Shown: one piece after another, positions 1 to 64,000 of the stretch | Layout: every line of letters begins with the position of its first letter | Position numbering within the stretch: the stretch's first letter is position 1 | Assembly: GCF_058153355.1 (NCBI RefSeq) | Contig: NZ_CM177019.1 | DNA: 64,000 nt | Strand: one strand, 5' to 3' | Program-made: the position numbers and the translations under genes | The notes under the pieces: model-generated | The model's database searches: none | What the model was told of the DNA's origin: nothing | What the model saw: only the letters and a program-made list of their open reading frames with translations

Positions 1-1184
1 TTGTAACCCTGTCCTAAATCCTCTTTTTTCGATTGTGACGGAAAAATTCCAAAGTTGGTTTGACTTTTATACGTCAGCTGGAAGGCCTTACCCTGTTGTG
101 TTTCCAGCGTGATATTTTCACCTTCAGATAAACGTTCTTGTAGGCGAGTAAGTGCGCTATCCAACATTTCCTGCGCACCAGCATGACCAAAGGCGGCATC
201 CTCGCATATCTGTTTAAAAATACCTGCCTTTATTTCGTATTTTACATTACCGTCATCAGTAGTCTCAGCTCTTAAACCTTCAATAAACTCTTCATAACCA
301 AAGCTCTGATGAAAGGTGATAAAACGCACTCGATTATCTTTGATAAGCTGATCATAAATCTTTTTCAACTCGCGACGTTTTTCACTCTCATCCTTACCCT
401 CCTGCAGGGAGTAAGCGATCGGATCACAAATTTGTACAGCAAGCTCAATAGTACGATATGTTTTACCTGTACCTGGCGGGCCATAGAGAATTGTGTTTTT
501 AGGCAATGGCGAACTTATAACATCATCTTCTTGCTCATTTTCTTGTAAAGCACTTTCGCTTCCAACTAAACCGATAGCATTTTTATCCTGAATTTCATAC
601 GCATAGAGATGCCAAAGTGACATATTCAGCTCAATAGGGTCGATATCATCACCCAGCGCACGATTTAGCGTTTCTTTAAGATCAACATTGCGAGCCAGCC
701 ACTCCCGTTCTCCGGAAAGACCTAGCTGGAAATGGTTGTTGCAATAATTGTAGCAACTAAAAAAATTATTAACATTCACGACACTGCTAATTTTTGATGG
801 GTATATTGCTGCAAAAGCACGATTACAAAGAGCCCTATATACCTTATTTAATACTCCGTCCGCTTTAAGTTTGATAAGACGTTCAATGACCCGATTATAA
901 TTTTCTTGTGTACACTCTTCTGCTATCTGACGGGTGAGCGTTAGAAGGTCTTTTTGTGCATTTTCAAATTCAACCAATGACATCCCACCTTGCATCAGGC
1001 TGGAGACACCATTGTCACGTTCATACCATACCTGCCGAATCGTGGCTTCAGAAAAGTTTGGTTTTTCGGCCTGAATCTGTTCTACAAGCTCGCGGTAGTG
1101 TTTGCCCCAAACTGAATTGTATTGATTATTTTTTTCAATTTGAGCACGAAAGAAGGGGGCTAATGCTGATGAATCCTGAACCAT
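1..1184 (-). CDS. McrB-family AAA+ GTPase (restriction-system motor subunit homolog), N-terminal ~394 codons only; the 3' end runs off the window start
   Basis: Minus-strand reading frame opens at ATG (plus coords 1182-1184) and, as translated by hand, continues without stop to position 1. Contains a Walker A motif GPPGTGKT (around 459-482) and, further on, FHQSFGYEEFIEG, which resembles the McrB signature FHQSYSYEDFIQG. It is absent from the supplied ORF track, presumably because it is incomplete. Confidence 0.6.
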   Translation of the reverse strand, partial: MVQDSSALAPFFRAQIEKNNQYNSVWGKHYRELVEQIQAEKPNFSEATIRQVWYERDNGVSSLMQGGMSLVEFENAQKDLLTLTRQIAEECTQENYNRVIERLIKLKADGVLNKVYRALCNRAFAAIYPSKISSVVNVNNFFSCYNYCNNHFQLGLSGEREWLARNVDLKETLNRALGDDIDPIELNMSLWHLYAYEIQDKNAIGLVGSESALQENEQEDDVISSPLPKNTILYGPPGTGKTYRTIELAVQICDPIAYSLQEGKDESEKRRELKKIYDQLIKDNRVRFITFHQSFGYEEFIEGLRAETTDDGNVKYEIKAGIFKQICEDAAFGHAGAQEMLDSALTRLQERLSEGENITLETQQGKAFQLTYKSQTNFGIFPSQSKKEDLGQGY

Positions 1185-1542
1185 CTCTTAATCCAATATG
1201 TAGGGGGGAGGGAAATTGGGATAGCCTTATCTTATCGGATTAATCTCAAAAATGTTAAATTTTATGATAAAAAAAAACTTTCATCCTGAAATTACCTTCT
1301 GCCCTGGAGCCGCCACATTTATCTGATGACTTTGAACTGCAAAACGCATGGTGTTGGTGGTTCTCAGAGAAGGCCATAGCATTCTTTCAGACGTAAAATC
1401 GCTACTCGTTTTTCAACCTGTGTGCATTTTCTAGTTGCATAGGGAATCAACTGTTTTTCAGGTAGGTATTGTTTACAGTAAATGGATATGCCGAAATTCA
1501 GAGGGTTCCAGTAACGACATTTTGACAGCAAACATACGACAT

Positions 1543-2376
1543 TCATTTTGCTGATAACGCTGACGGATAGTGCTTCGCCACAATGTCATTCATCTTATCC
1601 ACCAGATCCAGTCGCTTGAATGTGATGTGTCCACTGCCTTTCTGGTAATAGCGGATGACAAATAAATCGTCATTAAATACCTGCTCATGCGGGTGAGCAC
1701 TAACGAAGTCCATAAACCGAATCGCAACATCATGCCGGTTATCGGGAATGGCCTTCCCATCCAGCAGATAGAACATCCGTTCCAGATCGGCAAGCTGATC
1801 TCGCCGCCAGCCCCAGTGCAGGCTGTAACCCCATCGGTCATGCTTCACCAGATTGTTAACGATAATCTTCTTACCGAAATAACAGGGATTATTGGTTTTG
1901 TAATCCCAGCTCAATCCCTTAAATACATTGATAATCCCACGTTCGAAAACGTCATGCTTATTGTGGTGGAGTTGTTCAAAGGTACTCAGGATGTTGGCTT
2001 CGCTAATCGCCGGGAGATCGCCCTCCTCCAGGTTCTTTGCCCACTGACTGCGGGCTTCGGCATCCATCAGAGTCAACATCCCGGACTTCAGCATGAGATC
2101 GCGCCAGATGCTGCGATCGATATTGCGGGTGATCGCCGACATCGCTTTGTCGGTTGGTTGCATCAGCCAGCAGTCAAAGGCATATCCATTACGCATTCCC
2201 CAGGTTCCAGCCACATCACCGCCAATACTGGATGTCAGACTGGAGATATCATCCAGTTTTTGGATTAGCGTCGCTATCAGCTTCAGTGCGCTATCACGTC
2301 CTGTGACGATACGCTCAATATTGGTCGAGCGAATTATCTCGTTGTGATCGGTTAAGACTTCAGCTTCTGTTTGCAT
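1543..2376 (-). CDS. Hypothetical protein, 277 aa, function unknown; lies between the McrB-like gene and the divergently transcribed hsdM
   Basis: Longest ORF in the interval and same strand as the McrB-like gene 358 bp downstream. I see no nucleotide-binding or methyltransferase motif. The plus-strand ORFs overlapping it (1687..2268, 2093..2347) look like antisense shadows. Confidence 0.45.
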   Translation of the reverse strand: MQTEAEVLTDHNEIIRSTNIERIVTGRDSALKLIATLIQKLDDISSLTSSIGGDVAGTWGMRNGYAFDCWLMQPTDKAMSAITRNIDRSIWRDLMLKSGMLTLMDAEARSQWAKNLEEGDLPAISEANILSTFEQLHHNKHDVFERGIINVFKGLSWDYKTNNPCYFGKKIIVNNLVKHDRWGYSLHWGWRRDQLADLERMFYLLDGKAIPDNRHDVAIRFMDFVSAHPHEQVFNDDLFVIRYYQKGSGHITFKRLDLVDKMNDIVAKHYPSALSAK

Positions 2377-2682
2377 AATCTTTCATCCGTAAAAAAATAC
2401 ACTCGCCGTTAGTAGCAGACGGATTATCCTCTGGTGAAAGATTGGGTAAATAATGAGATTGAAAATCGGGAAGGTGACTCGCAATAAATTATCTGATCAC
2501 CTACGGATGGACGATGGGCATATAAAATAGCCTCCTGACTCAAACGGTGAATGCTGAATAAGATGCACTAACAATCTGGTACTGAATCCCCTCCTCACCG
2601 TCATACAAATCTGAAAAACCAAAAAACTTCCGGTAAAATCCCGGCAAAAGCCGACGTTAAAAACACATTCAAAGGATAAAAA

Positions 2683-4239
2683 ATGACCAGTCTTCAGCAG
2701 CGCGCGGAGCTTCATCGCCAAATCTGGCAAATTGCTAACGATGTCAGAGGTTCGGTCGATGGATGGGATTTTAAGCAATACGTTCTGGGCGCGCTTTTCT
2801 ACCGTTTTATCAGCGAAAATTTTTCCAGCTATATTGAAGCCGGTGATGACAGCATCTGTTATGCGAAACTGGATGACAGCGTAATTACTGATGACATTAA
2901 AGACGATGCCATCAAAACCAAAGGCTACTTCATCTACCCAAGTCAGCTTTTCTGCAACGTAGCTGCGAAAGCAAATACCAATGACAGACTGAACGCAGAT
3001 TTAAACAGCATCTTCGTTGCTATCGAAAGTTCTGCTTACGGTTACCCTTCAGAAGCTGACATCAAAGGTTTGTTTGCTGATTTCGATACCACCAGTAACC
3101 GCCTGGGTAATACCGTTAAGGATAAAAATGCCCGCCTGGCCGCGGTTCTGAAAGGGGTTGAAGGGTTAAAGCTTGGCGACTTTAACGAACATCAGATTGA
3201 CCTGTTCGGCGATGCCTATGAGTTCCTGATTTCTAACTATGCGGCGAATGCCGGTAAGTCAGGCGGCGAGTTCTTTACACCGCAGCACGTCTCTAAGCTG
3301 ATTGCACAACTGGCTATGCACGGGCAGACCCACGTTAACAAAATCTACGACCCGGCAGCGGGTTCCGGTTCGCTGTTGTTGCAGGCTAAAAAGCAGTTTG
3401 ATGACCACATCATCGAAGAAGGTTTTTTTGGTCAGGAAATCAACCATACGACCTATAACCTGGCGCGTATGAACATGTTTTTGCACAACATCAACTACGA
3501 CAAGTTTGATATCAAGTTGGGCAATACGCTGACTGAGCCGCACTTCAGAGATGAAAAACCGTTTGACGCCATCGTATCTAACCCACCGTATTCGGTGAAA
3601 TGGATAGGCAGCGATGACCCGACGCTGATTAACGATGAACGTTTTGCCCCGGCTGGCGTCCTGGCCCCCAAATCAAAAGCTGACTTCGCCTTTGTACTAC
3701 ATGCGCTGAACTATCTTTCTGCCAAAGGTCGTGCTGCGATTGTCTGCTTCCCGGGTATTTTTTACCGTGGCGGCGCAGAGCAGAAAATCCGTCAGTATCT
3801 GGTTGATAATAACTATGTCGAAACCGTGATTTCACTGGCTCCGAACCTGTTCTTTGGCACCACCATTGCCGTCAATATTCTGGTGTTGTCTAAACATAAA
3901 ACCGATACCAAAGTTCAGTTTATTGACGCCAGCGAACTATTCAAAAAAGAGACTAACAACAACATTCTGACCGATGCCCATATCGAACAGATTATGCAGG
4001 TATTTGCCAGCAAGGAAGATGTTGCTCATCTGGCGAAATCTGTCGCGTTTGAGACCGTTGTCGCTAATGACTATAACCTGTCGGTAAGCAGCTATGTGGA
4101 AGCGAAAGATAACCGCGAAATTATCGATATCAGTGAGCTGAATGCTGAGCTGAAAACCACGGTCAGCAAAATCGACCAGTTGCGTAAAGATATTGATGCG
4201 ATTGTGGCTGAAATTGAAGGCTGCGAGGTGCAGAAATGA
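2683..4239 (+). CDS. hsdM: Type I restriction-modification system DNA methyltransferase subunit M (type IC-like)
   Basis: 518-aa ORF with an N6-adenine methyltransferase NPPY motif ([11 protein letters not shown]) and the AdoMet-binding region ([11 protein letters not shown]). RBS aaaggat sits upstream of the ATG at 2683. The stop overlaps the hsdS start (ATGA at 4236-4239). Confidence 0.9.
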
Positions 4240-5390
4240 ACGAGTTGAGTTATCTGGAAAAATTACTGGATGGGGTTGAGGTTGAGTGGTTGCCATTGGC
4301 TAAAGTTTGTCGTTTAATAAACGGGAGAGCATATAAGCAAGAAGAACTGCTTTCCAAAGGCAAATATCCAGTATTAAGAGTCGGTAATTTTTTTACTAAC
4401 CAAAATTGGTATTACTCAGATTTAGAATTAGATCAAGACAAGTATTGTGATAACGGTGACCTTTTATATGCTTGGTCCGCATCATTTGGTCCAAGAATTT
4501 GGCATGGGGGTAAATCTATTTACCATTATCACATATGGAAAGTGGTTCCAGATTCGAATCTTATTTGTAAACAGTTTCTATATTACTTGTTACAATGGGA
4601 TACTAAAGCACTTAAAGATGCACATAGCACTGGTTCTACTATGATGCACATCAGCAAAACTACAATTGAAAAAAGGTTAGTCCCCATCCCCTGCCCGGAT
4701 AATCCGGAAAAATCCCTTGCCATCCAGTCTGAAATCGTTCGGATTCTGGATAAATTTACTGCACTTACCGCTGAGCTTACCGCTGAGCTTAATATGCGAA
4801 AAAAACAGTACAACTACTATCTCGACCAGTTACTGAATCTTGAGGGTAGGGAAAATACTCGAGAAATGAGGATAGGTGATATTTATGATTTTCAGTATGG
4901 AACAGGCAATACAATTCCTAAATCTGGAGGGCAATATCCTGTTTATGGTAGCAACGGGATTGTAGGCTCCCATGACAAATATAACAGCGAAGACTCACCT
5001 GTTATTGGCCATATAGGTGCTTACGCAGGAATCGTTAACTGGGGCCAGGGTAAGCATTTTGTTACATACAACGGAGTTATTTGTAGGCACAAATCGAAGG
5101 AAGTTCTTCAAAAATACGCCTACTATTTATTACTTTTACAAGATTTCGGTTCAAAATCTAATAGTGCATCACAGCCTTTTGTTTCATATAACATATTAAA
5201 TGCTCCTATTGTTTTGGTTCCCCCTTTACAAGAGCAAGCTCGTATCGTCGCAATACTCGATAAATTCGACACCCTGACCAACTCCATCACCGAAGGTCTT
5301 CCGCGTGAAATCGAGTTGCGCCAGAAACAATACGAGTACTATCGTGATTTACTGTTCAGTTTCCCAAAACCTGAAACTCTCAGTAATTAA
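4236..5390 (+). CDS. hsdS: Type I restriction-modification system specificity subunit S (type IC-like, two target-recognition domains)
   Basis: 384-aa ORF translationally coupled to hsdM. It has two AT-rich variable regions separated by a conserved central region containing TAEL repeats, plus a conserved C-terminal region ([30 protein letters not shown]), as in EcoR124-type HsdS. Confidence 0.85.
4767..4790 (+). repeat. Two tandem copies of a 12-bp repeat ACCGCTGAGCTT (encoding TAEL-TAEL) in the central conserved region of hsdS
   Basis: Direct reading: accgctgagctt accgctgagctt at 4767-4790. In type IC HsdS, the copy number of this repeat is known to set the spacer length of the recognition sequence. 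Confidence 0.85.
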
Positions 5391-5511
5391 TTGACCATTA
5401 TTACAGACCGGACCATCTTAATATCCGGTCAGTATATAGACTATTTTTTACACGCCGGAAGTCACCATTAACCCCCTTCCGGCCCTTGCCAGACGGCACA
5501 AAGGATGCGCT

Positions 5512-8500
5512 ATGACTCATCAAACACACACCATTGCTGAATCCAATAACTTTATCGTTCTTGATAAGTACATCAAAGCTGAGCAAACAGGCGACAGCTA
5601 TCAGAGCGAATCGGACCTGGAACGTGAACTGATTCAGGACCTGCAAAATCAGGGCTATGAATTTATACCCGTAAAATCACAGTCAGCGATGCTGGCCAAC
5701 GTTCGGGAACAGCTTCAGAGCCTCAATGGTGTGGTGTTTAATGACAGCGAGTGGCGGCGTTTCACGGAGCAGTATCTGGATAACCCGAGCGATGGCATTC
5801 TGGATAAGACCCGTAAAATCCATATCGACTATATTTGCGACTTTATTTTTGATGACGAGCGACTTGAGAACATCTATTTGATAGATAAAAAGAATCTCAT
5901 GCGCAATAAGGTGCAGATTATCCAGCAGTTTGAACAGGCGGGTTCCCACTCTAACCGCTATGATGTCACGATCCTGATTAATGGCTTACCACTGGTACAA
6001 ATCGAACTGAAAAAGCGCGGCGTGGCGATTCGTGAGGCTTTCAACCAGATACATCGTTACAGTAAAGAGAGTTTTAACAGCGAAAATTCCCTGTTTAAGT
6101 ATCTGCAACTGTTTGTCATTTCTAACGGCACCGATACCCGTTACTTTGCCAACACCACAAAGCGCGATAAAAATAGTTTTGACTTCACCATGAACTGGGC
6201 GAAATCAGACAACACGCTGATTAAAGACCTCAAAGATTTTACCGCTACCTTTTTCCAGAAACATACTCTGCTTAATGTTCTGGTGAACTACAGCGTGTTC
6301 GATATTAGCCAGACGCTACTGGTGATGCGACCGTACCAGATTGCCGCCACCGAACGAATCTTATGGAAAATCAACAGCTCCTATAAAGCGAAAAACTGGT
6401 CTACCCCCGAAAGCGGTGGCTTTATCTGGCACACCACCGGTTCCGGTAAAACCCTGACCAGCTTTAAAGCTGCGCGTCTGGCAACAGAGCTGGACTTTAT
6501 TGATAAAGTCTTCTTCGTGGTCGACAGAAAAGACCTCGATTACCAGACCATGAAGGAATATCAGCGTTTTTCGCCAGATAGTGTTAACGGTTCGGAAAAT
6601 ACCGCAGGCCTGAAACGAAATCTGGATAAGGACGATAACAAAATTATCGTCACCACTATTCAGAAACTTAATAACCTGATGAAAGCAGAAAGCGACCTGC
6701 CTGTATACAATCAGCAAGTGGTGTTTATATTTGATGAATGTCACCGCAGCCAGTTTGGAGAAGCGCAGAAAAACCTGAAGAAGAAATTCAAACGCTATTA
6801 TCAGTTTGGTTTTACCGGCACACCTATTTTCCCGGAAAACGCTTTAGGCTCAGAAACGACCGCCAGCGTATTTGGTCGTGAATTGCATTCGTATGTGATT
6901 ACCGATGCGATTCGTGATGAAAAAGTGCTCAAATTCAAGGTGGACTATAACGATGTGCGGCCACAATTTAAGTCTTTAGAGACAGAAACCGACGAGAAAA
7001 AACTGAGTGCGGCTGAAAATCAGCAGGCGTTTCTTCATCCCATGCGTATACAGGAAATTACGCAATATATTCTGAATAACTTCCGCCAGAAGACCCACCG
7101 TACTTTCCCAGGTTCCAAAGGCTTTAATGCCATGCTGGCAGTGAGTAGCGTGGATGCCGCGAAAGCCTATTACGCGACGTTTAAACGGTTACAAGAGGAA
7201 GCCGCTAATAAATCTGCTACCTATAAACCACTACGTGTTGCGACAATCTTCTCCTTTGCCGCTAATGAAGAACAAAATGCCATTGGTGAAATTTCCGATG
7301 AAACTTTTGATACCAGCGCAATGGACAGCAGTGCTAAAGAGTTTCTCGACGCTGCAATTCGTGAATATAACAGCTATTTTAAAACTAACTTCAGTACCGA
7401 CAGTAACGGTTTTCAGAACTACTATCGTGATTTAGCCCAACGGGTTAAAAATCAGGATATCGATCTGTTAATTGTCGTTGGGATGTTTTTAACCGGCTTC
7501 GACGCTCCAACATTGAACACGCTATTCGTCGATAAAAACTTGCGTTTTCACGGCCTGATGCAGGCATTTTCCCGCACCAACCGCATTTATGACGCCACTA
7601 AAACCTTCGGTAACATCGTCACTTTTCGGGATCTGGAACGCTCAACCATTGATGCCATAACGCTGTTTGGTGATAAAAATACCAAAAATGTGGTGTTAGA
7701 AAAGAGTTATGCCGAGTATATGGAAGGCTTTACAGATGCTGCCACTGGTGAAGCTAAACGCGGCTTTATGGCAGTAGTTTCAGAACTGGAACAACGGTTC
7801 CCTGACCCTGCCAGTATTGAAAGTGAAAAAGAGAAGAAAGACTTCGTTAAACTGTTTGGTGAATACCTGCGCGCCGAGAACATCCTGCAAAACTATGATG
7901 AATTTGCCACGCTGAAAGCCCTGCAACAAATCGATCTTAGCGATCCTGTTGCGGTAGAAAAATTCAAAGCAGAACATTATGTGGATGATGAAAAGTTTGC
8001 TGAATTACAAACGATTCGTCTCCCTGCTGAACGTAAGATTCAGGATTATCGTTCGGCCTATAACGATATTCGTGACTGGCAGCGCCGCGAGAAAGAAGCT
8101 GACAAAAAAGAAAAATCAACCACTGACTGGGATGACGTGGTTTTTGAGGTCGATTTGCTGAAGTCTCAGGAAATAAACCTGGATTATATCCTTGGACTGA
8201 TTTTCGAACACAACAGACAAAACAAAGGTAAGGGCGAAATGACCGAAGAGGTCAAACGCTTAATTCGTTCGAGCCTTGGGAACCGTGCCAAAGAAGGCCT
8301 GGTGGTCGATTTTATTCAACAAACGAACCTGGATGATTTGCCGGATAAAGCCAGTATCATTGACGCGTTCTTTATCTTTGCTCAACGCGAACAGCAACGT
8401 GAAGCAGAAGCGTTGATTAAAGAAGAAAATCTCAATGAAGAAGCAGCGAAACGCTATATTCGCACGTCTTTAAAACGCGAATACGCCACCGAAAATGGCA

Positions 8501-8628
8501 CAGAATTAAACGAGACGTTACCAAAACTTAGTCCGTTAAACCCGCAATATAAAACGAAAAAACAGACGGTTTTCCAGAAGATCGTCGCGTTTATTGAGAA
8601 GTTTAAAGGTGTAGGCGGGCAGATATAA
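5512..8628 (+). CDS. hsdR: Type I restriction enzyme endonuclease/helicase subunit R (type IC-like, 1038 aa)
   Basis: 1038-aa ORF with SF2 helicase motifs (Walker A TTGSGKT, DEAH-like [10 protein letters not shown]). The length matches type IC HsdR such as EcoR124I as I recall it. A 121-bp gap after hsdS leaves room for its own promoter. Confidence 0.9.
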
Positions 8629-8852
8629 TGTATTAATCCGAACCTGATCTGGCAGATAGCTGTCAGATCAGGACTGAGCTAATACAAATTAATATCGAAC
8701 CGAAAATACCAACGCCTGTACCAACATTTTTCGTTTGCGATGGGTTGAAATTGGTTGGCTCTGAGAGAGTTAAAATAGCGAGAAAGATAGGTAACTAATG
8801 GATCCCAGACACAAAAAAAGCCGCCCTTGAGCGACTCGATTTGCATACGATG

Positions 8853-8937
8853 TGGTGCCGAAGGCCGGACTCGAACCGGCACGTATTTCTACGGTTGATT
8901 TTGAATCAACTGCGTCTACCGATTTCGCCACTTCGGC
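8853..8937 (-). tRNA. leuX: tRNA-Leu (anticodon CAA)
   Basis: The minus-strand sequence GCCGAAGTGGCGAAATCGGTAGACGCAGTTGATTCAAAATCAACCGTAGAAATACGTGCCGGTTCGAGTCCGGCCTTCGGCACCA has acceptor stem, D-loop, anticodon loop UUCAAAA (anticodon CAA), the long variable arm of a class II tRNA, T-loop GGTTCGAGTCC and 3' CCA. Confidence 0.92.
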
Positions 8938-9132
8938 ACTGAAGAGGTATGCGGAAAACGTTGTGGATTATACCTGTCGCACGCCACCATGCAAGCGCCA
9001 GCTTGCACCCACTTTGCTAAGTGCTGAAATTTTCAGCATTGCATACCGCGATGTGTAACCTTTGTCACACTCCAGGCACCCCGCCCTACCATGCTCTACA
9101 CTTCCCAGACAACACCAGAGAAGGACAAAAAT

Positions 9133-10218
9133 ATGTCGATGATAAAAAGCTATGCCGCAAAAGAGGCTGGCGGCAAACTGGAAGTTTATGAGTACGATCC
9201 CGGTGAACTGAAGCCACAAGATGTCGAAGTGCAGGTGGATTACTGCGGGATCTGCCATTCCGATCTGTCGATGATCGACAACGAATGGGGATTTTCACAG
9301 TATCCGCTGGTTGCCGGGCATGAGGTGATTGGGCGCGTGGTGGCGCTCGGGAGCGCCGCGCAGGATAAAGGTTTGCAGGTCGGTCAGCGTGTCGGGATTG
9401 GCTGGACGGCGCGAAGCTGTGGTCACTGCGATGCCTGTATTAGCGGTAATCAGATCAACTGCGAGCAAGGTGCGGTGCCAACAATTATGAATCGCGGCGG
9501 TTTTGCCGAGAAGTTGCGTGCAGACTGGCAATGGGTGATTCCACTGCCGGAAAATATCGATATCGATTCCGCCGGGCCGCTGCTGTGTGGTGGTATCACG
9601 GTCTTCAAACCACTGTTAATGCACCATATCACTGCCACCAGCCGCGTTGGGGTAATTGGTATTGGCGGGCTGGGGCATATCGCTATAAAACTTCTGCACG
9701 CAATGGGATGCGAGGTAACGGCCTTTAGTTCTAATCCGGCGAAAGAGCAGGAAGTGCTGGCGATGGGTGCCGATAAAGTAGTGAATAGCCGCGATCCGCA
9801 GGCACTGAAAGCACTGGCGGGGCAGTTTGATCTCATTATCAACACCGTCAACGTCAGCCTCGACTGGCAGCCTTATTTTGAGGCGCTGACGTATGGCGGT
9901 AATTTCCATACAGTCGGCGCGGTCCTCACGCCGCTGTCTGTTCCGGCCTTTACGTTAATTGCGGGCGACCGCAGCGTCTCTGGTTCAGCAACAGGTACAC
10001 CTTATGAGCTGCGTAAGCTGATGCACTTTGCCGCCCGCAGCAAGGTTGCGCCGACTACCGAACTGTTCCCTATGTCGAAAATTAACGACGCCATTCAGCA
10101 TGTACGCGATGGTAAAGCGCGCTACCGAGTGGTCCTGAAAGCCGACTTCTGCTCCCTTTGCCGGGTGCCTGTCGCCCGGCTTTTAAATCTCTTTGGAAGG
10201 CGTCTCGCAATCTGCTGA
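9133..10218 (+). CDS. ahr: NADPH-dependent aldehyde reductase Ahr (zinc-dependent alcohol dehydrogenase family); the ORF runs about 22 codons past the expected C-terminus
   Basis: ORF starting [14 protein letters not shown] with the Zn-ADH motif GHEVIG and the NAD(P)-binding GxGxxG (GVIGIGGLG). The expected end ...[10 protein letters not shown] is followed here by [22 protein letters not shown] before the stop. Confidence 0.8.
10160..10184 (+). terminator. Putative rho-independent terminator hairpin (GCCGGG..CCCGGC then TTTT) at the ahr 3' end
   Basis: Inverted repeat gccggg/cccggc followed by a T run, seen directly. It lies inside the extended ahr reading frame. Confidence 0.45.
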
Positions 10219-10281
10219 ATTTAGCGGTGAAGAGTGCGCAGCCGTTGCCTATACTCCAGGCAGGAAACTGGAGGAAATCTC

Positions 10282-11784
10282 ATGAGCGAACCCCTGTTAA
10301 TTGCCCGCACGCCGGACACAGAACTGTTTTTACTGCCGGGAATGGCTAACCGTCACGGGCTGATTACTGGCGCAACGGGGACGGGTAAAACCGTTACGCT
10401 GCAAAAACTGGCAGAGTCATTGTCGGAAATCGGTGTTCCGGTGTTTATGGCCGATGTGAAAGGTGATTTAACGGGAGTAGCGGAGGAAGGTACATCTTCG
10501 GAAAAACTGCTCGCAAGGCTGAAAAATATCGGCGTCAATGACTGGCAACCACATGCTAATCCGGTGGTGGTGTGGGATATCTTTGGCGAGAAAGGCCACC
10601 CGGTGCGGGCGACGCTTTCAGACCTGGGGCCGCTGTTGCTGGCGCGACTGTTGAATCTCAACGATGTGCAATCTGGCGTGCTGGATATCATCTTCCGCAT
10701 TGCTGATGATCAGGGGCTGTTACTGCTCGACTTTAAAGATTTGCGGGCGATTACCCAGTACATCGGCGATAACGCCAAATCCTTCCAGAATCAGTACGGT
10801 AATATCAGTAGCGCATCGGTTGGTGCCATCCAGCGCGGGCTGTTATCGCTGGAACAGCAAGGCGCAGCACACTTCTTTGGTGAGCCGATGCTGGATATCA
10901 AAGACTGGATGCGTACCGATACCAACGGTAAAGGCGTTATCAATATCCTCAGCGCCGAGAAGCTTTATCAGATGCCGAAACTGTACGCCGCCAGCCTGCT
11001 GTGGATGCTTTCAGAGTTATATGAACAATTGCCTGAAGCGGGCGATCTGGAGAAACCAAAACTGGTGTTTTTCTTCGACGAAGCACATCTGCTGTTTAAC
11101 GATGCACCGCAGGTACTGCTGGATAAGATTGAGCAGGTGATAAGGCTTATTCGCTCAAAAGGCGTGGGCGTCTGGTTCGTTTCGCAAAACCCGTCAGATA
11201 TCCCGGATAACGTGCTCGGGCAGCTCGGTAATCGCGTTCAACACGCTTTGCGTGCTTTTACGCCTAAAGATCAGAAAGCAGTAAAAGCTGCGGCGCAAAC
11301 CATGCGGGCCAATCCGGCGTTTGATACCGAAAAGGCAATCCAGGAACTGGGGACCGGCGAGGCGTTAATCTCGTTTCTCGATGCGAAAGGAAGCCCTTCA
11401 GTGGTGGAACGGGCGATGGTGATTGCCCCCTGTTCACGAATGGGGCCGGTGACGGAAGATGAGCGTAACGGCCTGATTAATAACTCCCCGGTGTATGGCA
11501 AGTACGAGGATGACGTGGACCGGGAATCCGCCTATGAGATGTTGCAAAAAGGCTTTCAGGCCAGTACCGAGCAGCAAAATAATCCTCCCGCGAAAGGGAA
11601 AGAGGTGGCGGTGGATGACGGTATTCTTGGTGGATTGAAGGATATTTTGTTTGGCACTACCGGACCACGCGGCGGGAAGAAAGATGGTGTGGTGCAAACA
11701 ATGGCGAAAAGCGCCGCCCGCCAGGTGACGAATCAGATTGTGCGTGGTGTGCTGGGGAGTTTGCTGGGGGGGAGAAGAAGGTAA
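10282..11784 (+). CDS. yjgR: Putative ATPase YjgR (DUF853 family P-loop NTPase)
   Basis: 500-aa ORF starting [20 protein letters not shown] with Walker A GATGTGKT. The ATG at 10282 is preceded by ggaggaa. Confidence 0.85.
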
Positions 11785-11944
11785 GTCAGGTGCGATTTGT
11801 CTTTGCCTGATGCGACGCTGGCGCGCCTTATCATGCCTACACTACTGCAATATATTGAATTTTCATGATTTTTCAGGCATGAACGAAGCACACTTTGCTA
11901 ACAATAATAAAGGGAGCTTTCGCTCCCTTTATTCGTTCATCCAG

Positions 11945-13027
11945 TTACGATTTTCTCATTAACAGCCACAGGCTGATTAAGAAGAAGCTGGCGCTTGGCA
12001 ACAGTGCGCCGATGATCGGCGGGATGCCGTAAACCAGCGTCAGCGGGCCGAAGATCTGGTCCAGTACGTAGAAGACAAAACCGAAGCTGATACCGGTGAC
12101 CACACGCACGCCCATCGGCACGCTACGCAGTGGGCCGAAGATGAACGACAGCGCCATCAGCATCATCACCGCCACGGATAACGGCTGGAAGATTTTGCTC
12201 CACATGTTGAGCTGATAACGTCCGGCATCCTGACCGCTCGACTTCAGATACTTCACGTAGTTGTGCAAACCACTGATGGAGAGTGCATCCGGGTCCAGCG
12301 CCACCACGCCCAGTTTGTCCGGCGTGAGGTTGGTTTTCCAGGTACCGCTCACCGTCTGTGAACCAGTGATCTGTTTCGGATTGGTCAGATCAGATTCATC
12401 AACCTGCGACAGACGCCAGACTTTATGTTCCGGGTCAAACTTCGCGGTAGCGGCATAGCGTACAGATTGCAGACGACGATTCTCATTAAAGGCATAGATA
12501 CTGATGCCACCTAACTCTTCGTCACCTTTAACCCGCTCAATGTAGACGAAGTTGTTGCCATCTTTTGCCCATAAACCTTGCTGGGTAGAGAGCAACGAGC
12601 CACCGTACATCGCCTGCGCACGGTAGTTACGCGCCATCTGCTCGCCCTGCGGTGCGACCCATTCGCCAATCGCCATCGTCAACAAGACCAGCGGAATGGC
12701 GGTTTTCATCACCGACAGTGCCACCTGCATACGGGTAAAACCAGAAGCCTGCATGACCACCAGTTCGCTGCGCTGCGCCAACATCCCAAGACCAAGCAAC
12801 GCCCCAAGCAGAGCCGCCATCGGGAAGAAGATTTGCACATCTTTCGGCACGCTCAGCAAGGTATACATTCCTGCGCCTAACGCGTCGTAACTCCCCTGCC
12901 CGGCTTTTTTCAGCTGATCGACAAACTTGATAATGCCCGACAGCGACACCAGCATGAACAGCGTCATCATGATGGTGGTGAAAATAGTTTTACCGATATA
13001 GCGGTCAAGTACGCCAAAAGGTTGCAT
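11945..13027 (-). CDS. lptG: Lipopolysaccharide export ABC transporter permease LptG
   Basis: 360-aa polytopic membrane ORF, MQPFGVLDRYIGKTIF..., whose start overlaps the lptF stop. Confidence 0.9.
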   Translation of the reverse strand: MQPFGVLDRYIGKTIFTTIMMTLFMLVSLSGIIKFVDQLKKAGQGSYDALGAGMYTLLSVPKDVQIFFPMAALLGALLGLGMLAQRSELVVMQASGFTRMQVALSVMKTAIPLVLLTMAIGEWVAPQGEQMARNYRAQAMYGGSLLSTQQGLWAKDGNNFVYIERVKGDEELGGISIYAFNENRRLQSVRYAATAKFDPEHKVWRLSQVDESDLTNPKQITGSQTVSGTWKTNLTPDKLGVVALDPDALSISGLHNYVKYLKSSGQDAGRYQLNMWSKIFQPLSVAVMMLMALSFIFGPLRSVPMGVRVVTGISFGFVFYVLDQIFGPLTLVYGIPPIIGALLPSASFFLISLWLLMRKS

Positions 13028-14127
13028 CACACCGCTCCTTTACGCGAAAAACTGGCGCGCAGGCGGCGGACCGGCACGGTGTCCCAAAGGTTGAGAACAA
13101 TCGCCAAAGCCAGATAAATCAGGTTAACGGTCCACATCCACAGCGTCGGGTCCAGCTTACCTTTACCGCCGTTCGATTTCAGGGAGGTCTGGATCAGGAA
13201 GAACAACAGATACAGCAGCATGGCTGGCAGCATCGACAGTACGCGTCCCTGACGCGGGTTAACCACGCTCAACGGTACAACCATAAGTGCCATCATAAAC
13301 ACGGTGAATACCAACGTGATACGCCAGTTCAGTTCTGCGCGGGCACGATCGGTGTCAGTGTTCCACAATGTGCGCATGTCCATCTGGTCGGTATCGTTCG
13401 GATCGAGCGCCACCGCCTGGTGACCAATGATCGCCTGATAATCCTGGAAGTCCGTAATGCGGAAATCGCGTAACAGTGCAGTGCCTTCGAAGCGCGTTCC
13501 CTGGTTGAGAGTGACGACCTGGGAGCCGTCGCGCAGCTGGGTTAAATGTCCGGAATCGGCCACCACCACAGAAGGACGTGCATTACCTTTTGGTCGAATT
13601 TGCGCGAGGAACACATCTTTGAAATCGCTGCCGTCAACGCTTTCGATGAACAGCACCGAGCTGCCATTAGTCGCTTGCTGGAATTGCCCTTGCGCCAGCG
13701 CCGCCATGCCAGGGTTCGCTTTCGCTTCTGCTAACACTTCATCCTGATGACGCGATGACCACGGTCCCGCCCACATCACGTTAACCGCCGCGACGATTGC
13801 CGTGAATACCGCAAGGATCATTGCCGCTTTCACCAGCACCGCTTTGCTCAGGCCGCAGGCATGCATTACCGTAATTTCACTTTCGGTATACAGTTTGCCC
13901 AGCGTCATCAGCAGCCCGAGGAACAGGCTTAATGGCAGGATAAGCTGCGCCATTTCCGGCACGCCCAACCCGAGAAGGGAGAGCACCAGATTCGCCGGAA
14001 TATCGCCGTCAACCGCTGCGCCGAGGATCCTCACTAACTTTTGACAGAAGAAGATCAAAAGCAAGATGAAGAGTATCGCCAGCTGGCTTTTGAGCGTCTC
14101 CCGCACCAGATATCTTATGATTATCAC
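13027..14127 (-). CDS. lptF: Lipopolysaccharide export ABC transporter permease LptF
   Basis: 366-aa ORF, MIIIRYLVRETLKSQL..., divergent from pepA. Confidence 0.9.
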   Translation of the reverse strand: MIIIRYLVRETLKSQLAILFILLLIFFCQKLVRILGAAVDGDIPANLVLSLLGLGVPEMAQLILPLSLFLGLLMTLGKLYTESEITVMHACGLSKAVLVKAAMILAVFTAIVAAVNVMWAGPWSSRHQDEVLAEAKANPGMAALAQGQFQQATNGSSVLFIESVDGSDFKDVFLAQIRPKGNARPSVVVADSGHLTQLRDGSQVVTLNQGTRFEGTALLRDFRITDFQDYQAIIGHQAVALDPNDTDQMDMRTLWNTDTDRARAELNWRITLVFTVFMMALMVVPLSVVNPRQGRVLSMLPAMLLYLLFFLIQTSLKSNGGKGKLDPTLWMWTVNLIYLALAIVLNLWDTVPVRRLRASFSRKGAV

Positions 14128-14390
14128 TTTAAATACGCCCGTAAAAACTCGTCTTTTGCAGGATTTTAGCTTGTTTCATGGCTTAAACGTCATTTATTCT
14201 CTTGAGTCGTCGAAATCGTCGCTAAGATAATTATACTCAACGGATTCACCTCTCAGATTTTGTTCTGACGTGCCAATGCCGTAATAACGTTAAGATTAAC
14301 ACGAAGTCATCGCAACAGCGGACATGAGTTACGAAAGCTTGCAATTCTATCTGTAGCCACCGCCGTTGTCTTTAAGATTCAGGAGCGTAG

Positions 14391-15905
<1,515 letters not shown>

Positions 15906-15926
15906 TTGCATCAGGCTGTGTTGTTA

Positions 15927-16014
<88 letters not shown>

Positions 16015-16067
16015 AACGCTGTGTATTACCAAATGCATATTTAAATCCACCACAAGAAGCCCCATTT

Positions 16068-16511
16068 ATGAAAAACGCGACGTTCTACCTTCTGGACAAT
16101 GACACCACCGTCGATGGCTTAAGCGCCGTTGAGCAACTGGTGTGTGAAATTGCCGCAGAACGTTGGCGCAGCGGTAAGCGCGTACTCATCGCCTGTGAAG
16201 ATGAAAAGCAGGCTTACCGGCTGGATGAAGCCCTGTGGGCGCGTCCGGCAGAAAGCTTTGTTCCGCATAATTTAGCGGGAGAAGGACCGCGCGGCGGTGC
16301 GCCGGTGGAGATCGCCTGGCCACAAAAGCGTAGCAGCAGCCCGCGCGATATATTGATTAGTCTGCGAACAAGCTTTGCAGATTTTGCCACCGCTTTCACA
16401 GAAGTGGTAGACTTCGTTCCTTATGAAGATTCTCTGAAACAACTGGCGCGCGAACGCTATAAAGCCTACCGCGTGGCTGGTTTCAACCTGAATACGGCAA
16501 CCTGGAAATAA
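16068..16511 (+). CDS. holC: DNA polymerase III chi subunit
   Basis: 147-aa [60 protein letters not shown].... Its stop overlaps the valS start. Confidence 0.9.
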
Positions 16512-19366
16512 TGGAAAAGACATACAACCCACAAGATATCGAACAGCCGCTTTACGAGCACTGGGAAAAGCAGGGCTACTTTAAGCCTAATGGCGATGAA
16601 AGCCAGGAAAGTTTCTGCATCATGATCCCGCCGCCGAACGTCACCGGCAGTTTGCATATGGGTCACGCCTTCCAGCAAACCATCATGGATACCATGATCC
16701 GCTATCAGCGCATGCAGGGCAAAAACACCCTGTGGCAGGTCGGTACTGACCACGCAGGGATCGCTACCCAGATGGTCGTTGAGCGCAAGATTGCCGCAGA
16801 AGAAGGTAAAACCCGTCACGACTACGGCCGCGAAGCTTTCATCGACAAAATCTGGGAATGGAAAGCGGAATCCGGCGGCACCATTACCCGTCAGATGCGC
16901 CGTCTCGGCAACTCCGTCGACTGGGAGCGTGAACGCTTCACCATGGACGAAGGCCTGTCCAATGCGGTGAAAGAAGTTTTCGTTCGTCTGTATAAAGAAG
17001 ACCTGATTTACCGTGGTAAACGCCTGGTAAACTGGGACCCGAAACTGCGTACCGCAATCTCTGACCTGGAAGTGGAAAACCGCGAATCGAAAGGTTCGAT
17101 GTGGCACATCCGCTATCCGCTGGCTGACGGCGCGAAAACCGCAGACGGTAAAGATTATCTGGTGGTTGCGACCACTCGCCCGGAAACCCTGCTGGGCGAT
17201 ACCGGCGTGGCCGTTAACCCGGAAGATCCGCGTTACAAAGATCTGATTGGCAAATATGTCATTCTGCCGCTGGTTAACCGTCGTATTCCGATTGTTGGCG
17301 ACGAACACGCCGATATGGAAAAAGGCACCGGCTGCGTGAAGATCACTCCGGCGCACGACTTTAACGACTATGAAGTCGGTAAACGTCACGCCCTGCCGAT
17401 GATCAACATCCTGACCTTTGACGGCGATATCCGTGAAAGCGCTCAAGTGTTCGATACTAAAGGTAACGAATCTGACGTTTATTCCAGCGAGATCCCAGCA
17501 GAGTTCCAGAAACTGGAGCGTTTTGCTGCGCGTAAAGCGGTCGTTGCCGCGGTTGACGCACTCGGCCTGCTGGAAGAAATTAAACCGCACGACCTGACCG
17601 TTCCTTACGGCGACCGTGGCGGCGTGGTTATCGAACCGATGCTGACCGACCAGTGGTACGTACGTGCCGACGTGCTGGCGAAACCGGCGGTTGAAGCGGT
17701 TGAGAACGGCGACATTCAGTTCGTACCGAAGCAGTACGAAAACATGTACTTCTCCTGGATGCGCGATATTCAGGACTGGTGTATCTCTCGTCAGCTGTGG
17801 TGGGGTCACCGCATCCCGGCATGGTATGACGACGCGGGTAACGTTTATGTTGGCCGCAACGAAGACGAAGTGCGTAAAGAAAATAACCTCGGTGCTGATG
17901 TTGCCCTGCGTCAGGACGAAGACGTTCTCGACACCTGGTTTTCCTCCGCGCTGTGGACCTTCTCCACGCTCGGCTGGCCGGAAAACACCGACGCCCTGCG
18001 TCAGTTCCACCCAACCAGCGTGATGGTATCTGGTTTCGACATCATCTTCTTCTGGATTGCCCGCATGATCATGATGACCATGCACTTCATCAAAGATGAA
18101 AATGGCAAACCGCAGGTGCCGTTCCACACCGTTTACATGACCGGCCTGATTCGTGATGACGAAGGCCAGAAGATGTCCAAATCCAAGGGTAACGTGATTG
18201 ACCCGCTGGATATGGTTGACGGTATTTCGCTGCCGGAACTGCTGGAAAAACGTACCGGCAATATGATGCAGCCGCAGCTGGCGGACAAAATCCGTAAGCG
18301 CACCGAGAAGCAGTTCCCGAACGGCATTGAGCCGCACGGTACTGACGCGCTGCGCTTCACCCTGGCGGCGCTGGCTTCTACCGGTCGTGACATCAACTGG
18401 GATATGAAGCGTCTGGAAGGCTACCGTAACTTCTGTAACAAGCTGTGGAACGCCAGCCGCTTTGTGCTGATGAACACAGAAGGTCAGGATTGCGGCTTCA
18501 ACGGCGGCGAAATGACGCTGTCGCTGGCGGACCGCTGGATTCTGGCGGAGTTCAATCAGACCATTAAAGCGTACCGCGAAGCGCTGGACAGCTTCCGCTT
18601 CGATATCGCCGCAGGCATTCTGTATGAATTCACCTGGAACCAGTTCTGTGACTGGTATCTCGAGCTGACCAAGCCGGTAATGAACGGTGGCACCGAAGCA
18701 GAACTGCGCGGTACTCGCCATACGCTGGTGACTGTACTGGAAGGTCTGCTGCGCCTCGCGCATCCGATCATTCCGTTCATCACCGAAACCATCTGGCAGC
18801 GTGTGAAAGTACTTTGCGGCATCACCGCTGACACCATCATGCTGCAGCCGTTCCCGCAGTACGATGCGTCTCAGGTCGATGAAGCCGCACTGGCCGACAC
18901 CGAGTGGCTGAAGCAGGCGATCGTTGCGGTACGTAACATCCGTGCAGAAATGAACATCGCACCGGGTAAACCGCTGGAGCTGCTGCTGCGTGGTTGCAGC
19001 GCGGATGCAGAACGTCGCGTAAATGAAAACCGTGGCTTCCTGCAAACGCTGGCGCGTCTGGAAAGCATCACCGTGCTGCCTGCCGATGACAAAGGTCCGG
19101 TTTCTGTTACGAAGATCATCGACGGTGCAGAGCTGCTGATCCCGATGGCTGGCCTCATCAACAAAGAAGATGAGCTGGCGCGTCTGGCGAAAGAAGTGGC
19201 GAAGATTGAAGGTGAAATCAGCCGTATCGAGAACAAACTGGCGAACGAAGGCTTTGTCGCCCGCGCACCGGAAGCGGTCATCGCGAAAGAGCGTGAGAAG
19301 CTGGAAGGCTATGCGGAAGCGAAAGCGAAACTGATTGAACAGCAGGCTGTTATCGCCGCGCTGTAA
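16511..19366 (+). CDS. valS: Valine--tRNA ligase
   Basis: 951-aa ORF with class I aaRS HIGH ([13 protein letters not shown]) and KMSKS motifs and a C-terminal coiled coil. The large antisense ORF 16466..19045 is a shadow of it. Confidence 0.95.
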
Positions 19367-19385
19367 TACTCATAGTGAAAACGAA

Positions 19386-19411
19386 GGCCGGAGCATACTC
19401 CGGCCTTTTTT
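19386..19411. terminator. Bidirectional rho-independent terminator between convergent valS and yjgN
   Basis: ggccggag-cata-ctccggcc hairpin followed by TTTTTT. Confidence 0.7.
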
Positions 19412-20190
19412 ATCTCTTACAGAAATGGTAAAGAAGGCATAACTCCCCGAGAAATACTGGCTAAGAAGCCTTTATCTGGTTGTTCTTCTTTATTGATTAA
19501 AGGAAGGTCATCCAAATCGCCCAGCAAATACGTATTTTTTGCCTGCCAGTCAATCATCCATATTTTCAACAGTGGATAAGCCAGACCGCCCGTAATCCCG
19601 GATATCACCACCAACGCACACATGCGATAAAGCATACCGTGGTACGTTAAAGTTGAGCGAAAACGAATACGCCCATCATTCAGTGACAGGTTGCTCATAA
19701 AATGGTTTCGCAACGACACCGTTAAATAACTGGTGCTAACAGCAATCCCAAAATAATAGATTAACTGCGCGATTATCATTTTACGTTGCATTTCCATAAA
19801 TTGCTGTAAATTCTCAATGTCATCATTTGCATATACAGAACTATCATACGCATTTAATATTTGATCGAAGATAATATAACCAGCAACAGCGAGAAAAGGC
19901 AATAAAGCTAAAAATGCGAGAATGGCATATTTTATACAATACGTAGTATCTAATTTCACCTTGAAACGATGTATACCGAAACTGGTATTGCTCCAGAGAA
20001 AACTCATTACCAGACTATATAAAGTACCATTAAAAATACCAATGGAAACAATACCAACTATTGCCATCAGAACCATAGATATAATAACACTACTTGAACT
20101 ATTGGCATGTAGCATCTTTGTCGAGATAAAGAAAACAGTCCCCATCCCAACGGCCATTAAAATCGGCAAGAAAAAGGTCACCCACCAGAG

Positions 20191-21616
20191 TAATGCCGAT
20201 CAGTTAAGGATCAGTTGACCGATCCAGTGGCTGTGTAAGAATCCGGAAACGCTCACTTGTTTCCGGATTTTTTTATGCACATTGGACAGGCTCTTGATCT
20301 GGTATCCCGTTACGATTCTCTGCGTAACCCACTGACTTCTCTGGGGGATTACCTCGACCCCGAACTCATCTCTCGTTGCCTTGCCGAATCAGGTACTGTA
20401 ACGCTACGCAAGCGCCGTCTTCCCCTCGAAATGATGGTCTGGTGTATTGTTGGCATGGCGCTTGAGCGTAAAGAACCTCTTCACCAGATTGTGAATCGCC
20501 TGGACATCATGCTGCCGGGCAATCGCCCCTTCGTTGCCCCCAGTGCCGTTATTCAGGCCCGCCAGCGCCTGGGAAGTGAGGCTGTCCGCCGCGTGTTCAC
20601 GAAAACAGCGCAGCTCTGGCATAACGCCACGCCGCATCCGCACTGGTGCGGCCTGACCCTGCTGGCCATCGATGGTGTGTTCTGGCGCACACCGGATACA
20701 CCAGAGAACGATGCAGCCTTCCCCCGCCAGACACATGCCGGGAACCCGGCGCTCTACCCGCAGGTCAAAATGGTCTGCCAGATGGAACTGACCAGCCATC
20801 TGCTGACGGCTGCAGCCTTCGGCACGATGAAGAACAGCGAAAATGAGCTTGCTGAGCAACTTATAGAACAAACCGGCGATAACACTCTGACGTTAATGGA
20901 TAAAGGTTATTACTCACTGGGACTGTTAAATGCCTGGAGCCTGGCGGGAGAACACCGCCACTGGATGATACCTCTCAGAAAGGGAGCGCAATATGAAGAG
21001 ATCAGAAAACTGGGTAAAGGCGATCATCTGGTGAAGCTGAAAACCAGCCCGCAGGCACGAAAAAAGTGGCCGGGACTGGGAAATGAAGTGACAGCCCGCC
21101 TGCTGACCGTGACGCGCAAAGGAAAAGTCTGCCATCTGCTGACGTCGATGACGGACGCCATGCGCTTCCCCGGAGGAGAAATGGCGGATCTGTACAGTCA
21201 TCGCTGGGAAATCGAACTGGGATACAGGGAGATAAAACAGACGATGCAACTGAGCAGGCTGACGCTGAGAAGTAAAAAGCCGGAGCTTGTGGAGCAAGAG
21301 CTGTGGGGTGTCTTACTGGCTTATAATCTGGTGAGATATCAGATGATTAAAATGGCGGAACATCTGAAAGGTTACTGGCCGAATCAACTGAGTTTCTCAG
21401 AATCATGCGGAATGGTGATGAGAATGCTGATGACATTGCAGGGCGCTTCACCGGGACGTATACCGGAGCTGATGCGCGATCTTGCAAGTATGGGACAACT
21501 TGTGAAATTACCGACAAGAAGGGAAAGGGCCTTCCCGAGAGTGGTAAAGGAGAGGCCCTGGAAATACCCCACAGCCCCGAAAAAGAGCCAGTCAGTTGCT
21601 TAACTGACTGGCATTA
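20191..21616 (+). mobile_element. Insertion sequence IS4 (1426 bp) with 18-bp imperfect terminal inverted repeats and a 12-bp target-site duplication
   Basis: Left end TAATGCCGATCAGTTAAG; right end reverse complement TAATGCCAGTCAGTTAAG (16/18 match). Direct repeats CACCCACCAGAG at 20179-20190 and 21617-21628. Confidence 0.9.
20275..21603 (+). CDS. insG: IS4 transposase (DDE family)
   Basis: 442-aa [30 protein letters not shown]..., spanning almost the whole element. Confidence 0.9.
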
Positions 21617-22249
21617 CACCCACCAGAGCCCTTTCATAGAGCAATTAAAACTAAATCTTACGCCGTTGAGACTGGTCATTAAGGCCTGATGACGCAGTCC
21701 TTTTGCTGCCATAAATATAAGCAAAACCAACAGTAACAAAGTCAAAACACAACCAACAAGCGGCATATCTGCTGACACTGTCATTAAGATTGCGAAATAG
21801 AAAAAAACAAAAACAAAAACAAGACAACTAACAAAAACATTCCCACCGGTAATTCCATAAGAAAATCGTTGTCCGTTAACTTCCATATTAGCATAAAGAT
21901 AACGCTTACATTTCATTAATGCCCATGGTAAATAGATACCTAACGTTATAATCGTTAACAACACATTCACCACACAAATAAGAAAATATCTCTCACCTGT
22001 ACCATGAAAAACAAACGAATGGGACGGAACATCCATTTCATTAATAACTTGAGCCATAAAAAATCCCTGAATTAAAAAATCCATTGATATAACTTATATA
22101 TACAGACAGTAAAATGTTCTGCCACGTTACAATACTCTTATCAGTAATAGGCTGGCAAAAACTTTATTACTTTATAAGTCGCTTGCGCACGTAAGAAGAG
22201 AGTGGTATTAAACAAATGTATAATTACTTTATTTTTATTGGGTTAAACT

Positions 22250-22753
22250 ATGAATAACATTGCGCCGCAATCACCTGTAATGCGTCGCCTGACGCTGCAG
22301 GATAATCCTGCTATCGCCCGCGTCATTCGTCAGGTATCCGCCGAATACGGTCTTACCGCTGATAAAGGCTACACCGTCGCCGATCCGAATCTTGACGAGC
22401 TGTATCAAGTGTATAGTCAGCCTGGCCATGCATATTGGGTAGTTGAGTACGAGGGTGAAGTGGTCGGCGGCGGTGGGATAGCGCCATTAACCGGGAGTGA
22501 GTCGGACATTTGCGAACTGCAAAAGATGTATTTTCTTCCGGCTATCCGCGGCAAAGGGCTGGCAAAAAAACTGGCCTTAATGGCGATGGAGCAGGCGCGA
22601 GAGATGGGTTTCAAACGCTGCTATCTGGAAACGACAGCTTTTTTAAAGGAAGCCATTGCGCTTTATGAGCATTTGGGCTTTGAGCATATCGACTATGCGC
22701 TTGGCTGCACGGGCCATGTCGATTGTGAAGTACGGATGTTGCGCGAACTCTAA
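22250..22753 (+). CDS. yjgM: GNAT-family N-acetyltransferase YjgM
   Basis: 167-aa ORF with an acetyl-CoA binding motif (RGKGLAKKL). Confidence 0.85.
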
Positions 22754-22897
22754 AAAAATGCCCGCGTGTTCAACTCGCGGGCATTCGAACATTAACAACG
22801 TACGTTTTGTTTATGCCGGATGTGACATGAATGCCTTATCCGGGCAACAAATTCACCAGGTTGCAGGAACTACCTGGGCCTGATGCGCTACGCTTAA

Positions 22898-23314
22898 TTA
22901 GTGGCGAACTCCGTCATCGTCTTCATCGACAAAATCTTCATCGTCGCCATCTTCGCCGTTAGGATCTTCAAAGTAAGTGCCCCAACCGTCATACTCGACG
23001 TCAAATTTCTCCGCCAGCGTCATCAGTTGTTCCACCTGAGCATCAATCAGGTCGGCATTCAGGGCGCATTCGCTGAGGATGTCGCAGCAAATCACCACAT
23101 CACCATCCTCTACTTCCAGTTCTTCCGGATCGGTGACTTCATATCCGAGTTTAAACGCTTCTACCGCTGCTTTCTCCAGCGTTTCAAGGTCGTCTGCGGA
23201 AAGATGGTGCTCAATGGTGTACAGCGCATCTGGATCGCTGCCATCTTCCAGTAATTCTTCAATAATCAGACGTGTCTCTTCACGCTGCTCTTCCAGTTGT
23301 TCCGGGTTTGCCAT
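22898..23314 (-). CDS. rraB: Regulator of ribonuclease activity B
   Basis: 138-aa highly acidic [40 protein letters not shown].... Confidence 0.88.
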
Positions 23315-23409
23315 GGCTCATTCCTCTTAATGTCCTGCCGATACTCTTATTGTCACACACCACTGACATTGCCTCCACCTTTGTGATAAAGATTTATGCT
23401 TTAGACTTG

Positions 23410-23452
23410 CAAATGAATAACCATACATATAAATTGAATTTTAATTCATTTA
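23410..23452 (+). promoter_or_regulatory. argI promoter/operator with tandem ARG boxes (ArgR binding)
   Basis: aaatgaataaccatacatataaattgaattttaattcat contains two TGAAT-N-ATTCA-like half-palindromes 25-65 bp upstream of the argI ATG. Confidence 0.5.
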
Positions 23453-23475
23453 AGCGTTAGCCACAGGAGGGATCT

Positions 23476-24480
23476 ATGTCCGGGTTTTATCATAAGCATT
23501 TCCTGAAATTACTCGATTTCACGCCAGCTGAACTTAACAGCCTACTGCAGTTAGCCGCGAAGCTGAAAGCCGATAAGAAAAGCGGTAAAGAAGAAGCCAA
23601 ACTCACTGGTAAAAACATCGCGCTCATCTTCGAAAAAGACTCGACCCGTACCCGATGCTCTTTCGAAGTTGCCGCATATGACCAGGGTGCTCGCGTTACT
23701 TATCTCGGTCCAAGCGGCAGCCAAATTGGTCATAAAGAGTCGATTAAAGACACTGCCCGCGTGCTTGGTCGCATGTATGACGGTATTCAGTATCGCGGCT
23801 ATGGTCAGGAGATTGTCGAAACACTGGCGGAATACGCTGGCGTACCGGTATGGAACGGCCTGGCCAATGAGTTTCACCCCACGCAGCTGCTGGCGGATCT
23901 CCTCACCATGCAGGAGCATTTGCCCGGCAAAGCGTTCAACGAAATGACGCTGGTCTATGCAGGTGACGCACGTAACAACATGGGCAATTCGATGCTCGAA
24001 GCTGCAGCGCTTACCGGTCTGGATTTGCGTCTGGTCGCGCCACAGGCGTGCTGGCCAGAAGCTGCGCTGGTTACGGAATGCCGCGCCCTGGCACAACAAA
24101 ATGGCGGGAATATTACGCTGACGGAAGATGTAGCTAAAGGAGTTGAAGGTGCTGACTTTATCTATACCGATGTATGGGTGTCGATGGGTGAAGCAAAAGA
24201 AAAATGGGCTGAACGCATTGCATTACTGCGTGATTATCAGGTGAACAGCAAGATGATGCAGTTGACCGGTAACCCGGAGGTCAAATTCCTCCACTGCCTG
24301 CCCGCGTTTCATGACGACCAAACGACGCTTGGCAAAAAAATGGCGGAAGAGTTTGGCCTACATGGCGGAATGGAAGTGACTGATGAGGTCTTCGAATCTG
24401 CCGCCAGCATTGTATTTGATCAGGCGGAAAACCGCATGCATACCATCAAAGCGGTGATGGTCGCGACGCTCAGTAAATAA
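23476..24480 (+). CDS. argI: Ornithine carbamoyltransferase
   Basis: 334-aa ORF with the carbamoyl-phosphate binding STRTR motif and HCLP motif. Confidence 0.92.
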
Positions 24481-24537
24481 TTGACATCTCTATAAAGATG
24501 CCGGGAAATACAAAAAATATCCCGGCATCATATTATT

Positions 24538-36739: not shown

Positions 36740-38161
36740 ATGATGAGCAAAATAAACCAAACGGATCTCGATCGGTTGATTGAACTGGTCGGCGGGCGCG
36801 GCAACATTGCGACGGTGAGCCACTGTATTACTCGCCTGCGCTTTGTCCTCAACCAACCGGCCAATGCCAGACCGAAAGAGATTGAGCAACTCCCCATGGT
36901 GAAAGGCTGTTTCACCAATGCCGGGCAATTTCAGGTGGTAATTGGCACCAACGTGGGTGATTACTATCAAGCGCTGATAGCGACGACCGGACAGGCGCAG
37001 GTTGATAAAGAGCAGGTGAAAAAAGCTGCCCGGCAGAATATGAAATGGCATGAGCAGTTGATCTCTCATTTCGCGGAGATCTTCTTCCCGCTGCTGCCCG
37101 CGTTGATTAGTGGTGGTTTGATCCTCGGTTTTCGCAATGTGATCGGTGATTTGCCCATGAGCAACGGTCAAACGCTGGCGCAAATGTACCCTTCCCTGCA
37201 AACGATCTACGATTTTCTATGGTTGATCGGTGAAGCGATCTTCTTCTACCTGCCGGTCGGAATTTGCTGGTCAGCGGTGAAAAAAATGGGCGGCACGCCG
37301 ATCCTCGGTATCGTGCTTGGCGTGACGCTGGTTTCCCCACAGTTGATGAACGCTTATCTGCTCGGGCAGCAGCTACCGGAAGTATGGAACTTTGGCATGT
37401 TCAGCATCGCCAAAGTGGGCTATCAGGCACAGGTTATTCCGGCACTGTTAGCCGGGCTGGCGCTGGGCGTGATAGAAACTCGCCTTAAGCGTATCGTGCC
37501 GGATTACCTCTATCTGGTGGTGGTGCCGGTCTGTTCGCTGATCCTCGCGGTGTTCCTCGCCCATGCGCTGATTGGTCCGTTTGGTCGCATGATTGGCGAT
37601 GGCGTTGCCTTTGCGGTGCGTCACCTGATGACCGGCAGCTTTGCCCCCATTGGTGCGGCATTGTTTGGCTTCCTTTATGCACCGCTGGTGATCACCGGCG
37701 TACACCAGACCACGCTTGCTATAGATTTGCAGATGATTCAAAGCATGGGTGGCACGCCAGTATGGCCGCTTATTGCGCTGTCGAATATCGCTCAGGGCTC
37801 CGCCGTGATAGGCATTATCATTTCCAGCCGCAAGAGCAATGAACGCGAGATCTCCGTACCTGCCGCTATCTCCGCCTGGCTTGGGGTCACTGAGCCTGCA
37901 ATGTACGGCATCAACCTGAAATATCGCTTCCCGATGCTGTGCGCGATGATTGGTTCTGGTCTGGCAGGATTGCTATGTGGTCTGAACGGCGTTATGGCGA
38001 ATGGCATCGGCGTAGGCGGCCTGCCGGGAATTCTCTCTATTCAACCGAGCTATTGGCAAGTGTTTGCGCTGGCAATGGCTATCGCCATCATCATCCCGAT
38101 TGTACTCACCTCATTTATCTACCAGCGGAAATACCGCCTGGGTACGCTGGACATTGTTTAA
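36740..38161 (+). CDS. treB: PTS trehalose-specific EIIBC component
   Basis: 473-aa ORF, MMSKINQTDLDRLIELVGGRGNIATVSHCITRLRF..., with the EIIB cysteine motif followed by a polytopic EIIC domain. Confidence 0.92.
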   Translation: MMSKINQTDLDRLIELVGGRGNIATVSHCITRLRFVLNQPANARPKEIEQLPMVKGCFTNAGQFQVVIGTNVGDYYQALIATTGQAQVDKEQVKKAARQNMKWHEQLISHFAEIFFPLLPALISGGLILGFRNVIGDLPMSNGQTLAQMYPSLQTIYDFLWLIGEAIFFYLPVGICWSAVKKMGGTPILGIVLGVTLVSPQLMNAYLLGQQLPEVWNFGMFSIAKVGYQAQVIPALLAGLALGVIETRLKRIVPDYLYLVVVPVCSLILAVFLAHALIGPFGRMIGDGVAFAVRHLMTGSFAPIGAALFGFLYAPLVITGVHQTTLAIDLQMIQSMGGTPVWPLIALSNIAQGSAVIGIIISSRKSNEREISVPAAISAWLGVTEPAMYGINLKYRFPMLCAMIGSGLAGLLCGLNGVMANGIGVGGLPGILSIQPSYWQVFALAMAIAIIIPIVLTSFIYQRKYRLGTLDIV

Positions 38162-38210
38162 TTTTCTTCGGGGCGCAATTGCGCCCCCTCGCATTTGCAG
38201 GAATAACGTA

Positions 38211-39866
38211 ATGACGAATCTTCCCCACTGGTGGCAAAACGGCGTTATCTACCAGATTTATCCCAAGAGTTTTCAGGACACCACGGGTAGCGGCACCGGT
38301 GATTTACGTGGCGTTATCCAACGCCTGGACTATCTGCATAAACTGGGCGTCGATGCTATCTGGCTAACCCCCTTTTATGTCTCTCCCCAGGTCGATAACG
38401 GATACGACGTAGCGAACTATACGGCGATAGATCCCACTTACGGTACGCTGGACGATTTTGACGAAATGGTGACGCAGGCGAAATCACGCGGCATTCGTAT
38501 CATTCTCGATATGGTGTTTAACCATACCTCTACCCAACATGCCTGGTTTCGCGAGGCGCTGAGCAAAGAAAGCCCTTACCGCCAGTTTTATATCTGGCGC
38601 GATGGTGAACCAGAAACGCCACCGAATAACTGGCGTTCAAAATTTGGCGGTAGTGCGTGGCGCTGGCATGCAGAAAGCGAACAGTACTATTTGCATCTCT
38701 TTGCACCAGAACAGGCGGATCTCAACTGGGAGAATCCGGCGGTACGCGCAGAACTGAAAAAAGTCTGTGAGTTCTGGGCCGATCGCGGGGTCGACGGGTT
38801 ACGCCTGGATGTAGTGAATTTGATCTCTAAAGATCCGCGTTTTCCTAATGACCTGGATGGCGACGGGCGTCGCTTCTACACCGACGGGCCACGAGCACAC
38901 GAGTTTTTGCACGAGATGAACCGCGATGTGTTTACGCCTCGCGGTTTAATGACCGTGGGTGAAATGTCCTCCACCAGCCTTGAGCATTGCCAGCGATACG
39001 CGGCACTAACAGGCAGTGAATTGTCGATGACCTTTAATTTTCATCACCTGAAGGTCGATTATCCCGGTGGTGAAAAATGGACGCTGGCTAAACCTGACTT
39101 TGTGGCGTTGAAAGCATTGTTCCGCCACTGGCAACAAGGAATGCACAACGTGGCATGGAATGCCTTGTTCTGGTGTAACCACGATCAGCCGCGCATTGTT
39201 TCTCGTTTTGGTGATGAAGGGGACTACCGCGAACCTGCGGCAAAAATGCTGGCGATGGTGCTGCATGGCATGCAGGGAACGCCATATATCTATCAGGGCG
39301 AAGAGATTGGCATGACTAATCCACATTTCACGCGCATTACTGACTATCGCGACGTGGAGAGCCTCAATATGTTTGCCGAACTGCGCAACGATGGGCGTGA
39401 CGCCGAGGAGTTATTGGCAATCCTCGCCAGTAAATCCCGTGACAATAGTCGCACGCCAATGCAATGGAGCAACGGCGATAATGCCGGGTTTACAACGGGT
39501 GAACCGTGGATTGGCCTGGGCGATAACTATCAAGAAATCAACGTAGAAGCTGCGCTGGCCGATGAGTTCTCAGTGTTTTACACCTACCAAAAGTTAATCG
39601 CACTGCGTAAGCAAGAAGCCGTCCTGACATGGGGCAATTACCAGGATCTGCTGCCAGACAGCCCTGTATTGTGGTGCTATCGCCGTGAATGGAAGGGGCA
39701 AACCTTGCTGGTCATTGCCAACCTTAGCCGTGAGATCCAACCCTGGCAGCCAGGGCAAATGCGCGGAAACTGGCAGCTTGTGATGCATAACTACGAAGAA
39801 GCCTCAGCACAACCCTGTGCCATGACTTTACGGCCTTTTGAGGCCGTCTGGTGGTTACAGAAGTAA
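38211..39866 (+). CDS. treC: Trehalose-6-phosphate hydrolase (GH13)
   Basis: 551-aa ORF, MTNLPHWWQNGVIYQIYPKSF..., with GH13 catalytic regions (GVDGLRLDVV, EMS). Confidence 0.92.
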   Translation: MTNLPHWWQNGVIYQIYPKSFQDTTGSGTGDLRGVIQRLDYLHKLGVDAIWLTPFYVSPQVDNGYDVANYTAIDPTYGTLDDFDEMVTQAKSRGIRIILDMVFNHTSTQHAWFREALSKESPYRQFYIWRDGEPETPPNNWRSKFGGSAWRWHAESEQYYLHLFAPEQADLNWENPAVRAELKKVCEFWADRGVDGLRLDVVNLISKDPRFPNDLDGDGRRFYTDGPRAHEFLHEMNRDVFTPRGLMTVGEMSSTSLEHCQRYAALTGSELSMTFNFHHLKVDYPGGEKWTLAKPDFVALKALFRHWQQGMHNVAWNALFWCNHDQPRIVSRFGDEGDYREPAAKMLAMVLHGMQGTPYIYQGEEIGMTNPHFTRITDYRDVESLNMFAELRNDGRDAEELLAILASKSRDNSRTPMQWSNGDNAGFTTGEPWIGLGDNYQEINVEAALADEFSVFYTYQKLIALRKQEAVLTWGNYQDLLPDSPVLWCYRREWKGQTLLVIANLSREIQPWQPGQMRGNWQLVMHNYEEASAQPCAMTLRPFEAVWWLQK

Positions 39867-40010
39867 GTATCCGCTAAGCCCCGGTAATACTGGTCATTCC
39901 GGGGTTTTGCCTTTCAGTATGTTGTTTTTGTTGATTTTATAATCAAAAAATTCATTAAAAAATTTACATAACGCTGTAGCGCCCGTCATCCGTACGCTCT
40001 GCTTTTTACT

Positions 40011-40100
40011 TTGAGCTACATCAAAAAAAGTTCAAACATCCTTGATGCAAAGCACTATATATAGACTTTAAAATGCGTCCCGACCCAATATGTTGTATTA
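40011..40100 (+). promoter_or_regulatory. nrdDG promoter region with FNR-like sites and NrdR-box-like palindromes
   Basis: TTGAGctacATCAA (40011-40024) fits the FNR consensus TTGAT-N4-ATCAA; cactatatatag and caatatgttgtat resemble NrdR boxes. Motif-level call only. Confidence 0.45.
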
Positions 40101-40259
40101 ATCGACTATAATTGCTACTACAACACCACACGAAAAAGGTGCGGCGTTGTGGATAAGCGGATGGCGATTGCGGAAAGCGCCGGAAAACGAAACGAAAAAA
40201 CCGGAAAACACCTTTCCCAATTTCTGTGGATAACCTGTTCTTAAAAATATGGAGCGATC

Positions 40260-42398
40260 ATGACACCGCATGTGATGAAACGAGACGGCTGCAAAGTGCC
40301 GTTTAAATCAGAGCGCATCAAAGAAGCGATTCTGCGTGCAGCTAAAGCAGCGGAAGTCGATGATGCAGATTATTGCGCCACTGTTGCCGCGGTTGTCAGC
40401 GAGCAGATGCAGGGCCGCAGCCAGGTGGATATCAACGAGATCCAGACCGCCGTTGAAAACCAGCTTATGTCGGGTCCATACAAACAACTGGCTCGTGCTT
40501 ACATCGAGTACCGTCACGATCGCGACATTGAACGTGAAAAACGCGGTCGCCTGAATCAGGAGATCCGTGGTCTGGTCGAGCAGACCAACGCCTCGTTGCT
40601 CAACGAAAACGCCAACAAAGACAGCAAGGTGATTCCAACCCAGCGCGACCTGCTGGCCGGGATTGTGGCTAAACACTATGCACGTCAGCACCTGCTGCCG
40701 CGTGACGTGGTGCAGGCGCATGAGCGTGGCGATATTCACTATCACGATCTCGATTACTCGCCGTTCTTCCCGATGTTCAACTGCATGTTGATCGACCTGA
40801 AAGGTATGCTGACCCAAGGCTTTAAGATGGGTAACGCCGAGATTGAACCACCGAAGTCGATCTCTACGGCAACCGCGGTAACAGCGCAGATTATTGCTCA
40901 GGTCGCCAGTCATATTTATGGCGGCACCACCATTAACCGTATCGATGAAGTGCTGGCACCGTTTGTCACCGCCAGCTACAACAAACACCGCAAGACCGCA
41001 GAAGAGTGGAACATCCCGGACGCCGAAGGTTACGCTAACTCTCGTACCATCAAAGAGTGCTACGATGCCTTCCAGTCGCTGGAGTACGAAGTAAACACCC
41101 TGCACACCGCCAACGGTCAAACACCGTTTGTGACCTTTGGTTTTGGTCTGGGCACCAGCTGGGAGTCGCGCCTGATTCAGGAGTCTATCCTGCGTAACCG
41201 TATCGCGGGCCTCGGTAAAAACCGCAAAACTGCGGTGTTCCCGAAACTGGTGTTTGCGATTCGCGATGGCCTGAACCATAAAAAAGGCGATCCGAACTAC
41301 GACATCAAACAGCTGGCGCTGGAGTGCGCAAGCAAGCGCATGTATCCGGATATCCTGAACTACGATCAGGTAGTGAAAGTCACCGGTTCGTTTAAAACCC
41401 CGATGGGCTGCCGTAGCTTCCTCGGCGTGTGGGAAAATGAAAACGGCGAACAGATCCACGATGGTCGTAACAACCTCGGCGTGATCAGCCTGAACCTGCC
41501 GCGCATTGCTCTGGAAGCGAAAGGCGATGAAGCCACCTTCTGGAAGCTGCTGGATGAACGTCTGGTGCTGGCACGTAAGGCGCTGATGACCCGTATCGCT
41601 CGTCTCGAAGGCGTTAAAGCGCACGTGGCCCCGATCCTCTATATGGAAGGTGCTTGTGGCGTTCGTCTGAATGCTGACGACGACGTTTCTGAAATCTTCA
41701 AAAACGGTCGTGCGTCTATTTCGCTGGGTTACATCGGCATCCACGAAACCATTAACGCGCTGTTTGGCGGCGAGCATGTGTATGACAACGAGCAGCTGCG
41801 CGCGAAAGGTATCGCCATTGTTGAACGTCTGCGTCAGGCGGTGGATCAGTGGAAAGAAGAAACGGGTTACGGTTTTAGCCTTTACAGCACGCCAAGTGAA
41901 AACCTGTGCGACCGCTTCTGCCGTCTCGATACCGCGGAGTTTGGCGTGGTGCCGGGCGTGACTGATAAAGGTTACTACACCAACAGTTTCCACCTCGATG
42001 TCGAGAAGAAGGTGAACCCGTACGACAAGATCGACTTTGAAGCGCCTTACCCGCCGCTGGCGAACGGTGGCTTCATTTGCTACGGCGAATATCCAAACAT
42101 TCAGCACAACCTGAAGGCGCTGGAAGATGTCTGGGATTACAGCTATCAGCATGTACCGTATTACGGCACCAATACGCCGATTGATGAGTGTTACGAGTGT
42201 GGTTTTACCGGTGAGTTTGAGTGCACCAGTAAAGGCTTCACCTGCCCGAAATGCGGTAACCATGACGCCTCCCGTGTGTCGGTGACTCGCCGCGTGTGCG
42301 GATATTTAGGTAGCCCGGATGCGCGTCCGTTTAACGCTGGTAAGCAGGAAGAAGTTAAGCGCCGCGTTAAACATTTGGGAAATGGGCAGATCGGTTAA
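40260..42398 (+). CDS. nrdD: Anaerobic ribonucleoside-triphosphate reductase
   Basis: 712-aa ORF with the C-terminal glycyl-radical region and zinc-ribbon cysteines (CYECGFTGEFECTSKGFTCPKCGN). The 651-aa antisense ORF 40308..42263 is a shadow of it. Confidence 0.95.
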   Translation: MTPHVMKRDGCKVPFKSERIKEAILRAAKAAEVDDADYCATVAAVVSEQMQGRSQVDINEIQTAVENQLMSGPYKQLARAYIEYRHDRDIEREKRGRLNQEIRGLVEQTNASLLNENANKDSKVIPTQRDLLAGIVAKHYARQHLLPRDVVQAHERGDIHYHDLDYSPFFPMFNCMLIDLKGMLTQGFKMGNAEIEPPKSISTATAVTAQIIAQVASHIYGGTTINRIDEVLAPFVTASYNKHRKTAEEWNIPDAEGYANSRTIKECYDAFQSLEYEVNTLHTANGQTPFVTFGFGLGTSWESRLIQESILRNRIAGLGKNRKTAVFPKLVFAIRDGLNHKKGDPNYDIKQLALECASKRMYPDILNYDQVVKVTGSFKTPMGCRSFLGVWENENGEQIHDGRNNLGVISLNLPRIALEAKGDEATFWKLLDERLVLARKALMTRIARLEGVKAHVAPILYMEGACGVRLNADDDVSEIFKNGRASISLGYIGIHETINALFGGEHVYDNEQLRAKGIAIVERLRQAVDQWKEETGYGFSLYSTPSENLCDRFCRLDTAEFGVVPGVTDKGYYTNSFHLDVEKKVNPYDKIDFEAPYPPLANGGFICYGEYPNIQHNLKALEDVWDYSYQHVPYYGTNTPIDECYECGFTGEFECTSKGFTCPKCGNHDASRVSVTRRVCGYLGSPDARPFNAGKQEEVKRRVKHLGNGQIG

Positions 42399-42420
42399 TC
42401 TTCACTCTGCGCTAAGCAAA

Positions 42421-42504
<84 letters not shown>

Positions 42505-42532
42505 CACGCGGACTGATAAGCCAGGCGAAATA

Positions 42533-42997
42533 ATGAATTATCATCAGTACTATCCTGTCGACATCGTCAACGGCCCCGGCACTCGCTGCACCCTGTTTGT
42601 CTCCGGGTGTGTTCATGAATGCCCCGGTTGCTATAACAAAAGCACCTGGCGGGTAAATTCCGGTCAGCCATTTACCAAAGCAATGGAAGACCAGATCATT
42701 AACGATCTGAATGACACCCGCATCAAACGCCAGGGTATTTCCCTCTCCGGCGGCGATCCGCTGCATCCGCAAAACGTGCCGGATATTCTAAAACTGGTAC
42801 AACGCATCCACGCCGAATGTCCGGGTAAAGACATCTGGGTGTGGACAGGCTATAAACTCGACGAACTCAACGCTGCGCAAATGCAGGTTGTTGATTTGAT
42901 TAACGTGCTGGTCGACGGCAAATTTATGCAGGATCTAAAAGACCCTTCCCTGATCTGGCGCGGCAGCAGCAATCAGGTGGTGCATCATTTGCGTTAG
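42533..42997 (+). CDS. nrdG: Anaerobic ribonucleotide reductase activating protein (radical SAM)
   Basis: 154-aa ORF, MNYHQYYPVDIVNGPGTRCTLFVSGCVHECPGCYN..., with radical-SAM cysteines. Confidence 0.92.
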   Translation: MNYHQYYPVDIVNGPGTRCTLFVSGCVHECPGCYNKSTWRVNSGQPFTKAMEDQIINDLNDTRIKRQGISLSGGDPLHPQNVPDILKLVQRIHAECPGKDIWVWTGYKLDELNAAQMQVVDLINVLVDGKFMQDLKDPSLIWRGSSNQVVHHLR

Positions 42998-43288
42998 TCA
43001 CTCATCCAGCCGTTTTGTCGCGTCTTCATAAACGGCTGAGTTCTCTCTCTTACCAATAGCTATCACCAACACGAGTAACTCTTTATCATTGACCTGATAG
43101 ACCAGGCGATATCCCAGTGTGCGAAGCTTAATTTTGTAGCAGTCCGGCAAATCCCGTAGTTTAGCCGATGGATTGCGCGGCCTTTTCAGCACATCCCCAA
43201 GCTTTTTTTTAAATTGTTCCCGGACTTTCACGCCCAGTTTTTGCCACTCCTTCAGCGCCCGCGGATCAAAAGCCAGTTCATAGTTCAT
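42998..43288 (-). CDS. relE: RelE/ParE-family mRNA interferase toxin
   Basis: 96-aa ORF from MNYELAFDPRALKEWQKLGVKVREQFKKKL... ending ...GKRENSAVYEDATKRL; by recollection close to E. coli RelE. Its start overlaps the antitoxin stop by 11 nt, and its stop codon abuts the nrdG stop codon. Confidence 0.85.
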   Translation of the reverse strand: MNYELAFDPRALKEWQKLGVKVREQFKKKLGDVLKRPRNPSAKLRDLPDCYKIKLRTLGYRLVYQVNDKELLVLVIAIGKRENSAVYEDATKRLDE

Positions 43289-43520
43289 CCAGTCGGACCT
43301 TAATGGCCTCCTGTGGGTTGGCCAGTCGTTCCCTGACAGTGCGTAACAAGGCTTCTTCACTATCACTGACAGTGAGCGTTTTTACCGGCATTCGTCCATT
43401 TTCCGCAACGTACTGAAACAGCAGCCGCACTGCTTCAGTAGGCGTGATATTTAATTTTTCCAGCACCGCATAAGCCTCATTTTTCAGTTTGTCATCCAGG
43501 CGGACGTTAAGTGTGGCCAT
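43278..43520 (-). CDS. relB: RelB/DinJ-family antitoxin
   Basis: 80-aa ORF, MATLNVRLDDKLKNEAYAVLEKLNITPTEAVRLLFQYVAENGRMPV..., resembling RelB (ribbon-helix-helix N-terminus), upstream of and overlapping the toxin gene. Confidence 0.85.
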   Translation of the reverse strand: MATLNVRLDDKLKNEAYAVLEKLNITPTEAVRLLFQYVAENGRMPVKTLTVSDSEEALLRTVRERLANPQEAIKVRLDEL

Positions 43521-43545
43521 TATGCCTCCGGTAATTATGAAAAGT

Positions 43546-43578
43546 GTAATGCATTATAGCATTACATATGCATTACAT
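43546..43578 (-). promoter_or_regulatory. Putative relBE-like operator: three repeats of TGCATTA(CA) with embedded palindrome TAATGCATTA upstream of the antitoxin gene
   Basis: gtaatgcattatagcattacatatgcattaca lies 25-60 bp upstream of the antitoxin start; repeats seen directly. Confidence 0.55.
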
Positions 43579-43678
43579 TCATTTCTGGAAAACGCCTCGC
43601 AAAAATGAGGACGACACGCAGGAATATGCCGTAGTGAAGATAGATATTGCGGTGATTTTACGAAGGGGAAGAAAGCGT

Positions 43679-43706
43679 TGGGCGGTAACGTTTCACCGCC
43701 CAATAA
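43679..43706 (-). terminator. Putative cybC terminator hairpin
   Basis: ttgggcgg-N-ccgcccaa inverted repeat immediately downstream of the cybC stop. No strong T run, so this is weak. Confidence 0.35.
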
Positions 43707-43710
43707 GGAA

Positions 43711-44100
<390 letters not shown>

Positions 44101-44149
44101 TCACTTCCTTTTTCTTATTAAGATTTGGCGCGGCAGGTCGCGCCTTTTT

Positions 44150-45502
44150 TTACTGCCCGGCGATTTTCATCTCCGGCAACAGCACAGAACCACACTGTAT
44201 ATTGCTGCGTGTTTCAATATCGTTACCGACGGTGACAATATTGCGCCACATATCTTTTAAATTACCTGCGATGGTGATTTCGCTAACCGGATACTGAATT
44301 TCGCCATTCTCTACCCAGAAGCCTGCAGCACCACGGGAATAATCACCGGTAATGGCACTCACGCCCTGGCCCATCAGCTCCGTCACCACCAGCCCGGTGC
44401 CCATCTCTTTGAGCATTTGTTCGAAGCTTAGCCCTTGCCCGGCAATCCGCCAGTTGTGAATACCGCCCGCATGTCCGGTGCTTTTCAGCCCCAGTTTCCG
44501 CGCCGAATAGCTGGTCAGCAGCCACTGAGTCAGGATACCATCTTTGACGATATCGCGGCGCTCGGTGCGCACACCTTCGCTGTCGAATGGTGTAGATGCC
44601 AGTCCTTTCAGCAGATGCGGATGCTCTTCAATGGTCAGCCAATCCGGCAGAATTTGTTTACCCAGCGAATCCAGCAGGAAGGTGGATTTACGGTAAACCG
44701 ATCCACCCGCTATCGCCCCCACCAGATGGCCAAAAAGTCCGGTTGCCACTTCATTGGCAAAAATTACCGGCGCTTTCATGGTGGAAAGTTTACGCGGTGA
44801 CAGGCGCGATAAAGTACGGCGAGCACAGTCGGCCCCGACCCACTCTGGCGTCTGCAGATCGCTCATCGCGCGACCAATGGTGTAGGCGTAATCACGCTCC
44901 ATATCGCCATTTTCTTCGGCAATTACGCAGCTTGAGAGTGAATGACGCGTTGAGCAATAACCCTGCAACATGCCGTGGCTGTTGCCAAAAACTTTGACAC
45001 CGTAGTGGCTGTTAAAACTGCCGCCTTCGGTATTGGTGATGCGTTTATCCGCCTGTAATGCTGCCTGTTCTGCGCGAGCCGCCAGTTCAATAGCTTCATC
45101 CGGGGAAACTTCCGCAGGGTGAAACAAGTCGAGATCCGGCGCGTCAAAGGCCAGCAGCTCTTTGTCTGCCACGCCGGCACAGGGATCTGGCGAAGTGTAA
45201 CGAGCAATATCCAGCGCTGCCTGTACGGTGCGGGCAATGGCCTGCGGGCTTAAATCGGTAGACGATGCGCTACCTTTACGGTTCTGGTGATAAACAGTGA
45301 TCCCCAGCGCGCCATCGCTATTGAATTCGACATTCTCCACTTCGCCATATCGCGTGCTAACGCTAATGCCGGTGGTCTTGCTGACGGCAACTTCCGCACC
45401 GTCCGATTTGCCTGAGGCCAACTCCAGCGCAGTGGAAACTGCTTCTTCCAGAATCTTGCGCTGCGCTTCAACTTGAGAGATTACTTTCATTGCAAGTGCC
45501 AT
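44150..45502 (-). CDS. pmbA: Metalloprotease PmbA (TldE)
   Basis: 450-aa [35 protein letters not shown].... Confidence 0.92.
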
Positions 45503-45595
45503 AATGTAGAGAGTTTCTCTGAAGTCTAACAGAGAACCGTTTTTCAGTGCGCATCTTAACTGGTAACATTAGCCTCTTTTTTTAAGGAGCCTGAG

Positions 45596-46147
45596 ATGAC
45601 TAAGCAGCCCGAAGACTGGCTCGACGACGTTCCCGGTGATGACATCGAAGACGAAGACGATGAAATTATCTGGGTCAGTAAAAGTGAAATTAAACGCGAT
45701 GCCGAGGAGCTAAAACGCCTTGGCGCAGAAATTGTTGATCTGGGGAAAAACGCGCTGGATAAGATCCCGTTAGACGCGGATCTGCGCGCGGCTATTGAGC
45801 TCGCCCAGCGTATTAAGATGGAAGGTCGCCGCCGCCAGTTGCAGCTCATCGGTAAGATGCTGCGCCAGCGCGACGTAGAACCGATCCGTCAGGCGCTGGA
45901 TAAGCTGAAAAATCGCCACAACCAGCAGGTGGTGTTGTTCCATAAACTGGAAAACCTGCGCGATCGTCTGATCGACCAGGGTGATGACGCCATTGCTGAA
46001 GTATTAAATCTGTGGCCCGATGCCGATCGTCAGCAACTGCGTACTCTGATCCGCAACGCGAAGAAAGAGAAAGAAGGGAATAAGCCGCCGAAATCCGCGC
46101 GCCAGATTTTCCAGTATCTGCGTGAGTTAGCGGAAAACGAAGGGTAA
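45596..46147 (+). CDS. yjgA: Ribosome-associated protein YjgA/DarP (DUF615)
   Basis: 183-aa ORF with an acidic N-terminus, [43 protein letters not shown].... Confidence 0.88.
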
Positions 46148-46174
46148 TTTTCGTTGTTGATGTGAGTATGGTTT

Positions 46175-46276
46175 GCCGGATGCGGTGCACCTGTAGGCCT
46201 GATAAGACGCATCAAGCGTCGCATCAGGCACTATGCTCAAATGCCGGATGCGGCGTGAACGCCTTATCCGGCCTAC
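46175..46276. repeat. Cluster of REP/BIME elements between yjgA and mpl
   Basis: gccggatgcggtgcacctgtaggcctgataagacgcatcaagcgtcgcatcaggc ... gccggatgcggcgtgaacgccttatccggcctac. Confidence 0.75.
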
Positions 46277-46302
46277 ACACACTATATCAGGCTGAGGCCG
46301 AA

Positions 46303-47676
46303 TTACTGCGCGGCTTCCGCTTTTTTCGCCAGACCATCCAGCAGTTTCTGATGAATACCACCAAAACCGCCGTTGCTCATCACCAGAATATGGTCGCCAG
46401 GCTGAGCGGTTTTCACCACCATATCTGCCAGCGTATCCACATCGCCACTCCAGTGTGCAGGCTGAACGCAGGCTTCTGCCACTTCTGCGACCTGCCACGG
46501 AATATGCGCCGGTTGCAGCAGGAAGACTTCATCGGCACGACCTAATGAAGGTGCCAAATCGTCTTTGCAGATCCCCATTTTCATGGTGTTTGAGCGCGGT
46601 TCCAGCACGGCAATAATGCGCGCCGTACCGCCAACTTTGCCGCGCAGCGCAGCCAGCGTTGCCAGAATCGCCGTCGGGTGATGGGCAAAATCGTCATACA
46701 CCGTCACGCCATTTGCTTCTCCGCGCAACTCCAGACGACGACGAGCGTTAATAAACGAACCCAGCGCGTTAGCAGCATCTGCCGGCGCTACGCCAACATG
46801 ACGGGCCGCCGCAATCGCCATCAGGCCGTTGTGCATATTATGTTCGCCCACCAGCGACCATTTCACTTCGCCCACTTTTTCGCCATCCAGCAAGACTTCC
46901 CATTCGGAAGCGTCAGTGGTCAGCTTTTTCGCCTGCCAGTGCCCCTGCTCGCCCACCAGCTCCTGCTCGCTCCAGCAGCCCATCGCCATGGTCTGTTTCA
47001 GGTTGATGTCGTTTTCAGGCCAGATAATACGCCCCTGCCCCGGAACGATACGCACCAGATGGTGGAACTGTTTCTGGATCGCTTTCAGGTCGTCAAAGAT
47101 ATCGGCATGATCGAACTCAAGGTTGTTGAGGATCAGCGTACGCGGGCAGTAATGGACAAATTTAGAGCGTTTGTCGAAGAAGGCGCAGTCATACTCATCC
47201 GCTTCGATAACAAAGAAGTCGCTTTCGCCTAAACGTGCCGAAACGTCAAAGTTCCCCGGAACACCGCCGATCACAAAACCCGGTTTATAGCCACACTGTT
47301 CCAGAATCCAGGTCGCCATTCCCGCGGTGGTGGTTTTGCCGTGTGTACCGGCAACGGCCAATACCCAGCGGTCACGCAGCACAAAATCGTGCAGCCACTG
47401 CGGGCCAGACATATAAGGGATGTTTTTTTCCAGTACCGCTTCCACACACGGATTTCCACGGGTCATGGCGTTGCCAATAATCACCAGATCCGGCTGCGGG
47501 TCGAGCTGGCTGGCATCGTAACCCTGAATCAGTTCAATGCCTTGCTTCTCAAGTAAGGTGCTCATCGGCGGATACACATTGGCGTCCGAACCCGTTACTT
47601 CATGGCCTAACTGGCGCGCCAGCATCGCCAGACCGCCCATAAATGTGCCACAAATTCCTAAAATATGAATGCGCAT
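46303..47676 (-). CDS. mpl: UDP-N-acetylmuramate:L-alanyl-gamma-D-glutamyl-meso-diaminopimelate ligase (murein peptide ligase)
   Basis: 457-aa ORF with the Mur-ligase P-loop GTHGKTTT. Confidence 0.92.
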   Translation of the reverse strand: MRIHILGICGTFMGGLAMLARQLGHEVTGSDANVYPPMSTLLEKQGIELIQGYDASQLDPQPDLVIIGNAMTRGNPCVEAVLEKNIPYMSGPQWLHDFVLRDRWVLAVAGTHGKTTTAGMATWILEQCGYKPGFVIGGVPGNFDVSARLGESDFFVIEADEYDCAFFDKRSKFVHYCPRTLILNNLEFDHADIFDDLKAIQKQFHHLVRIVPGQGRIIWPENDINLKQTMAMGCWSEQELVGEQGHWQAKKLTTDASEWEVLLDGEKVGEVKWSLVGEHNMHNGLMAIAAARHVGVAPADAANALGSFINARRRLELRGEANGVTVYDDFAHHPTAILATLAALRGKVGGTARIIAVLEPRSNTMKMGICKDDLAPSLGRADEVFLLQPAHIPWQVAEVAEACVQPAHWSGDVDTLADMVVKTAQPGDHILVMSNGGFGGIHQKLLDGLAKKAEAAQ

Positions 47677-47851
47677 ACGTCACTATCCTTTTTTAATCTG
47701 CCGCTCATTTTACGCATATGTCGGGCAAGTGAGAAACGCATTTCAGGATAATCCGTAATTTGCTGGCGCGATTCACCTGAGCGCAACATTGAGATTATTT
47801 GTTAAGATTGTTGCGGTCGCTTTACTCCATAAACATTGCAGGGAAAGTTTT

Positions 47852-48850
47852 ATGAAAACGTTAGGTGAATTTATTGTCGAAAAGCAGCACGAGTTTTCTC
47901 ATGCTACCGGTGAGCTCACTGCTTTGCTGTCGGCAATAAAACTGGGCGCCAAGATTATCCATCGCGATATCAACAAAGCAGGACTGGTTGATATCCTGGG
48001 TGCCAGCGGTGCTGAGAACGTGCAGGGCGAGGTTCAGCAGAAACTCGACTTGTTCGCTAATGAAAAACTGAAAGCCGCACTGAAAGCACGCGATATCGTT
48101 GCGGGCATTGCCTCTGAAGAAGAAGATGAGATTGTCGTCTTTGAAGGCTGTGAACACGCAAAATACGTGGTGCTGATGGACCCACTGGATGGCTCGTCCA
48201 ACATCGATGTTAACGTCTCTGTCGGTACCATTTTCTCCATCTACCGCCGCGTTACGCCTGTTGGCACGCCGGTAACGGAAGAAGATTTCCTCCAGCCTGG
48301 TAACAAACAGGTTGCGGCAGGTTACGTGGTATACGGCTCCTCTACCATGTTGGTTTACACCACCGGATGCGGTGTTCACGCCTTTACTTACGATCCTTCG
48401 CTTGGCGTTTTCTGCTTGTGCCAGGAACGGATGCGCTTCCCGGAGAAAGGCAAAACCTACTCCATCAACGAAGGGAACTACATTAAGTTTCCAAACGGGG
48501 TGAAGAAGTACATTAAATTCTGCCAGGAAGAAGATAAGTCCACCAACCGTCCATATACCTCACGTTATATCGGTTCACTGGTCGCGGATTTCCACCGTAA
48601 CCTGCTGAAAGGTGGGATTTATCTCTACCCAAGCACCGCCAGCCACCCGGACGGCAAACTGCGTTTGCTGTATGAGTGCAACCCGATGGCATTCCTGGCG
48701 GAACAAGCGGGCGGTAAAGCGAGTGATGGCAAAGAGCGTATTCTGGATATCATCCCGGAAACTCTGCACCAGCGCCGTTCATTCTTTGTCGGCAACGACC
48801 ATATGGTTGAAGATGTCGAACGCTTTATCCGTGAGTTCCCGGACGCGTAA
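47852..48850 (+). CDS. fbp: Fructose-1,6-bisphosphatase class 1
   Basis: 332-aa [32 protein letters not shown]..., with the metal-binding DPLDGSSN motif. Confidence 0.95.
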
Positions 48851-48859
48851 ATGAGTTAA

Positions 48860-48881
48860 CGCCGGAGCAGTCCGGCGTTTT
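48860..48881. terminator. Rho-independent terminator downstream of fbp
   Basis: cgccggagcagtccggcg hairpin followed by TTTT. Confidence 0.65.
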
Positions 48882-48887
48882 CAATTA

Positions 48888-49403
48888 TCAATTAACAAAG
48901 GTTAATTTGACTCGTTTAGATACGCAAAAATAGGGGATCCAGATTGCAAGATGGATGATACTTTTCAGAAGCTCCCATGCATCTGTCAATTCAAATGAGG
49001 CATTAAGAAAGTGCATTGTCCCCCAAATATCAGCCACAATGAATGCAAACAGTGACAGAAGAAGGGCAATATAATACTGTGGAAGCTGGCGTTTTTTGTT
49101 AAAAAACAAATAAGTAGTATAAATCAACAGCAGAAACAAAACGGCAAATCCGGCGGTTTCCAGATAAAGTGCCGTCCTGAGCGGTTCTTCGTAAATTACG
49201 TGAGTAAGCCCCCAAGTATGGATAATTGAATACGCGTTCGCAAGAATACCAAGCACTAAACCAATTGCCGGCAGAAATAGCCAGCCGCCAATCCCTGTAA
49301 GCTTTTTATCCGCACAACTTTTACAATAATCGTCAGGTGGTAAAACAGCCACACCACAGTTTTTACATGTTGTTTGTAATTCTTCGCCGTCCTTCACCCA
49401 CAT
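48888..49403 (-). CDS. Hypothetical AT-rich membrane protein with N-terminal zinc-ribbon (CxxC-N10-CxxC) and about four predicted TM helices (171 aa)
   Basis: Complete ORF MWVKDGEELQTTCKNCGVAVLPPDDYCKSCADKK... followed by hydrophobic segments. By eye it is clearly more AT-rich than its neighbours. I do not recall a gene at this position between fbp and yjfF in K-12. Confidence 0.55.
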   Translation of the reverse strand: MWVKDGEELQTTCKNCGVAVLPPDDYCKSCADKKLTGIGGWLFLPAIGLVLGILANAYSIIHTWGLTHVIYEEPLRTALYLETAGFAVLFLLLIYTTYLFFNKKRQLPQYYIALLLSLFAFIVADIWGTMHFLNASFELTDAWELLKSIIHLAIWIPYFCVSKRVKLTFVN

Positions 49404-49430
49404 AAAAATATCCTTATATATCAGTAAAAT

Positions 49431-50435
49431 TTATTCTTTTAGTCTAATTTCCGGACTCACTCTCATTACTGGCGAACTCTGGCGATTCTCCCACAGCACC
49501 GTTAATCCACGCTGTAAGGCAATAAAAATGAACAGCAAAATGCCGATGGCGATTTTCGTCCACCAGGAACTCAGCGTACCGTCAAAGTTGATATATGTCT
49601 GAATCAGTCCCTGAATCGCCACGCCAAAAAGCGTCCCAAGTACTGTTCCAACGCCACCGCTCAAAAGTGTACCGCCAATCACCACTGAGGCGATAGCGTC
49701 CAGTTCCACACCTACGCCCGCCAGCGCATATCCGGCTTGGGTATAAATCGAGAAAACAATCCCCGCCAGTGTTGCCAGCCCGGTGGAGAGCATATAAATG
49801 CGAATAGTGGTGCTGCGAGTGGAAATGCCCATCAGGTTCGCCGACGTCGCGTTGCCACCAATGGCGTATACCTGATTACCAAAACGGGTACGATGCGCGA
49901 GGAATATGCCGATAACCACCACCGCAAGCATCAGCAGCCCCATCGCACTTAAGCGACCGCCGCCAGGGATTTTCCATGCAAGGCTTGAGAGCGTGTCATA
50001 AACAGGATGATTTATCGGGATCGACTCTTCCGAAACTAGATAGCTGACGCCACGCAAAAAGAACATTCCTGCCAGAGTAATGATAAACGCCGGGATCTTC
50101 AGGGCGTCGATCAAAAGCCCCATAAATGCGCCAAAGGCACAGCCCATCACCAGCACCAGTGGAAACGCCAGCAGCGGCGAGAGGCCGAAATCGCCAATCA
50201 CTTTTGCCAGAAACACGCCGGTAAAGGCGATCACCGAACCGACGGAGAGATCGATCCCACCGGAGAGGATCACAAAGGTCATGCCAACGGCGATGATCCC
50301 CAGAAAAGCGTTATCGGTCAGGATATTGCAGATCACTCTTGTGGAAGCAAAACCGGGAAACTGCGTCAGACAGTAGAGATAACCCAGCACAAAGACGCCG
50401 ATGGTGATCATAAGCGGCAGGTTACGTTTTATCAC
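49431..50435 (-). CDS. yjfF: Galactofuranose ABC transporter permease YjfF
   Basis: Polytopic ABC permease ORF, MIKRNLPLMITIGVFVLGYLY.... Confidence 0.9.
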   Translation of the reverse strand: MIKRNLPLMITIGVFVLGYLYCLTQFPGFASTRVICNILTDNAFLGIIAVGMTFVILSGGIDLSVGSVIAFTGVFLAKVIGDFGLSPLLAFPLVLVMGCAFGAFMGLLIDALKIPAFIITLAGMFFLRGVSYLVSEESIPINHPVYDTLSSLAWKIPGGGRLSAMGLLMLAVVVIGIFLAHRTRFGNQVYAIGGNATSANLMGISTRSTTIRIYMLSTGLATLAGIVFSIYTQAGYALAGVGVELDAIASVVIGGTLLSGGVGTVLGTLFGVAIQGLIQTYINFDGTLSSWWTKIAIGILLFIFIALQRGLTVLWENRQSSPVMRVSPEIRLKE

Positions 50436-51447
50436 GGCTACGCACTCCTTTAATCAGACTGATAAAGCGTTGCGACTGAACAATCAGCACGCAAAGCACC
50501 ACTACCGCTTTCACCACCTGGTTCATCTCTGGCGGAAAGCCAGAAAGTAAAATTCCGGTGTTCATCCCCTGAATAATCAGCGCCCCTACCACTGAGAGCA
50601 GCAGGTTAAAACGCCCGCCCATCAGCGATCCGCCGCCAATCACCACCGCAAGAATGGCGTCCAGCTCCAGCCATAATCCGGCGTTGTTGGCATCGGCACC
50701 GCGAATATCCGCCGCCACGATAATGCCCGCAATCGCCGCACACAGCCCGCTCAACACATAAGTGAGCATGACGATGATTCGTGTGTTGACTCCGGCATTT
50801 TTTGCCGCCCGAATGTTGATACCAACGGCTTCGATAAACATCCCCAGTGCCGTTTTGCGGGTCAACAGCCAGAAGAGGAGAAGCGTCAGTACCGCAATAA
50901 TGACTGGTGTTGGCAGGAACACCAGCGATCCGCTGCCAAACCATGAGAGATCCGGCGAGTTAAACGTGACGATCTGTCCGGAGGTGATCAGTTGCGCCAC
51001 GCCGCGCCCGGCGACCATCAGGATCAGGGTGGCGACAAACGGCTGAATTTTGAGGATCGCTACCAGTATGCCGTTCCACAACCCCGCTAGGATGCCGGTG
51101 CCCAGGGCGCTTAACAAAACAATCGGCAGGCTGAATCCCGCGACCGTCATCGCAGCCGTTGTGGCTCCGGCGATAGCCATCACCGCCCCTACGGAGAGAT
51201 CGATACCACCGGTGGCGATAACCAGCGTCATGCCAATCGCCAGTAGCGCAACCGGGGCGGCGCGATTAAGAATGTCGATGGGGCTACCGAACAAACGCCC
51301 ATCCTGAAGCACGACCTGCCAGAAATGCGGGGCCACCAGGCTATCGACCAGCAGCACCAGCAATAGCGCCGCCAGCTGCGGCATTCCCGTTGGCCAGCGA
51401 AAGCGCCTTTTCGACGGCGTAGTGTCCGGGAGAGATTGAGGCATCAC
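50422..51447 (-). CDS. ytfT: Galactofuranose ABC transporter permease YtfT (GTG start inferred)
   Basis: 341-codon ABC permease ORF, (M)MPQSLPDTTPSKRRFRW...; the start is chosen to give the K-12 length as I recall it. Confidence 0.88.
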   Translation of the reverse strand: MMPQSLPDTTPSKRRFRWPTGMPQLAALLLVLLVDSLVAPHFWQVVLQDGRLFGSPIDILNRAAPVALLAIGMTLVIATGGIDLSVGAVMAIAGATTAAMTVAGFSLPIVLLSALGTGILAGLWNGILVAILKIQPFVATLILMVAGRGVAQLITSGQIVTFNSPDLSWFGSGSLVFLPTPVIIAVLTLLLFWLLTRKTALGMFIEAVGINIRAAKNAGVNTRIIVMLTYVLSGLCAAIAGIIVAADIRGADANNAGLWLELDAILAVVIGGGSLMGGRFNLLLSVVGALIIQGMNTGILLSGFPPEMNQVVKAVVVLCVLIVQSQRFISLIKGVRSRDKT

Positions 51448-51457
51448 ACAGTTCTCC

Positions 51458-52960
51458 TTACGCCGCAATGGCGTTCATGATCGCCGGAACGGAAAGCTCT
51501 GCCAGCGGGATCTCCGCAACCTGTTTGCGATCGCGCATGATAATCACCCGGTCGGCATAGCCCACCAGCTCTTCCAGTTCGGAGGAGATCACCAGCAGCG
51601 CCAGACCATCGGCGCATAGCGTTTCAATCAGGCGGATGATCTCAGCGTGGGCACCAACATCAATGCCGCGCGTTGGCTCGTCGAGGATCAGAAATTGTGG
51701 ACGAGTCAGCAGCCAGCGAGAGAGCAGCACTTTTTGCTGATTGCCACCGGAGAGAAACTCAATCGGCTGTTCGGTGGAAGGTGTGCGAATGCCAAGCTGG
51801 CGGATAAAACGTTCGGCAATCTCTTGCTGTTCTTTACGGGAAATCGGCCGTAGCCAGCCGCGCTGGGCCTGGAGAGCGAGGATGATATTTTCCCGCACTG
51901 AGGCGGCGGCGATGATGCCATCAGTTTTCCTGTCTTCCGGGCAAAAGCCGATGCCCAGTACCGAAGCCTGATGTGGCGATCGTAGCGTTTGCGGTTTTCC
52001 TTTGATCAGCGCCGTGCCGCTATCGGCTGGTTTGATGCCGAAGATCACTTCAGCGGTTTCTGTCCGCCCTGATCCCAGCAAACCTGCCAGCCCGACGATC
52101 TCACCAGGACGTACTTCCAGATCAAACGGTGCGATCGTTCCTTTTTTGCCGTAATTTTTGAACGCGGCAACGGGTTTGTCGCTCAGCAATGTTCGTCCGG
52201 CACGCTGTAGCGCGTGGGTGTCCAGCTCGCGCCCCAGCATCATTTTTACCAGTTCGATCTGCGGTAGCTCGCAGGTTTCCCGACAGCCTACGAAACTGCC
52301 GTTGCGTAAGACGGTGATCCGATCGCTGACCTGATAGACCTGATCGAGAAAGTGAGTAACGAAGATCAGGCTGACGCCGCGATCGCGCAACTGACGCATC
52401 AGGCCAAACAGTAACTCTACTTCCTGAGTGTCGAGGCTGGCGGTGGGTTCATCGAGGATCAGCACTTTGGCGGAGAGATCGATGGCCCGGCAAATGGCGA
52501 CGATTTGCTGCATCGCGACTGAAAAGCGGTTGAGCGGTTCCCGCACGTCGAGGGAGAAACCGTAAGATGCCATCAGTTCGGTGGCGCGCTTTTCCATCTC
52601 TTTACGGCGTAGAAGGCCGAAACGTTTGGGTTCGCGACCTATGAATAGATTATCAGCGACCGACATATTGGGTAGCAGGTTGACTTCCTGATAGACGGTG
52701 CCGATGCCGAGTTGTTGTGCGTGGGCGGTATTTTTCGGTGAGATAGTCTGGCCTTCCAGCCAGATGGTGCCACGATCGGCGTGGTAGACACCGGTTAATG
52801 CTTTGATTAGCGTTGATTTACCTGCTCCGTTTTCACCGAGCAGCGCCATGATTTCACCACGGCGCAGGCTGAAATCAACGTTGTCTAACGCTTTGACGCC
52901 GGGGAAAAATTTACTTAATCCTTCGGTGTGGAGGATTTCCTGGTGTTGGTTAGTATTCAT
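51458..52960 (-). CDS. ytfR: Galactofuranose ABC transporter ATP-binding protein YtfR (tandem ABC domains)
   Basis: 500-aa ORF with two Walker A motifs (GENGAGKST, GLLGSGRTE) and ABC signatures. Confidence 0.92.
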   Translation of the reverse strand: MNTNQHQEILHTEGLSKFFPGVKALDNVDFSLRRGEIMALLGENGAGKSTLIKALTGVYHADRGTIWLEGQTISPKNTAHAQQLGIGTVYQEVNLLPNMSVADNLFIGREPKRFGLLRRKEMEKRATELMASYGFSLDVREPLNRFSVAMQQIVAICRAIDLSAKVLILDEPTASLDTQEVELLFGLMRQLRDRGVSLIFVTHFLDQVYQVSDRITVLRNGSFVGCRETCELPQIELVKMMLGRELDTHALQRAGRTLLSDKPVAAFKNYGKKGTIAPFDLEVRPGEIVGLAGLLGSGRTETAEVIFGIKPADSGTALIKGKPQTLRSPHQASVLGIGFCPEDRKTDGIIAAASVRENIILALQAQRGWLRPISRKEQQEIAERFIRQLGIRTPSTEQPIEFLSGGNQQKVLLSRWLLTRPQFLILDEPTRGIDVGAHAEIIRLIETLCADGLALLVISSELEELVGYADRVIIMRDRKQVAEIPLAELSVPAIMNAIAA

Positions 52961-52984
52961 AGTTTCCCCCGTTGTAAAGCGTGC

Positions 52985-53090
52985 GCCAGATAAGACACAA
53001 CAGCGTCGCATCAGGCATCTCGCACAACCGCCGGATGCGGCATAAACGCCTTATCCGGCGGCGTACAAGTCGGCATCAGGTATTGATGTC
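52985..53090. repeat. REP/BIME elements between ytfR and ytfQ
   Basis: gacacaacagcgtcgcatcaggc ... gccggatgcggcataaacgccttatccggcg match the REP consensus. Confidence 0.7.
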
Positions 53091-53092
53091 CC

Positions 53093-54049
53093 TCAATACC
53101 CCATATTTTTCTTCTTCTCTAACTCTTCTTTTGCGGTATCAGGCAGGTAAAGGGTGGACTTGGTCAGCGTCAGCTTTTCAGGCATCGTGCCGTCTTTTTT
53201 GTATTTCTCCAGCGCGTCAAAAGCAGGGCCTGCCATATTCGGCGTCAGTTCAACGCTGGCGTTCGCTTCGCCATCAATCATCGCTTTGTAGATGTCCGGC
53301 ACGCCGTCGATAGAGCCTGTCAGGATATCTTTGCCCGGTTTCAGGCCCGCTTCTTTAATTGCCTGAATTGCACCAATCACCATGTCATCGTTATGGGCGT
53401 AAACCATGCAGATGTTTTTGCCGTTGTTTTCCGCTTTGATAAAGCTCTCCATCACTTCTTTGCCTTTGCTGCGGGTGAAGTCACCTGACTGCGAGCGGAT
53501 AATTTTGATATTTGGCGCATTCTTAATGGCTTCGGCAAAGCCTTTCTTACGGTCAATGGCGACGCTGGCCCCAACGGTGCCCTGCAGCTCCACCACGTTA
53601 CACGGTTTGCCATTCACTTCTTTTACCAGCCAGTCACCGATCAATTTGCCTTCGAGGATGTTGTCGGCAGTGACGGTGGTCATATAGAGAGATTTGTCTT
53701 TCACATCGATGGAACGGTCAAGCAAGAAGACCGGGATTTCGGCATCTTTCGCCTCTTTTAATATCGGCTCCCAACCGGTCGCTACCACCGGAGCGATAAA
53801 GATCGCATCCACCCCTTGCGCGACGAAGGAACGTACCGCTTTAATCTGGTTTTCCTGCTTTTGCTGACCATCGGCAATTTTCAACGTAATTCCGCGCTTT
53901 TCGGCTTCACTTTTCGCCACATTGGTTTCTGCGGCGCGCCAGCCGGATTCCGATCCGACCTGCGAAAATCCTACGGTTAATGGAGCAGCCAACGCCATAG
54001 ACGACATGGCTGCCGAGACTGCAGAGACTACAAGTAAGCGTTTCCACAT
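53093..54049 (-). CDS. ytfQ: Galactofuranose-binding periplasmic protein YtfQ
   Basis: 318-aa ORF with a signal peptide (MWKRLLVVSAVSAAMSSMALA) and a periplasmic sugar-binding fold. Confidence 0.92.
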   Translation of the reverse strand: MWKRLLVVSAVSAAMSSMALAAPLTVGFSQVGSESGWRAAETNVAKSEAEKRGITLKIADGQQKQENQIKAVRSFVAQGVDAIFIAPVVATGWEPILKEAKDAEIPVFLLDRSIDVKDKSLYMTTVTADNILEGKLIGDWLVKEVNGKPCNVVELQGTVGASVAIDRKKGFAEAIKNAPNIKIIRSQSGDFTRSKGKEVMESFIKAENNGKNICMVYAHNDDMVIGAIQAIKEAGLKPGKDILTGSIDGVPDIYKAMIDGEANASVELTPNMAGPAFDALEKYKKDGTMPEKLTLTKSTLYLPDTAKEELEKKKNMGY

Positions 54050-54358
54050 AGGGTTGTCCTCGTCGGGGTAATTATTATTGGTGAAAAGATGTTCGCGAAA
54101 AAACTATAGACAATTCGTTATGTAACGGATTGCGTTACATCACACTTCAAAAAAGTAAATAAAACGTTAATCACAAGTTTGTAATCGCTTTCATCTCACT
54201 ATGAAAAATGCGGCTACGGTTATGGATTTTCCTGCTCTGTAAACCTTCTTAAAACTGGCGAAAAAGGAAAATGAAGACGAAAACAAGCGAAGACATTCGG
54301 CGCGAGTTGGCTATAATACTCGGCACTTGTTTGCCACATATTTTTAAAGGAAACAGAC

Positions 54359-54889
54359 ATGAGCTTACTCAACGTCCCTGCGGGTAAAGATCTGCCGGAA
54401 GACATCTACGTTGTTATTGAGATCCCGGCTAACGCAGATCCGATCAAATACGAAATCGACAAAGAGAGCGGCGCACTGTTCGTTGACCGCTTCATGTCCA
54501 CCGCGATGTTCTATCCGTGCAACTACGGTTACATCAACCACACCCTGTCTCTGGACGGTGACCCGGTTGACGTACTGGTCCCGACTCCGTACCCGCTGCA
54601 GCCAGGTTCTGTGATTCGCTGCCGTCCGGTTGGCGTTCTGAAAATGACCGACGAAGCTGGTGAAGATGCGAAACTGATTGCTGTTCCGCACACCAAGCTG
54701 AGCAAAGAATACGATCACATCAAAGACGTTAACGATCTGCCTGAACTGCTGAAAGCACAGATCGCTCACTTCTTCGAGCACTACAAAGACCTCGAAAAAG
54801 GCAAGTGGGTGAAAGTTGAAGGCTGGGAAAACGCAGAAGCCGCTAAAGCTGAAATCGTTGCCTCCTTCGAGCGCGCAAAGAATAAATAA
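54359..54889 (+). CDS. ppa: Inorganic pyrophosphatase
   Basis: 176-aa [35 protein letters not shown]..., with DGDPVDVL. Confidence 0.95.
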
Positions 54890-55237
54890 GTTCTTCTAGT
54901 GCCATAACCCTGAACGCCGGGCTTCGGTTAGTAAGGGTTTTTTATGCCCGCGATAAATAAACTCTCTATTCCCCTATCATTATTCTCAGCGCTTGCAAGG
55001 CTTGAACGGTAAGAACAAGCAAACACGACCACCATTTTGCTGTTCATAGCCGCTTGCTGGAAATTAGCCGACCTCACTCATTCTCACCGTTCAAAGCATG
55101 CCCCCGTTTTACCCCTACGTAATTGTGAACGCCAGCAGAGTTTTTTATGCGTTTACGGATATGGAAAGCGGCTCGGAGAGAAAAGCTAAAGATAGGGAAG
55201 TTACAAAAAAAATCGCGAGATACATCGCATAAAACAA

Positions 55238-55264
55238 CGCCACCCGAAGGTGGCGTGCTTTTAT
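55238..55264. terminator. Bidirectional terminator between ppa and ytfP
   Basis: cgccacccgaaggtggcg hairpin flanked by A/T runs. Confidence 0.6.
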
Positions 55265-55266
55265 TA

Positions 55267-55608
55267 TTACTTATCCCTGTCTAACCAGTCGCCGCTTTCA
55301 ATTAGCTTTAATCCATCGACGGGTCGTTGATAAACGTACATCCATGCACTCCCGTACGGCGTCTGAATCAACTGGCGCGCATATTCACCGCCCCTGGTGC
55401 GCAAGGCATCAAGTTCGGCCAGCGTGGCGTTGTCAATACGATAAACTTCACCGTGTACTGTTCCGTTCCCCGGAACTGCGCCTGGATAGTGGCCCAGGCT
55501 ATACAACTGGTAGTTATCGATACTGAAATCGCCCAGTAACTGGGCATTGGTCATCCAGTGACTGTTGCCTTGTTTGTGGCGTAAACTGCCGTAGACAAAT
55601 ATTCGCAT
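55267..55608 (-). CDS. ytfP: Gamma-glutamylcyclotransferase family protein YtfP
   Basis: 113-aa ORF, MRIFVYGSLRHKQGNSHWM... (YGSL motif). Confidence 0.88.
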   Translation of the reverse strand: MRIFVYGSLRHKQGNSHWMTNAQLLGDFSIDNYQLYSLGHYPGAVPGNGTVHGEVYRIDNATLAELDALRTRGGEYARQLIQTPYGSAWMYVYQRPVDGLKLIESGDWLDRDK

Positions 55609-55610
55609 TG

Positions 55611-61162
<5,552 letters not shown>

Positions 61163-61325
61163 TTAAACGGCTTAACAAAAATCCAGTAATATGGATTAAA
61201 AAGCAGACTAAACCCCAAATATTTCTTATGTTTTACTTTAGACCTATTCACGGTGGTTATTGTGTGCAAATACGTCTCTTGTTACAACCTTAACCCCAAT
61301 GACCGATTTTCGGGAGAGCGACACC

Positions 61326-61964
61326 ATGAGTTTATTTGATAAAAAGCATCTGGTTTCCCCCGCCGATGCCCTGCCTGGACGTAACACCCCGATGCCCGTA
61401 GCCACGCTGCATGCGGTCAATGGTCACTCAATGACCAATGTACCTGACGGAATGGAGATTGCCATTTTTGCGATGGGTTGTTTCTGGGGTGTGGAGCGTC
61501 TGTTCTGGCAGCTACCCGGCGTTTACAGCACCGCCGCAGGTTACACCGGCGGATATACGCCAAACCCCACTTATCGGGAAGTGTGCTCCGGTGATACTGG
61601 TCATGCCGAAGCGGTGCGCATTGTTTACGATCCTTCCGTCATCAGCTATGAGCAGTTGCTACAAGTATTTTGGGAGAATCACGATCCCGCCCAGGGAATG
61701 CGTCAGGGCAATGACCACGGCACGCAGTATCGTTCAGCGATTTATCCGCTGACCCCAGAACAGGATGCCGCCGCTCGTGCCAGTCTGAAGCGTTTTCAGG
61801 CGGCGATGCTTGCCGCCGATGACGATCGTCACATCACCACGGAAATCGCTAACGCCTCACCATTTTATTATGCCGAAGATGACCACCAGCAATATCTGCA
61901 TAAAAACCCATATGGTTACTGTGGAATTGGCGGAATTGGCGTCTGTCTGCCGCCGGAAGCATAG
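61326..61964 (+). CDS. msrA: Peptide methionine sulfoxide reductase MsrA
   Basis: 212-aa [22 protein letters not shown]..., with the active-site motif GCFWG. Confidence 0.95.
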
Positions 61965-62011
61965 CGTTACGGTTACAAACTCAGATTGTTGATAAAGTGA
62001 GCTTTGTTTAT

Positions 62012-62110
62012 GCCGGATGCGGCGTAAACGCCTTGCCAGGCCTACAAAACCCTCAAAATTCAATGTATTGCAGAGACTTCGTAGGCCTGAACAGCATAGC
62101 GCATCAGGCA
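62012..62110. repeat. REP/BIME elements between msrA and ytfL
   Basis: gccggatgcggcgtaaacgccttgccaggcctac ... gtaggcctgaacagcatagcgcatcaggc. Confidence 0.7.
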
Positions 62111-62286
62111 GTTTTGCATTTATCAGTCGTCTGAATTTTAACCCTCTGGCGACTTTACAGTACCTTACGCTATACTAGCCACTGAAAATGCCGGTTCACT
62201 TTCTTCGAATCGGCTTTCAATGTGTATTTCACACAAATTAATCAACTTCCCCTTCCGAGGATCTGGCCTGAAAGGTCGGATAAGAT

Positions 62287-63630
62287 ATGTTAAACAGTAT
62301 TTTTGTCATACTCTGCTTGATCGCTGTAAGTGCGTTCTTCTCGATGTCCGAGATCTCACTTGCCGCTTCACGCAAAATCAAACTAAAACTGCTGGCTGAT
62401 GAAGGCAATATAAATGCCCAACGCGTTCTGAATATGCAAGAAAATCCTGGCATGTTCTTTACCGTGGTACAAATCGGTCTTAACGCAGTGGCGATTCTCG
62501 GCGGTATTGTCGGTGATGCGGCGTTTTCTCCAGCTTTTCACAGCCTGTTCTCCCGCTATATGTCGGCGGAACTCTCTGAGCAACTGAGCTTTATTCTCTC
62601 TTTCTCGTTAGTAACTGGCATGTTTATCCTGTTTGCGGATTTAACTCCGAAACGCATCGGTATGATTGCGCCAGAAGCGGTGGCTTTGCGTATCATCAAC
62701 CCGATGCGCTTCTGCCTGTACGTTTGCACCCCGTTGGTGTGGTTCTTCAACGGCCTGGCGAACATGATCTTCCGTATCTTTAAACTGCCAATGGTACGTA
62801 AAGATGACATCACTTCTGATGACATCTATGCAGTTGTGGAAGCAGGTGCACTGGCAGGCGTGTTACGTAAACAGGAACACGAGCTGATAGAAAACGTCTT
62901 TGAGCTGGAATCCCGTACCGTTCCGTCGTCAATGACACCGCGTGAAAACGTGATTTGGTTTGATCTCCACGAAGATGAGCAAAGTCTGAAGAATAAGGTG
63001 GCGGAACATCCGCACTCGAAATTTCTCGTCTGTAATGAAGATATTGACCACATCATCGGCTATGTCGATTCTAAAGACCTGCTGAACCGCGTGCTGGCTA
63101 ACCAAAGCCTGGCACTGAACAGCGGCGTACAAATTCGCAACACACTGATTGTGCCGGATACATTAACCCTTTCAGAGGCATTGGAAAGTTTTAAAACTGC
63201 GGGTGAAGACTTCGCGGTGATCATGAACGAGTACGCGCTGGTCGTGGGGATCATCACCCTCAACGACGTAATGACCACACTAATGGGCGATCTGGTCGGT
63301 CAGGGACTGGAAGAGCAGATTGTCGCCCGTGATGAGAACTCATGGTTGATTGATGGCGGCACCCCGATTGACGACGTAATGCGTGTGCTGGATATTGATG
63401 AGTTCCCGCAGTCAGGCAACTACGAAACCATCGGCGGCTTTATGATGTTTATGCTGCGTAAAATCCCGAAACGCACCGACTCGGTGAAATTCGCCGGCTA
63501 CAAATTTGAAGTGGTGGATATCGATAACTACCGCATCGACCAGTTGCTGGTAACGCGGATCGACAGCAAGGCCACCGCCCTTTCGCCCAAACTGCCTGAC
63601 GTTAAAGATAAAGAAGAAAACGTCGCGTAA
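62287..63630 (+). CDS. ytfL: UPF0053/CNNM-family inner-membrane protein YtfL (DUF21-CBS-CorC)
   Basis: 447-aa ORF with an N-terminal DUF21 membrane domain and a CBS pair. Confidence 0.9.
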   Translation: MLNSIFVILCLIAVSAFFSMSEISLAASRKIKLKLLADEGNINAQRVLNMQENPGMFFTVVQIGLNAVAILGGIVGDAAFSPAFHSLFSRYMSAELSEQLSFILSFSLVTGMFILFADLTPKRIGMIAPEAVALRIINPMRFCLYVCTPLVWFFNGLANMIFRIFKLPMVRKDDITSDDIYAVVEAGALAGVLRKQEHELIENVFELESRTVPSSMTPRENVIWFDLHEDEQSLKNKVAEHPHSKFLVCNEDIDHIIGYVDSKDLLNRVLANQSLALNSGVQIRNTLIVPDTLTLSEALESFKTAGEDFAVIMNEYALVVGIITLNDVMTTLMGDLVGQGLEEQIVARDENSWLIDGGTPIDDVMRVLDIDEFPQSGNYETIGGFMMFMLRKIPKRTDSVKFAGYKFEVVDIDNYRIDQLLVTRIDSKATALSPKLPDVKDKEENVA

Positions 63631-63692
63631 CCCCAAGAAACATCAACGGCTCCTGAATCAGGAGCCGTCTTATTTACTGCATAGCACTTTGG

Positions 63693-63899
63693 TTAAGCCA
63701 TCTCTGTTTGCAGACGCATAACCTGACGGTTAACTTCGGACATCACTGACAAATGCAGCTTATCCTTCACTTTTGGGATAAGAATCTTACCCTTATCAAA
63801 TTCAAAAGCGCCAACGTCCTTGATGTATAACCGTCCACGGAACAGGATCTTTACGTACTTCGCCACCTGCAGTGGGTTGTACCGTTGGAAAATTTTCAT
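63693..63899 (-). CDS. ytfK: Small protein YtfK (DUF1107)
   Basis: 68-aa [71 protein letters not shown]; the longer ORF 63693..63965 is trimmed to the ATG with an RBS. Confidence 0.85.

Positions 63900-64000: not shown

What the first reader, a model, noticed from the sequence alone, without database searches (positions are those of the whole stretch)
1..2376. McrB-family GTPase with a divergent N-terminal domain plus an upstream unknown 277-aa ORF: candidate uncharacterised restriction/defense module
The minus-strand gene at 1..1184 has the McrB hallmarks (GPPGTGKT, FHQSFGYEEF), but it is preceded by about 230 N-terminal residues that do not resemble the K-12 McrB DNA-binding domain as I recall it. 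It is truncated by the window edge, so any McrC-like partner would lie just outside. It sits in the same orientation directly downstream of a 277-aa ORF with no recognisable motifs, inside a leuX-associated island next to a type I R-M system. The pair could be a modification-dependent restriction system with a new specificity domain, or a different McrB-motor-based defense system.
Basis: partly seen in the sequence, partly recalled or inferred. Interest (0 to 1): 0.75.

Follow-up and report, generated by a model that had tools for sequence, protein, structure and literature searches.

The report
McrBC restriction cassette in leuX island
The truncated gene is the front half of an ordinary two-gene McrBC modified-DNA restriction system whose nuclease partner lies just off the window, with an unusual all-helical N-terminal domain that may be a dead DNA-glycosylase fold used as a sensor; the neighbouring 277-aa gene is an unrelated, very common island gene (DUF4942).

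Summary
Window 1..1184 (-) encodes the first 394 of 684 residues of a McrB-family GTPase, identical to E2348/69 WP_000249522.1. In that strain and about 300 other E. coli genomes a McrC gene (PF10117, 4e-100) follows with a 4-bp overlap. This is a canonical (NxxD-type) McrBC type IV restriction cassette in the leuX defence hotspot, beside an EcoR124-like type IC R-M system.

The 277-aa ORF is DUF4942 (1.4e-68). It is not a McrBC partner: it has a different population history, homology breaks 29 bp past its stop codon, AbiE or other cargo replaces McrBC elsewhere, and it is absent beside all five distant McrB homologues examined.

Verdict: an uncharacterised member of a known kind, of moderate interest.

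The parts
1..1184 (-). 5' 58% of the mcrB-family gene (codons 1-394 of 684), truncated by the window edge
   Evidence: ORF translation. Identical over 394 aa to E2348/69 WP_000249522.1. The full-length protein hits T. gammatolerans McrB 6UT3 at 1.2e-52 and E. coli McrB 6HZ4 at 5.6e-30.
585..1184 (-). Conserved all-alpha N-terminal module (residues 1-~200), the candidate modified-base sensor. It is followed by an acidic linker (residues ~201-228).
459..482 (-). Walker A / P-loop GPPGTGKT (residues 235-242)
285..314 (-). McrB-family motif FHQSFGYEEF (residues 291-300)
   Evidence: Aligns to FHQSYSYEEF of TgMcrB.
1..194 (-). Start of the long insertion between the FHQ motif region and Walker B (residues ~331-444 of the full protein; the rest lies outside the window)
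   Evidence: Walker A to Walker B is ~214 residues here, against ~140 in the T. gammatolerans chain aligned. Positions. The K-12 spacing (~75) is from memory.
1185..1513 (-). Upstream non-coding part of the McrBC cassette, with a promoter-like site at 1258..1229 and an AAGAG Shine-Dalgarno-like sequence before the ATG
   Evidence: The number of promoter-like hits is not above chance (4 found against 3.3 expected). GC 38.5%, like mcrB (40.7%) and unlike DUF4942 (48.8%).
1514..1542 (.). Cargo junction. The 29 bp after the DUF4942 stop codon are shared with strain WAT, where AbiE replaces McrBC. Homology ends at 1514.
1543..2376 (-). DUF4942 gene (277 aa), an island-backbone gene that is not part of the McrBC system
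   Evidence: PF13708, 1.4e-68. 2565 clusters across Enterobacterales. Follows CbtA/YeeU in CP4-type islands. Homologous to the N-terminal ~270 aa of phage DNA methyltransferases, phrog_6263.
2683..8628 (+). Neighbouring type IC restriction-modification system (hsdM 2683..4239, hsdS 4236..5390, hsdR 5512..8628). Context only, not part of the finding's system.
   Evidence: HsdR matches EcoR124I HsdR 2W00 over 1-1038 at 2257 bits.
8853..8937 (-). leuX tRNA-Leu(CAA), anchor of the island (E. coli defence hotspot #37)
   Evidence: PMC12707154 read.

Best explanation
Window 1..1184 is the first 58% of mcrB in a two-gene McrBC type IV (modification-dependent) restriction cassette. Its mcrC lies immediately beyond the window edge. 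By analogy with solved McrBC complexes, the 684-aa McrB forms a GTP-dependent AAA+ hexamer, McrC (a DUF2357 stalk plus a PD-(D/E)xK nuclease) plugs into it and stimulates GTP hydrolysis, and the complex translocates and cuts foreign DNA. Target choice is most likely made by the N-terminal ~200-residue all-helical module. I read this module as a catalytically dead relative of Ogg/EndoIII (HhH-GPD) DNA glycosylases that recognises non-canonical, possibly hypermodified, bases, as in the recently described 'END' nucleases. The cassette is cargo in the leuX-anchored defence hotspot, next to a type IC R-M system. The upstream 277-aa gene (DUF4942) is a separate, widespread island gene whose 3' end marks the edge of the cargo slot, and it does not work with McrBC. 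Shown: gene identities, the McrC partner, the canonical motifs, the module's distribution and fusions, and DUF4942's independence. Inferred: the sensor role, the glycosylase ancestry, and the kind of DNA that is targeted.
For: McrBC identity. The AAA+ part hits TgMcrB at 1.2e-52 and EcMcrB at 5.6e-30. Walker A, the FHQ motif, the DEINR Walker B and the MNTAD (NxxD) signature are present. The downstream 436-aa protein is PF10117 McrBC at 3.8e-100 with an RPD...DVK motif and a 4-bp overlap with mcrB. McrC is present in 315 E. coli genomes against 285 with the McrB 5' half. McrC directly follows in 5 of 5 distant homologues.

Sensor role of the module. It has 128 representatives and always ends ~30-40 residues before an effector domain. 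Besides McrB, it is fused to a C-terminal GGYADA..LYEIK..GQLLEY PD-(D/E)xK domain in at least 15 representatives and to HNH_2 (4e-14) in one. It co-occurs with EVE, Mrr_N, MrcB_N and DUF3427.

DUF4942 independence.
Confidence: 0.68

Rival explanations
1. It is a real McrBC system, but the helical module is a constant structural adaptor or regulatory domain (for example for assembly or autoinhibition) and not the DNA reader. In long family members the reader is the extra N-terminal head. This short E. coli form would then lack a dedicated reader and would take its specificity from the AAA+ insertion (residues ~331-444), from McrC, or would have little specificity.
For: The module is conserved while the heads in front of it vary among at least three unrelated types plus MrcB_N and EVE. 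The McrB census reports that insertions in the GTPase domain are frequent and may encode specificity domains (PMC11090510). This protein has a ~114-residue insertion between the FHQ region and Walker B. The fold match to glycosylases is weak and has no sequence support.
Against: The same module is joined directly to unrelated nucleases (PD-(D/E)xK, HNH_2), often with no other recognisable domain. That is hard to explain for a McrB-specific adaptor and is typical of type IV reader domains. Many family members, including this one, have no other N-terminal domain. The invariant residues are Trp, Asn and Arg, as expected for a base- or DNA-binding surface.
Confidence: 0.22
2. The first reader's module: DUF4942 plus the McrB-family GTPase (plus a nuclease) form one new multi-gene defence system.
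For: The two genes have the same orientation and are adjacent in about 200-285 E. coli genomes. DUF4942 is related to the N-terminal region of phage DNA methyltransferases, so a link to DNA modification is conceivable.
Against: mcrB is >=99% identical in all 285 genomes, while DUF4942 ranges from 79% to 99.9% in 501 genomes. Homology to an AbiE-carrying allele of the same locus ends 29 bp after the DUF4942 stop codon. In other islands DUF4942 follows CbtA/YeeU and precedes RelE/CopG, RhuM or an integrase. Five of five distant homologues of this McrB have McrC and none has DUF4942. IS3 destroys DUF4942 in RM7190 and McrBC stays intact. There is a 358-bp gap and a jump in GC content from 48.8% to 38.5-40.7% between the two genes.
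Confidence: 0.04
3. A non-defence AAA+ ATPase (MoxR-like or a transposition helper) with no nuclease partner.
For: Only generic AAA hits appear when the truncated window fragment is scanned alone.
Against: There are strong, specific matches to solved McrB GTPases, the NxxD signature is present, and a full-length McrC is overlapping downstream.
Confidence: 0.01

Closest known systems
EcoKMcrBC (E. coli K-12 McrB/McrC)
   Same: Two-gene operon with mcrB upstream. AAA+ GTPase with Walker A, Walker B and the NxxD signature. McrC has DUF2357 plus a PD-(D/E)xK nuclease. Sits next to a type I R-M system in a variable defence island (PMC11090510).
   Different: The N-terminal reader is not the ADAM/DUF3578 5mC-binding domain (no MrcB_N hit). 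The protein is 684 aa, against 459 aa for the K-12 chain listed. There is a larger insertion between Walker A and Walker B. The location is the leuX hotspot #37 and not the classical immigration control region. Specificity is unknown.
Thermococcus gammatolerans McrBC (PDB 6UT3-6UT8)
   Same: Closest solved motor (1.2e-52), with shared FHQSxxYEEF, IIDEINRGN and MNTAD blocks and lid region.
   Different: Per the literature read, TgMcrB uses a YTH reader for 6mA, whereas here the head is an all-alpha module.
END nucleases / 'iEndoIII' sensor (bioRxiv 2025.03.31.646159, PMC12191111)
   Same: A catalytically dead Ogg/EndoIII-like all-alpha domain acts as the sensor for hypermodified bases. The preprint reports it fused to PLD and PD-DExK nucleases and to McrB-like GTPases. 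Here the best structural matches are archaeal and bacterial Ogg2 enzymes, the catalytic residues are not conserved, and the same module is fused to PD-(D/E)xK nucleases.
   Different: Homology to the preprint's proteins could not be tested because no sequences were available. There is no hit to Pfam OGG-like PF21790. None of my hits carries an HxK(x)4D motif, so no PLD fusion was seen (motif scan only). The effector here is a translocating McrBC and not a single-chain nuclease. The McrB fusions were not tested experimentally in the preprint.
CoCoNuT systems (CnuB/CnuC)
   Same: They have a McrB-like GTPase plus a McrC-like partner, and are often found near type I R-M.
   Different: CoCoNuTs have an NxD signature, coiled coils and extra nucleases. 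This protein has NTAD (NxxD), and no extra CoCoNuT-type gene lies beside mcrBC in E2348/69.
Phage DNA methyltransferases of phrog_6263 (e.g. Aeromonas phage vB_AsaM-56 gp39, Pseudomonas phage phiPSA1 gp22), for the 277-aa ORF
   Same: The DUF4942 region (residues ~70-277) aligns to their N-terminal ~270 residues.
   Different: The window protein stops where the phage proteins continue into the methyltransferase catalytic domain, so it has no methyltransferase domain. It is stand-alone, as in phrog_38825.

Membership tests
McrBC type IV restriction system | AAA+ GTPase domain homologous to McrB, with a Walker A P-loop | tested here: met
   GPPGTGKT at residues 235-242 inside the window. The full-length protein hits 6UT3 at 1.2e-52 and 6HZ4 at 5.6e-30.
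McrBC type IV restriction system | Walker B (DEINR) and the McrB GTPase signature NxxD | tested here: met
   IIDEINRGN and MNTAD are present in the full-length E2348/69 protein, which is identical to the window product over its 394 residues. These motifs lie outside the window, so for the source genome they are inferred.
McrBC type IV restriction system | Adjacent McrC partner (DUF2357 stalk plus PD-(D/E)xK nuclease) | tested here: met
   PF10117 at 3.8e-100 over residues 65-386, an RPD...DVK motif, and a 4-bp overlap with mcrB in E2348/69. Present in 315 E. coli genomes and in 5 of 5 distant homologues. Outside the window.
McrBC type IV restriction system | N-terminal domain that reads modified DNA | tested here: inconclusive
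   It is not ADAM, EVE or YTH. The module's fusions to other nucleases and its weak glycosylase-like fold suggest a reader, but a variable head precedes it in half of the family.
McrBC type IV restriction system | GTP-dependent cleavage of modified DNA | not testable with these tools
   Needs biochemistry or phage and plasmid challenge.
END-type 'iEndoIII' dead-glycosylase sensor | HhH-GPD (EndoIII/Ogg) fold | tested here: inconclusive
END-type 'iEndoIII' dead-glycosylase sensor | Loss of the catalytic Asp (and Lys) of active glycosylases | tested here: met
   No column of the 46-sequence alignment has Asp or Lys above 72%. This is meaningful only if the fold assignment is right.
END-type 'iEndoIII' dead-glycosylase sensor | Detectable sequence similarity to EndoIII/Ogg families (the preprint found this by HHpred, including Pfam PF21790) | tested here: not met
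   No PF21790 or HhH-GPD hit at E<=10. The profile search against PDB sequences finds none. The profile against the EndoIII motif is no better than shuffles. hmmscan is less sensitive than HHpred, which I could not run against a structure library.
END-type 'iEndoIII' dead-glycosylase sensor | Direct homology to END-PaCF1, END-Ec1 or END-Mag sensor domains | not tested
CoCoNuT | NxD variant of the GTPase signature, coiled coils and tandem nucleases | tested here: not met
   The signature is NTAD (NxxD), and the locus is a plain two-gene mcrBC.
DUF4942 as a component of this McrBC system | Conserved co-occurrence and shared evolutionary history with mcrBC | tested here: not met
Pfam DUF4942 (PF13708), for the 277-aa ORF | Full-length match to the family profile | tested here: met
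   E 1.4e-68, model positions 1-189 of 190.

The most novel reading that the evidence does not exclude
The helical head is a dead Ogg/EndoIII-type glycosylase that flips out and senses hypermodified bases (for example 7-deazaguanines or glucosylated hmC). That would give a translocating McrBC motor a modification-agnostic or purine-directed specificity not previously shown for any McrBC. The system is native to about 5% of E. coli, including the EPEC prototype E2348/69.
Probability: 0.35. Interest if true: 0.6.

Novelty: new member of a known kind. Interest (0 to 1): 0.38.

Why it matters
McrBC systems are classic and their readers are known to be modular, so another McrBC is not surprising in itself. 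What is useful here is this: a widespread, unnamed helical module sits in front of the McrB motor in one whole branch of the family and is also fused to stand-alone nucleases. If it is the dead-glycosylase sensor proposed for END nucleases, this E. coli cassette is a convenient native system in which to test how such a sensor couples to a translocating nuclease, and which modified phages it restricts. The analysis also removes a false lead: DUF4942 is not a defence partner. It marks a cargo junction that recurs in several enterobacterial islands.

Tried and rejected
1. NCBIfam, PADLOC and Pfam scans of the N-terminal domain found no family.

2. I searched for sequence-level support for the glycosylase fold. 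A profile search of PDB sequences found nothing relevant. By eye, GVLNKVYRALCNRAFA...P...VxxxxF resembled the EndoIII motif GVGRKTANVVLNTAFG.P..VDTHIF (the EndoIII sequence was verified). The module HMM aligned to that motif no better than to shuffled sequence, so I rejected this as evidence.

3. I considered that the ~30 genomes with this McrC but no megablast hit to the McrB 5' half carry a different N-terminal allele. The one genome examined (A33) has an McrB differing by only 2 residues, so the idea is rejected there. The difference in counts remains unexplained.

5. The commonest extra head of long family members (alignment A5, 'WNP...GDxVYLxRLG') has no PDB-sequence or NCBIfam hit. My impression that it is PUA/EVE-like is untested.

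6. The search for related loci with the module alignment failed because no stretch was conserved enough. I sampled neighbourhoods with the look-up of encoding contigs instead.

7. I looked for the window's exact source genome. The best match is 96.8% over 9 kb, so the left flank of the true source was not seen.

8. Promoter and terminator scans gave numbers at chance level. Rfam found nothing in 1..3000.

9. The END preprint has no held supplements and gives no accession for its McrB fusions.

10. The Klebsiella SGH07 McrBC that blocks plasmid uptake (PMC12456054) might be a relative, but no sequence was available to check.
Full report
**Observation.** The minus strand of window 1..1184 is open for 394 codons from an ATG at 1184. 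It contains GPPGTGKT (residues 235-242) and FHQSFGYEEF (residues 291-300) and runs off the window edge. A 277-aa ORF lies at 1543..2376 on the same strand. hsdM, hsdS and hsdR follow on the plus strand at 2683..8628, and leuX tRNA-Leu(CAA) is at 8853..8937. The plus-strand ORFs inside 1..2376 overlap these two genes and have no support of their own. Rfam finds no RNA family in 1..3000. The description in the finding is accurate.

**Extending past the window edge.** The region occurs in hundreds of complete E. coli genomes. The best match is EPEC strain E2348/69, at 99.3% over 2.7 kb. There the gene continues to 684 codons (RefSeq 'McrB family protein', WP_000249522.1), and a 436-codon 'McrC family protein' follows with a 4-bp overlap. 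Beyond that lie a phosphorothioated-DNA-binding restriction endonuclease and an HNH endonuclease. The window's 394 residues are identical to the E2348/69 protein.

The full-length protein has the Walker B block IIDEINRGN and the signature MNTAD. It matches solved McrB motors strongly: T. gammatolerans 6UT3 at 1.2e-52 and E. coli 6HZ4 at 5.6e-30. The partner is a full-length Pfam McrBC/McrC match (3.8e-100) with an RPD...DVK nuclease motif. NTAD is the canonical NxxD form, not the NxD form that defines the CoCoNuT branch (PMC11090510).

The mcrC gene is present in 315 of 5426 E. coli genomes, and the mcrB 5' half in 285, all at >=99% identity. Five distant homologues sampled from other genomes and metagenomes all have McrC immediately downstream. 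One caveat: no complete genome in the collection matches the window itself (best 96.8% over 9 kb), so the presence of mcrC in the source genome is inferred.

**The 277-aa ORF.** It is a full-length DUF4942 protein (PF13708, 1.4e-68). The family has at least 2565 sequence clusters, and the closest 120 are all from Enterobacterales at 78-91% identity. Several independent lines show that it is not a partner of McrBC:

- mcrB is >=99% identical wherever it occurs, whereas the DUF4942 gene is found in 501 genomes at 79-99.9% identity. In strain TF5, for example, mcrB is 99.6% identical and the adjacent DUF4942 only 92.9%.
- In strain WAT the same leuX locus has hsdMSR and DUF4942, followed by an AbiE pair (DUF6088/AbiEii) where McrBC would be.
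- Homology between WAT and the window ends at window position 1514, which is 29 bp past the DUF4942 stop codon.
- In CP4-type islands at other sites, DUF4942 directly follows the CbtA/YeeU toxin-antitoxin pair and precedes RelE/CopG, RhuM or an integrase. Homology to the window ends within a few bases of the gene's ends.
- None of the five distant McrB homologues has DUF4942 nearby.
- In RM7190 an IS3 element has destroyed DUF4942 while mcrB and mcrC remain intact.
- A 358-bp gap separates the two genes, and GC content drops from 48.8% (DUF4942) to 38.5-40.7% (spacer and mcrB).

[quoted passage not shown] An exhaustive HMMER scan of 1.84 billion representatives found 128 proteins at E<=1e-3. 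In every full-length case the module ends ~30-40 residues before a McrB Walker A. About half of these proteins are 650-700 aa like ours. The others are 790-1160 aa and carry an extra 130-530 residues in front of the module. Pfam recognises MrcB_N (ADAM) in two of them and EVE in one, and the rest fall into at least three unrecognised head types.

A further set of hits has no McrB motor at all. In these the same module is followed by a C-terminal domain with the motif GGYADA...LYEIK...GQLLEY, a PD-(D/E)xK signature (Pfam PDDEXK_9, weak, in 5 members). One protein has HNH_2 (4e-14), and others have Mrr_N or DUF3427. Being fused to several different type IV nuclease effectors is how a target-recognition domain typically behaves.

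Sequence methods give no support. A profile search of PDB sequences found nothing relevant. A resemblance I noticed by eye to the EndoIII HhH-GPD motif (that motif was verified) scores no better than shuffled controls. The fold assignment is therefore a consistent but weak structural lead.

**Prior knowledge.** A 2025 preprint (PMC12191111) shows that 'END' nucleases use a catalytically inactive EndoIII/Ogg-like domain to recognise diversely hypermodified phage DNA. It states that this sensor is also found fused to a NucS-like PD-DExK nuclease (which restricts 7-deazaguanine phages) and to 'the McrB-like GTPase'. That is the same set of architectures I recovered independently. I could not obtain the preprint's sequences, so identity of the families is unverified.

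The characterised McrB readers named in the literature read here are the K-12 5mC-binding domain (ADAM/DUF3578, also described as SRA-like), YTH, EVE/PUA and B3 (PMC12707154; PMC11090510). The leuX island is the known E. coli defence 'hotspot #37'. The neighbouring R-M system is type IC, because its HsdR is essentially EcoR124I HsdR.

**Mechanism proposed.** Shown: a canonical McrB motor and a McrC nuclease encoded as an overlapping gene pair. Inferred from the solved E. coli and T. gammatolerans complexes: a GTP-bound McrB hexamer, McrC inserting its stalk to stimulate GTP hydrolysis, then DNA translocation and cleavage. Inferred from the fusions, the fold and the preprint: the helical head binds DNA and probes bases in a pocket lined by the invariant Trp, Asn and Arg residues without excising them, and so directs the complex to modified foreign DNA. 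The kind of modification is unknown. By analogy with END nucleases, hypermodified bases are a reasonable first guess.

**Verdict.** It is wrong about the 277-aa ORF being part of that system. This is an uncharacterised member of a well-known kind, already annotated as McrB/McrC family in RefSeq, and its head type has been anticipated in one preprint. Interest is moderate: the system is common in E. coli and easy to test experimentally.

Noticed in passing
window 1514..1545; L007:6971..7003; L004, L005, L006 near 7000: The 3' end of DUF4942 is a recurrent junction. Downstream cargo differs between loci (McrBC, AbiE, RelE/CopG, RhuM, an integrase remnant), while the gene itself is shared. The 29 bp shared between the McrBC and AbiE alleles contain ATGTCGT twice. 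This could be a cargo-exchange site.
   Followed up: partly
window 2683..8628: The neighbouring R-M system is type IC. HsdR matches EcoR124I HsdR (PDB 2W00) end to end at 2257 bits. The hsdS region at about 4290..5216 has almost no homology to the E2348/69 or WAT alleles, which implies a different recognition sequence.
   Followed up: partly
L001:8101..9760 (E2348/69, left of mcrC; outside the window): The far side of the cassette carries a phosphorothioated-DNA-binding restriction endonuclease and an HNH endonuclease, so up to three modification-dependent nucleases plus a type IC system are clustered here. In strain WAT the PT-dependent gene is truncated where AbiE replaces McrBC.
   Followed up: no
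proteins P0070, P0072, P0099, P0100, P0105-P0107, P0113, P0114, P0116, P0120, P0121, P0123, P0125, P0126; P0115: Single-chain proteins join the same helical module to a C-terminal PD-(D/E)xK domain (GGYADA..LYEIK..GQLLEY) or, in P0115, to an HNH_2 nuclease. They are probably stand-alone type IV enzymes of the END-Mag kind. No Pfam or NCBIfam family covers the module.
   Followed up: partly
proteins P0032, P0041, P0042, P0045, P0051 and others, residues 1-~150 (alignment A5): Long McrB relatives carry an unrecognised ~150-residue head with the consensus LLxWNP...RWSC...GDxVYLxRLG..P.GI.AKG.VT...W.PQ.SGI. It matches nothing in PDB sequences or NCBIfam. At least two other unrelated head types also exist.
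   Followed up: partly
L015:4772..6169 (RM7190); also PE15, BE2-5 and others: An IS3-family element is inserted in DUF4942 in a group of strains, leaving a 168-bp 5' stub. RefSeq labels this stub a partial 'restriction endonuclease subunit M', which echoes the DUF4942-methyltransferase relationship.
   Followed up: partly
E. coli genome collection: 315 genomes carry this mcrC but only 285 matched the mcrB 5' half. The one discordant-looking genome checked (A33) has a near-identical mcrB, so the 30-genome difference is unexplained. IS insertions or 5' deletions are possible causes.
   Followed up: partly
window 1..2376: There is a compositional step: mcrB is 40.7% GC and the spacer 38.5%, against 48.8% for DUF4942 and 53% for the core genome beyond leuX. 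This is consistent with separately acquired pieces.
   Followed up: yes
literature: PMC12456054: A Klebsiella pneumoniae SGH07 McrBC said to 'differ substantially' from K-12 McrBC blocks conjugative plasmid uptake from E. coli donors. If its McrB carries this helical module, it would be the first functional data for the family. This could not be checked because no sequence was available.
   Followed up: no

What the first reader, a model, noticed from the sequence alone, without database searches (positions are those of the whole stretch)
1543..2376. Orphan 277-aa ORF between the McrB-like gene and hsdM with no recognisable motifs
It is a complete ORF with a plausible start, in an accessory island of defense genes, and I cannot assign it to any family from sequence alone. 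Proteins in this position in defense islands are often anti-phage effectors, specificity factors or regulators. The strong antisense ORFs overlapping it on the plus strand make the coding-strand call itself worth verifying.
Basis: inference. Interest (0 to 1): 0.55.

Follow-up and report, generated by a model that had tools for sequence, protein, structure and literature searches.

The report
Mobile-element entry gene, function unknown
The ORF is a real gene, but it is not an orphan: it belongs to the widespread DUF4942/YdiA family that conjugative plasmids carry next to their transfer origin and that tRNA-inserted islands carry beside their anti-restriction genes, and nobody yet knows what the protein does.

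Summary
The 277-aa ORF at 1543-2376 (minus strand) is real. Substitutions against orthologues fall mostly on its third codon positions, dN/dS is about 0.1, and the plus-strand antisense ORFs are broken in orthologues.

It is not motif-free. It matches Pfam DUF4942 end to end (E 1.4e-68), and RefSeq holds a record annotated this way that translates identically (WP_001192737.1 in E. coli E2348/69).

The family is not tied to McrBC or Type I R-M. In 81 Enterobacterales loci its constant neighbours are the same-strand genes GTPase, DUF932, KlcA, RadC, CbeA and CbtA. McrB follows it in only 1 of 80 other loci, and hsdM lies within 8 kb in 7. On plasmids, 92% of carriers are predicted conjugative, and the gene sits in the leading region next to oriT. 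Samuel et al. 2024 list it as leading-region family 24 with median position 1.

The AlphaFold model is confident (pLDDT 90) but matches no solved structure and has no methyltransferase fold. Rare phage and plasmid versions fuse DUF4942 to a small NPPF methyltransferase.

Best reading: this is a surviving backbone gene of a leuX island. It is probably an entry-phase, DNA-directed establishment or anti-restriction factor, and its flanks are a slot for defence cassettes. The mechanism is inferred, not shown.

The parts
1543..2376 (-). CDS of 277 aa, a DUF4942/YdiA-family protein. ATG at 2376-2374, TGA at 1545-1543.
   Evidence: ORF. Pfam PF13708 at E 1.4e-68, residues 83-271. Third-position substitution bias and dN/dS about 0.1. 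AF2 pLDDT 90.3. Translates identically to the E2348/69 gene annotated WP_001192737.1.
2377..2490 (-). Upstream non-coding stretch shared with island copies of the gene elsewhere. It includes a weak SD-like GGATGA at 2388-2383, a T-run at 2397-2391, and a consensus-only promoter-like match (-35 at 2450-2445, -10 at 2428-2423). The GC hairpin found here in other islands is degenerate in this copy.
   Evidence: Homology to L002, L004 and L005 starts about 115 bp upstream of the ATG and ends at the stop codon. 76-locus consensus. Folding: -24 to -26 kcal/mol with z about -4.7 in L002 and L005, against z -1.75 here. The number of promoter-like matches is no higher than in shuffled sequence.
1185..1542 (-). 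358-bp spacer between the DUF4942 stop and the McrB-family start. It is not homologous to the sequence downstream of DUF4942 in other islands, so it marks the junction to a separate McrBC cassette.
   Evidence: Homology to other islands ends at the stop codon. In Yersinia frederiksenii L071, McrBC-cassette homology begins only about 70 bp before the McrB ATG. The spacer carries no annotation in most E. coli genomes and has no Rfam hit.
1..1184 (-). Context: 5' part (394 codons) of a McrB-family AAA+ gene that runs off the window. This is defence cargo downstream of DUF4942, not a partner of it.
   Evidence: Translation with GPPGTGKT. E2348/69 annotation of McrB family (684 aa) followed by McrC. 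A McrB homologue is found downstream in 1 of 80 other loci.
2683..8628 (+). Context: Type I R-M operon hsdM (2683-4239), hsdS (4236-5390) and hsdR (5512-8628), divergent from DUF4942. It occupies the place where the RadC-CbeA-CbtA module normally sits.
   Evidence: ORFs. Annotation in E2348/69. The same divergent arrangement occurs in L069 (HsdM 93% identical) and, with an unrelated Type I system, in L031.
8853..8937 (-). Context: tRNA-Leu(CAA), which I take to be leuX from the anticodon and genomic neighbourhood. It is the presumed integration site of the island. Its 3' end faces the hsd-DUF4942 side, and no integrase remains in this strain.
   Evidence: ARAGORN. Rfam tRNA at 59.4 bits. No copy of the tRNA 3' end within 1-9100. 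GC content rises from about 0.43 to about 0.54 beyond it.

Best explanation

(1) SHOWN. It is a backbone gene of mobile elements, not a component of the neighbouring McrBC-like or Type I R-M systems.
- In tRNA-integrated islands it closes a same-strand module: GTPase, DUF932, KlcA/ArdB antirestriction, RadC, (DUF987), CbeA, CbtA, (DUF5983), DUF4942.
- In conjugative plasmids its homologues lie in the leading region, close to oriT, in the orientation that can be expressed from the entering strand.
- Here the upstream module has been replaced by hsdMSR and a McrBC cassette sits downstream. The gene and about 115 bp of its upstream region are what survives of the conserved module in an island next to tRNA-Leu(CAA), which I take to be leuX.

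(2) INFERRED. The protein acts early after the element's DNA enters a new cell, as an establishment or anti-restriction factor.

(3) INFERRED, weakest step. It works on DNA through a two-domain structure of new fold (helical bundle plus a basic alpha/beta domain) with a strictly conserved polar pocket. It either shields incoming DNA or directs or boosts adenine methylation of it. That is the role it would have in the rare versions where it is fused in front of a small NPPF amino-methyltransferase.

My confidence by step: (1) about 0.9, (2) about 0.5, (3) about 0.25.
For: Identity:
- Pfam DUF4942 at E 1.4e-68.
- PHROG families, including 'DNA methyltransferase' phrog_6263, match over the DUF4942 part.
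- dN/dS is 0.08-0.13.

Island module:
- Contexts L002-L007 and BL21.
- Clustering of 81 loci gives CbtA in 62, RadC in 60, CbeA in 54, DUF932 in 42 and GTPase in 40, all on the same strand. The downstream side is variable.
- This 'moron module', at the island end opposite the integrase, is described in PMC12458937.

Plasmids:
- 4306 of 72,556 plasmid records carry a homologue, and 3964 of those (92%) are predicted conjugative.
- In IncL/M (L012), IncK2/Z (L013) and an IncFII/MOBP plasmid (L098) the gene sits with ssb, psiB, antirestriction and JAB/RadC genes and points towards mobA-relaxase.
- In a metagenomic element it lies next to TrwC, TrwB and SSB.
- Samuel et al. 2024, Supplementary Table, list family 24 as 'Uncharacterized; DUF4942; Methyltransferase': FDR p = 0, 2171 members, median position 1 from oriT, strand 1. 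Family 76 has 551 members and median position 6.
- E. coli TAI islands are reported as oriT-only mobilisable islands (preprint 10.64898/2026.01.13.699239). I did not test here whether those islands carry a DUF4942 gene.

DNA link:
- Fusion proteins of 460-534 aa have DUF4942 at the N-terminus and a C-terminal domain with LEPSAGxGA and NPPF motifs. That domain hits Pfam MTS at 2.4e-6, and its weak best PDB match is M.TaqI.
- Phage homologues are annotated as DNA methyltransferases.
- The C-terminal domain is basic, pI 9.0.
Against: - No experiment on any DUF4942 protein was found. Only four papers mention the name, and none is functional.
- Invariant polar residues (D87, K160, N162, D197, R200, D206, D212, R214, H250, R255, N263) look more like a catalytic or ligand pocket than a passive DNA-binding surface.
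- Fusions are rare, about 5 of the best 150 representatives.
- The methyltransferase module also exists alone, with no DUF4942 gene nearby in 3 of 3 contexts examined. The fusion may simply join two independent anti-defence functions.
- This copy has no oriT or relaxase nearby, its upstream hairpin is degenerate, and whether it is expressed is unknown.
- An anti-restriction gene kept next to the island's own R-M system would have to be kept silent.
Confidence: 0.45

Rival explanations
1. DUF4942 is an enzyme of new fold, for example a hydrolase, nuclease or transferase acting on DNA, a nucleotide or a host protein, rather than a binding or adaptor module. It still serves element establishment.
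For: - A set of polar residues is invariant or nearly so across sequences of about 30% identity: D87, W91, S156, W157, Y159, K160, N162, D197, R200, D206, D212, R214, H250, R255, N263.
- The most conserved segments are loops and short helices (157-169, 190-216, 233-277) rather than a variable recognition surface.
- Other leading-region families are enzymes, such as Rpn nucleases and methyltransferases.
Against: - There is no match to any catalytic fold or motif. It is not a Rossmann methyltransferase, and I could not fit PD-(D/E)xK or a canonical beta-beta-alpha-Me arrangement to the predicted secondary structure.
- No Pfam, NCBIfam or PDB sequence hit.
- I had no model coordinates, so I could not test whether the conserved residues cluster in three dimensions.
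Confidence: 0.25
2. It is a cis-acting DNA-processing or mobilisation accessory of its own element. It binds DNA near oriT or the island end and helps transfer, recircularisation or priming, rather than countering host defences.
For: - It is typically the gene nearest oriT on plasmids (median position 1; L013).
- It closes the conserved module at the end of islands opposite the integrase.
- Every element carries its own divergent copy, up to 9 per E. coli genome. That fits element-specific recognition.
- Related E. coli islands are reported to be mobilised through an oriT alone.
Against: - The DNA downstream of the gene is not conserved between islands, and homology stops at the stop codon.
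- Phages, which do not conjugate, carry the domain fused to methyltransferases.
- The most variable parts are a loop (51-74) and a helix (217-232), while the conserved core is shared by plasmid, island and phage versions.
Confidence: 0.15
3. It is a functional component (specificity factor, regulator or effector) of the adjacent McrBC-like or Type I R-M defence system.
For: - It is immediately adjacent to both systems here.
- The McrB-DUF4942-hsdM arrangement is kept in 203 E. coli genomes.
- DUF4942 followed by McrBC also occurs in Yersinia frederiksenii L071.
- A divergent Type I R-M sits directly upstream in L069 and L031.
Against: - McrB follows it in 1 of 80 other loci, and hsdM lies within 8 kb in 7 of 80.
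- The Type I systems involved belong to different families.
- The McrBC cassette and DUF4942 share no junction sequence between E. coli and Yersinia.
- The same slots hold Septu, DarTG, AbiE and ParDE in other loci, so this is a cargo hotspot.
- No PADLOC model matches.
- Plasmid and phage homologues lack these partners.
Confidence: 0.07
4. In this chromosomal position it is an inert remnant: an intact reading frame that is no longer expressed or used.
For: - The rest of the module and the integrase are gone.
- The conserved upstream hairpin is degenerate.
- The promoter-like match is no better than chance.
- K-12 keeps only a 62-bp stub of such a gene.
Against: - The frame is intact, with 0 amino-acid differences from E2348/69.
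- dN/dS is about 0.1 against orthologues, although this mostly reflects history before the gene's arrival here.
- The arrangement is kept in about 200 genomes.
Confidence: 0.06
5. One of the plus-strand antisense ORFs (1687..2268 or 2093..2347) is the real gene.
For: Open frames of 193 and 84 codons exist.
Against: - Substitutions fall on the third positions of the minus frame.
- The antisense frame acquires stops in orthologues.
- The minus-frame product has a strong Pfam match and a confident fold.
Confidence: 0.01

Closest known systems
YdiA / YgfB (DUF4942) of conjugative plasmids; leading-region gene families 24 and 76 of Samuel et al. 2024 (PMC11541004)
   Same: Same Pfam family and full-length architecture at 37-40% identity. 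Same co-travellers (KlcA/ArdB antirestriction, RadC/JAB, DUF932/YubP-like genes) and the same polarity within the module.
   Different: The window gene is chromosomal, has no oriT or relaxase nearby, belongs to the island subfamily (62-91% identity group), and is flanked by defence cargo. The function of the plasmid proteins is also unknown.
Phage and element DUF4942-methyltransferase fusions (PHROG 6263; e.g. Pseudomonas phage phiPSA1 AHZ95053.1; P0176, P0198, P0209, P0223, P0258)
   Same: A homologous N-terminal DUF4942 unit of about 270 residues that keeps the core conserved motifs.
   Different: The fusions add a C-terminal module of about 180 aa with SAM motif I and NPPF. The window protein ends where the linker begins and has no methyltransferase motif or fold.
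KlcA/ArdB and ArdA/Ocr anti-restriction proteins
   Same: Same genomic company and the same presumed timing: leading region or island module, expressed on entry.
   Different: No sequence or fold similarity. Not an acidic DNA mimic: pI 6.4, family median 7.2.
Lambda Ral / Rac Lar restriction alleviation (functional analogy only, recalled from the literature)
   Same: A small mobile-element protein that would protect unmodified incoming DNA by boosting methylation rather than by methylating it itself. This is one version of the proposed mechanism. Some phage homologues carry a 'restriction alleviation, Lar family' label.
   Different: No homology was tested or expected, since Ral is about 66 aa. 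The label is an annotator's guess on multi-domain genes. No evidence here that DUF4942 touches HsdM.
M.EcoGIX / M.BceJIII single-strand-specific leading-region methyltransferases (PMC7736820)
   Same: Leading-region location and a role in protecting entering DNA from restriction.
   Different: Those are beta-class DPPY enzymes unrelated to DUF4942. The window protein is not a methyltransferase.

Membership tests
Pfam DUF4942 (PF13708) | Significant full-length match to the family HMM | tested here: met
   E 1.4e-68, 230.8 bits, residues 83-271 on model positions 1-189 of 190.
Pfam DUF4942 (PF13708) | Family-invariant residues present (W91, D197, H250, N263, and the SWDYKTNxPxxFG loop) | tested here: met
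   102-sequence alignment A1 and 13-sequence alignment A3. All invariant columns carry the consensus residue in the window protein.
Island 'moron'/antirestriction module (GTPase-DUF932-KlcA-RadC-CbeA-CbtA-DUF4942) of tRNA-integrated elements | Lies downstream of, and on the same strand as, the RadC-CbeA-CbtA genes | tested here: not met
   This is true of 62 of 81 loci. In the window, hsdMSR occupies that place. Only the gene and about 115 bp of shared upstream sequence remain.
Island 'moron'/antirestriction module (GTPase-DUF932-KlcA-RadC-CbeA-CbtA-DUF4942) of tRNA-integrated elements | Element inserted at a tRNA gene, with the gene pointing away from the tRNA | tested here: met
   tRNA-Leu(CAA) lies at 8853-8937 (minus strand), and the gene on the minus strand points away from it. 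No flanking direct repeat was found within 1-9100.
Plasmid leading-region gene (Samuel et al. families 24 and 76) | Located next to oriT, opposite the relaxase, in the T-strand-expressible orientation | tested here: not met
   Met for the plasmid homologues (L012, L013, L098; supplementary table). No oriT or relaxase is present near the chromosomal copy in the window.
SAM-dependent DNA methyltransferase (label given by some databases: 'methyltransferase', 'restriction methylase') | Rossmann fold with SAM motif I (GxGxG-like) and catalytic motif IV (D/N/S)PP(Y/F/W) | tested here: not met
   No methyltransferase Pfam hit. No methyltransferase among structural matches. Predicted secondary structure is a helical bundle plus beta3-alpha2-beta3-alpha. 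The sequence has no PP dipeptide. These motifs occur only in the extra C-terminal domain of the fusion proteins.
Known anti-phage defence systems (PADLOC-DB 2.0) | Match to any defence-protein model | tested here: not met
   0 families at E<=1.
McrBC-type (Type IV) restriction system, as an accessory component | Conserved co-occurrence with McrB and McrC | tested here: not met
   A McrB homologue is downstream in 1 of 80 other loci (L071), and the junction sequence is not shared.
Type I R-M system, as an accessory or specificity component | Conserved co-occurrence with hsdM/S/R, or homology to the HsdS target-recognition domain | tested here: not met
   hsdM lies within 8 kb in 7 of 80 loci, from unrelated Type I families. 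No Methylase_S or HsdM_N Pfam hit.
DNA-mimic anti-restriction proteins (ArdA/Ocr type) | Strongly acidic protein that mimics DNA | tested here: not met
   pI 6.4, net charge -3. Family median pI 7.2. No fold match.
Anti-restriction or establishment function in general | Relieves restriction of, or improves establishment of, incoming DNA | not testable with these tools
   Needs phage plating or conjugation assays. Only contextual evidence is available.

The most novel reading that the evidence does not exclude
DUF4942 is a previously unrecognised class of anti-restriction or establishment protein with a new fold. It would be the first protein made when conjugative DNA enters a cell. It would act directly on the incoming DNA, either by recruiting or boosting adenine methylation or by blocking nucleases through its conserved pocket. 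The chromosomal copy here would still be active and would soften self-restriction or cross-talk from the Type I and McrBC systems that have accumulated on either side of it.
Probability: 0.2. Interest if true: 0.7.

Novelty: already known. Interest (0 to 1): 0.35.

Why it matters
For this window, the finding resolves into an annotated family member, so it is not a discovery in itself.

The family does deserve attention:
- blastn detects it in most complete E. coli genomes (4515 of 5426, including short remnants), with up to 9 matching places per genome.
- It is present in about 6% of all plasmid records, and 92% of those are predicted conjugative.
- A published survey of plasmid leading regions ranks it among the 25 largest enriched gene families, and it is typically the first gene after oriT.
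- Even so, it has no known function and no structural relative.

If it proves to be an anti-restriction or establishment factor, it would be a new handle on how resistance plasmids and pathogenicity or defence islands get past recipient immunity.

A practical by-product: in Enterobacterales chromosomes the gene marks a slot on both of its sides where small defence systems are swapped in and out (Type I R-M, McrBC, Septu, DarTG, AbiE, ParDE).

Tried and rejected
- **Sequence libraries.** NCBIfam and PADLOC gave no hit.
- **PDB by sequence.** A single-sequence search and a 102-sequence profile gave only noise.
- **Split-gene test.** Stand-alone relatives of the fused methyltransferase domain had no DUF4942 gene nearby in 3 of 3 contexts.
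- **Other fusion partners.** A third homology search seeded from a fusion protein returned only solo proteins.
- **Catalytic motifs.** I considered an HNH or beta-beta-alpha-Me reading of H250...N263...H269. I dropped it because the His lies at the start of the second strand and H269 is not conserved family-wide. I considered PD-(D/E)xK at P211-D212 and dropped it because that segment is a loop.
- **DNA-mimic idea.** Rejected on pI.
- **M.EcoGIX.** Checked as a possible relative; it is an unrelated beta-class enzyme.
- **Island boundary.** I looked for a repeat of the tRNA 3' end in 1-9100 and found none.
- **Promoter and terminator scan.** No better than shuffled sequence.
- **Rfam on 1-9200.** Only the tRNA.
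- **Genome-wide locus search.** The first attempt, with the 102-sequence alignment, failed because no stretch was conserved enough. It worked with a 13-sequence alignment, but that kept only Enterobacterales loci, so the neighbourhood statistics describe that subfamily only.
Full report
**What is in the sequence.** An ATG-to-TGA ORF of 277 codons runs from 2376 down to 1543 on the minus strand. An in-frame stop lies 9 nt upstream of the ATG, and a weak SD-like GGATGA precedes it. The ORF lies between a McrB-family gene and hsdM. The McrB-family gene starts at 1184 on the same strand, carries Walker A GPPGTGKT, and runs off the window. The hsdM-hsdS-hsdR operon at 2683-8628 is divergent from the ORF. 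tRNA-Leu(CAA), which I take to be leuX, follows at 8853-8937. GC content then rises from about 0.43 to about 0.54, the level of the flanking chromosome.

**Which strand codes.** Three tests favour the minus frame.
- Against orthologues of 84-85% amino-acid identity from Yersinia and Klebsiella, nucleotide differences by minus-frame codon position are 25/20/101 and 36/18/106.
- Nei-Gojobori dN/dS against nine orthologues of about 80% identity or more is 0.08-0.13.
- The antisense frame has a 200-codon stop-free stretch here, which shrinks to 118 and 82 codons in orthologues.

The minus-frame product also has a strong Pfam match and folds confidently.

**What family it belongs to.**
- The protein matches Pfam DUF4942 (PF13708) at E 1.4e-68 over essentially the whole model.
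- It hits three PHROG families. One of them is labelled 'DNA methyltransferase', a 548-position profile that it matches over positions 85-287.
- NCBIfam and PADLOC have nothing.
- The DNA is 99.3% identical to E. coli O127:H6 E2348/69. That genome annotates the gene as 'DUF4942 domain-containing protein' (WP_001192737.1), and its product is identical in amino-acid sequence.
- Homologues number 2565 at E<=1e-3 in one collection and 2136 cluster representatives in another.

'Orphan' and 'no recognisable motifs' are therefore wrong. 'No assignable function' is right. Only four papers in the searched library mention DUF4942, and none studies it.

**Where the family lives: islands.**
- Close homologues in Yersinia, Klebsiella and BL21 are the last gene of a same-strand run: DUF932, antirestriction (KlcA/ArdB), RadC, DUF987, CbeA, CbtA, (DUF5983, DUF957), DUF4942.
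- I fetched 80 further Enterobacterales chromosomal loci, called ORFs and clustered them.
- Upstream, CbtA is present in 62 of 81 loci, RadC in 60, CbeA in 54, DUF932 in 42 and a YeeP-like GTPase in 40, always on the same strand.
- Downstream nothing is constant.
- This is the 'moron module' that a 2025 preprint places at the end of tRNA-integrated, defence-carrying elements opposite the integrase (PMC12458937).
- blastn finds family DNA in 4515 of 5426 complete E. coli genomes. The median is 2 places per genome and the maximum is 9. Some matches are remnants, such as a 62-bp stub in K-12.

**Where the family lives: plasmids and phages.**
- tblastn finds a homologue in 4306 of 72,556 plasmid records, and 3964 of those (92%) are predicted conjugative.
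- In an IncL/M pOXA-48-like plasmid, an IncK2/Z plasmid and an IncFII/MOBP plasmid, the gene lies in the leading region with ssb, psiB, antirestriction and JAB/RadC genes, and it points towards mobA-relaxase. In the IncK2/Z plasmid only one small ORF separates it from mobA.
- A metagenomic homologue lies beside TrwC, TrwB and SSB.
- Several island-module genes (DUF932/YubP-like, KlcA) are also top leading-region families in that table.
- A 2026 preprint reports that E. coli TAI islands are mobilised through an oriT alone, and that defence and anti-defence genes sit near the oriT in such elements. I did not check whether the TAI islands carry a DUF4942 gene.
- The island module has the same polarity as a plasmid leading region. 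That it is one is my inference.
- Phages rarely carry the domain (32 records), mostly as the front part of genes annotated as DNA methyltransferases.

**What this copy is.**
- Homology to island copies elsewhere starts about 115 bp upstream of the ATG and stops exactly at the stop codon.
- Upstream of that point, hsdMSR occupies the place of the RadC-CbeA-CbtA genes. The same divergent arrangement occurs in Enterobacter sp. Bisph1 (L069, HsdM 93% identical) and, with an unrelated Type I system, in Prodigiosinella (L031).
- Downstream, a McrB homologue follows DUF4942 in only one other locus, Yersinia frederiksenii L071. There the full upstream module is intact, and homology to the window resumes only about 70 bp before the McrB ATG.
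- In other loci the same two slots hold Septu PtuA/PtuB (between CbtA and DUF4942), DarT/DarG, AbiEi/AbiEii, ParDE and an HTH protein.

So the gene is the constant anchor and the defence systems are interchangeable cargo on both sides of it. In this strain the integrase is gone, whereas E2348/69 has one after hsdR. No repeat of the tRNA end lies within 1-9100.

**What the protein looks like.**
- With a 102-sequence alignment, AlphaFold2 gives pLDDT 90.3 and pTM 0.83.
- The model has an N-terminal helical bundle: a 31-residue helix 20-50, a variable loop 51-74, and helices 75-98, 106-118, 126-138 and 140-156.
- A conserved loop 157-169 (SWDYKTNxPxxFG) follows.
- The C-terminal alpha/beta domain has strands 170-186, helices 190-205 and 217-227, strands 233-253 and helix 256-269.
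- Foldseek finds nothing in the PDB below E 0.9.
- AFDB50 returns only family members.
- There is no Rossmann fold, no SAM motif and no (D/N)PP(Y/F) motif, so the 'methyltransferase' label in some databases does not apply to this protein.
- The protein is not acidic: pI 6.4, family median 7.2. The C-terminal domain is basic, pI 9.0.
- W91, D197, H250 and N263 are invariant. D87, S156, W157, Y159, K160, N162, P164, R200, D206, D212, R214 and R255 are at least 85% conserved.

**The fusion clue.**
- About 5 of the best 150 cluster representatives are 460-534 aa long.
- They carry DUF4942 at the N-terminus, a linker, then a module of about 180 aa with LEPSAGxGA and NPPF motifs. That module hits Pfam MTS at 2.4e-6. 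Its weak best PDB match is M.TaqI, with weak NCBIfam similarity to PglX, MAD2 and HsdM.
- The methyltransferase module also exists alone (about 250 aa) in phage-like contigs. No DUF4942 gene lay beside it in three contexts.
- The DUF4942 part of a fusion is no closer to other fusions than to solo proteins.
- The fusion therefore links the family to DNA adenine methylation. It cannot tell a recognition or targeting module from an independent anti-defence domain that happens to be joined to a methyltransferase.

**Mechanism.**
- *Shown:* family membership, purifying selection, the constant association with the antirestriction/TA module and with plasmid leading regions, and the lack of association with McrBC or hsd.
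- *Inferred:* the protein acts early after DNA entry. My best guess is a DNA-directed establishment or anti-restriction role. It would either shield DNA or promote adenine methylation of it, in cis in the fusions and in trans or not at all in the solo form.
- *Main rival:* it is an enzyme of new fold. The dense set of invariant acidic, basic and His/Asn residues favours this.
- *Second rival:* it is an element-specific DNA-processing accessory acting near oriT or the island end.
- I give the McrBC or Type I partner idea a probability of about 0.07.

**Verdict.** The object is ordinary in the sense that it is an already annotated member of a catalogued family, whose enrichment in leading regions is published. 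What remains open is the function of the family as a whole. That question is interesting, but this window does not make it newly testable.

Noticed in passing
L002:9945-9990, L005:9945-9990, L071:7950-7990; window 2391-2432 (minus strand): Island copies of the gene have a strong GC hairpin plus T-tract about 20 nt before the start codon (GCGCCTGCC-N6-GGCAGGCG TGTTTGCTTTTAT; -24 to -26 kcal/mol, z about -4.7). It is over 90% conserved across 76 loci. In Yersinia frederiksenii the stem sequence is different but still pairs. It looks like a terminator or attenuator that insulates DUF4942 from the CbtA operon. In the window copy the stem is degenerate (z -1.75) while the T-run is longer.
   Followed up: partly
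L019:5728-7853, L002:7721-9852, L070:7574-9356, L049:8074-9409, L071:9017-12396; window 1-1184 and 2683-8628: Both flanks of DUF4942 act as a swap slot for small defence systems. Septu PtuA/PtuB sits between CbtA and DUF4942. DarT/DarG, AbiEi/AbiEii, ParDE or McrBC sit just downstream. Type I R-M sits just upstream (PADLOC E-values from 1e-54 to 1e-164). The gene could serve as a marker for finding defence cargo in Enterobacterales islands.
   Followed up: partly
window 1364-1546 (minus strand): A 60-codon ORF starts with an ATG that overlaps the DUF4942 stop codon (ATGA). It is Cys-rich, unannotated in nearly all E. coli genomes, and lies in a spacer that is not shared with other islands. It is probably spurious.
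   Followed up: no
window 4236-5390 and 8629-8937; L001:16239-22303: This strain differs from its closest relative E2348/69 in two ways. HsdS is 384 aa here against 408 aa there, so the specificity is probably different. Here the tRNA-Leu(CAA) gene directly follows hsdR, whereas E2348/69 has a site-specific integrase and further genes at that point.
   Followed up: partly
window 1-1184 (minus strand): The first roughly 225 residues of the 684-aa McrB-family protein, ahead of its Walker A motif, match no PADLOC model. Only a weak IetA hit falls on the P-loop. Its DNA-recognition domain is therefore unassigned, and it is 79% identical to the protein in Yersinia frederiksenii.
   Followed up: no
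L094:5001-5771, L095:5001-5762, L096:5001-5753: A family of small stand-alone methyltransferases (about 250 aa, MTS/N6_Mtase-like), 35-45% identical to the catalytic half of the DUF4942 fusions, occurs in phage-like metagenomic contigs without any DUF4942 neighbour.
   Followed up: no
E. coli K-12 MG1655 NZ_CP010445.1:1076371-1076432 (hit H43): K-12 keeps only a 62-bp unannotated stub matching the first 62 nt of the gene (82% identity). This is a scar of a lost island copy.
   Followed up: no

Follow-up and report, generated by a model that had tools for sequence, protein, structure and literature searches.

Genes of the hsd locus and type IC assignment

The locus occupies positions 1–8937 of a 64 000-nucleotide stretch of genomic DNA (the window; contig NZ_CM177019.1 of NCBI RefSeq assembly GCF_058153355.1). 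A McrB-family gene, a gene encoding a DUF4942 protein, an hsdM-hsdS-hsdR operon and the tRNA gene leuX were identified there (Table 1). The operon order was taken from the ORF map, and the sequence ATGA at 4236–4239 was found to be the hsdM stop codon overlapping the hsdS start codon. The extent of the locus, the overlap and a distance of about 220 bp to leuX had been given in the original prediction and were borne out by the ORF map and ARAGORN, with 224 bp between the hsdR stop (8628) and the 3′ end of the tRNA (8853). Translation of hsdS is coupled to that of hsdM, whereas hsdR lies behind a 121 bp gap and carries a conserved hairpin at its end.

Table 1. Features of the hsd-leuX locus, in window coordinates.
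Feature	Position	Strand	Remarks
McrB-family GTPase gene, N-terminal part	1–1184	−	runs off the window start; type IV restriction; full length 684 aa
DUF4942 gene	1543–2376	−	277 aa; divergent from hsdM; Pfam DUF4942, E 1.4e-68
Linker between DUF4942 module and hsd cassette	2493–2679	+	presumed hsdM promoter region
hsdM	2683–4239	+	518 aa; type IC N6-adenine DNA methyltransferase subunit
hsdS	4236–5390	+	384 aa; specificity subunit
hsdS-hsdR spacer	5391–5511	+	121 bp; small hairpin GACCGGA...TCCGGTC at 5406–5430
hsdR	5512–8628	+	1038 aa; type IC translocase-endonuclease subunit
Stem-loop 3′ of hsdR	8643–8672	+	arms cctgatctg 8643–8651 and cagatcagg 8664–8672
Relic of a P4/CP4-type leuX island (integrase-proximal arm)	8683–8852	−	alignment with the K-12 leuX-intB intergenic region
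leuX rho-independent terminator	8837–8818	−	terminator-like site in scan
leuX, tRNA-Leu(CAA)	8853–8937	−	ARAGORN; Rfam 59.4 bits; intact

The order hsdM-hsdS-hsdR is the one known for type IC from EcoR124I, and it recurs in the plasmid-borne type IC copies, with which the hsdS-hsdR spacer is contiguous at ∼95.7 % identity. No prrC gene was found between hsdS and hsdR; the 121 bp gap holds no ORF and is too short to leave room for one. The operon differs in this respect from EcoprrI, likewise a chromosomal type IC system of E. coli, which has the PrrC anticodon nuclease.

HsdR was aligned with EcoR124I HsdR (2w00_A) over residues 1–1038 of 1038 (2257 bits, ∼97.6 % identity, with ∼24 substitutions within the first 1010 residues), and the type IC HsdR size of 1038 aa, given in the original prediction, was found to be correct. 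The protein also matched, well above cutoff, the models TIGR00348 (756 bits) and PADLOC REase_I (1605 bits), and the Pfam domain EcoR124_C was found in HsdR of a near-identical contig, L019. HsdM is near-identical to EcoR124 HsdM (7bst_D; 1155 bits over residues 1–518), whereas its score against the type IA EcoKI HsdM was 66 bits; it reached 649 bits against TIGR00497 (cutoff 243). Together with the TAEL-containing constant regions of HsdS, these scores uphold the earlier description as type IC-like and, on sequence grounds, assign the locus as a complete type IC (EcoR124-family) restriction-modification enzyme, a true member of the type. The likeness to the prototypes EcoR124I and EcoR124II of plasmid R124 thus extends to the 1038 aa HsdR, to HsdM and to the constant regions of HsdS.

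Neither disabling lesions nor a type IA/IB match, which would have counted against the original prediction, were seen. None of the three ORFs is truncated, each can be aligned over its whole length with its active EcoR124 counterpart, and every catalytic residue checked is conserved: in HsdR, D151, E165 and K167 of the nuclease D-E-K motif, Q179 and Y183 of QxxxY, and, as read in the translation and alignment, GSGKT (Walker A) and DECH (the DEAH motif); in the HsdM translation, DPAAGSG (AdoMet) and NPPY. Such full-length ORFs, catalytic residues and intact constant regions of a mosaic HsdS are expected under continuing selection for function. They make it unlikely that the operon is silent or decaying, with neither restriction nor modification activity, even though the rest of the island is a relic, hsdM is split by IS3 in the relatives BE2-5 and Tig228, and the consensus scan returned no sigma-70 site before hsdR, in the spacer 5391–5511. 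A separate hsdR promoter is known from EcoR124I and may be present here as well. Upstream of hsdM, a promoter-like site at 2611–2639 agreed with the consensus at 9 of 12 positions, a consensus match only; in number, the sites found by the scan were close to those in shuffled sequence (14 found, 11.4 expected).

The specificity subunit

HsdS consists of TRD1, a central region with two TAEL repeats, TRD2 and a C-terminal constant region, with the TRDs at residues ∼20–150 and ∼205–330. Compared with EcoR124 HsdS (7bst_A), the N-terminal region, the central region (LTAELTAEL) and the C-terminal region show identity or near-identity, and the two TAEL repeats equal in number those in that solved EcoR124I chain; EcoprrI differs in having three (PMC3874165). 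Both TRDs are unrelated to the EcoR124 TRDs and differ from each other, so that the target is not GAA(N6)RTCG. Searches of the PDB, of protein sequences and of the literature gave no characterised match to these TRDs: the PDB holds the EcoR124 TRDs alone, the large protein search returned generic names only, and the literature search yielded no allele-level specificity data.

An alignment of the window allele with four other HsdS alleles showed a polymorphism between two and three TAEL repeats, with two here and three in plasmid pTB212 and in strain E2348/69. TRD1 is identical to that of the chromosomal allele of BE2-5, and TRD2 has the same amino acid sequence as its counterpart in pTB212. 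HsdS is a rare recombinant allele, and this is the sole new detail of the locus. The number of TAEL repeats sets the target gap (PMC3874165; PMC12707154, Table 1); an adenine spacing of 7 nt and an N6 gap would follow from two repeats, assuming that the EcoR124I register holds for the new TRDs.

By established type I enzymology, the two TRDs would determine a bipartite target, each half of which would be methylated at one adenine by an HsdM2-HsdS1 complex. The distance between the methylated adenines would be fixed by the pair of TAEL repeats in the central helix, as in EcoR124I (7 nt). On an unmethylated target, the R2M2S1 complex would translocate DNA at the expense of ATP and cut at a distance, and phage and plasmid DNA would be restricted as the outcome.

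The leuX island, its termini and the integrase

The tRNA-Leu(CAA) gene is the sole tRNA detected by ARAGORN in the window, and its 3′ end faces hsdR. Synteny with ahr/yjgR identified it as leuX, as did its 100 % identity to K-12 leuX. In its terminator the stem sequence differs from that of K-12; in both, the hairpin is followed by a T run. Rfam reported no RNA family in the spacer besides the tRNA.

The original prediction had placed an inverted repeat of 9 bp between hsdR and the tRNA. It is present, and proved to be longer than described: the hsdR 3′ hairpin has a stem of 13 pairs and a loop of 4 nt, with no U tract. A repeat of 9 bp by itself is close to chance expectation in 6 kb. The 75 nt stretch that contains the hairpin folds at −27.8 kcal mol−1 (z = −7.1; 0 of 200 shuffles as good), and plasmid pTB212 carries the same arms downstream of hsdR, around a longer loop; the full stem and its conservation beside hsdR on a plasmid establish the repeat as real. 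The homology to plasmids extends to 8663, inside this hairpin. The stem-loop probably belongs to the hsd cassette as a 3′-end or terminator structure, and its assignment as an island boundary or att feature was rejected since it accompanies hsdR on the plasmid.

The DNA between hsdR and leuX had been described as leading straight from the tRNA into hsdR without an integrase. It does contain no integrase, and the description is to be corrected for the ∼170 bp next to leuX, which appear to be the relic of an integrase-proximal arm. They align with the intergenic region between leuX and intB of K-12, and a match at ∼75 % identity over 156 bp (E 7e-19) was found in ∼2000 E. coli genomes. No close relative combining this arm with an adjacent integrase was found, and all close matches that were inspected also carried hsdR. 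With only ∼75 % identity to the region upstream of the K-12 integrase, an integrase-bearing ancestor is inferred, not reconstructed.

Contig L019, which is 99.98 % identical to the window, continues past the window start, reaching nanS after 5.7 kb and then nanM, and sets the limits of the island at leuX and nanS. The whole island is 12.8 kb long and holds, from leuX to nanS, hsdRSM, the DUF4942 gene, McrBC and two genes for ScoMcrA-like HNH nucleases, an SBD-HNH and HNH pair. Its GC content is 43.5 %, compared with 53.4 % in the flank. Of 5426 complete E. coli genomes, 315 (∼5.8 %) have the hsdR-leuX junction, the others having different content at the site; as had been proposed, it is a variable island and not a conserved region. 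The McrB part within the window gave a weak NCBIfam McrB match; it is collinear with a gene annotated as McrB in E. coli BE2-5, at 97.3 % identity; in L019 the complete 684 aa gene has AAA_5/McrB_lid domains and is followed by McrC.

The DUF4942 gene gave no match to a PADLOC or NCBIfam model. In Klebsiella, Yersinia and Salmonella, its orthologues (84–86 % identity) are found 3′ of the RadC/CbeA/CbtA genes at the distal end of CP4-like islands, to which the window is homologous in DNA sequence at 81 % over 1545–2492. The homology ends at 2492, and the linker lies outside both it and the plasmid hsd homology, which begins at 2680. From its relatives in the three genera sampled, the gene probably survives from the distal end of an integrative island of the CP4 type. 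A general functional partnership of DUF4942 with type IC hsdM was considered and rejected, because the orthologues in these genera have no hsd neighbour and DUF4942 does not adjoin another type IC operon of chromosomal location. On plasmid pTB212, a gene encoding DUF4942 plus a methyltransferase lies divergent from hsdM.

No integrase-like gene was found between window position 1 and the tRNA, where only the McrB part, DUF4942 and hsdMSR are encoded. The window begins within the island, in McrB, and taken by itself would be compatible with an integrase at the distal end; leuX is moreover a classical target of P4-type integrases, and other strains have integrase-bearing elements there. A still mobile island with its integrase beyond the window start is nevertheless extremely unlikely, and for this lineage it is refuted by L019, in which the missing part up to nanS and nanM encodes only the ScoMcrA-like nucleases, McrC and McrB. 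The complete genomes A25 and BE2-5 likewise have no integrase between leuX and nanS, and of the two options first offered, a distal or a lost integrase, the latter applies. A direct repeat of the leuX 3′ end, which had been envisaged in the original prediction, was not found in the island: a mismatch-tolerant pattern search gave no match at ≤3 mismatches, and local alignment scores stayed at the level of shuffles, whether between DUF4942 and McrB, at the end next to nanS or over the island as a whole. The locus thus has the position at a tRNA 3′ end and the atypical base composition of an island, but neither a tyrosine integrase nor a distal repeat.

In relatives, elements still integrate at leuX. 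In E2348/69, Tig228 and FWSEC0008 secondary elements are inserted at leuX and the hsd block is pushed away; a partial copy of the leuX 3′ end, of 31 bp in E2348/69 and 20 bp in Tig228, lies beside the 224 bp spacer and hsdR.

Plasmid copies, origin and significance

The block 2680–8663 is common to more than 500 E. coli plasmids at 95–99 % identity. The plasmid homology starts 3 bp before the hsdM start codon, and the sequence upstream differs from the plasmid copies. These edges at hsdM and at the hsdR hairpin, along with the TRD2 shared with pTB212, would suit a piece of plasmid DNA (R124-like or from a phage-plasmid) that was recently inserted beside leuX. Against this, the best plasmids among those listed (∼95–96 %) are no closer than other chromosomal leuX copies (94–98 %), neither IS nor plasmid backbone flanks the cassette, and PLSDB holds no plasmid at least 99 % identical across the block with this HsdS allele. 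The same chromosomal arrangement occurs in 315 genomes, at a divergence similar to that of neighbouring core genes. A recent insertion is therefore very unlikely; chromosome and plasmid do exchange DNA, by TRD exchange and gene conversion, but not by a recent transfer of the whole cassette. At another locus in E. coli, a CP4-44-like island also contains a type IC hsd system, and EcoR124I is plasmid-borne, whereas the operon described here is chromosomal.

The locus corresponds to defence hotspot #37, which spans the same interval from leuX to the fim/nan side; several defence systems lie between the same core genes with variable content, and it is a defence island in this sense. Type IC systems occur at 4 % of the occupied loci of hotspot #37, which is anchored at leuX (PMC12707154, EcoSal Plus review 2025), and 68 % of the occupants have no detectable mobile element (PMC10121019, Hochhauser et al. 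2023). The integrase at the tRNA anchor has been described as the mobilising activity of the hotspot (EcoSal Plus review 2025, PMC12707154); in the present variant, which has defence genes only, it is absent, and just ∼170 bp of its upstream arm are left. The arrangement is therefore already published, leuX being the most occupied E. coli defence hotspot, with type IC there and most occupants devoid of mobility genes, and the locus is real but ordinary.

Of the islands in K-12, KpLE2 (leuX-intB ... nanS) fills the same interval and has a similar tRNA-proximal arm (∼75 %); beside nanS, K-12 retains a ∼250 bp relic of the SBD-HNH gene. KpLE2, however, has intB and ∼40 kb of other cargo in place of 12.8 kb of restriction genes with no integrase. 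The immigration control region (hsd-mrr-mcrBC, hotspot #36) is also an integrase-less cluster of type I and type IV (McrBC-type) systems, with hsdS alleles that vary in a cassette-like manner as they do here, but it lies at another locus (yjiA-yjiN) and carries types IA, IB and ID, never IC (PMC12707154).

We consider it very probable that the locus is an intact type IC operon within what is left of an old CP4/P4-type leuX island that has lost its integrase, the operon and island functioning and spreading as proposed here. The island would be the decayed skeleton of a tRNA-integrating element, of which the integrase-proximal arm and the distal DUF4942 gene survive; its interior, including the integrase, would have been replaced by the hsdMSR cassette, and the distal att repeat would have disappeared. 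With integrase and distal repeat lost, the island would no longer be excisable by site-specific recombination. It would persist vertically and spread by homologous recombination through its flanks, while HsdS would diversify by exchange of TRDs and TAEL repeats, TRD1 being chromosomal and TRD2 plasmid-borne in origin.

It is possible, at somewhat less than even chances, that this HsdS, which combines a chromosomal TRD1 of the leuX locus, two TAEL repeats and a phage-plasmid TRD2, specifies an uncharacterised recognition sequence. In that case the locus, with its relic termini, would provide evidence that homologous exchange alone, including traffic of TRDs between chromosome and plasmid, diversifies and spreads the hotspot #37 cassettes that lack an integrase, site-specific mobility playing no part.

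Beyond annotation, the importance of the locus is small. Judged from its genes, the strain is probably protected against incoming DNA by an active barrier of the EcoR124 type, a point that bears on transformation, phage typing and the interpretation of methylomes. The locus also illustrates cleanly a tRNA island that decays to a fixed defence cassette while the tRNA gene stays an active landing pad.

The hsd operon and leuX

HsdR aligned along its entire 1038 residues with the EcoR124I HsdR of crystal structure 2w00 (2257 bits), with ∼24 substitutions by count over the first 1010 residues displayed (∼97.6 % identity). Its nuclease residues (D151, E165, K167) are conserved, as are QxxxY, the Walker A sequence GSGKT and the DECH box. 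HsdM, in which AdoMet and NPPY motifs were found, scored 1155 bits against EcoR124 HsdM versus only 66 bits against the type IA EcoKI HsdM. The similarity of HsdS to its EcoR124 counterpart is confined to the constant regions (N-terminal, central and C-terminal), which are essentially identical; neither of the two target recognition domains (TRDs) aligned. The assignments were supported by NCBIfam and PADLOC models. Judged by its sequence, the operon is a genuine type IC system, as the original prediction had it from the 1038 aa size of HsdR. It is not EcoprrI-like, because the 121 bp hsdS–hsdR gap is too small to hold prrC, which EcoprrI carries.

Features of the leuX island, from nanS to leuX (window coordinates)
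Feature	Position	Strand	Size	Remarks
ScoMcrA_N-HNH protein	first island gene from nanS		216 aa	
ScoMcrA-like SBD-HNH protein	second from nanS		290 aa	elsewhere annotated as phosphorothioated-DNA-binding restriction endonuclease
McrC and McrB	after the SBD-HNH gene			
DUF4942	between McrB and the hsd genes			
hsdM	2683–4239	+	518 aa	ORF map; leuX-side end of island, after DUF4942
hsdS	4236–5390	+	384 aa	ORF map; leuX-side end
hsdR	5512–8628	+	1038 aa	ORF map; leuX-side end
leuX, tRNA-Leu(CAA)	8853–8937	–		tRNA search and Rfam

The three ORFs share one orientation; hsdM is joined to hsdS by a 4 nt ATGA overlap and hsdR stands behind its own gap, as had been claimed. The sole tRNA gene of the 64 kb window is leuX on two counts: its sequence equals that of the K-12 gene, and the order ahr, yjgR, lptG, lptF beyond it matches annotated E. 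coli genomes. Since leuX lies on the minus strand, its 3′ end faces the hsdR stop, at a measured distance of 224 bp (about 220 bp claimed). The inverted repeat reported between the two is present and forms part of a longer hairpin (13-pair stem, 4 nt loop; −27.8 kcal/mol for the 75 nt stretch folded, z = −7.1). Its counterpart on plasmid pTB212 has identical arms and a longer loop, and the hairpin is assigned to the hsd cassette.

Island content and probable relic termini

Because the window starts within McrB, the rest of the island was sought in other genomes. Contig AAXEGZ010000031.1 (L019; E. coli GCA_015332025.1) encodes an HsdS identical to that of the window, is 99.98 % identical to window 1–15390 (3 mismatches) and reaches 5.7 kb further left than the window start. 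From intact nanS to leuX the island measures 12.76 kb, with a GC content of 43.5 % (core flank 53.4 %); the complete genomes A25 and BE2-5 hold the same gene set. No integrase or recombinase was found in the full nanS–leuX interval of this contig, and the integrase, predicted to be distal or lost, is best regarded as lost. The direct repeat of the leuX 3′ end, proposed as a check, was not found in the window, the DUF4942–McrB gap, the nanS end or the entire island, either by a search allowing ≤3 mismatches in 21 nt or by local alignment against shuffles.

The ScoMcrA_N+HNH (about 212–216 aa) and SBD_ScoMcrA+HNH_2 (about 290 aa) genes form an oppositely oriented pair (L019 1866–3525), which also occurs in Klebsiella islands (L010–L012, about 10.7–13.3 kb); in both hosts the pair sits a few genes past DUF4942. 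The recurrence points to a conserved module of two genes encoding modification-dependent nucleases.

The 170 bp adjoining leuX (8683–8852), a sequence class contained in ∼2000 genomes, align with the K-12 leuX–intB intergenic region (about 75 % identity over 156 bp, E 7e-19). In the K-12 element KpLE2 this region is the integrase-upstream arm, of which the window keeps the homologue. The leuX terminator falls within the segment; its stem differs in sequence from the K-12 one, yet the hairpin and the T run behind it are retained. The DUF4942 gene with 116 bp upstream (1545–2492) has 81 % DNA identity to genes of Klebsiella, Yersinia and Salmonella, where CP4-type islands have it at their distal end, downstream of the antirestriction/RadC/CbeA/CbtA genes; in Salmonella no further island gene separates it from chromosomal DNA. 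Between both relics lies the hsd cassette (2680–8663, hairpin included), common to hundreds of plasmids at ∼95 %. At another E. coli locus, a type IC operon is found within a CP4-44-like island (Ag43, YeeP GTPase). K-12 MG1655 carries a ∼250 bp SBD-HNH gene fragment beside nanS (L007 8269–8515, between yjhR and nanS), matching the 5′ portion of the island's ScoMcrA-like (phosphorothioate-dependent) nuclease gene at 90.7 % identity, so that very different occupants of the leuX variable region share its nanS-proximal end. The K-12 element and the island thus have both extremities in common, whereas their interiors differ. As the simplest reading we infer that the interior of a CP4/P4-type leuX island, integrase included, would have been exchanged for hsdMSR or reduced to it by deletion.

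On pTB212 (L005 2097–3782, minus strand) a 561 aa 'class I SAM-dependent methyltransferase' is encoded divergently from the type IC hsdM. Its residues 86–302 are homologous to the DUF4942 protein of the chromosome (22 % identity, E 4e-10), and a DUF4942 domain adjoins type IC hsdM in these two otherwise unrelated contexts. The adjacency may be coincidence, since it is absent from the Klebsiella, Yersinia and Salmonella islands and from the type IC context at the other locus. DUF4942 is covered by no PADLOC or NCBIfam model.

HsdS alleles

Five HsdS alleles were aligned (window, BE2-5, A25, pTB212 and E2348/69). TRD1 of the window is identical to that of the BE2-5 chromosome and TRD2 to that of plasmid pTB212, which points to a mosaic origin; two TAEL repeats occupy the central helix in the window, BE2-5 and A25; pTB212 and E2348/69 have three. 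Type IC systems classically change specificity in this way, by reassorting TRDs and by unequal crossing-over at the TAEL repeat. The exact window HsdS is a singleton at 90 % clustering, only a handful of other sequences reach 98–99 % identity to it, and the six hsd-at-leuX genomes opened have six different HsdS lengths. For EcoR124I, two repeats give a 6 bp gap and three give 7 bp (PMC3874165; PMC12707154, Table 1).

In BE2-5 (L001 14683–17500) and Tig228 (L004 13049–15866) an IS3 element splits the hsdM of this island and leaves hsdS and hsdR intact; this would end modification and restriction, a predicted natural knock-out of the type IC system.

A fixed defence island at leuX

In the core flank, yjgR directly follows ahr (10219–10233) and the idnK-idnDOTR L-idonate operon is absent, likewise in A25 and BE2-5; in K-12 and NR329 it lies between these genes. 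Between yjgR and lptG (11833–11872, minus strand), Rfam gave a hit to the ES036 (CssrF) sRNA that stays below threshold (32.7 bits, gathering score 37.6; E 0.0024). A 1.4 kb IS4-family element (20190–21617; ORF 20257–21603, plus strand; transposase 304 bits to NCBIfam IS4) breaks yjgN into fragments at 19417–20181 and 21614–22084; ∼10 bp of the uninterrupted BE2-5 yjgN sequence flanks it on either side, as expected of a target-site duplication. The core genes near leuX (9000–20000) are about 95–98 % identical to those of nearly all complete E. coli genomes (best 98.1–98.2 %); this divergence exceeds our within-species expectation and would agree with either frequent recombination in the flank or a divergent lineage.

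The E. coli defence hotspot #37 is occupied in 97 % of E. coli, almost always by defence systems, and 68 % of occupants are without a detectable mobile element (Hochhauser et al. 2023, PMC10121019). A 2025 EcoSal Plus review, which makes leuX the anchor of hotspot #37, reports type IC systems for 4 % of these loci and none for the hsd-mrr immigration control region (PMC12707154). The original interpretation thus holds for an arrangement that was already on record; the only new details are the relic termini, the placing of the hairpin in the hsd cassette and the mosaic make-up of the HsdS allele. Of 5426 complete E. coli genomes, 315 have the hsdR–leuX junction, which together with the low GC content marks a variable island, not a conserved region; the integrase-less interval upholds the fixed state originally proposed. 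On sequence grounds, the type IC restriction-modification operon is real, intact and ordinary, and the defence island that houses it at leuX is fixed and has no integrase.

Between strains, the island (94–98 % identity) and adjacent core genes (93–97 %) diverge similarly. Later leuX integrations in E2348/69 (an integrase-bearing 15 kb element), Tig228 (a CbtA-type island) and FWSEC0008 (a P4-like satellite) displace the hsd block away from leuX, leaving part of the leuX 3′ end duplicated beside the 224 bp spacer (31 bp in E2348/69, 20 bp in Tig228). leuX is thus still an active landing site, at which the hsd block behaves like chromosomal backbone.

Follow-up and report, generated by a model that had tools for sequence, protein, structure and literature searches.

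The TAEL repeat of a chromosomal EcoR124I-family specificity subunit in Escherichia coli: position, predicted role, and natural variation in unit number

The window analyzed here is a stretch of 64,000 nucleotides of Escherichia chromosome; over 25 kb, it matches many E. coli genomes at about 96.5% identity. It carries a type I restriction-modification operon with the gene order hsdM-hsdS-hsdR, all on the plus strand, in which hsdM and hsdS overlap by 4 nucleotides. The system immediately adjoins the tRNA gene leuX, beyond which lie ahr, yjgR, lptGF, pepA, holC, and valS. We describe a 12-bp tandem repeat in the center of hsdS, its predicted role in DNA recognition, and the variation of its unit number in nature. 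The features of the locus are as follows.

1543-2376, minus strand: DUF4942-domain gene, a recurrent upstream neighbor of chromosomal type IC operons in the leuX island
2683-4239, plus strand: hsdM, 518 aa, 514/518 identical to the EcoR124 M subunit
4236-5390, plus strand: hsdS, 384 aa, its start overlapping the hsdM stop (ATGA)
4704-4835, plus strand: central conserved helix of HsdS, aa 157-200, putative helix D1 of the coiled coil between the target recognition domains (TRDs), which holds the repeat (AlphaFold, match to 7bst_A, and invariant columns in 30 relatives)
4758-4766, plus strand: ACTGCACTT, coding for T-A-L, aa 175-177, present also in EcoR124I HsdS and called a degenerate third unit in the initial annotation
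4767-4790, plus strand: two exact 12-bp units ACCGCTGAGCTT, coding for TAEL-TAEL, HsdS aa 178-185, within a periodic tract at 4764-4791
5226-5354, plus strand: C-terminal conserved helix of HsdS, aa 331-373, putative helix D2 and inferred antiparallel partner, which carries a non-repeated counterpart motif (AlphaFold)
5512-8628, plus strand: hsdR, 1038 aa, about 97.6% identical to EcoR124I HsdR (PDB 2w00)
8853-8937, minus strand: tRNA-Leu (CAA), leuX, the anchor of the defense island that holds the system

The operon has close relatives among the best studied type I systems. In the comparison with solved structures, HsdM is 99.2% identical to the EcoR124 M subunit, and HsdR differs from EcoR124I HsdR by 24 mismatches across the 1010 aligned residues shown. 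PADLOC assigns each of the three subunits to type I, and NCBIfam models name M and R; no NCBIfam model matched HsdS. The EcoR124_C domain (PF12008) was found on an hsdR gene, cut by the end of its locus, that lies beside an identical hsdS in another record (L036). Gene order, HsdM, and HsdR thus bear out the assignment to type IC made in the initial annotation, and nothing in these comparisons speaks against it. Judged by its sequence, this is an EcoR124I-family (type IC) restriction-modification system with a pair of TRDs unlike that of EcoR124I, and the operon in the window is intact.

The genomic setting is a familiar one. The leuX gene anchors E. coli defense hotspot 37, in which about 4% of isolates carry a type IC system (2025 review, PMC12707154). 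Upstream of the operon, within window positions 1-2376, an McrB-family gene on the minus strand runs off the window start; the DUF4942 gene had no match in PADLOC or NCBIfam. In the closest complete genomes, the homologous hsdM of the leuX island is split by an IS3 element (L001, E. coli BE2-5, 4683-7500); the window hsdM is intact. A scan for promoters and terminators over positions 2300-9000 gave 14 candidates against 11.4 expected, which is chance level.

The repeat itself can be read directly. The unit ACCGCTGAGCTT stands twice in tandem, at 4767-4778 and 4779-4790, with 0 mismatches, and no further exact copy of it exists in the window. Tandem Repeats Finder reports one array at 4764-4791, with a period of 12, 2.3 copies, and 100% matches; these 28 nucleotides, CTTACCGCTGAGCTTACCGCTGAGCTTA, are the full extent of the perfect periodicity. 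Of six weak arrays in the 64-kb window, the one in hsdS alone has 100% matches. Elsewhere, a 24-bp unit is repeated twice (95% match) at 25108-25155, inside a minus-strand ORF of 555 aa (24538-26205) whose counterpart in E. coli BE2-5 is annotated as a frameshifted “DNA-binding protein”. The hsdS repeat is in frame with the 384-aa ORF and codes for T178-A-E-L-T-A-E-L185, directly preceded by F174-T-A-L177, so that the 12-bp tandem pair coding for TAEL-TAEL is exactly as first annotated. The additional proposal of a degenerate third unit stands in part: ACTGCACTT is present, but to call it a decayed unit is an interpretation, and the position is variable, with TAL, TAV, TEL, TAI, TTL, or TAH before the repeat among relatives. 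An antisense reading of the repeat was dropped because the ORF list of the window holds no minus-strand ORF of at least 80 aa across it.

Within HsdS, the repeat lies between the two TRDs. The subunit consists of an N-terminal conserved region, TRD1 (about aa 21-147), a central conserved region, TRD2 (about aa 201-330), and a C-terminal conserved region. It aligns to EcoR124I HsdS (7bst_A) in three blocks only (aa 1-20, about 148-200, and about 336-384), and the columns that are invariant among 30 relatives fall in the same N-terminal, central, and C-terminal regions. The match in the central block spans residues ~148-195, repeat included; the flanking TRDs do not align, and the only solved relative of TRD2 is 7eew_A (E = 1e-9). 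An AlphaFold model built from 30 relatives (mean pLDDT 82.7) contains a helix of 44 residues (157-200) that has TAELTAEL midway along it, and another of 43 residues (331-373). Both the alignment and the model locate the repeat in the inter-TRD spacer region, as the initial annotation had supposed. From the homologous EcoR124I HsdS and further S subunits of solved structure (PMC3874165), we infer that the two helices form an antiparallel coiled coil that would space the TRDs. Just past the repeat, in the same conserved helix, residue 196 (4821-4823, CTC) is Leu in the window HsdS and Arg in at least 90% of the 30 relatives; Leu196 is also found in a one-unit sibling, P0006, described below.

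The role of such repeats has been worked out in the EcoR124 systems. EcoR124I has two units and recognizes GAA N6 RTCG; EcoR124II has three and recognizes GAA N7 RTCG (Loenen et al. 2014, PMC3874165). Each TAEL amounts to just over one helical turn, and unit number is altered by unequal crossing-over (PMC3874165). Switching between EcoR124I and EcoR124II has been documented in the laboratory (PMC3874165). In hybrids of EcoR124I and EcoDXXI, the spacer shifts as predicted with unit number, independently of the TRDs (PMC3874165; also PMC7383803). The link from copy number to spacer length, and crossing-over as the means of change, had been invoked for the window from the start and accord with this published account (PMC3874165).

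Applied to the window, the mechanism would run as follows. The central helix would pair in antiparallel fashion with the C-terminal helix, and the coiled coil would fix both the distance and the rotation between TRD1 and TRD2. It is established in this family that a 12-bp unit contributes four residues and sets the TRDs about 1 bp further apart; two units give an N6 spacer, as in EcoR124I, and three units an N7 spacer, as in EcoR124II, EcoDXXI, and EcoPrrI. Since its TRDs are unlike those of EcoR124I, the half-sites of the window enzyme must differ too; the enzyme is predicted to recognize a bipartite site in which an N6 spacer separates half-sites other than GAA and RTCG. Units may be gained or lost by unequal crossing-over or by replication slippage across the 28 nucleotides of periodicity, and the reading frame would be kept. 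With one unit more or less, the spacer would become N7 or N5, and the specificity of both methylation and restriction would be a new one.

Comparison with characterized systems shows where the window allele fits. EcoR124I, a type IC system of plasmid R124, has the same gene order, an HsdM identical at 99% and an HsdR at about 97.6%, the same conserved regions of HsdS, and the same two units. It differs in both TRDs, which are unrelated in sequence to those of the window HsdS, in the length of HsdS (404 aa versus 384 aa), and in being plasmid-borne, whereas the window system is chromosomal, in the leuX island. EcoR124II (= EcoR124/3) belongs to the same family, has the same repeat unit, and is the documented product of one added unit (PMC3874165); it has three units versus two in the window allele. 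EcoDXXI and EcoPrrI, compared by description, are type IC like the window system and differ by their TRDs, three units (PMC3874165), and N7 spacers. In Neisseria gonorrhoeae, the type IC-like system NgoAV carries a four-residue repeat (LEAT/EATL) in central HsdS, whose number affects specificity (PMC6789123). NgoAV differs in genus and in the register and sequence of the repeat, and its specificity depends also on a downstream frameshift.

We surveyed unit number across 5,426 complete E. coli genomes, which were queried with synthetic central regions of 1, 2, 3, and 4 units, at E-value thresholds set to admit full-length, single-piece matches only. The counts in these genomes were as follows.

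1 unit: 2 records
2 units: 606 records in 586 genomes
3 units: 421 records in 410 genomes
4 units: 15 records
longer tracts: 3 records, two of them read directly as 5 units (L003) and 8 units (L009)

About 330 of the 1380 hsdS-matching records were left unclassed, their central regions being more divergent or disrupted. Functioning systems almost always have 2 or 3 units. The repeat also extends beyond E. coli: the exact two-unit DNA was found in 21 stretches of species-representative genomes, of which 13 have two units and 8 have three. Most come from Enterobacterales, others from Comamonas, Simplicispira, and further genera.

Alleles that have the same TRDs and a different number of units offer the most direct view of change in the tract. 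The closest such sibling of the window allele is P0006, found in 5 contigs; it is identical to the window HsdS at 341 of 348 positions over aa 1-348, with a single 4-aa gap at the repeat. Its DNA in one record (L002) holds one unit, ACCGCTAAGCTT, which codes for TAKL, E having been replaced by K. In L002, the loss of 1 nucleotide at window position 5278 puts the C-terminal conserved region out of frame, which is why the C-terminus of P0006 is unlike that of the window HsdS, and the start codon of hsdM is lost as well. Judging from these lesions, the L002 system is probably dead. Two further sibling series involve other alleles. The one-unit E. coli alleles L005 and L006, which have TRD2 in common with the window allele, equal the two-unit proteins P0117, P0085, P0119, and P0102 save for one substitution and a 4-aa gap; in L005 (NZ_AP021944.1, 993-2147), the operon with its single unit is annotated as intact. 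P0108, a two-unit protein present in at least 1000 contigs and with the same TRD1 as the window HsdS, has one-unit siblings in P0145 (7 contigs) and P0147 (2 contigs) and three-unit siblings in P0121 and P0122 (2 contigs in all). Since alleles within a series differ in unit number, these comparisons indicate that gain and loss of units occur in nature, at low frequency. A search for siblings of L013, an apparently intact allele with 4 units, turned up its twin plasmid alone.

The window and L002 (Logan SRR22135610) differ by about 4% in hsdM and hsdR, and by only 3 substitutions across 4250-5750. Such comparison suggests that the hsdS allele is a mobile cassette, which recombination in the conserved flanks has carried from one type IC backbone to another.

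What, then, is the tract at this locus? We consider it very probable that it is the canonical TAEL tract, with two units, of an intact EcoR124I-family HsdS in the leuX defense island of an E. coli chromosome. That the duplication might be a chance match or an artefact of assembly is hardly credible. Random sequence of 64 kb would be expected to hold about 0.004 exact 12-mer tandem duplications, and about 1.5e-5 periodic tracts of 28 nucleotides; hundreds of independent E. coli records, and the 21 stretches from other species, have the 24-nucleotide repeat at the corresponding position, in frame, and the amino acids it encodes agree with EcoR124I HsdS, whose structure has been solved by experiment. 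In other bacteria, ON/OFF phase variation does arise from repeats within hsdS (PMC7383803), which brings up a simple-sequence contingency locus that would shift the hsdS frame. Here such a switch is refuted by unit length, 12 bp being a multiple of three, and all natural variants (1, 2, 3, 4, 5, and 8 units) stay in frame through the tract; we give this reading next to no weight.

A less remote alternative, though still an improbable one, is that the tract is an inherited structural spacer, fixed at two units in this lineage and not switching at any relevant frequency. Among the matches listed from a collection of 5.8 billion proteins, all seven full-length relatives with both TRDs of the window have two units. 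Two units are also the commonest state in E. coli, and variants of the widespread P0108 are rare, with 9 contigs at one unit and 2 contigs at three. The further observation that 118 of 120 listed homologues have exactly two units was rejected as proof of fixation, because homologues with other unit numbers lose about 10 bits and drop under a crowded cut-off; the listing is informative on unit number for its top ~10 matches only, those in which both TRDs are shared. Fixation is countered by three independent sibling series that differ by whole units, one of them from the window allele itself, by the span of E. coli tracts from 1 to 8 units, and by the laboratory switching of EcoR124I and EcoR124II (PMC3874165). 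We therefore keep to the canonical two-unit tract, able in principle to vary. The initial annotation had gone further, in describing the locus as poised for a spontaneous switch of specificity. That description draws qualitative support from natural siblings whose only difference is the number of units. Its sense of readiness fits the data less well: two units are the usual state, no three-unit sibling of the window allele is among the matches listed from the same protein collection, and its sole one-unit sibling belongs to a decayed system. Misalignment would have just 24-28 nucleotides of homology to work with.

Long tracts present a different picture. Among the loci with at least 4 units that were inspected (L003, L004, and L007-L013), 8 of 9 are disrupted, by IS1, IS3, or IS5 in or next to hsdS or by a frameshifted hsdM; the sole intact-looking long-tract locus is on plasmid pDAM_1 (L013, 1035-2201) and has 4 units. 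By comparison, hsdM and hsdS are annotated as intact in all 8 loci sampled evenly from the 2- and 3-unit lists. The association of long tracts with disruption gives p = 4e-4 in Fisher's exact test, or 3e-3 with four related loci collapsed, in small samples of phylogenetically non-independent loci; it is a lead, not a result. One tentative reading, which we rate as somewhat doubtful, is that selection polices the length of the TAEL tract, such that working systems keep 2 or 3 units and tracts of 4 or more are nearly confined to broken ones. Under that reading, long tracts might either reflect drift after the death of the system or produce a promiscuous, self-damaging enzyme that selects for its own inactivation. 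If length is policed in this way, a change from 2 to 3 units in the window would be tolerated, and larger changes would not. L005, with 1 unit, and L013, with 4, are candidates for natural specificities with N5 and N8 spacers.

Work on EcoR124 and EcoR124/3 in the late 1980s made the repeat, with its position and mechanism, a matter of textbook knowledge. The feature is known already in every respect claimed. A protein identical to the window HsdS (P0001) is present at NCBI (EGO8352954.1 / HFG3510747.1), in E. coli draft genomes with the same neighbors. The TRD combination of the window is absent from the complete E. coli genomes and from PLSDB plasmids, where each TRD was found separately.

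The window adds one more specificity allele to the type IC family, with a new TRD pair and a predicted N6 spacer, and already in public databases. A one-base-pair shift in the specificity of this system is possible in principle. The wider value of the analysis is in how unit number is distributed among complete E. coli genomes, in siblings that differ by units only, and in the excess of long tracts in broken systems.

Follow-up and report, generated by a model that had tools for sequence, protein, structure and literature searches.

The 224-bp spacer between the stop codon of hsdR and the 3' end of leuX is most probably a composite scar at the leuX integration hotspot, and not a single island/core junction. 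It occupies positions 8629-8852 of the window, i.e., the whole 64,000-nucleotide stretch of contig NZ_CM177019.1 (assembly GCF_058153355.1) that was analyzed. Its anatomy, its homologies, and its attR junctions can be read directly from the compared sequences. Followed from leuX outward, the spacer would consist of (a) the Rho-independent terminator of leuX (8852-8806), (b) the decayed attL P' arm left by a tyrosine-integrase element of IntB type (KpLE2/P4 family; 8805 to ~8693), (c) a seam arising from deletion or replacement (~8692-8671), and (d) the stem-loop at the 3' end of the convergent hsdR mRNA, a piece that would have arrived with the type IC hsd cassette (8670-8629). Both the kind of element and the hotspot are well known, the decay scar is an ordinary one, and its anatomy is unsurprising to a specialist. 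The features are as follows, with the basis of each assignment in parentheses.

5512-8628, plus strand: hsdR, restriction subunit of a type IC-like (EcoR124/prr-type) type I R-M system (1038-aa ORF, Pfam domains).
8629-8670, plus strand: hsdR 3' flank with hairpin (sequence, fold, homology to plasmid p101.3_p2, invariance in 7 E. coli copies).
8643-8655 and 8660-8672, plus strand: core stem of the hsdR hairpin, with its loop at 8656-8659 (fold).
8629-8635 and 8680-8686, plus strand: outer, weaker stem of the hsdR hairpin, extending past the 8670 limit of the flank (fold).
8671-8692, no strand: seam where the hsd cassette meets the relic arm (homology to either partner not demonstrable).
8693-8805, minus strand: probable orphan P' arm of an IntB-type (P4-family) attL, formerly the region upstream of int (leuX-intB spacer alignments).
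8707-8713 and 8719-8725, no strand: two direct repeats TACCAAC, putative Int arm-type sites (sole such doublet in the 64-kb window).
8806-8852, minus strand: leuX intrinsic terminator (hairpin 8837..8818, U-run from the A residues at 8813-8819).
8853-8937, minus strand: leuX, tRNA-Leu(CAA) (ARAGORN, Rfam).

The piece adjoining the tRNA contains the A/T run gacacaaaaaaagccgccc, which had been placed at 8806-8824 and proposed as a possible leuX terminator; the run is real but lies 2 bp to the right, at 8808-8826, and the proposal is borne out by a minus-strand hairpin and T-run directly past the tRNA 3' end. In a consensus terminator scan, the hairpin is G+C-rich, with 8 pairs, a 4-nt loop, and a U7 run, and starts 15 nt past the tRNA 3' end; its fold amounts to -16.7 kcal/mol (z -3.65). 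At least five different stem sequences are found in other strains and genera with the pairing, the 4-nt loop, and the T7-8 run all kept, and among E. coli copies a pair of substitutions replaces two G-U pairs by C-G and U-A. The hairpin and its U-run are found in every arm-bearing sequence; the terminator always accompanies the arm, and both are displaced together when another element integrates. For instance, where leuX is occupied by a P4-like element, the terminator has moved to the far side of that element. Terminator variants A and B are not strictly tied to the arm type, and the locus is therefore a mosaic; 8806-8852 could be native or element-derived, no unoccupied leuX site having been seen. 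A scan of 8500-9100 against Rfam 15 returned only the tRNA and one chance-level match (E = 0.88).

Beyond the terminator, and as part of the composite reading taken as a whole, ~8693-8805 very likely represents an orphan P' arm, left from an old attL of IntB type after deletion of the integrase. Window positions 8693-8852 align with the leuX-intB spacer of K-12; the arm itself also aligns with that of UID2309220009 and of 29 other species, and 8693-8805 agrees with the IntB-type consensus at 78% of positions (88/113). In a scan of one genome per species, a 30-nt block, CGAACCGRAAATACCAWCNNCTGTACCAAC, was found in 30 Enterobacterales species, from Photorhabdus and Dickeya to Enterobacter and Kluyvera; leuX adjoins this block wherever the tRNA falls inside the fetched locus, and at 21 loci an IntB homologue (76-94% amino acid identity) starts 32 nt past it. 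The integrases at leuX carry Arm-DNA-bind_3, Phage_int_M, and Phage_integrase domains. In the window, the start codon of the cognate int would be expected at ~8661-8663, inside the hsdR hairpin, and no such gene is present ~32 nt past the arm block.

In an alignment of four integrase subtypes, the paired direct repeats at the same position of the arm differ by subtype: TACCATC/TACCAAC for IntB, two copies of TACCCGCA for 1585m1, two copies of TATACTCA for MS1170 and S. Infantis, and two copies of TGCCCCCAAT for the P4-like integrases. Because of their position, their repetition, and their covariation with the integrase subtype, the TACCAWC repeats are taken as putative arm-type binding sites, and Int would have bound the TACCAAC doublet at 8707-8725. 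The IntB island of UID2309220009, whose Int is 99% identical to K-12 IntB, presents both ends of such an element: its attL runs leuX - terminator - TACCATC/TACCAAC - intB, and its attR runs TACCAAC twice - degenerate core - window-type 224 bp - hsdR, the latter doublet belonging to the P arm on the opposite side of the core, as Int arm-type sites would be expected to behave.

The window copy of the arm is decayed. The IntB-linked arms are 92% identical to one another, and the window copy is ~75% identical to them, below any within-group pair; of the 103 near-invariant columns between 8693 and 8852, it deviates at 17; and the inverted third site GTTGGTA, which forms a palindrome with TACCAAC in live arms, is lost. 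A series of such decay can be assembled from an intact int (K-12, MS1170) through a truncated int (1585m1, MRY15, S. Infantis) and the arm alone (the window, SCPM-O-B-8794) to the terminator alone (FDAARGOS_1298). Among the species representatives, E. coli SCPM-O-B-8794 carries the only other window-type copy of the arm, which is also without int. Since no element joining a window-type arm to an integrase was found, we infer the cognate integrase from a relative whose arm is 75% identical. In intact elements, the arm holds the putative TACCAWC Int sites together with the int promoter and ends 32 nt before the int start; in the window lineage, int would have been deleted, the arm would have drifted to ~75% identity, and the third inverted site would have been lost.

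The same alignments could be read in the opposite direction, with 8693-8852 as native chromosome 3' of leuX (the true B' flank), ~160 bp of which was captured by an IntB-type attP, so that the island boundary would really lie at ~8692. This account is unlikely. In its favor, the block always adjoins leuX or a leuX 3' fragment, the window-type block occurs in 318 E. coli genomes with little variation, and copying could formally have run either way, no empty leuX site having been seen. However, the P arm of the IntB island, which lies across the core and has no host homology, carries a TACCAAC doublet too; the repeats vary with the integrase subtype and the scaffold stays constant; and the 32-nt spacing to the int start is fixed across 21 loci. 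Moreover, positions that never vary in the presence of int are lost from the window copy, and partial int remnants occupy the same place in other strains. The orphan arm is the preferred reading.

Three observations on arms of this type may be recorded separately. In SCPM-O-B-8794 (locus L022, 11128-11410), the arm is followed by 19 unrelated nucleotides and the last 76 codons of a truncated DUF4942 gene, which share 78% amino acid identity with window 1543-2376, with no hsd operon between. In Serratia sp. PL17 (L041), where the IntB homologue is intact, a tandem duplication of 12 nt in the arm upstream of it has added a third direct TACCA site (TACCATCATCTGTACCAACATCTGTACCAAC). At its outer end (8695-8702), the window arm repeats 8 nt, TCGAACCG, of the leuX T-arm (8871-8878); in K-12-type arms the repeat extends to 9 nt, TCGAACCG(G). 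By chance, ~0.05-0.2 such matches would be expected. The TCGAACCG(G) block is kept in three integrase subtypes with differing arm repeats; it could serve as a core-like site or be no more than the -10 region of int, which reads GATAAT on the opposite strand.

Between the arm and the hsd cassette, ~8671-8692 is an internal seam of 12-22 nt that joins two generations of acquired DNA. Plasmid homology stops at 8670, K-12 BLAST homology begins at 8693, and identity to the IntB-type consensus across 8650-8692 is 17/43; TACAA at 8683-8687 may already belong to the arm. The window and SCPM-O-B-8794 both lose homology near TATCGAACCG, and a shared breakpoint acting as a recombination hot spot was considered and rejected. 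The coincidence is weak, because the orphan arms of Pectobacterium, Mixta, RIT693, and an Enterobacteriaceae MAG break elsewhere and because the window may retain the TACAA just mentioned.

On the other side of the seam, the hsdR reading frame of 1038 amino acids ends at 8628 on the plus strand, convergent with leuX; its product contains HSDR_N, SWI2_SNF2/ResIII, T1R_D3-like, and EcoR124_C domains, and the HsdR annotation is carried by ET201, E2348/69, and MB50. The perfect inverted repeat that had been pointed out behind the gene, cctgatctg (8643-8651), 12 nt, and cagatcagg (8664-8672), is present exactly as described. As plus-strand RNA, it forms 13 contiguous pairs, one of them G-U, around an AUAG loop; the 62 nt of 8629-8690 fold to -27.8 kcal/mol (z = -6.4), and 0 of 200 shuffles did as well. 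According to Markov simulations, ~0.015 such inverted repeats are expected per 224 bp, and 20 were found in the 64-kb window. The sequence after the stem, ACTGAGCTAATAC, is without a T-run, and the hairpin is absent from the terminator scan; lacking a U-tract, it is therefore named a 3' stem-loop and not an intrinsic terminator. It is probably the stem-loop of the mRNA 3' end, and transcripts would terminate here as they would at the leuX hairpin.

By its homologies, the inverted repeat appears to belong to the hsdR cassette and to be separate from the attachment relic. The window flank recurs behind the hsdR gene of plasmid p101.3_p2 as far as 8670, apart from an indel of 19 nt in the region of the loop; only this one plasmid lineage has the window hairpin, most plasmid hsdR alleles diverging exactly at the stop codon; and the flank is invariant among 7 E. 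coli copies. A quite improbable alternative is that the repeat at 8643-8672 is a site at the DNA level and not an RNA hairpin of hsdR, e.g., a recombination or att-like site, an operator bound by a protein dimer, or one end of a small mobile element by which the hsd cassette was brought in. Such a site would suit a perfect 9-bp palindromic pair with symmetric GATC, located ~10-20 bp from the seam between cassette and arm, as well as the missing U-tract of a canonical terminator and the lack of any plus-strand terminator in the scan. Yet the hairpin follows the stop codon directly, and the pTO60_2 hsdR allele has a different hairpin at the same place; plus-strand RNA pairs better (G-U) than the minus strand, which has an A-C mismatch; and repeat lists show no matching repeat at the other end of the hsd genes. 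A dispersed repeat was likewise rejected, as the sequence occurs at no more than two places per genome, every time at the leuX locus. As an observation in its own right, two GATC (Dam) sites lie symmetrically in the hairpin arms, at 8646-8649 and 8666-8669.

With both hairpins and the arm in view, the possibility that the spacer is featureless intergenic DNA, in which an inverted repeat and an A-run arose by chance, retains next to no probability. The small size of the features speaks for it, and nothing more; it is refuted by the shuffle z-scores of the hsdR hairpin (-6.4) and of the terminator (-3.65), by a terminator architecture kept with compensatory stems in many genera, and by a 30-nt arm block kept in 30 species.

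The original prediction further held that the true island boundary, as an attachment-site remnant, must lie within these 224 bp. When homology to window 8400-9200 was compared across 5426 complete E. coli genomes, it stopped at three nested points: at 8693 in K-12-like strains, in which intB comes next; at ~8796-8806 in a second group of genomes; and at exactly 8853, the tRNA end, in a third group with P4-like or other elements. The whole 224 bp is present in 318 of the 5426 genomes and is directly joined to leuX in 203 of these 318; the copy of EPEC E2348/69 is 100% identical. In the remainder, an insertion separates leuX from the 224-bp block: in MB50 it is a P4-like satellite prophage, in UID2309220009 an IntB island of 32 kb, and in E2348/69 an element of 15 kb whose integrase is distal. 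Junctions of the same kinds occur in three IMG/VR contigs (L046-L048). At six attR junctions, the last 20-31 bp of leuX precede the 224-bp block, either as TGGTG-CGAAGGCCGGACTC... or as a perfect 31-mer, and at these junctions of current elements the 224 bp behaves as outside flank.

Because copies of the leuX 3' end precede the block at every attR junction, the attachment core is placed inside the tRNA. Judged from these junctions, the core used by current P4-like, IntB-type, and E2348/69-type elements is the leuX 3' end, from 8853 to ~8872/8883, and the island boundary thus moves out of the 224 bp. A relic of an attachment site does exist there in the form of the orphan P' arm, but it is neither an att core nor a direct repeat of the tRNA end; the sole similarity to leuX within 8629-8852 is the 8-nt TCGAACCG at 8695-8702. 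Island homology continuing up to the tRNA, which the original prediction had named as evidence against itself, is in effect half borne out: homology to the IntB-linked attL reaches the tRNA, and no demonstrably native chromosome lies between element-homologous DNA and the tRNA. Present-day integration takes place in the last 20-31 bp of the tRNA gene, and each incoming element separates leuX from the 224 bp and from the hsd defence island.

The original prediction had also suggested looking at the distal island end for a direct repeat of the leuX 3' terminus. With up to 3 mismatches allowed, the window contains none; the island of this genome ends beyond the left window edge. Similarly, none was found on the way to nanS/fim in ET201 and E2348/69, nor within the 20 kb nearest nanS in the K-12 island of NZ_CP064679.1, which was used for the distal end in place of NZ_CP010442.1 (K-12), where F tra genes lie 27-47 kb beyond leuX. 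Two 16-mer matches to the leuX 3' end with 3 mismatches (18154 and 20812) lie on the core side, are at chance level, and were discarded. A search of a phage collection with the spacer returned only tRNA-Leu genes and two mis-filed Salmonella contigs, with no homology to the P4 arm.

As a side observation, a degenerate copy of the leuX 3' end with the same 1-nt deletion (TGGTG-CGAAGGCCGG) recurs at attR- or attP-like junctions in E. coli and nine other genera: in L001 (~6454-6475), in the IMG/VR contigs L046 and L047, and in nine of the arm loci L016-L045 (e.g., L019, L020, L021, L023, L025, L030, L034, L038, and L039). This suggests that the attP core of the elements may be an imperfect version of the leuX 3' end and that crossover may leave the intact copy with the tRNA.

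The absence of a recombinase, as originally noted, is upheld: none of four leuX-site integrases of other strains matched any part of the window by tblastn at E<=1e-3, and matches in 8400-8900 were mere noise (E>0.1). An integrase remnant was sought within 8629-8692 and anywhere else in the window, and none was found.

The cargo beyond the spacer is a defence island. Window 1-9300 matches the E2348/69 order mcrB - DUF4942 - hsdM - hsdS - hsdR, and in complete genomes the arrangement continues via McrC, a phosphorothioate-dependent nuclease, and an HNH nuclease to nanS-nanM-nanC-fimB; the cargo thus comprises HNH, the PT-dependent nuclease, McrBC, DUF4942, and hsdMSR, reaching nanS. According to PMC10121019 and PMC12707154, leuX is E. 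coli defence hotspot #37, 68% of whose occupied cases are without a detectable mobile element, and the mode of mobilisation there is called unclear. Without an integrase or a distal repeat, the present island is therefore fixed in place; its turnover would require homologous recombination or trans-acting help.

Several further observations concern this cargo and its genome. The window begins inside mcrB (1-1184, minus strand), a gene that runs off the window end and is hence missing from the ORF list. The target-recognition regions of hsdS (window 4290-5216) are unrelated to those of E2348/69 and ET201, and hsdM and hsdR are 93-98% identical; such divergence is the usual specificity swapping of type I systems. 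The hsd allele of UID2309220009 (L011, 1-388) has the prrC anticodon nuclease between hsdS and hsdR, to be compared with window 5390-5512, and the window locus is therefore a prr-type (type IC) system without prrC. For pepA (window 14394-15905), the best identity among the 5426 complete E. coli genomes is 98.8%, most lying at 95-99%, and the lineage of the window seems not to be closely represented among them. In K-12 (L014, 12118-12323), a fragment of the phosphorothioate-dependent restriction endonuclease, intact in E2348/69, lies beside nanS; KpLE2 therefore appears to stand in front of, and partly to replace, an older defence island of the window type.

With an integrase supplied in trans from a second island or a satellite, the orphan arm might still be usable as an attL-like site for an IntB-type enzyme, which is very improbable. 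This idea draws on the two consensus TACCAAC sites beside an intact leuX core, and TCGAACCG(G) at 8695-8702 could then be a secondary crossover point; it is unlikely because conserved positions have been lost. If true, a trans-acting integrase could excise, swap, or capture the integrase-less defence island, and such exchange would account for the as yet unexplained cargo turnover at hotspot #37. On the preferred reading of a decayed scar, the window arm is presumably non-functional now.

The anatomy of one anchor of the busiest E. coli defence hotspot is hereby settled, with the present boundary used by integrases inside the tRNA and a fossil arm, probably of IntB type, between the tRNA and the cargo. 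It supports a simple history of integrase-less leuX islands, the order of events in which we infer: integrase-mediated arrival, loss of int in situ, and the stacking of new elements in front. In addition, the 30-nt CGAACCGRAAATACCAWCNNCTGTACCAAC may serve as an annotation marker for IntB-type attL arms across Enterobacterales.

The terminator has the same G+C-rich stem, 4-nt loop, U7 run, and compensatory variation as other Rho-independent terminators of tRNA genes, and nothing about it is unusual. The EcoprrI and EcoR124-type (type IC) hsd loci share the hsdM-hsdS-hsdR order and the EcoR124_C domain in HsdR, whereas the window locus is without prrC and has an hsdS-hsdR gap of 121 bp; this likeness concerns the neighbour and not the 224 bp itself. 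Hotspot #37 (Hochhauser et al. 2023, PMC10121019; EcoSal Plus review, PMC12707154) is the same locus as the window, whose cargo (type IC R-M, McrBC, and other nucleases) falls in the majority class without a detectable mobile element. These papers cover gene content and, in their accessible text, do not describe an orphan arm by the tRNA; the review (PMC12707154) has an integrase at the tRNA anchor, whereas the anchor in the window is without one.

For the arrangement of the attachment site, the KplE1 (CPS-53) attL at argW provides an experimentally mapped example, in which the order tRNA 3' end - P' sites - int promoter - int was established for IntS and the arm-type P' sites of IntS, along with TorI sites, overlap the intS promoter (PMC2951348). 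This layout is that proposed for the intact relatives of the window relic; the integrase and the tRNA are different, and the KplE1 sites are mapped, whereas the window sites are putative and their copy is orphaned. The satellite phage P4, with its Int/attP, also targets leuX, and the leuX-site integrases have the P4-type domain set; P4-like integrases proper, however, are 58% identical to IntB and have their own repeats, TGCCCCC. Compared with the K-12 KpLE2 attL (leuX - intB), the window is without the integrase gene, the convergent hsdR 3' end standing in place of int; its arm is ~75% identical, its third inverted repeat is destroyed, and it has no attR partner. At the same time, the KpLE2 attL and its Enterobacterales homologues have the same target tRNA and the same position right after the tRNA 3' end, and KpLE2 and the window share a common scaffold of terminator, TTGAGAGAGTTAA block, paired TACCAWC repeats, and TATCGAACCG block.

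Follow-up and report, generated by a model that had tools for sequence, protein, structure and literature searches.

Within the 64,000-nucleotide stretch of DNA analyzed here (the window), the gene ahr (yjgB) carries TGC in place of its stop codon, and its reading frame continues for 22 codons into what is intergenic DNA in related strains. The explanation favored here, with a probability of roughly 0.78, is a private point mutation on an ordinary idn-less minority haplotype, the 'TTTT' haplotype, which yields an Ahr of 361 aa and is independent of the idn polymorphism. That the stop loss is a real mutation and not an error is considered quite probable. The change is strain- or lineage-private and represents a textbook stop-loss extension, and the allele, although previously unrecorded, is unremarkable.

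The window represents a chromosome segment of the E. coli type, with the gene order leuX, ahr, yjgR, lptG, lptF, pepA, valS and onward. Upstream of ahr, leuX encodes tRNA-Leu(CAA) on the minus strand (8853-8937; ARAGORN, and Rfam tRNA with 59 bits); it lies at the same place in K-12 and other strains and serves as a synteny anchor. The canonical ahr CDS of 339 codons occupies 9133-10149 on the plus strand, ends with ...KADF and encodes a Zn/NADPH-dependent aldehyde reductase, as assigned by Pfam and PDB 7BU2. Downstream, on the plus strand, yjgR is intact (10282-11784) and contains the HerA-like C-terminal domain (DUF853; Pfam HerA_C, E = 3e-252). In comparison to K-12 it is of full length; 69 codons differ synonymously and 9 non-synonymously.

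Reading of the sequence together with the ORF list revealed that the ahr frame, beginning at 9091 or at 9133, stays open up to 10218. With the K-12 start MSMIKS (9133) as its first codons, it comprises 361 codons and ends at the next in-frame TGA (10216-10218, plus strand), which is kept in the relatives. The K-12 gene has 1,020 nt, and the K-12 protein has 339 aa with the C-terminus KADF. In the window, codon 340 (10150-10152, plus strand), where the stop should follow ...KADF, reads TGC and thereby encodes Cys; alignments and 41-mer counts identify the change as a private A-to-C at 10152. According to the ORF list and its translation, the C-terminal extension (10150-10215, plus strand) consists of this Cys and 21 further residues derived from former intergenic DNA.

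These observations agree with the initial annotation, which had described an ahr frame running 22 codons past ...KADF through a hairpin. The sequence, the ORF list and an exact translation confirm this, and its K-12 Ahr of 339 aa ending in KADF was borne out by the reference, which lacks the extension. Its positions had to be adjusted: the changed codon is 10150-10152 with the variable base at 10152, instead of 10151-10153, and the yjgR start at 10282 lies 63 nt after the new ahr stop, instead of 60 nt.

The relatives aligned were the idn-less genomes VE-V11-M, O157:H7 TR01, SA186 and 2013C-4282, and on the idn+ side MFDS1022581 as well as both K-12 boundaries. All of them, idn-less and idn+ alike, possess TGA at ahr codon 340, and PGAP annotates ahr at 1,020 nt in each idn-less genome opened. 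SA186 and 2013C-4282 are idn-less, have kept the TGA and encode an Ahr of 339 aa; over window positions 10123-10218 they are the same as the window at 95 of 96 positions, the sole mismatch being 10152 (A to C). A sense codon at the position of the orthologues' stop, within flanks that are otherwise collinear, is the feature of a stop-loss allele. At the level of the sequence, a single A-to-C transversion at 10152 is supported as the cause of the ahr stop loss (UGA to UGC). The initial annotation had offered a stop-codon loss from TGA to TGC as one option and had proposed an alignment to K-12 and to idn-less genomes; in this alignment the window alone has TGC and the rest have TGA, so that this option stands, with TGA in every relative inspected and the 96 nt otherwise identical in SA186 and 2013C-4282.

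The distribution of the allele was followed with a 41-mer in which each 28-base seed crosses the stop site, using a set of 5,426 complete E. coli genomes. The TGA version is present in 2,592 of these 5,426, and the TGC, TGT and TGG versions in 0/5,426 each; the test needs an exact 28-mer over the site, and about 620 idn-less genomes (3,211 minus 2,592) together with all idn+ genomes lie outside it. The TTTT that follows the hairpin stem in the window marks a minority haplotype found in 48 complete genomes, while most idn-less genomes have ACTT at this place. The R298H marker near the TTTT haplotype is common to 46 complete genomes.

Searches beyond the complete genomes gave a similar picture. 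None of the exact window proteins of 361, 375 or 339 aa was present in a collection of 15 billion proteins. The same collection contained none of nine hypothetical stop-loss alleles on the O157 and SA186 backbones, whereas the 339-aa control was present. Scans of JGI metagenome DNA for the allele, run without a positive control, gave no match. In species-representative genomes (GTDB) there was no match with the patterns used, and since the TGA versions were equally unmatched this result is uninformative.

A unique allele raises the question of a sequencing, assembly or consensus error, in which case the organism would have TGA and a 339-aa Ahr. The absence of the allele from the complete genomes, from the 15-billion-protein collection and from the JGI metagenome scans fits to such an error, and a single-base substitution is the simplest artefact. 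The surrounding sequence, however, is of good quality. All 38 K-12 orthologues with a full-length, gap-free alignment are intact, with no internal stop and no frameshift. They all end on a stop and together display 1,226 synonymous versus 101 non-synonymous codon differences. In lptG, lptF and pepA only synonymous differences are found in comparison to four reference strains. Within ahr, the changes private to the window against six references are 9567 (E145D), 9717 and 10071 (both synonymous) and 10152. All four lie at third codon positions, and for the other private changes this is as in real divergence. The 41-mer across E145D is likewise absent from all complete genomes.

Furthermore, an 8-kb core stretch of the window reaches a best identity of 98.4% to any of the 5,426 complete E. 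coli genomes, and identity to K-12 amounts to 95-97.5% gene by gene, with 94.7-99% for the core genes of the whole window. The source lineage seems to be poorly represented in, or at the edge of, sequenced E. coli. Therefore, private SNPs are to be expected, roughly one per hundred bases. With a distance of at least 1.6% to every complete genome, genuine private SNPs are much more frequent, base for base, than plausible errors. The uniqueness of the allele is no evidence of an error, because a rare lineage would be unique either way. An artefact at 10152 is thus judged unlikely, albeit not negligibly so, and the private point mutation is the preferred explanation.

One sequence outside the window resembles the extended allele. 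A search with the last 60 residues returned a single tailed match, a 65-aa ORF (P0001) on L005, a metagenome contig of 597 bp with 1x coverage (ENA ERZ15609738 NODE_169573). At positions 285-287 of this contig TGT (Cys) replaces the ahr stop, and a tail of 22 residues follows in the same frame. Its haplotype differs from that of the window: it is idn-less but has ACTT past the stem, in which a T is changed to A, and its other differences, with the alignment read by eye and without a script count, are mostly synonymous. A 41-mer derived from L005 had no match in the complete genomes, a test that is weak owing to several private SNPs within the 41-mer. The contig may represent an independent ahr stop loss or an error, and it is weak evidence for recurrence. 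The Cys shared by window and contig is unremarkable, because 2 of the 8 sense codons one step away from TGA encode Cys. A protein of 354 aa from the Ahr cluster (P0053), another candidate for an extended allele, was rejected, since it is an N-terminal frameshift variant that ends with KADF.

The lost stop lies directly beside the idn presence/absence polymorphism. In K-12, idnK-idnDOTR are located between ahr and yjgR. The initial annotation had noted that this cluster is missing at the ahr-yjgR junction, and this is correct: the 64-kb window contains no idn DNA except 39 nt upstream of yjgR, which are common to both haplotypes. The implication in its title that this absence is notable has to be withdrawn, since ahr adjoins yjgR in 3,211 of the 5,426 complete E. 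coli genomes (59%) and is thus in the majority state. In addition, the variable presence of idnK has been published, with idnK absent in ST131 lineages (PMC5369007).

Homology between idn+ and idn-less sequences ends right after the ahr TGA and resumes about 40 nt 5' of the yjgR start; K-12-type matches span just positions 1-246/252 and 344-594 of the query. Between these points, alignment to K-12 delimits an 89-bp segment specific to idn-less strains (10153-10241), instead of which K-12 has about 5.1 kb with idnK-idnDOTR. No counterpart of this 89-bp segment was found inside the K-12 idn region.

The changed base is therefore 1 nt from the indel boundary, at a stop after which homology breaks off immediately. 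This would suit a junction scar, as the initial annotation had also considered, where the deletion or insertion that removed or never delivered idn destroyed the ahr stop. The identical junction, however, is present with an intact TGA in 2,592 complete genomes, SA186 and 2013C-4282 match all other bases of the 96-nt stretch, and the idn+ haplotype likewise has TGA. This option is refuted, and the scar is next to impossible. Recombination between idn+ and idn-less sequences as the source of the C was rejected as well, since both haplotypes have A at 10152. With the C in neither haplotype and TGA in both, the stop loss is neither an indel scar nor a recombination product.

The border of the idn-less block can be followed into ahr itself. 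In the variant table, six sites within the last 8 ahr codons (10128-10149, plus strand) differ synonymously between idn-less and idn+ references. At 5 of the 6 sites the four idn-less genomes are split from both idn+ references (K-12 and MFDS1022581), and 10143 differs in MFDS1022581 only. The window has the idn-less states in these codons. Because of these synonymous differences, an old, diverged haplotype block linked to idn appears to extend about 25 nt into ahr. The 5' 990 nt of ahr, on the other hand, are nearly identical to the idn+ strain MFDS1022581. The window ahr is thus a mosaic, near-identical to an idn+ strain from 9133 to about 10122 and of the idn-less type at its 3' end.

Further differences to other strains are present elsewhere in the window. 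On the far side of leuX, the window has a DUF4942 gene on the minus strand (1543-2376) as well as a type I restriction-modification system (hsdM 2683-4239, hsdS 4236-5390, hsdR 5512-8628), the C-terminus of HsdR being EcoR124-like (type IC). These genes (1543-8628) immediately adjoin the 3' side of leuX, and no integrase gene separates them from it, whereas other strains have an integrase beside leuX and MFDS1022581 has yjhR there. An IS4-family element (20190-21616; ORF 20257-21603, plus strand; Pfam Nterm_IS4 and DDE_Tnp_1) with the terminal inverted repeats TAATGCC...GGCATTA interrupts yjgN. K-12 yjgN aligns on both sides of the element, and the two alignments share about 11 bp (CACCCACCAGAG), which is consistent with a target-site duplication. 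The yjgL counterpart (24538-26205, minus strand) is strongly diverged and aligns to K-12 in its 3' 1,080 nt only, at 80% identity and with 45 gaps; its 555-aa ORF has a SopA-like Pfam match that is sub-threshold only. Between ppa and ytfP (54889-55267), the K-12 toxin-antitoxin genes chpS-chpB are either missing or degenerate, with a match to chpB over 100 nt only, at 76% identity.

Past the former stop, the extended frame crosses a GC-rich hairpin. The terminator scan and folding place this candidate intrinsic ahr terminator at 10160-10184 on the plus strand, inside the frame. In the scan, the hairpin itself (10160-10180) consists of a stem of 8 bp, 7 of which are G-C, and a loop of 5 nt, and TTTTAAATCT comes next; the T-run (TTTT, 10181-10184) corresponds to 4 U only, UUUU and then AAAUCUCUUU. 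Folded alone, the hairpin reaches -15.6 kcal/mol (z = -4.4), a stability attained by 0 of 200 shuffles, while its 61-nt context folds no better than shuffles (z = -0.7). The terminator pattern scan returned 2 sites versus 0.9 expected from shuffles. The initial annotation had taken the hairpin for the likely ahr terminator, which is plausible; against a terminator function stand the fold of the 61-nt context and the ACUU that the majority idn-less haplotype has in place of the U-run. The old ahr stop lies 7 nt 5' of it, and the new stop starts 31 nt past the U-run (10216 versus 10184).

In haplotypes with TGA and ACTT, folding predicts a longer structure in which the stop codon is paired in an additional helix outside the hairpin (-20.7 kcal/mol, z about -2 to -2.5). 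The TGC and TTTT changes of the window abolish this predicted outer pairing (10153-10241 versus L001 (VE-V11-M) 3254-3342). A consensus yjgR promoter was not found in the ahr-yjgR spacer, and therefore ahr and yjgR are possibly partly co-transcribed in idn-less strains.

The extension itself has a net charge of +4, three Cys and the rare codons CGG (twice), AGG, GGA and TTA. Judged from these rare codons and its composition it is typical of non-coding DNA and bears no signature of a history of selection as protein. Past residue 335 of the extended Ahr no Pfam matches were found.

A functional role of the region would require a different view: UGA would act as a site of read-through or of the selenocysteine type, signaled by the hairpin, and UGC would be its Cys version, or the tail or the translation through the hairpin would be adaptive, for example by coupling ahr and yjgR. 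Such a role would fit to the stable hairpin that starts 7 nt after the UGA, to the lack of a consensus yjgR promoter between the genes, and to the contig L005, where TGT and a tail in the same frame occur on another haplotype. Also, the frame past the TGA is open to the same downstream TGA in most idn-less genomes. However, this frame is not conserved: in VE-V11-M the loss of 1 nt from the hairpin loop disrupts it, and in idn+ genomes the sequence past the ahr stop is unrelated and reaches its next stop after 7 codons. The rare codons and composition look non-coding, none of the 5,426 complete genomes has a sense codon on the window haplotype, and the contig, at 1x coverage, adds a Cys whose coincidence is weak (2/8 one-step sense codons). 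For a SECIS-type element, no Rfam match at E <= 1 was obtained in 8700-10600 except the tRNA. Selenocysteine insertion or programmed UGA recoding is rejected on the basis of the non-conserved frame, the missing Rfam match and the non-coding codon content, and a functional role in general is very improbable.

The same low credence is given to a recurrent, tolerated or favored stop loss (TGC, TGT), in which translation of the hairpin abolishes a weak ahr terminator, couples yjgR, encoding a HerA-like ATPase, to ahr and adds a new tail that is basic and Cys-rich. If it were true, this would be a small natural case in which C-terminal coding sequence arose de novo and an ORF captured a terminator. 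The private, singular mutation is preferred, and its consequences are considered in the following.

Two Pfam domains are present in Ahr, ADH_N (GroES-like, PF08240, E = 2.8e-25) and ADH_zinc_N (Rossmann, PF00107, E = 1.7e-25). Residues 1-340 of the window protein match PDB 7BU2, the E. coli YjgB structure with a chain of 347 residues, at E = 4e-231. For YjgB, Cys41, His63, Glu64 and Cys152 are the catalytic Zn ligands, and Ser199 and Lys204 select for the NADPH 2'-phosphate (PMC7287880). The window protein retains C41, H63, E64 and C152 as well as S199, K204 and R332. With the catalytic and NADPH-binding residues conserved, the catalytic core is, as far as the sequence can tell, intact. What the window protein does not share is the length of 339 aa with a terminal ...KADF, as it has 361 aa; this is a defect at the level of the allele, and the orthology stands.

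In mechanistic terms, ribosomes would pass the UGC and translate 22 codons of former intergenic sequence up to the UGA at 10216-10218. Messages reaching beyond 10218 would be translated into an Ahr of 361 aa whose tail is basic, hydrophobic and Cys-rich. Transcripts that end at the hairpin would have no in-frame stop, which would lead to ribosome stalling, tmRNA tagging and degradation, and thereby to less Ahr. Termination within an ORF has been reported to create non-stop mRNA, which is then dealt with by trans-translation (PMC4824070).

Ribosomes crossing the hairpin would also be expected to lower termination, and read-through into yjgR might change, albeit to a small degree at most. Termination has been described as "almost fully repressed" where the terminator lay a few bp past a stop, whereas about 40% of the efficiency was retained where it was placed late in the coding region, with 38 bp between U-tract and stop (PMC4824070). 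The change in read-through is possibly small, because the old stop was located 7 nt before the hairpin, a spacing at which the terminator of that system was already repressed by terminating ribosomes.

On the protein side, YjgB with a C-terminal His6 has been expressed, crystallized, including an NADP complex, and analyzed as a dimer (PMC7287880), and because of this the Ahr C-terminus should be able to carry an appendage. The most likely net effect on Ahr would be neutral to mildly reduced activity (neutral-to-hypomorphic). Ahr is non-essential and one of several aldehyde reductases of E. coli (cf. PMC3684718). Due to this, no strong phenotype is expected.

For annotation, gene callers will report an Ahr of 361 or 375 aa for the genome of the window, and the stop-loss allele deserves a curator flag. 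If real, it also offers a small natural test of an ORF extension through a terminator-like hairpin, with a tailed protein on the one hand and non-stop mRNA with tmRNA tagging on the other. Its importance beyond annotation is little, and the absence of idn is no special event.

In comparison to known idn-less E. coli (O157:H7 TR01, SA186, 2013C-4282 and VE-V11-M), the window has the same leuX-ahr-yjgR-lptG-lptF order and the same 89-bp segment. All of these genomes, however, have TGA, and the window is off the nearest haplotype by one base, 10152.

At the protein level, the window Ahr is orthologous over residues 1-339 to E. coli K-12 Ahr/YjgB (b4269; 7BU2/7BU3), a CAD-like MDR NADPH-dependent aldehyde reductase. 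Both have the same domains, Zn ligands, NADPH residues and position next to leuX, and differ by four substitutions (E15K, R27K, E145D and R298H). In addition, Cys stands in place of the stop and 21 more residues follow it, which among the Ahr sequences inspected is otherwise seen only in the 65-aa ORF of L005.

The arrangement of hairpin and new stop has a similar geometry to the tR2 W38p construct (Li et al., 2016, PMC4824070), in which the terminator is located in the late coding region and the stop follows 38 bp after the U-tract. Here, tR2 is a proven and strong terminator, whereas the window terminator is predicted only and has a short U-tract.

Stop-loss (non-stop extension) mutations display the same pattern as the window allele, that is, one changed stop base and a tail of unselected, rare-codon-rich intergenic sequence. 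In contrast to typical examples, the extension of the window crosses a terminator-like hairpin, and mRNAs ending there would be true non-stop mRNAs, as judged from the work on terminators within ORFs (PMC4824070).

Follow-up and report, generated by a model that had tools for sequence, protein, structure and literature searches.

An IS4 element lies within the coding sequence of yjgN, the gene for a DUF898 inner-membrane protein, in the window analysed here (a 64,000-nucleotide stretch of contig NZ_CM177019.1 from the RefSeq assembly GCF_058153355.1), and with a probability of about 95% it came to lie there by transposition. So read, the event is a simple transposition of a known element behaving as expected, and the outcome is an ordinary strain-specific knockout. 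The IS4 family, of which IS4 is the founding element, consists of elements that a DDE transposase moves by cut-and-paste, and staggered cleavage of the target yields the 11-14 bp repeats of IS4, such that a duplication of this kind is its signature. A staggered cut by the transposase in yjgN would have left the 12-bp duplication of the target that now surrounds the complete element. The features of the interrupted locus are collected in Table 1.

Table 1. Coordinates of IS4, the interrupted yjgN gene and neighbouring signals in the window
Feature	Position	Strand	Basis
IS4, complete, 1426 bp	20191..21616	+	Length and termini by script
Left terminal inverted repeat, TAATGCCGATCAGTTAAG	20191..20208	+	Script check
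Right terminal inverted repeat, reverse complement TAATGCCAGTCAGTTAAG	21599..21616	-	Script check
IS4 transposase gene (insG-type), 442 aa, ATG at 20275	20275..21603	+	ORF list, script, Pfam
Target-site duplication, left copy, CACCCACCAGAG	20179..20190		Script
Target-site duplication, right copy, CACCCACCAGAG	21617..21628		Script
yjgN N-terminal fragment, 147 aa from the MAQV start, ending ...KGLWWV-stop	21614..22057	-	ORF list
yjgN C-terminal fragment, codons after L-W-W-V	19417..20190	-	ORF list
In-frame 6-nt repeat expansion, AAAAAC on the plus strand, which inserts V-F when compared with the closest intact yjgN	21803..21808		Alignment
Sigma-70-like promoter candidate for the transposase: TTGACC, 16-nt spacer, AAGAAT, extended TG	20215..20242	+	Consensus match
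15-bp stem-loop leading into a U-run	20237..20272	+	Fold: -18.8 kcal/mol, z = -6.7, 0/200 shuffles as good
11-bp stem-loop just inside the IS right end	21587..21612		Fold: -19 kcal/mol, z = -6.0
Bidirectional terminator-like hairpin between convergent valS and yjgN	19383..19408		Reported on both strands

The transposase gene of the window copy is on the plus strand, antisense to yjgN, and the two termini of the element (TAATGCCGATCAGTTAAG versus TAATGCCAGTCAGTTAAG) are identical at 16 of 18 positions. When called mechanically, the transposase ORF extends to 448 aa, with a TTG at 20257 taken as the start. The protein matches the Pfam families Nterm_IS4 (E = 3e-33) and DDE_Tnp_1 (E = 8.7e-32), its catalytic residues are arranged as D133-(75)-D209-(104)-E314, and the Y(2)R(3)E(6)K motif (YREK) occupies residues 307-321. 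The features of the IS4 subgroup were taken from De Palmenaer et al. 2008 (PMC2266710). The spacing of the DDE triad falls within D(60-110)D(100-150)E, the Y(2)R(3)E(6)K motif is that of the subgroup, and a single 442-aa ORF is carried by an element of 1426 bp, within the 1400-1650 bp size range of these single-ORF elements. The terminal signature -AATR--------WTW---- is found in TAATGCCGATCAGTTAAG, with AATG at positions 2-5 and TTA at positions 14-16, and the exact repeat of 12 bp lies within the 10-13 bp range of subgroup target repeats (PMC2266710). At the nucleotide level, the window copy is 99.9% identical over 100% of its length to the annotated 'IS4-like element IS4' of many E. coli, and its sole difference from twelve E. 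coli IS4 copies is a private synonymous G at 21279 (Lys335). It differs from the annotated copy of MG1655 (K-12), representing the type element, at 3 of 1426 nucleotides, two of which change amino acids (A304G and L326R), and the exact 442-aa transposase is present on at least 1000 contigs.

The duplicated target was searched for on both strands of the 64-kb window and has only two exact occurrences, which border the element on either side and read CTC TGG TGG GTG, or L-W-W-V, on the minus strand. At the right junction LWWV is followed by a TAA codon, which IS bases 21614-21616 supply in reverse complement. The mechanical ORF of the N-terminal part of yjgN is 156 aa long and begins at an upstream ATG at 22084; that of the C-terminal part is 254 aa long and begins at a GTG at 20181-20179, within the repeat, and this GTG 'start' is an artefact of ORF calling and not evidence of a start. 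Together the two fragments tile the 336-position DUF898 profile (PF05987), with the N-terminal fragment matching profile positions 2-132 (E = 2.5e-31) and the C-terminal fragment matching positions 127-315 (E = 1.2e-15), and the amino acids of the C-terminal part are identical to those of reference YjgN. Removal of the IS and one repeat copy restores one uninterrupted DUF898 frame of 401 aa from the MAQV start, or 410 aa from the upstream ATG. The reconstructed gene can be aligned over its full length with the intact yjgN annotated in strain CFSAN064035, at 99.3% identity; two substitutions and the 6-nt in-frame repeat set them apart. It lies between valS and yjgM-rraB-argF, as yjgN does in CFSAN064035, identifying the gene as the orthologue of E. 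coli yjgN; in the window it is no longer intact, as the IS follows codon 147 and introduces an in-frame stop.

These results agree with most of what the initial annotation had read from the locus: a complete 1426-bp IS4 with imperfect inverted repeats and an intact 442-aa transposase, an exact 12-bp duplication with the LWWV codons visible on both sides, a yjgN frame split by the element, and a TAA on the minus strand formed by the last three IS bases. The alignment to an uninterrupted yjgN that had been proposed as a check returned a collinear gene, and in the reference alleles yjgN continues past the interruption. The counts of 156 and 254 codons given for the two fragments hold for the mechanical ORFs but not for products, since the N-terminal fragment from the annotated start has 147 aa.

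As the TAATGCC terminus of the IS falls in frame with yjgN, translation would halt directly past residue 147. The interrupted gene is most plausibly a null allele or a truncated one, from which the 147-residue N-terminal stub may be made. The C-terminal stretch of about 254 codons is most likely silent, given that neither a promoter nor a ribosome-binding site is evident for it. Transcripts from the yjgN promoter would run into the IS antisense to the transposase and there meet the 11-bp hairpin and a U-rich tract; on the minus strand, UCUUUUU comes directly after this stem-loop, which is terminator-like toward transcripts arriving from that promoter. yjgN is monocistronic and converges on valS, with valS ending at 19366 and yjgN at 19417. 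Because the two genes are convergent and a bidirectional terminator lies between them, there is no downstream gene on which a polar effect could act. Since downstream polarity is not expected and about 15% of complete E. coli genomes lack yjgN, its loss is likely to have been neutral or nearly so.

At the other end of the element, the sigma-70-like candidate is the only promoter-like site for the transposase, in a region where the number of such matches is no higher than expected by chance. The U-run of the 15-bp stem-loop stops 2 nt short of the transposase ATG, and the candidate -10 box is located in the left arm of the stem. This structure resembles a read-through terminator or a hairpin that occludes the ribosome-binding site, and hairpins that occlude or terminate read-through from outside are a frequent arrangement among IS elements. 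Since the -10 box overlaps the hairpin, native transposase transcripts would be expected to escape it, whereas read-through transcripts from outside would be terminated or occluded.

A yjgN::IS4 query returned no match at a coverage of at least 80% among 5,426 complete E. coli genomes, of which 4,589 carry an uninterrupted yjgN and about 800 lack the gene. The Logan assembly of SRR31441161 encodes exactly the 147-aa product, on a contig that shares 4,467 nt with the window at 0 mismatches and ends 26 nt into the right end of IS4 across the same junction. The break of this contig inside IS4 is as expected of a repeated element in a short-read assembly. The DNA flanking the insertion is 96.7-99.0% identical to that of the best-matching complete genomes. 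The insertion is real and lineage-restricted, and it is probably recent, its confinement to a rare lineage being what points to a recent origin; in evolutionary terms, this age is suggested by the absence of the insertion from the sampled genomes together with the intact duplication. The junction could thus serve as a marker of the strain or lineage, given its absence from the 5,426 complete E. coli genomes.

The description of the insertion as recent and possibly still active in the initial annotation is reasonable as an interpretation of the exact duplication, the intact ORF, whose product recurs on at least 1000 contigs, and the absence from complete genomes. The accompanying statement that IS4 is usually single-copy holds for the median, which is 1 place per genome in the 2,686 genomes that have at least one match to IS4, but not for the maximum, which is 24. 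Both ends and the ORF are intact and the duplication is exact, which fits a mobile copy, and the window element may still be capable of transposition. In mutation-accumulation lines, the K-12 IS4, whose transposase is 2 aa apart from that of the window, started as one copy and inserted anew 8 times, at a low rate (PMC5009759), and the IS4 family has expanded in Shigella (PMC2266710).

Alignments of the yjgN::IS4 query ran about 20 bp past both IS ends at unrelated IS4 loci, an observation that prompted a comparison of the flanks. Twelve other IS4 copies were compared, comprising those at crr/pdxK, at adhE/tdk (in both orientations) and at nine more sites in one NCTC genome. The target duplications of all twelve measure 11-14 bp. 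With positions counted relative to the first duplicated base, the 24 half-sites (both ends of the twelve copies) possess A at -6 and -5 without exception (24/24), A at -4 in 21/24, and C at the first duplicated base in 18/24. The target pattern of IS4 is thus the pseudo-palindrome AAA-NNN-[C…G, 11-14 bp]-NNN-TTT, in which the A- and T-runs lie three bases from the duplication, and most of the other sites are terminator-like hairpins between convergent genes. A consensus of the AAA-N-TTT type was reportedly proposed in the early IS4 papers (Klaer in 1981, and Mayaux in 1984 on the target consensus). Another eighteen left junctions were taken from Kosakonia oryziphila, Photorhabdus khanii and a contig that is probably K-12 contamination; G adjoins the left end in 15 of these 18 cases, and the species-representative genomes scanned with the IS4 left end contained no other yjgN junction.

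The yjgN site, GAAAAAGGT[CACCCACCAGAG]CCCTTTC (duplication in brackets), fits this pseudo-palindrome. A log-odds matrix was built from 11 independent sites, amounting to only 22 half-sites from three genomes, with the window left out, and was applied to the window with the IS removed. By this matrix the yjgN site ranks 6th of 250,092 position-by-length candidates; its left half-site scores 12.0 bits and its right half-site is weaker at 3.2 bits. Both this rank and the pattern shared by the twelve copies support the earlier characterisation of IS4 as highly target-selective. The yjgN insertion is a clean natural example of IS4 target choice, in which a look-alike of an intergenic hairpin within a coding sequence was used, and the pattern is sharp enough for likely future insertion sites in a genome to be predicted.

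The duplicated target itself carries a difference from other alleles. Each copy of the repeat has G as its final base, where all uninterrupted yjgN sequences examined have A; the closest intact allele reads CACCCACCAGAA and encodes F148, where the window has L148. None of the 2,601 E. coli genomes matched by a reconstructed 70-mer was identical to the G version of the empty site. In the metagenome collection, a 26-mer ending in G had no match and the A version had 17, all of them uninterrupted. The reconstructed 400-aa protein is absent from the protein collection, which is a weak test, as the query also carries the extra V-F. Across the genomes and metagenome contigs searched, the G allele has so far been seen together with the IS only. 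The simplest history is that the A-to-G SNP (F148L) came before the insertion, because both copies carry G, each having inherited one strand of the original target, and the alternative would need two identical later changes.

This SNP occupies the outermost duplicated base of the right half-site. Among 42 half-site observations, the preferred base at this position (G, or C at the opposite end) occurs in 33 and the base of the reference allele in 1, and the SNP adds about 5 bits to the matrix score and raises the site from rank 26 to rank 6 within the window. It is conceivable that a mediocre IS4 target became a good one through this lineage-specific change, which would thereby have caused the insertion, a speculation that is rather less probable than its opposite. 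If true, it would represent a natural case of a single base change making an IS hotspot inside a gene.

Other accounts of the locus fare poorly beside transposition into yjgN. One concern is that the assembly put an IS4 copy into yjgN through a mis-join at a repeat, since IS4 may occur at up to 24 places in one genome and repeats do cause mis-joins. Such a join, however, would not yield an exact 12-bp target duplication on both sides, nor is it consistent with the fit of the site to the IS4 target pattern or with the mismatch-free arrival of the SRR31441161 short-read assembly at the same right junction. This independent junction and the matched duplication exclude an assembly chimera for practical purposes. 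Inversions flanked by IS4 are known from Shigella sonnei, one of them spanning the valS-yjgN-yjgM region (PMC12795559), and the element could by analogy mark the endpoint of an inversion or deletion between two IS4 copies. Recombination between different copies would leave unmatched flanks, whereas here the flanks bear the same 12-bp repeat, rejoin as one collinear yjgN, and are followed outward by valS and by yjgM-rraB-argF, respectively, which is the order seen when yjgN is uninterrupted. The matched duplication is enough to refute such an endpoint and the collinear flanks likewise exclude it, leaving it almost no credence. A further suggestion, made in the initial annotation, concerns expression of the C-terminal fragment from an outward promoter. 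In this account yjgN would retain partial function through a promoter borne by the IS or formed as a hybrid at its end, with translation from the GTG in the repeat, and the 254-codon open frame that starts at 20181 and the occurrence of outward promoters in some other IS elements are in its favour. A consensus scan, which is insensitive to weak transcription, found no minus-strand promoter-like site within the element or at its left end, and the suggestion is unsupported to that extent; the minus-strand matches all lie downstream in the AT-rich coding region and total 5, against a shuffle expectation of 5.3. No suitably spaced Shine-Dalgarno-like sequence precedes the GTG or the next ATG, transcripts from the yjgN promoter would meet a terminator-like hairpin upon entering the IS, and the break falls within a hydrophobic segment of a multi-pass membrane protein. 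Expression of a functional C-terminal fragment is accordingly very unlikely.

Whether the knockout was selected, with the loss of YjgN benefiting the lineage, or was a neutral hit on a good target is a separate matter. Selection might be suspected from the existence of independent truncations close to the same codon and from the absence of yjgN from about 800 of the 5,426 genomes. The yjgN of GCA_050027435.1 has a nonsense mutation, TGG to TAG, at W149, and an N-terminal yjgN fragment of E. coli CE549 ends in WWV+VMTPTY, presumably through read-through into the end of an IS1. GCA_050027435.1 was retrieved through the exact 254-aa C-terminal fragment, and it has the nonsense mutation and no IS. 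Truncations near this codon are over-sampled, however, since the protein cluster from which they came gathers fragments of similar length, and an apparent truncation hotspot near codon 148 was rejected as an ascertainment effect of length-based protein clustering. The literature on yjgN function was uninformative, no phenotype having been found in it, and the fit of the target to IS4 accounts for the position of the insertion by itself. Selected loss is therefore improbable, albeit less so than the alternatives above, and a neutral insertion into a good target is preferred. At face value, the insertion adds to the IS knockouts already known in dispensable genes and has little significance.

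Compared with known systems, the insertion resembles the other disruptions of yjgN in position, the nonsense mutation and the apparent IS1-end read-through lying near the same codons, but these are different mutations in different strains. The IS4 copies at crr/pdxK, adhE/tdk, eno, rpoD and other loci represent the same element in the same target architecture as that of the yjgN site. Those sites are mostly good hairpins in intergenic DNA, whereas the yjgN site is coding sequence and possesses only the AAAGG/CCTTT complementarity. Conserved target arms have been described for some IS4-subgroup elements (PMC2266710), and they are seen for the window IS4 too. With the IS4 of K-12, the insG element that is the ISfinder type and a member of the IS4 subgroup, the window copy shares its length of 1426 bp, its termini and a single 442-aa DDE ORF; the K-12 element, however, sits between yjgZ and nanX, and the window copy sits inside yjgN.

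Relative to the closest intact yjgN allele, from strain CFSAN064035, the N-terminal fragment of the gene in the window carries a six-nucleotide, in-frame repeat expansion (see the table). Other broken alleles of the gene were also found. An independent yjgN pseudogene in GCA_050027435.1 (L004, a locus from another genome, 3960-4040) carries a W149 nonsense mutation, TGG to TAG, that lies one codon away from the IS4 site of the window and leaves a downstream ORF of 254 aa, the same as that of the interrupted yjgN in the window. The yjgN fragment of E. coli CE549 (P0007) has the C-terminal end ...WWV+VMTPTY, a tail that resembles translation running on, at the same codon, into an IS1 end. The crowding of truncations near this site is probably due to a length bias of the protein cluster.

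Further features of the window, with Rfam elements as matches at gathering score
Feature	Position	Strand	Remarks
Type I restriction-modification hsdM/S/R set	2683-8628		ahead of tRNA-Leu(CAA)
tRNA-Leu(CAA)	8853-8937	-	
Ysr276	14952-15146	-	antisense within pepA; Rfam
Six-nucleotide repeat expansion, yjgN N-terminal fragment	21803-21808		AAAAAC on + strand; in frame, adds V-F relative to closest intact allele
Second insertion sequence (ORF)	31393-32373	+	326-aa ORF between ridA and mgtA
Mg riboswitch	35391-35506	-	upstream of mgtA; Rfam
naRNA4 (REP-derived), first of two	46196-46273	-	Rfam
naRNA4 (REP-derived), second of two	52984-53060	-	Rfam
STnc450	62168-62225	+	Rfam

Besides the IS4 in yjgN, the window contains a second insertion sequence, in the ridA-mgtA interval, recognised by its ORF, which possesses DEDD_Tnp_IS110 and Transposase_20 domains; at the equivalent position in E. 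coli N96, an IS621 (IS110-family) transposase is annotated. At the left end of the window (1-8937), the tRNA-Leu gene, which by the K-12 map is leuX with its variable defence island, is preceded by a DUF4942 gene and an McrB-family gene as well as the hsd set. In strain PE15, hsdM is itself split by an IS3. The Rfam elements are all expected in this chromosomal region.

IS4 was also encountered in other assemblies. In Kosakonia oryziphila REICA_142, 30 identical nucleotides of the IS4 left end are present on at least 16 contigs, nearly all of which end within about 350 nt of it, and these contigs therefore indicate that IS4 has expanded beyond the two genera. A 265-nt contig assigned to Methylobacterium mesophilicum NBRC 15688 has a flank exactly matching the one that borders IS4 in E. 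coli K-12, where the copy sits between yjgZ and nanX; the contig most likely represents K-12 contamination of the assembly. In the adhE/tdk intergenic terminator of two E. coli genomes (loci L002 and L006), IS4 occupies one and the same hairpin in opposite orientations, with a duplication of 11 bp in one genome and 12 bp in the other; these insertions are separate events at a single IS4 hotspot.

Follow-up and report, generated by a model that had tools for sequence, protein, structure and literature searches.

On the evidence of its sequence, the gene pair between nrdG and cybC in the window (the whole 64,000-nucleotide stretch of DNA that we analysed, from contig NZ_CM177019.1 of assembly GCF_058153355.1) is with high probability a chromosomal type II toxin-antitoxin operon of the relBE family, a paralogue of relBE of E. 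coli K-12 and an orthologue of STM4449-STM4450 of Salmonella, inherited vertically at its place beside nrdG. The locus is a known, annotated and catalogued relBE paralogue and it is intact in the window. We regard it as ordinary overall, with its conserved synteny and its shared hairpin as small new observations. It represents a chromosomal toxin-antitoxin pair with the behaviour of a core-genome resident: across enteric genera it keeps its synteny and is under purifying selection. Its losses in E. coli can be traced, including a repeat-mediated deletion that left an orphan antitoxin.

Two overlapping open reading frames, of 80 and 96 amino acids, are located on the minus strand between nrdG (42533-42997, plus strand, 154 amino acids) and cybC (43711-44097, minus strand), which is the neighbour upstream of relB in the window. 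The relB gene (43278-43520) encodes, judging by homology, a ribbon-helix-helix antitoxin that would act as an autorepressor. The relE gene (42998-43288, with ATG at 43288 and the stop codon TGA at 43000-42998) encodes a predicted toxin, a RelE-family mRNA interferase by homology. The genes overlap by 11 nt (43278-43288), and this overlap was invariant in every locus and genus that we measured. The stop codon of relE abuts the nrdG stop codon TAG (42995-42997) on the opposite strand, with a gap of 0 nt. The earlier note had given the coordinates and sizes of both frames, their overlap and the flush, convergent stop codons correctly. Its statement that K-12 has no genes at this site also held, as the nrdG-cybC spacer there is 44 bp long. 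The layout is that of a type II operon: the antitoxin gene comes first and overlaps the toxin gene, and the sole promoter-like element lies upstream of relB. No Rfam match was obtained between 42400 and 44100.

Both proteins were assigned to their families by domain models and by alignment. RelB matched Pfam PF04221 (E = 6e-16) and the NCBIfam equivalog NF008412 (130 bits, cutoff 96), and aligned end to end with K-12 RelB (PDB 4fxe_A; E = 1e-20, 48% identity). It retains N5 and R7 of the ribbon-helix-helix strand, and its residues 1-48 are nearly invariant over genera. R7 has a role in the N-terminal β-strand of this fold. In the toxin-binding helix, L58, V62, R65 and L66 are retained and V59 is conservatively replaced by L; the motif of this C-terminal helix (L58, V59, V62, R65) was described before (PMC3507626). 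With this domain and this helix, the protein belongs to the RelB/DinJ ribbon-helix-helix antitoxins. RelE matched Pfam PF05016 (ParE_toxin/RelE_StbE models; E = 4e-14) and TIGR02385 (28.6 bits, cutoff 27.9), and aligned without gaps to the structures of K-12 RelE (PDB 4v7k; ribosome-bound and RelB-bound; E = 4e-34, 63% identity). In this alignment, K52, K54, R61, R81 and Y87 were identical to K-12 RelE (5/5). The first four are reportedly catalytic residues, according to the RelE-ribosome work of Neubauer et al. from 2009. Y87 is needed for nuclease activity (PMC3507626). The RelE chain of 4FXE carries the inactivating change R81A, which was visible in the alignment. Homology and catalytic residues together place the toxin in the RelE subfamily of the RelE/ParE superfamily. 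The earlier note had called the pair a relBE-like toxin-antitoxin cassette and had named a lack of the RelE catalytic residues as a ground for giving this up; all five are kept, and the Pfam and NCBIfam matches, together with the alignments to K-12 RelBE, support its assignment as a type II operon of the relBE type.

The exact sequence of RelB is already present in NCBI on at least 1000 contigs, and the exact sequence of RelE is found there under the names of E. coli and E. fergusonii. In public records the exact pair is named RelE/ParE-family toxin and RelB/DinJ-family antitoxin, in E. coli, E. fergusonii and E. marmotae, and PGAP annotates both genes in complete E. coli genomes. In the literature that we searched, no paper cited the RefSeq accessions of the two proteins. 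The gene call alone changes nothing, since RefSeq already names both proteins and toxin-antitoxin catalogues include the orthologue of Salmonella.

This orthologue, relBE of Salmonella enterica (STM4449-STM4450, also STY4788 and SPA4249), occupies the same position in the same orientation: relB and relE are followed by convergent nrdG-nrdD, with a 3-nt gap in Salmonella. STM4449 is listed as relBE (PMC8708949) and STM4452 is nrdD. The proteins are 84% (RelB) and 68% (RelE) identical to those of the window, and both the 11-nt overlap and the embedded hairpin are shared. Unlike in the window, a PRD/EIIA regulator takes the place of cybC upstream. The Salmonella toxin is 94 amino acids long, whereas the Escherichia toxin has a C-terminal extension of 2 amino acids (DE), and because of this extension the gap to nrdG is zero in Escherichia. 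A 3-codon minigene was reported in Salmonella relB (PMC8708949); we did not see it on reading 43340-43360 of the window. The one paper found to contain experiments on the toxicity of STM4450 (PMC3868539) has been retracted, and we used it for the pairing of locus tags only. The pair of the window belongs to this group of nrdG-linked orthologues of the STM4449/4450 type, with the tail-to-tail junction and RelB proteins 79-91% identical.

The relBE pair of K-12 (b1564/b1563, Qin prophage; PDB 4FXE, 4V7J/K) represents the same protein families and the same gene order. The two RelE proteins share 63% identity and the full set of catalytic residues; for RelB the identity is only 48%, with the ribbon-helix-helix part and the C-terminal RelE-binding helix conserved. 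K-12 relBE is however a paralogue at a different locus, in a prophage and followed by hokD. Its genes overlap by 1 nt instead of 11 nt, and its relE has no 3' hairpin of the kind present in relE of the window. The StbDE/RelBE stabilisation modules of plasmids, for example of small plasmids of Edwardsiella, Plesiomonas and Aeromonas, belong to the same family and share the operon design, with toxins 64-66% identical, but they reside on plasmids and have no linkage to nrdG, and no copy is closer than 66%.

We analyzed the history of the site by searching for toxin relatives in a set of genomes with a single representative of each species, followed by tblastn of the flanking proteins. The arrangement of relB and relE followed by convergent nrdG-nrdD was found in Citrobacter amalonaticus, several Enterobacter and four Kosakonia species. 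The same scan revealed E. coli E69 with a frameshifted relE and E. albertii with a degraded remnant at nrdG. Look-ups of RelB homologues added the same arrangement in Salmonella enterica, S. arizonae, Cronobacter turicensis, Klebsiella huaxiensis, Trabulsiella, Kluyvera sichuanensis, Citrobacter farmeri, Enterobacter ludwigii and E. cloacae. The RelB variant of S. enterica occurred in 2292 index blocks, which shows that this species commonly has it. Altogether, relBE lies tail-to-tail with nrdG in at least nine genera of Enterobacteriaceae. The stop codons of relE and nrdG touch in the window (0 nt) and stand 3-9 nt apart in 18 further loci. At the other end of the cassette, the neighbour upstream of relB is not constant: it is cybC in Escherichia, an AraC-type regulator in Kosakonia, a PRD/EIIA regulator in Salmonella, Citrobacter, Cronobacter, Klebsiella and Enterobacter, and others in S. 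arizonae. Median pairwise dS (NG86, near saturation and therefore rough) was approximately 1.2 for relB and 1.1 for nrdG, and dN/dS, equally rough, was 0.08 for relB, 0.11 for relE and 0.06 for nrdG. These results suggest that relBE was not inserted recently and has been inherited vertically, tail-to-tail with nrdG, since before the enteric genera diverged. Repeated transfer of relBE with its nrdG flanks by homologous recombination is a conceivable alternative to strictly vertical descent.

Within E. coli, the cassette was present in 454 of the 5426 complete genomes, always on the chromosome, and in 391 of them over at least 80% of its length. The remaining complete genomes, including K-12, carry in its place a 44-bp spacer with a strong hairpin (-19.5 kcal/mol). 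The comparison indicates that the cassette has been lost in approximately 92% of complete E. coli genomes, K-12 among them. The terminator scan identified a cybC terminator hairpin at 43678-43703 (minus strand), which is specific to the relBE-occupied Escherichia allele; the empty allele has a different hairpin. Intermediate alleles were also observed. In O145:NM, a 283-bp deletion between imperfect 11-nt repeats (TCATCCAG[C/T]CG; in the window at 43002-43012, plus strand, with the second copy at 43285-43295) removed relE and left an orphan relB of 79 amino acids flush with nrdG. The repeats encode the similar ...RLDE C-termini of RelB and RelE. In another E. coli strain relE is frameshifted while relB and the promoter are deleted, and truncated toxin variants of 64 and 82 amino acids circulate. 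The pattern of this allele series points to erosion of a resident locus in E. coli, and the state of K-12 would therefore be the derived one, resulting from deletion.

The earlier note had described the pair as inserted. A reading in which a mobile relBE cassette entered horizontally between nrdG and cybC in the recent past of the strain's lineage could draw on the absence of the cassette from K-12 and approximately 92% of complete E. coli genomes, and on the frequent mobility of toxin-antitoxin cassettes, with RelE homologues common on plasmids (3936 plasmid records). Moreover, the occupied and the empty allele differ by replacement (approximately 710 bp versus 44 bp, with different hairpins) and not by a clean indel. 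Against it, the junction with nrdG is of the same kind in at least nine genera, the borders contain no integrase, IS or target duplications, and the G+C content is native (47-49% in the cassette, 50% in the window). The closest plasmid homologue of the toxin is only 66% identical, on which ground we rejected a plasmid origin of the cassette. Divergence of the cassette among E. coli (95-99%) is like that of its flanks; no peak of divergence from K-12 was seen around it, the whole 27-kb neighbourhood being approximately 94-98% identical. Degraded remnants, seen in E. albertii as well as in lineages of E. coli, and dS values like those of nrdG also speak against insertion. We consider a recent insertion largely refuted and highly improbable; the genes are ancestral at the site, the very outcome that the earlier note had named as speaking against its own proposal. 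A single 97% match filed among plasmids turned out to be a 4.9-Mb chromosome.

A further reading would make the pair a remnant under decay or domestication, whose toxin has lost its nuclease activity and whose RelB persists chiefly as a transcription factor or an anti-addiction antitoxin. In agreement with this, RelB is far better conserved over genera than RelE (79-91% versus 60-72% amino-acid identity), intact orphan relB alleles exist, and truncated as well as frameshifted toxins circulate. However, both frames are intact in the window, the catalytic residues and the RelB-binding surface are all kept, and none of the genera examined has lost the 11-nt overlap. A dN/dS of approximately 0.11 indicates purifying selection on relE. 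We therefore regard a remnant as improbable, and we retain the reading of an intact resident relBE operon.

The last codons of relE contain, on the nrdG strand, a conserved hairpin which, together with the tract that follows it, probably serves as the terminator or 3'-end element of the nrdDG transcript. This candidate intrinsic terminator extends from 43007 to 43051 (plus strand), inside relE codons 79-94, with arms at 43007-43015 and 43030-43038 and a pyrimidine/T-rich tract at 43039-43051. The antisense of relE codons ~84-87 pairs with the antisense of codons 92-94, and the T/C-rich tract lies antisense to the conserved codons for G-K-R-E. In the window the minimum free energy (MFE) of the hairpin is -13.2 kcal/mol (z = -3.6) and its loop is long (14 nt). 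Both terminator scans missed it, the built-in one because the loop exceeds 8 nt and the relaxed one because the tract has 4 T in 9. It was found by folding orthologous nrdG junctions. When the sequence beyond the nrdG stop codon was folded on the nrdG-sense strand, the hairpin was present in all nrdG-linked loci (19/19). RNAalifold gave 9 consensus pairs for these 19 loci, three of which had changed on both sides (GC to AU at 27-54, UA to CG at 31-50 and UA to CG at 35-46). In the alignment of the 19 loci, 82% of cells were paired, compared with 26-54% when the partners were slid by 1-3 columns, and none of 500 shuffles scored as high in covariation as the real alignment. A single clade, Kosakonia, contributes most of the compensatory changes, so that they represent few independent events.

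As a control, we used 56 distinct relE 3'-end sequences that are not adjacent to nrdG, including relE of K-12 and plasmid-type copies. These were mostly without a hairpin in register, even where they encode the same AVY...KRL residues. The mean MFE of all loci as folded was -9.8 kcal/mol for unlinked and -15.2 kcal/mol for nrdG-linked sequences. With duplicates collapsed (13 linked versus 56 unlinked sequences) the difference gave p = 8e-5 in the Mann-Whitney test, in which the lineages are not independent. Since the hairpin is conserved only in the linked loci, it is a feature of the nrdG junction rather than of relE in general, and it is most economically read as a terminator or 3'-end hairpin of nrdDG lying within the toxin gene. 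As far as the literature that we searched shows, a hairpin in the relE 3' end that is confined to nrdG-linked relE is new. The earlier note had stated that the flush stop codons leave no room for an nrdG terminator; there is indeed no intergenic space, but a terminator is probably not missing, as the final codons of relE seem to contain it in antisense orientation.

The hairpin may instead serve the relBE mRNA, as a 3' stabiliser or a translational element, or it may be a by-product of codon constraint, and this we hold to be a real possibility, though short of probable. It forms equally on relE-sense RNA, and the T/C tract, antisense to the conserved GKRE codons, is present in all RelE genes. 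The U-tract is moreover broken up by C, and in Escherichia and Salmonella it is weak; T makes up 4 of 9 positions in the window and 5-6 of 9 in other genera. Evidence against a role in relBE mRNA or a codon effect comes from the relE homologues away from nrdG, which lack the hairpin even when they encode identical residues, and no U-tract follows the hairpin on relE sense. In addition, when relBE is lost, a different hairpin (-19.5 kcal/mol) is found at the same place after nrdG, which suggests that nrdG needs a structured 3' end there.

We tentatively propose, while considering the full proposal rather unlikely, that the 3' coding end of relE was recruited as the terminator or 3'-end hairpin of nrdDG, so that one sequence is shared by both operons, and that read-through couples toxin-antitoxin expression to anaerobiosis. 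Leaky read-through from FNR-induced nrdDG would then run antisense to relE and relB. The relaxed scan detected no terminator-like element for relBE itself within the 3' part of nrdG, minus strand, and therefore the relBE transcript may run antisense into nrdG; such unterminated mRNA would form the second part of the coupling. Coupling of toxin-antitoxin expression to anaerobic transcription of nrdDG is physically possible, and we mention it as speculation. The literature that we searched contained no paper linking relBE with nrdG or cybC, nor one addressing anaerobic coupling. If the proposal is true, the shared sequence would explain why this pair, unlike most toxin-antitoxin pairs, has remained fixed at one chromosomal site throughout the enteric genera, and why a replacement hairpin accompanies its loss in E. 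coli. Confirmed use of the hairpin by nrdDG would provide a concrete mechanism anchoring a toxin-antitoxin pair to a housekeeping operon, as well as a simple test bed for coupling by convergent transcription.

Upstream of relB we observed a block of repeats which is very probably an autoregulatory operator. The putative operator (43545-43577, minus strand) consists of TGTAATGC (43577-43570), a second TGTAATGC (43566-43559), a -10 box and an inverted copy, GCATTACA (43552-43545). Its unit is the 8-mer GCATTACA, with direct copies at 43559-43566 and 43570-43577 and the inverted copy at 43545-43552. The two direct half-sites are 11 bp apart, and the third, perfectly inverted copy lies beyond the consensus -10 hexamer. 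On the coding strand the region reads ...TCCAGAAATGAA-TGTAATGC-ATA-TGTAATGC-TATAAT-GCATTACA-C...(N20)...GGAGG-CATA-ATG. The Shine-Dalgarno sequence GGAGG (43525-43529, minus strand) is located 4 nt before the relB ATG, and GG.GGCATAATG is invariant in the alignment. The 8-mer occurs 9 times in the window (2.4 expected; 0 of 100 shuffles reached 9), with three of these copies lying within 33 bp. In 12 loci of four genera (Escherichia, Citrobacter, Enterobacter, Kosakonia) the operator block TGTAAT.C...TGTAATGCTA.A.TGCATTAC is invariant, while in the same alignment the sequence beyond approximately 90 nt upstream is unrelated or genus-specific. Enrichment of the 8-mer and invariance of the block in 12 loci make the repeats far more than a chance occurrence. 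The earlier note had counted three TGCATTA repeats. These are the half-sites as viewed on the minus strand. Two are exact (43550 and 43569), but the middle copy reads AGCATTA and the true unit is the 8-mer. The palindrome which it placed upstream of the antitoxin is real (TAATGCATTA, 43547-43556), and conservation over genera, overlap with the -10 box and a core in common with relO support its idea of an autoregulatory operator.

Transcription would start from an extended -10 promoter, TGcTATAAT (43553-43561, minus strand), read from the sequence; TGCTA.A.T is conserved over genera. It has no recognisable -35 element, and for this reason a sigma-70 consensus scan that required a -35 element returned no promoter upstream of relB. 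A candidate -35 element, TTGCGA, with a 19-nt spacer to TGTAAT, was judged unlikely. Further upstream, the block TTTTTGCGAGGCGTTTTCCAGAA (43583-43605, minus strand) is conserved over genera as TTTTG.GAG....T.TCCA.AA and forms the upstream edge of the conserved cassette. It gave no convincing match when considered as an FNR-like or CRP-like site.

The K-12 operator relO, TTGTAATGACATTTGTAATTACAA, contains the genetically defined hexad [A/T]TGT[A/C]A in four copies, and changes of spacing are not tolerated (PMC2812701). The operator of the window has the TGTAA core (ATGTAA) in common with relO, as well as two direct copies upstream of an inverted one. The direct half-sites are 11 bp apart in the window and 12 bp in relO. 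The inverted copy starts 14 bp from the start of the nearer direct copy in the window, with the 6-bp -10 box between the arms, whereas it abuts in relO. By its sequence, the element is a putative relO-like operator of different geometry. By analogy with K-12 RelBE, RelB would bind the three TGTAATGC half-sites that bracket the extended -10 element and repress its own operon, with RelE as co-repressor, and its C-terminus would wrap around RelE and neutralise the toxin. As the operator layout differs from relO, the stoichiometry of RelB on DNA is not simply transferable from K-12. The near-invariance of RelB residues 1-48 over genera fits an invariant DNA site.

We compared the amino-acid sequences encoded at the relBE loci of other genomes (L006-L097) and observed that the antitoxin was clearly more conserved than the toxin (79-91% and 60-72% identity, respectively). 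The dN/dS of the DNA-binding half of RelB was 0.055, a constraint equal to that on nrdG. Upstream of the putative operator, the block TTTTTGCGAGGCGTTTTCCAGAA (43583-43605, minus strand) was kept across genera. We considered this block as a -35 element, which it matched poorly, and no FNR or CRP site was recognisable in it.

The cassette was not always complete, and partial cassettes were detected in approximately 60 complete genomes. In E. coli O145:NM, relB was found without relE (an orphan allele, positions 1197-1436 of locus L085). In this allele relE was lost when 283 bp were deleted between imperfect direct repeats of 11 nt; the repeats correspond to window positions 43002-43012 and 43285-43295, where they form the coding sequence for the similar RLDE tails of RelE and RelB.

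Identity to K-12 was only approximately 94-98% throughout window positions 29122-56014. Among 5426 complete genomes of E. coli, a match of at least 99% to the nrdG-cybC region was present in only 12-14, and an identical toxin sequence was common to the window and E. fergusonii records. Taken together, these sequence comparisons indicate an uncommon lineage of Escherichia as the source of the window.

The chpS-chpB toxin-antitoxin pair was missing from the window between ppa and ytfP (about 54972-55105); these genes were separated by 133 bp, compared with approximately 640 bp in K-12, which carries the pair. Since the presence of relBE and chpS-chpB is opposite, two nearby toxin-antitoxin loci differ reciprocally between this strain and K-12. 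Absent from K-12 was a segment of approximately 1.28 kb between ridA and mgtA (31200-32479), containing a 326-aa IS110-family transposase ORF (31393-32373, plus strand; PF01548 and PF02371), which probably resembles IS621. Between fbp and yjfF the window contained a gene for a 171-aa DUF2569 membrane protein (48888-49403, minus strand), while this interval is only approximately 50 bp in K-12.

Elsewhere in the window, Rfam matches were obtained for Ysr276 (14952-15146), the mgtA Mg riboswitch (35391-35506), two naRNA4/REP-type elements (46196-46273 and 52984-53060) and one tRNA (8856-8937), all on the minus strand, and for STnc450 (62168-62225) on the plus strand.
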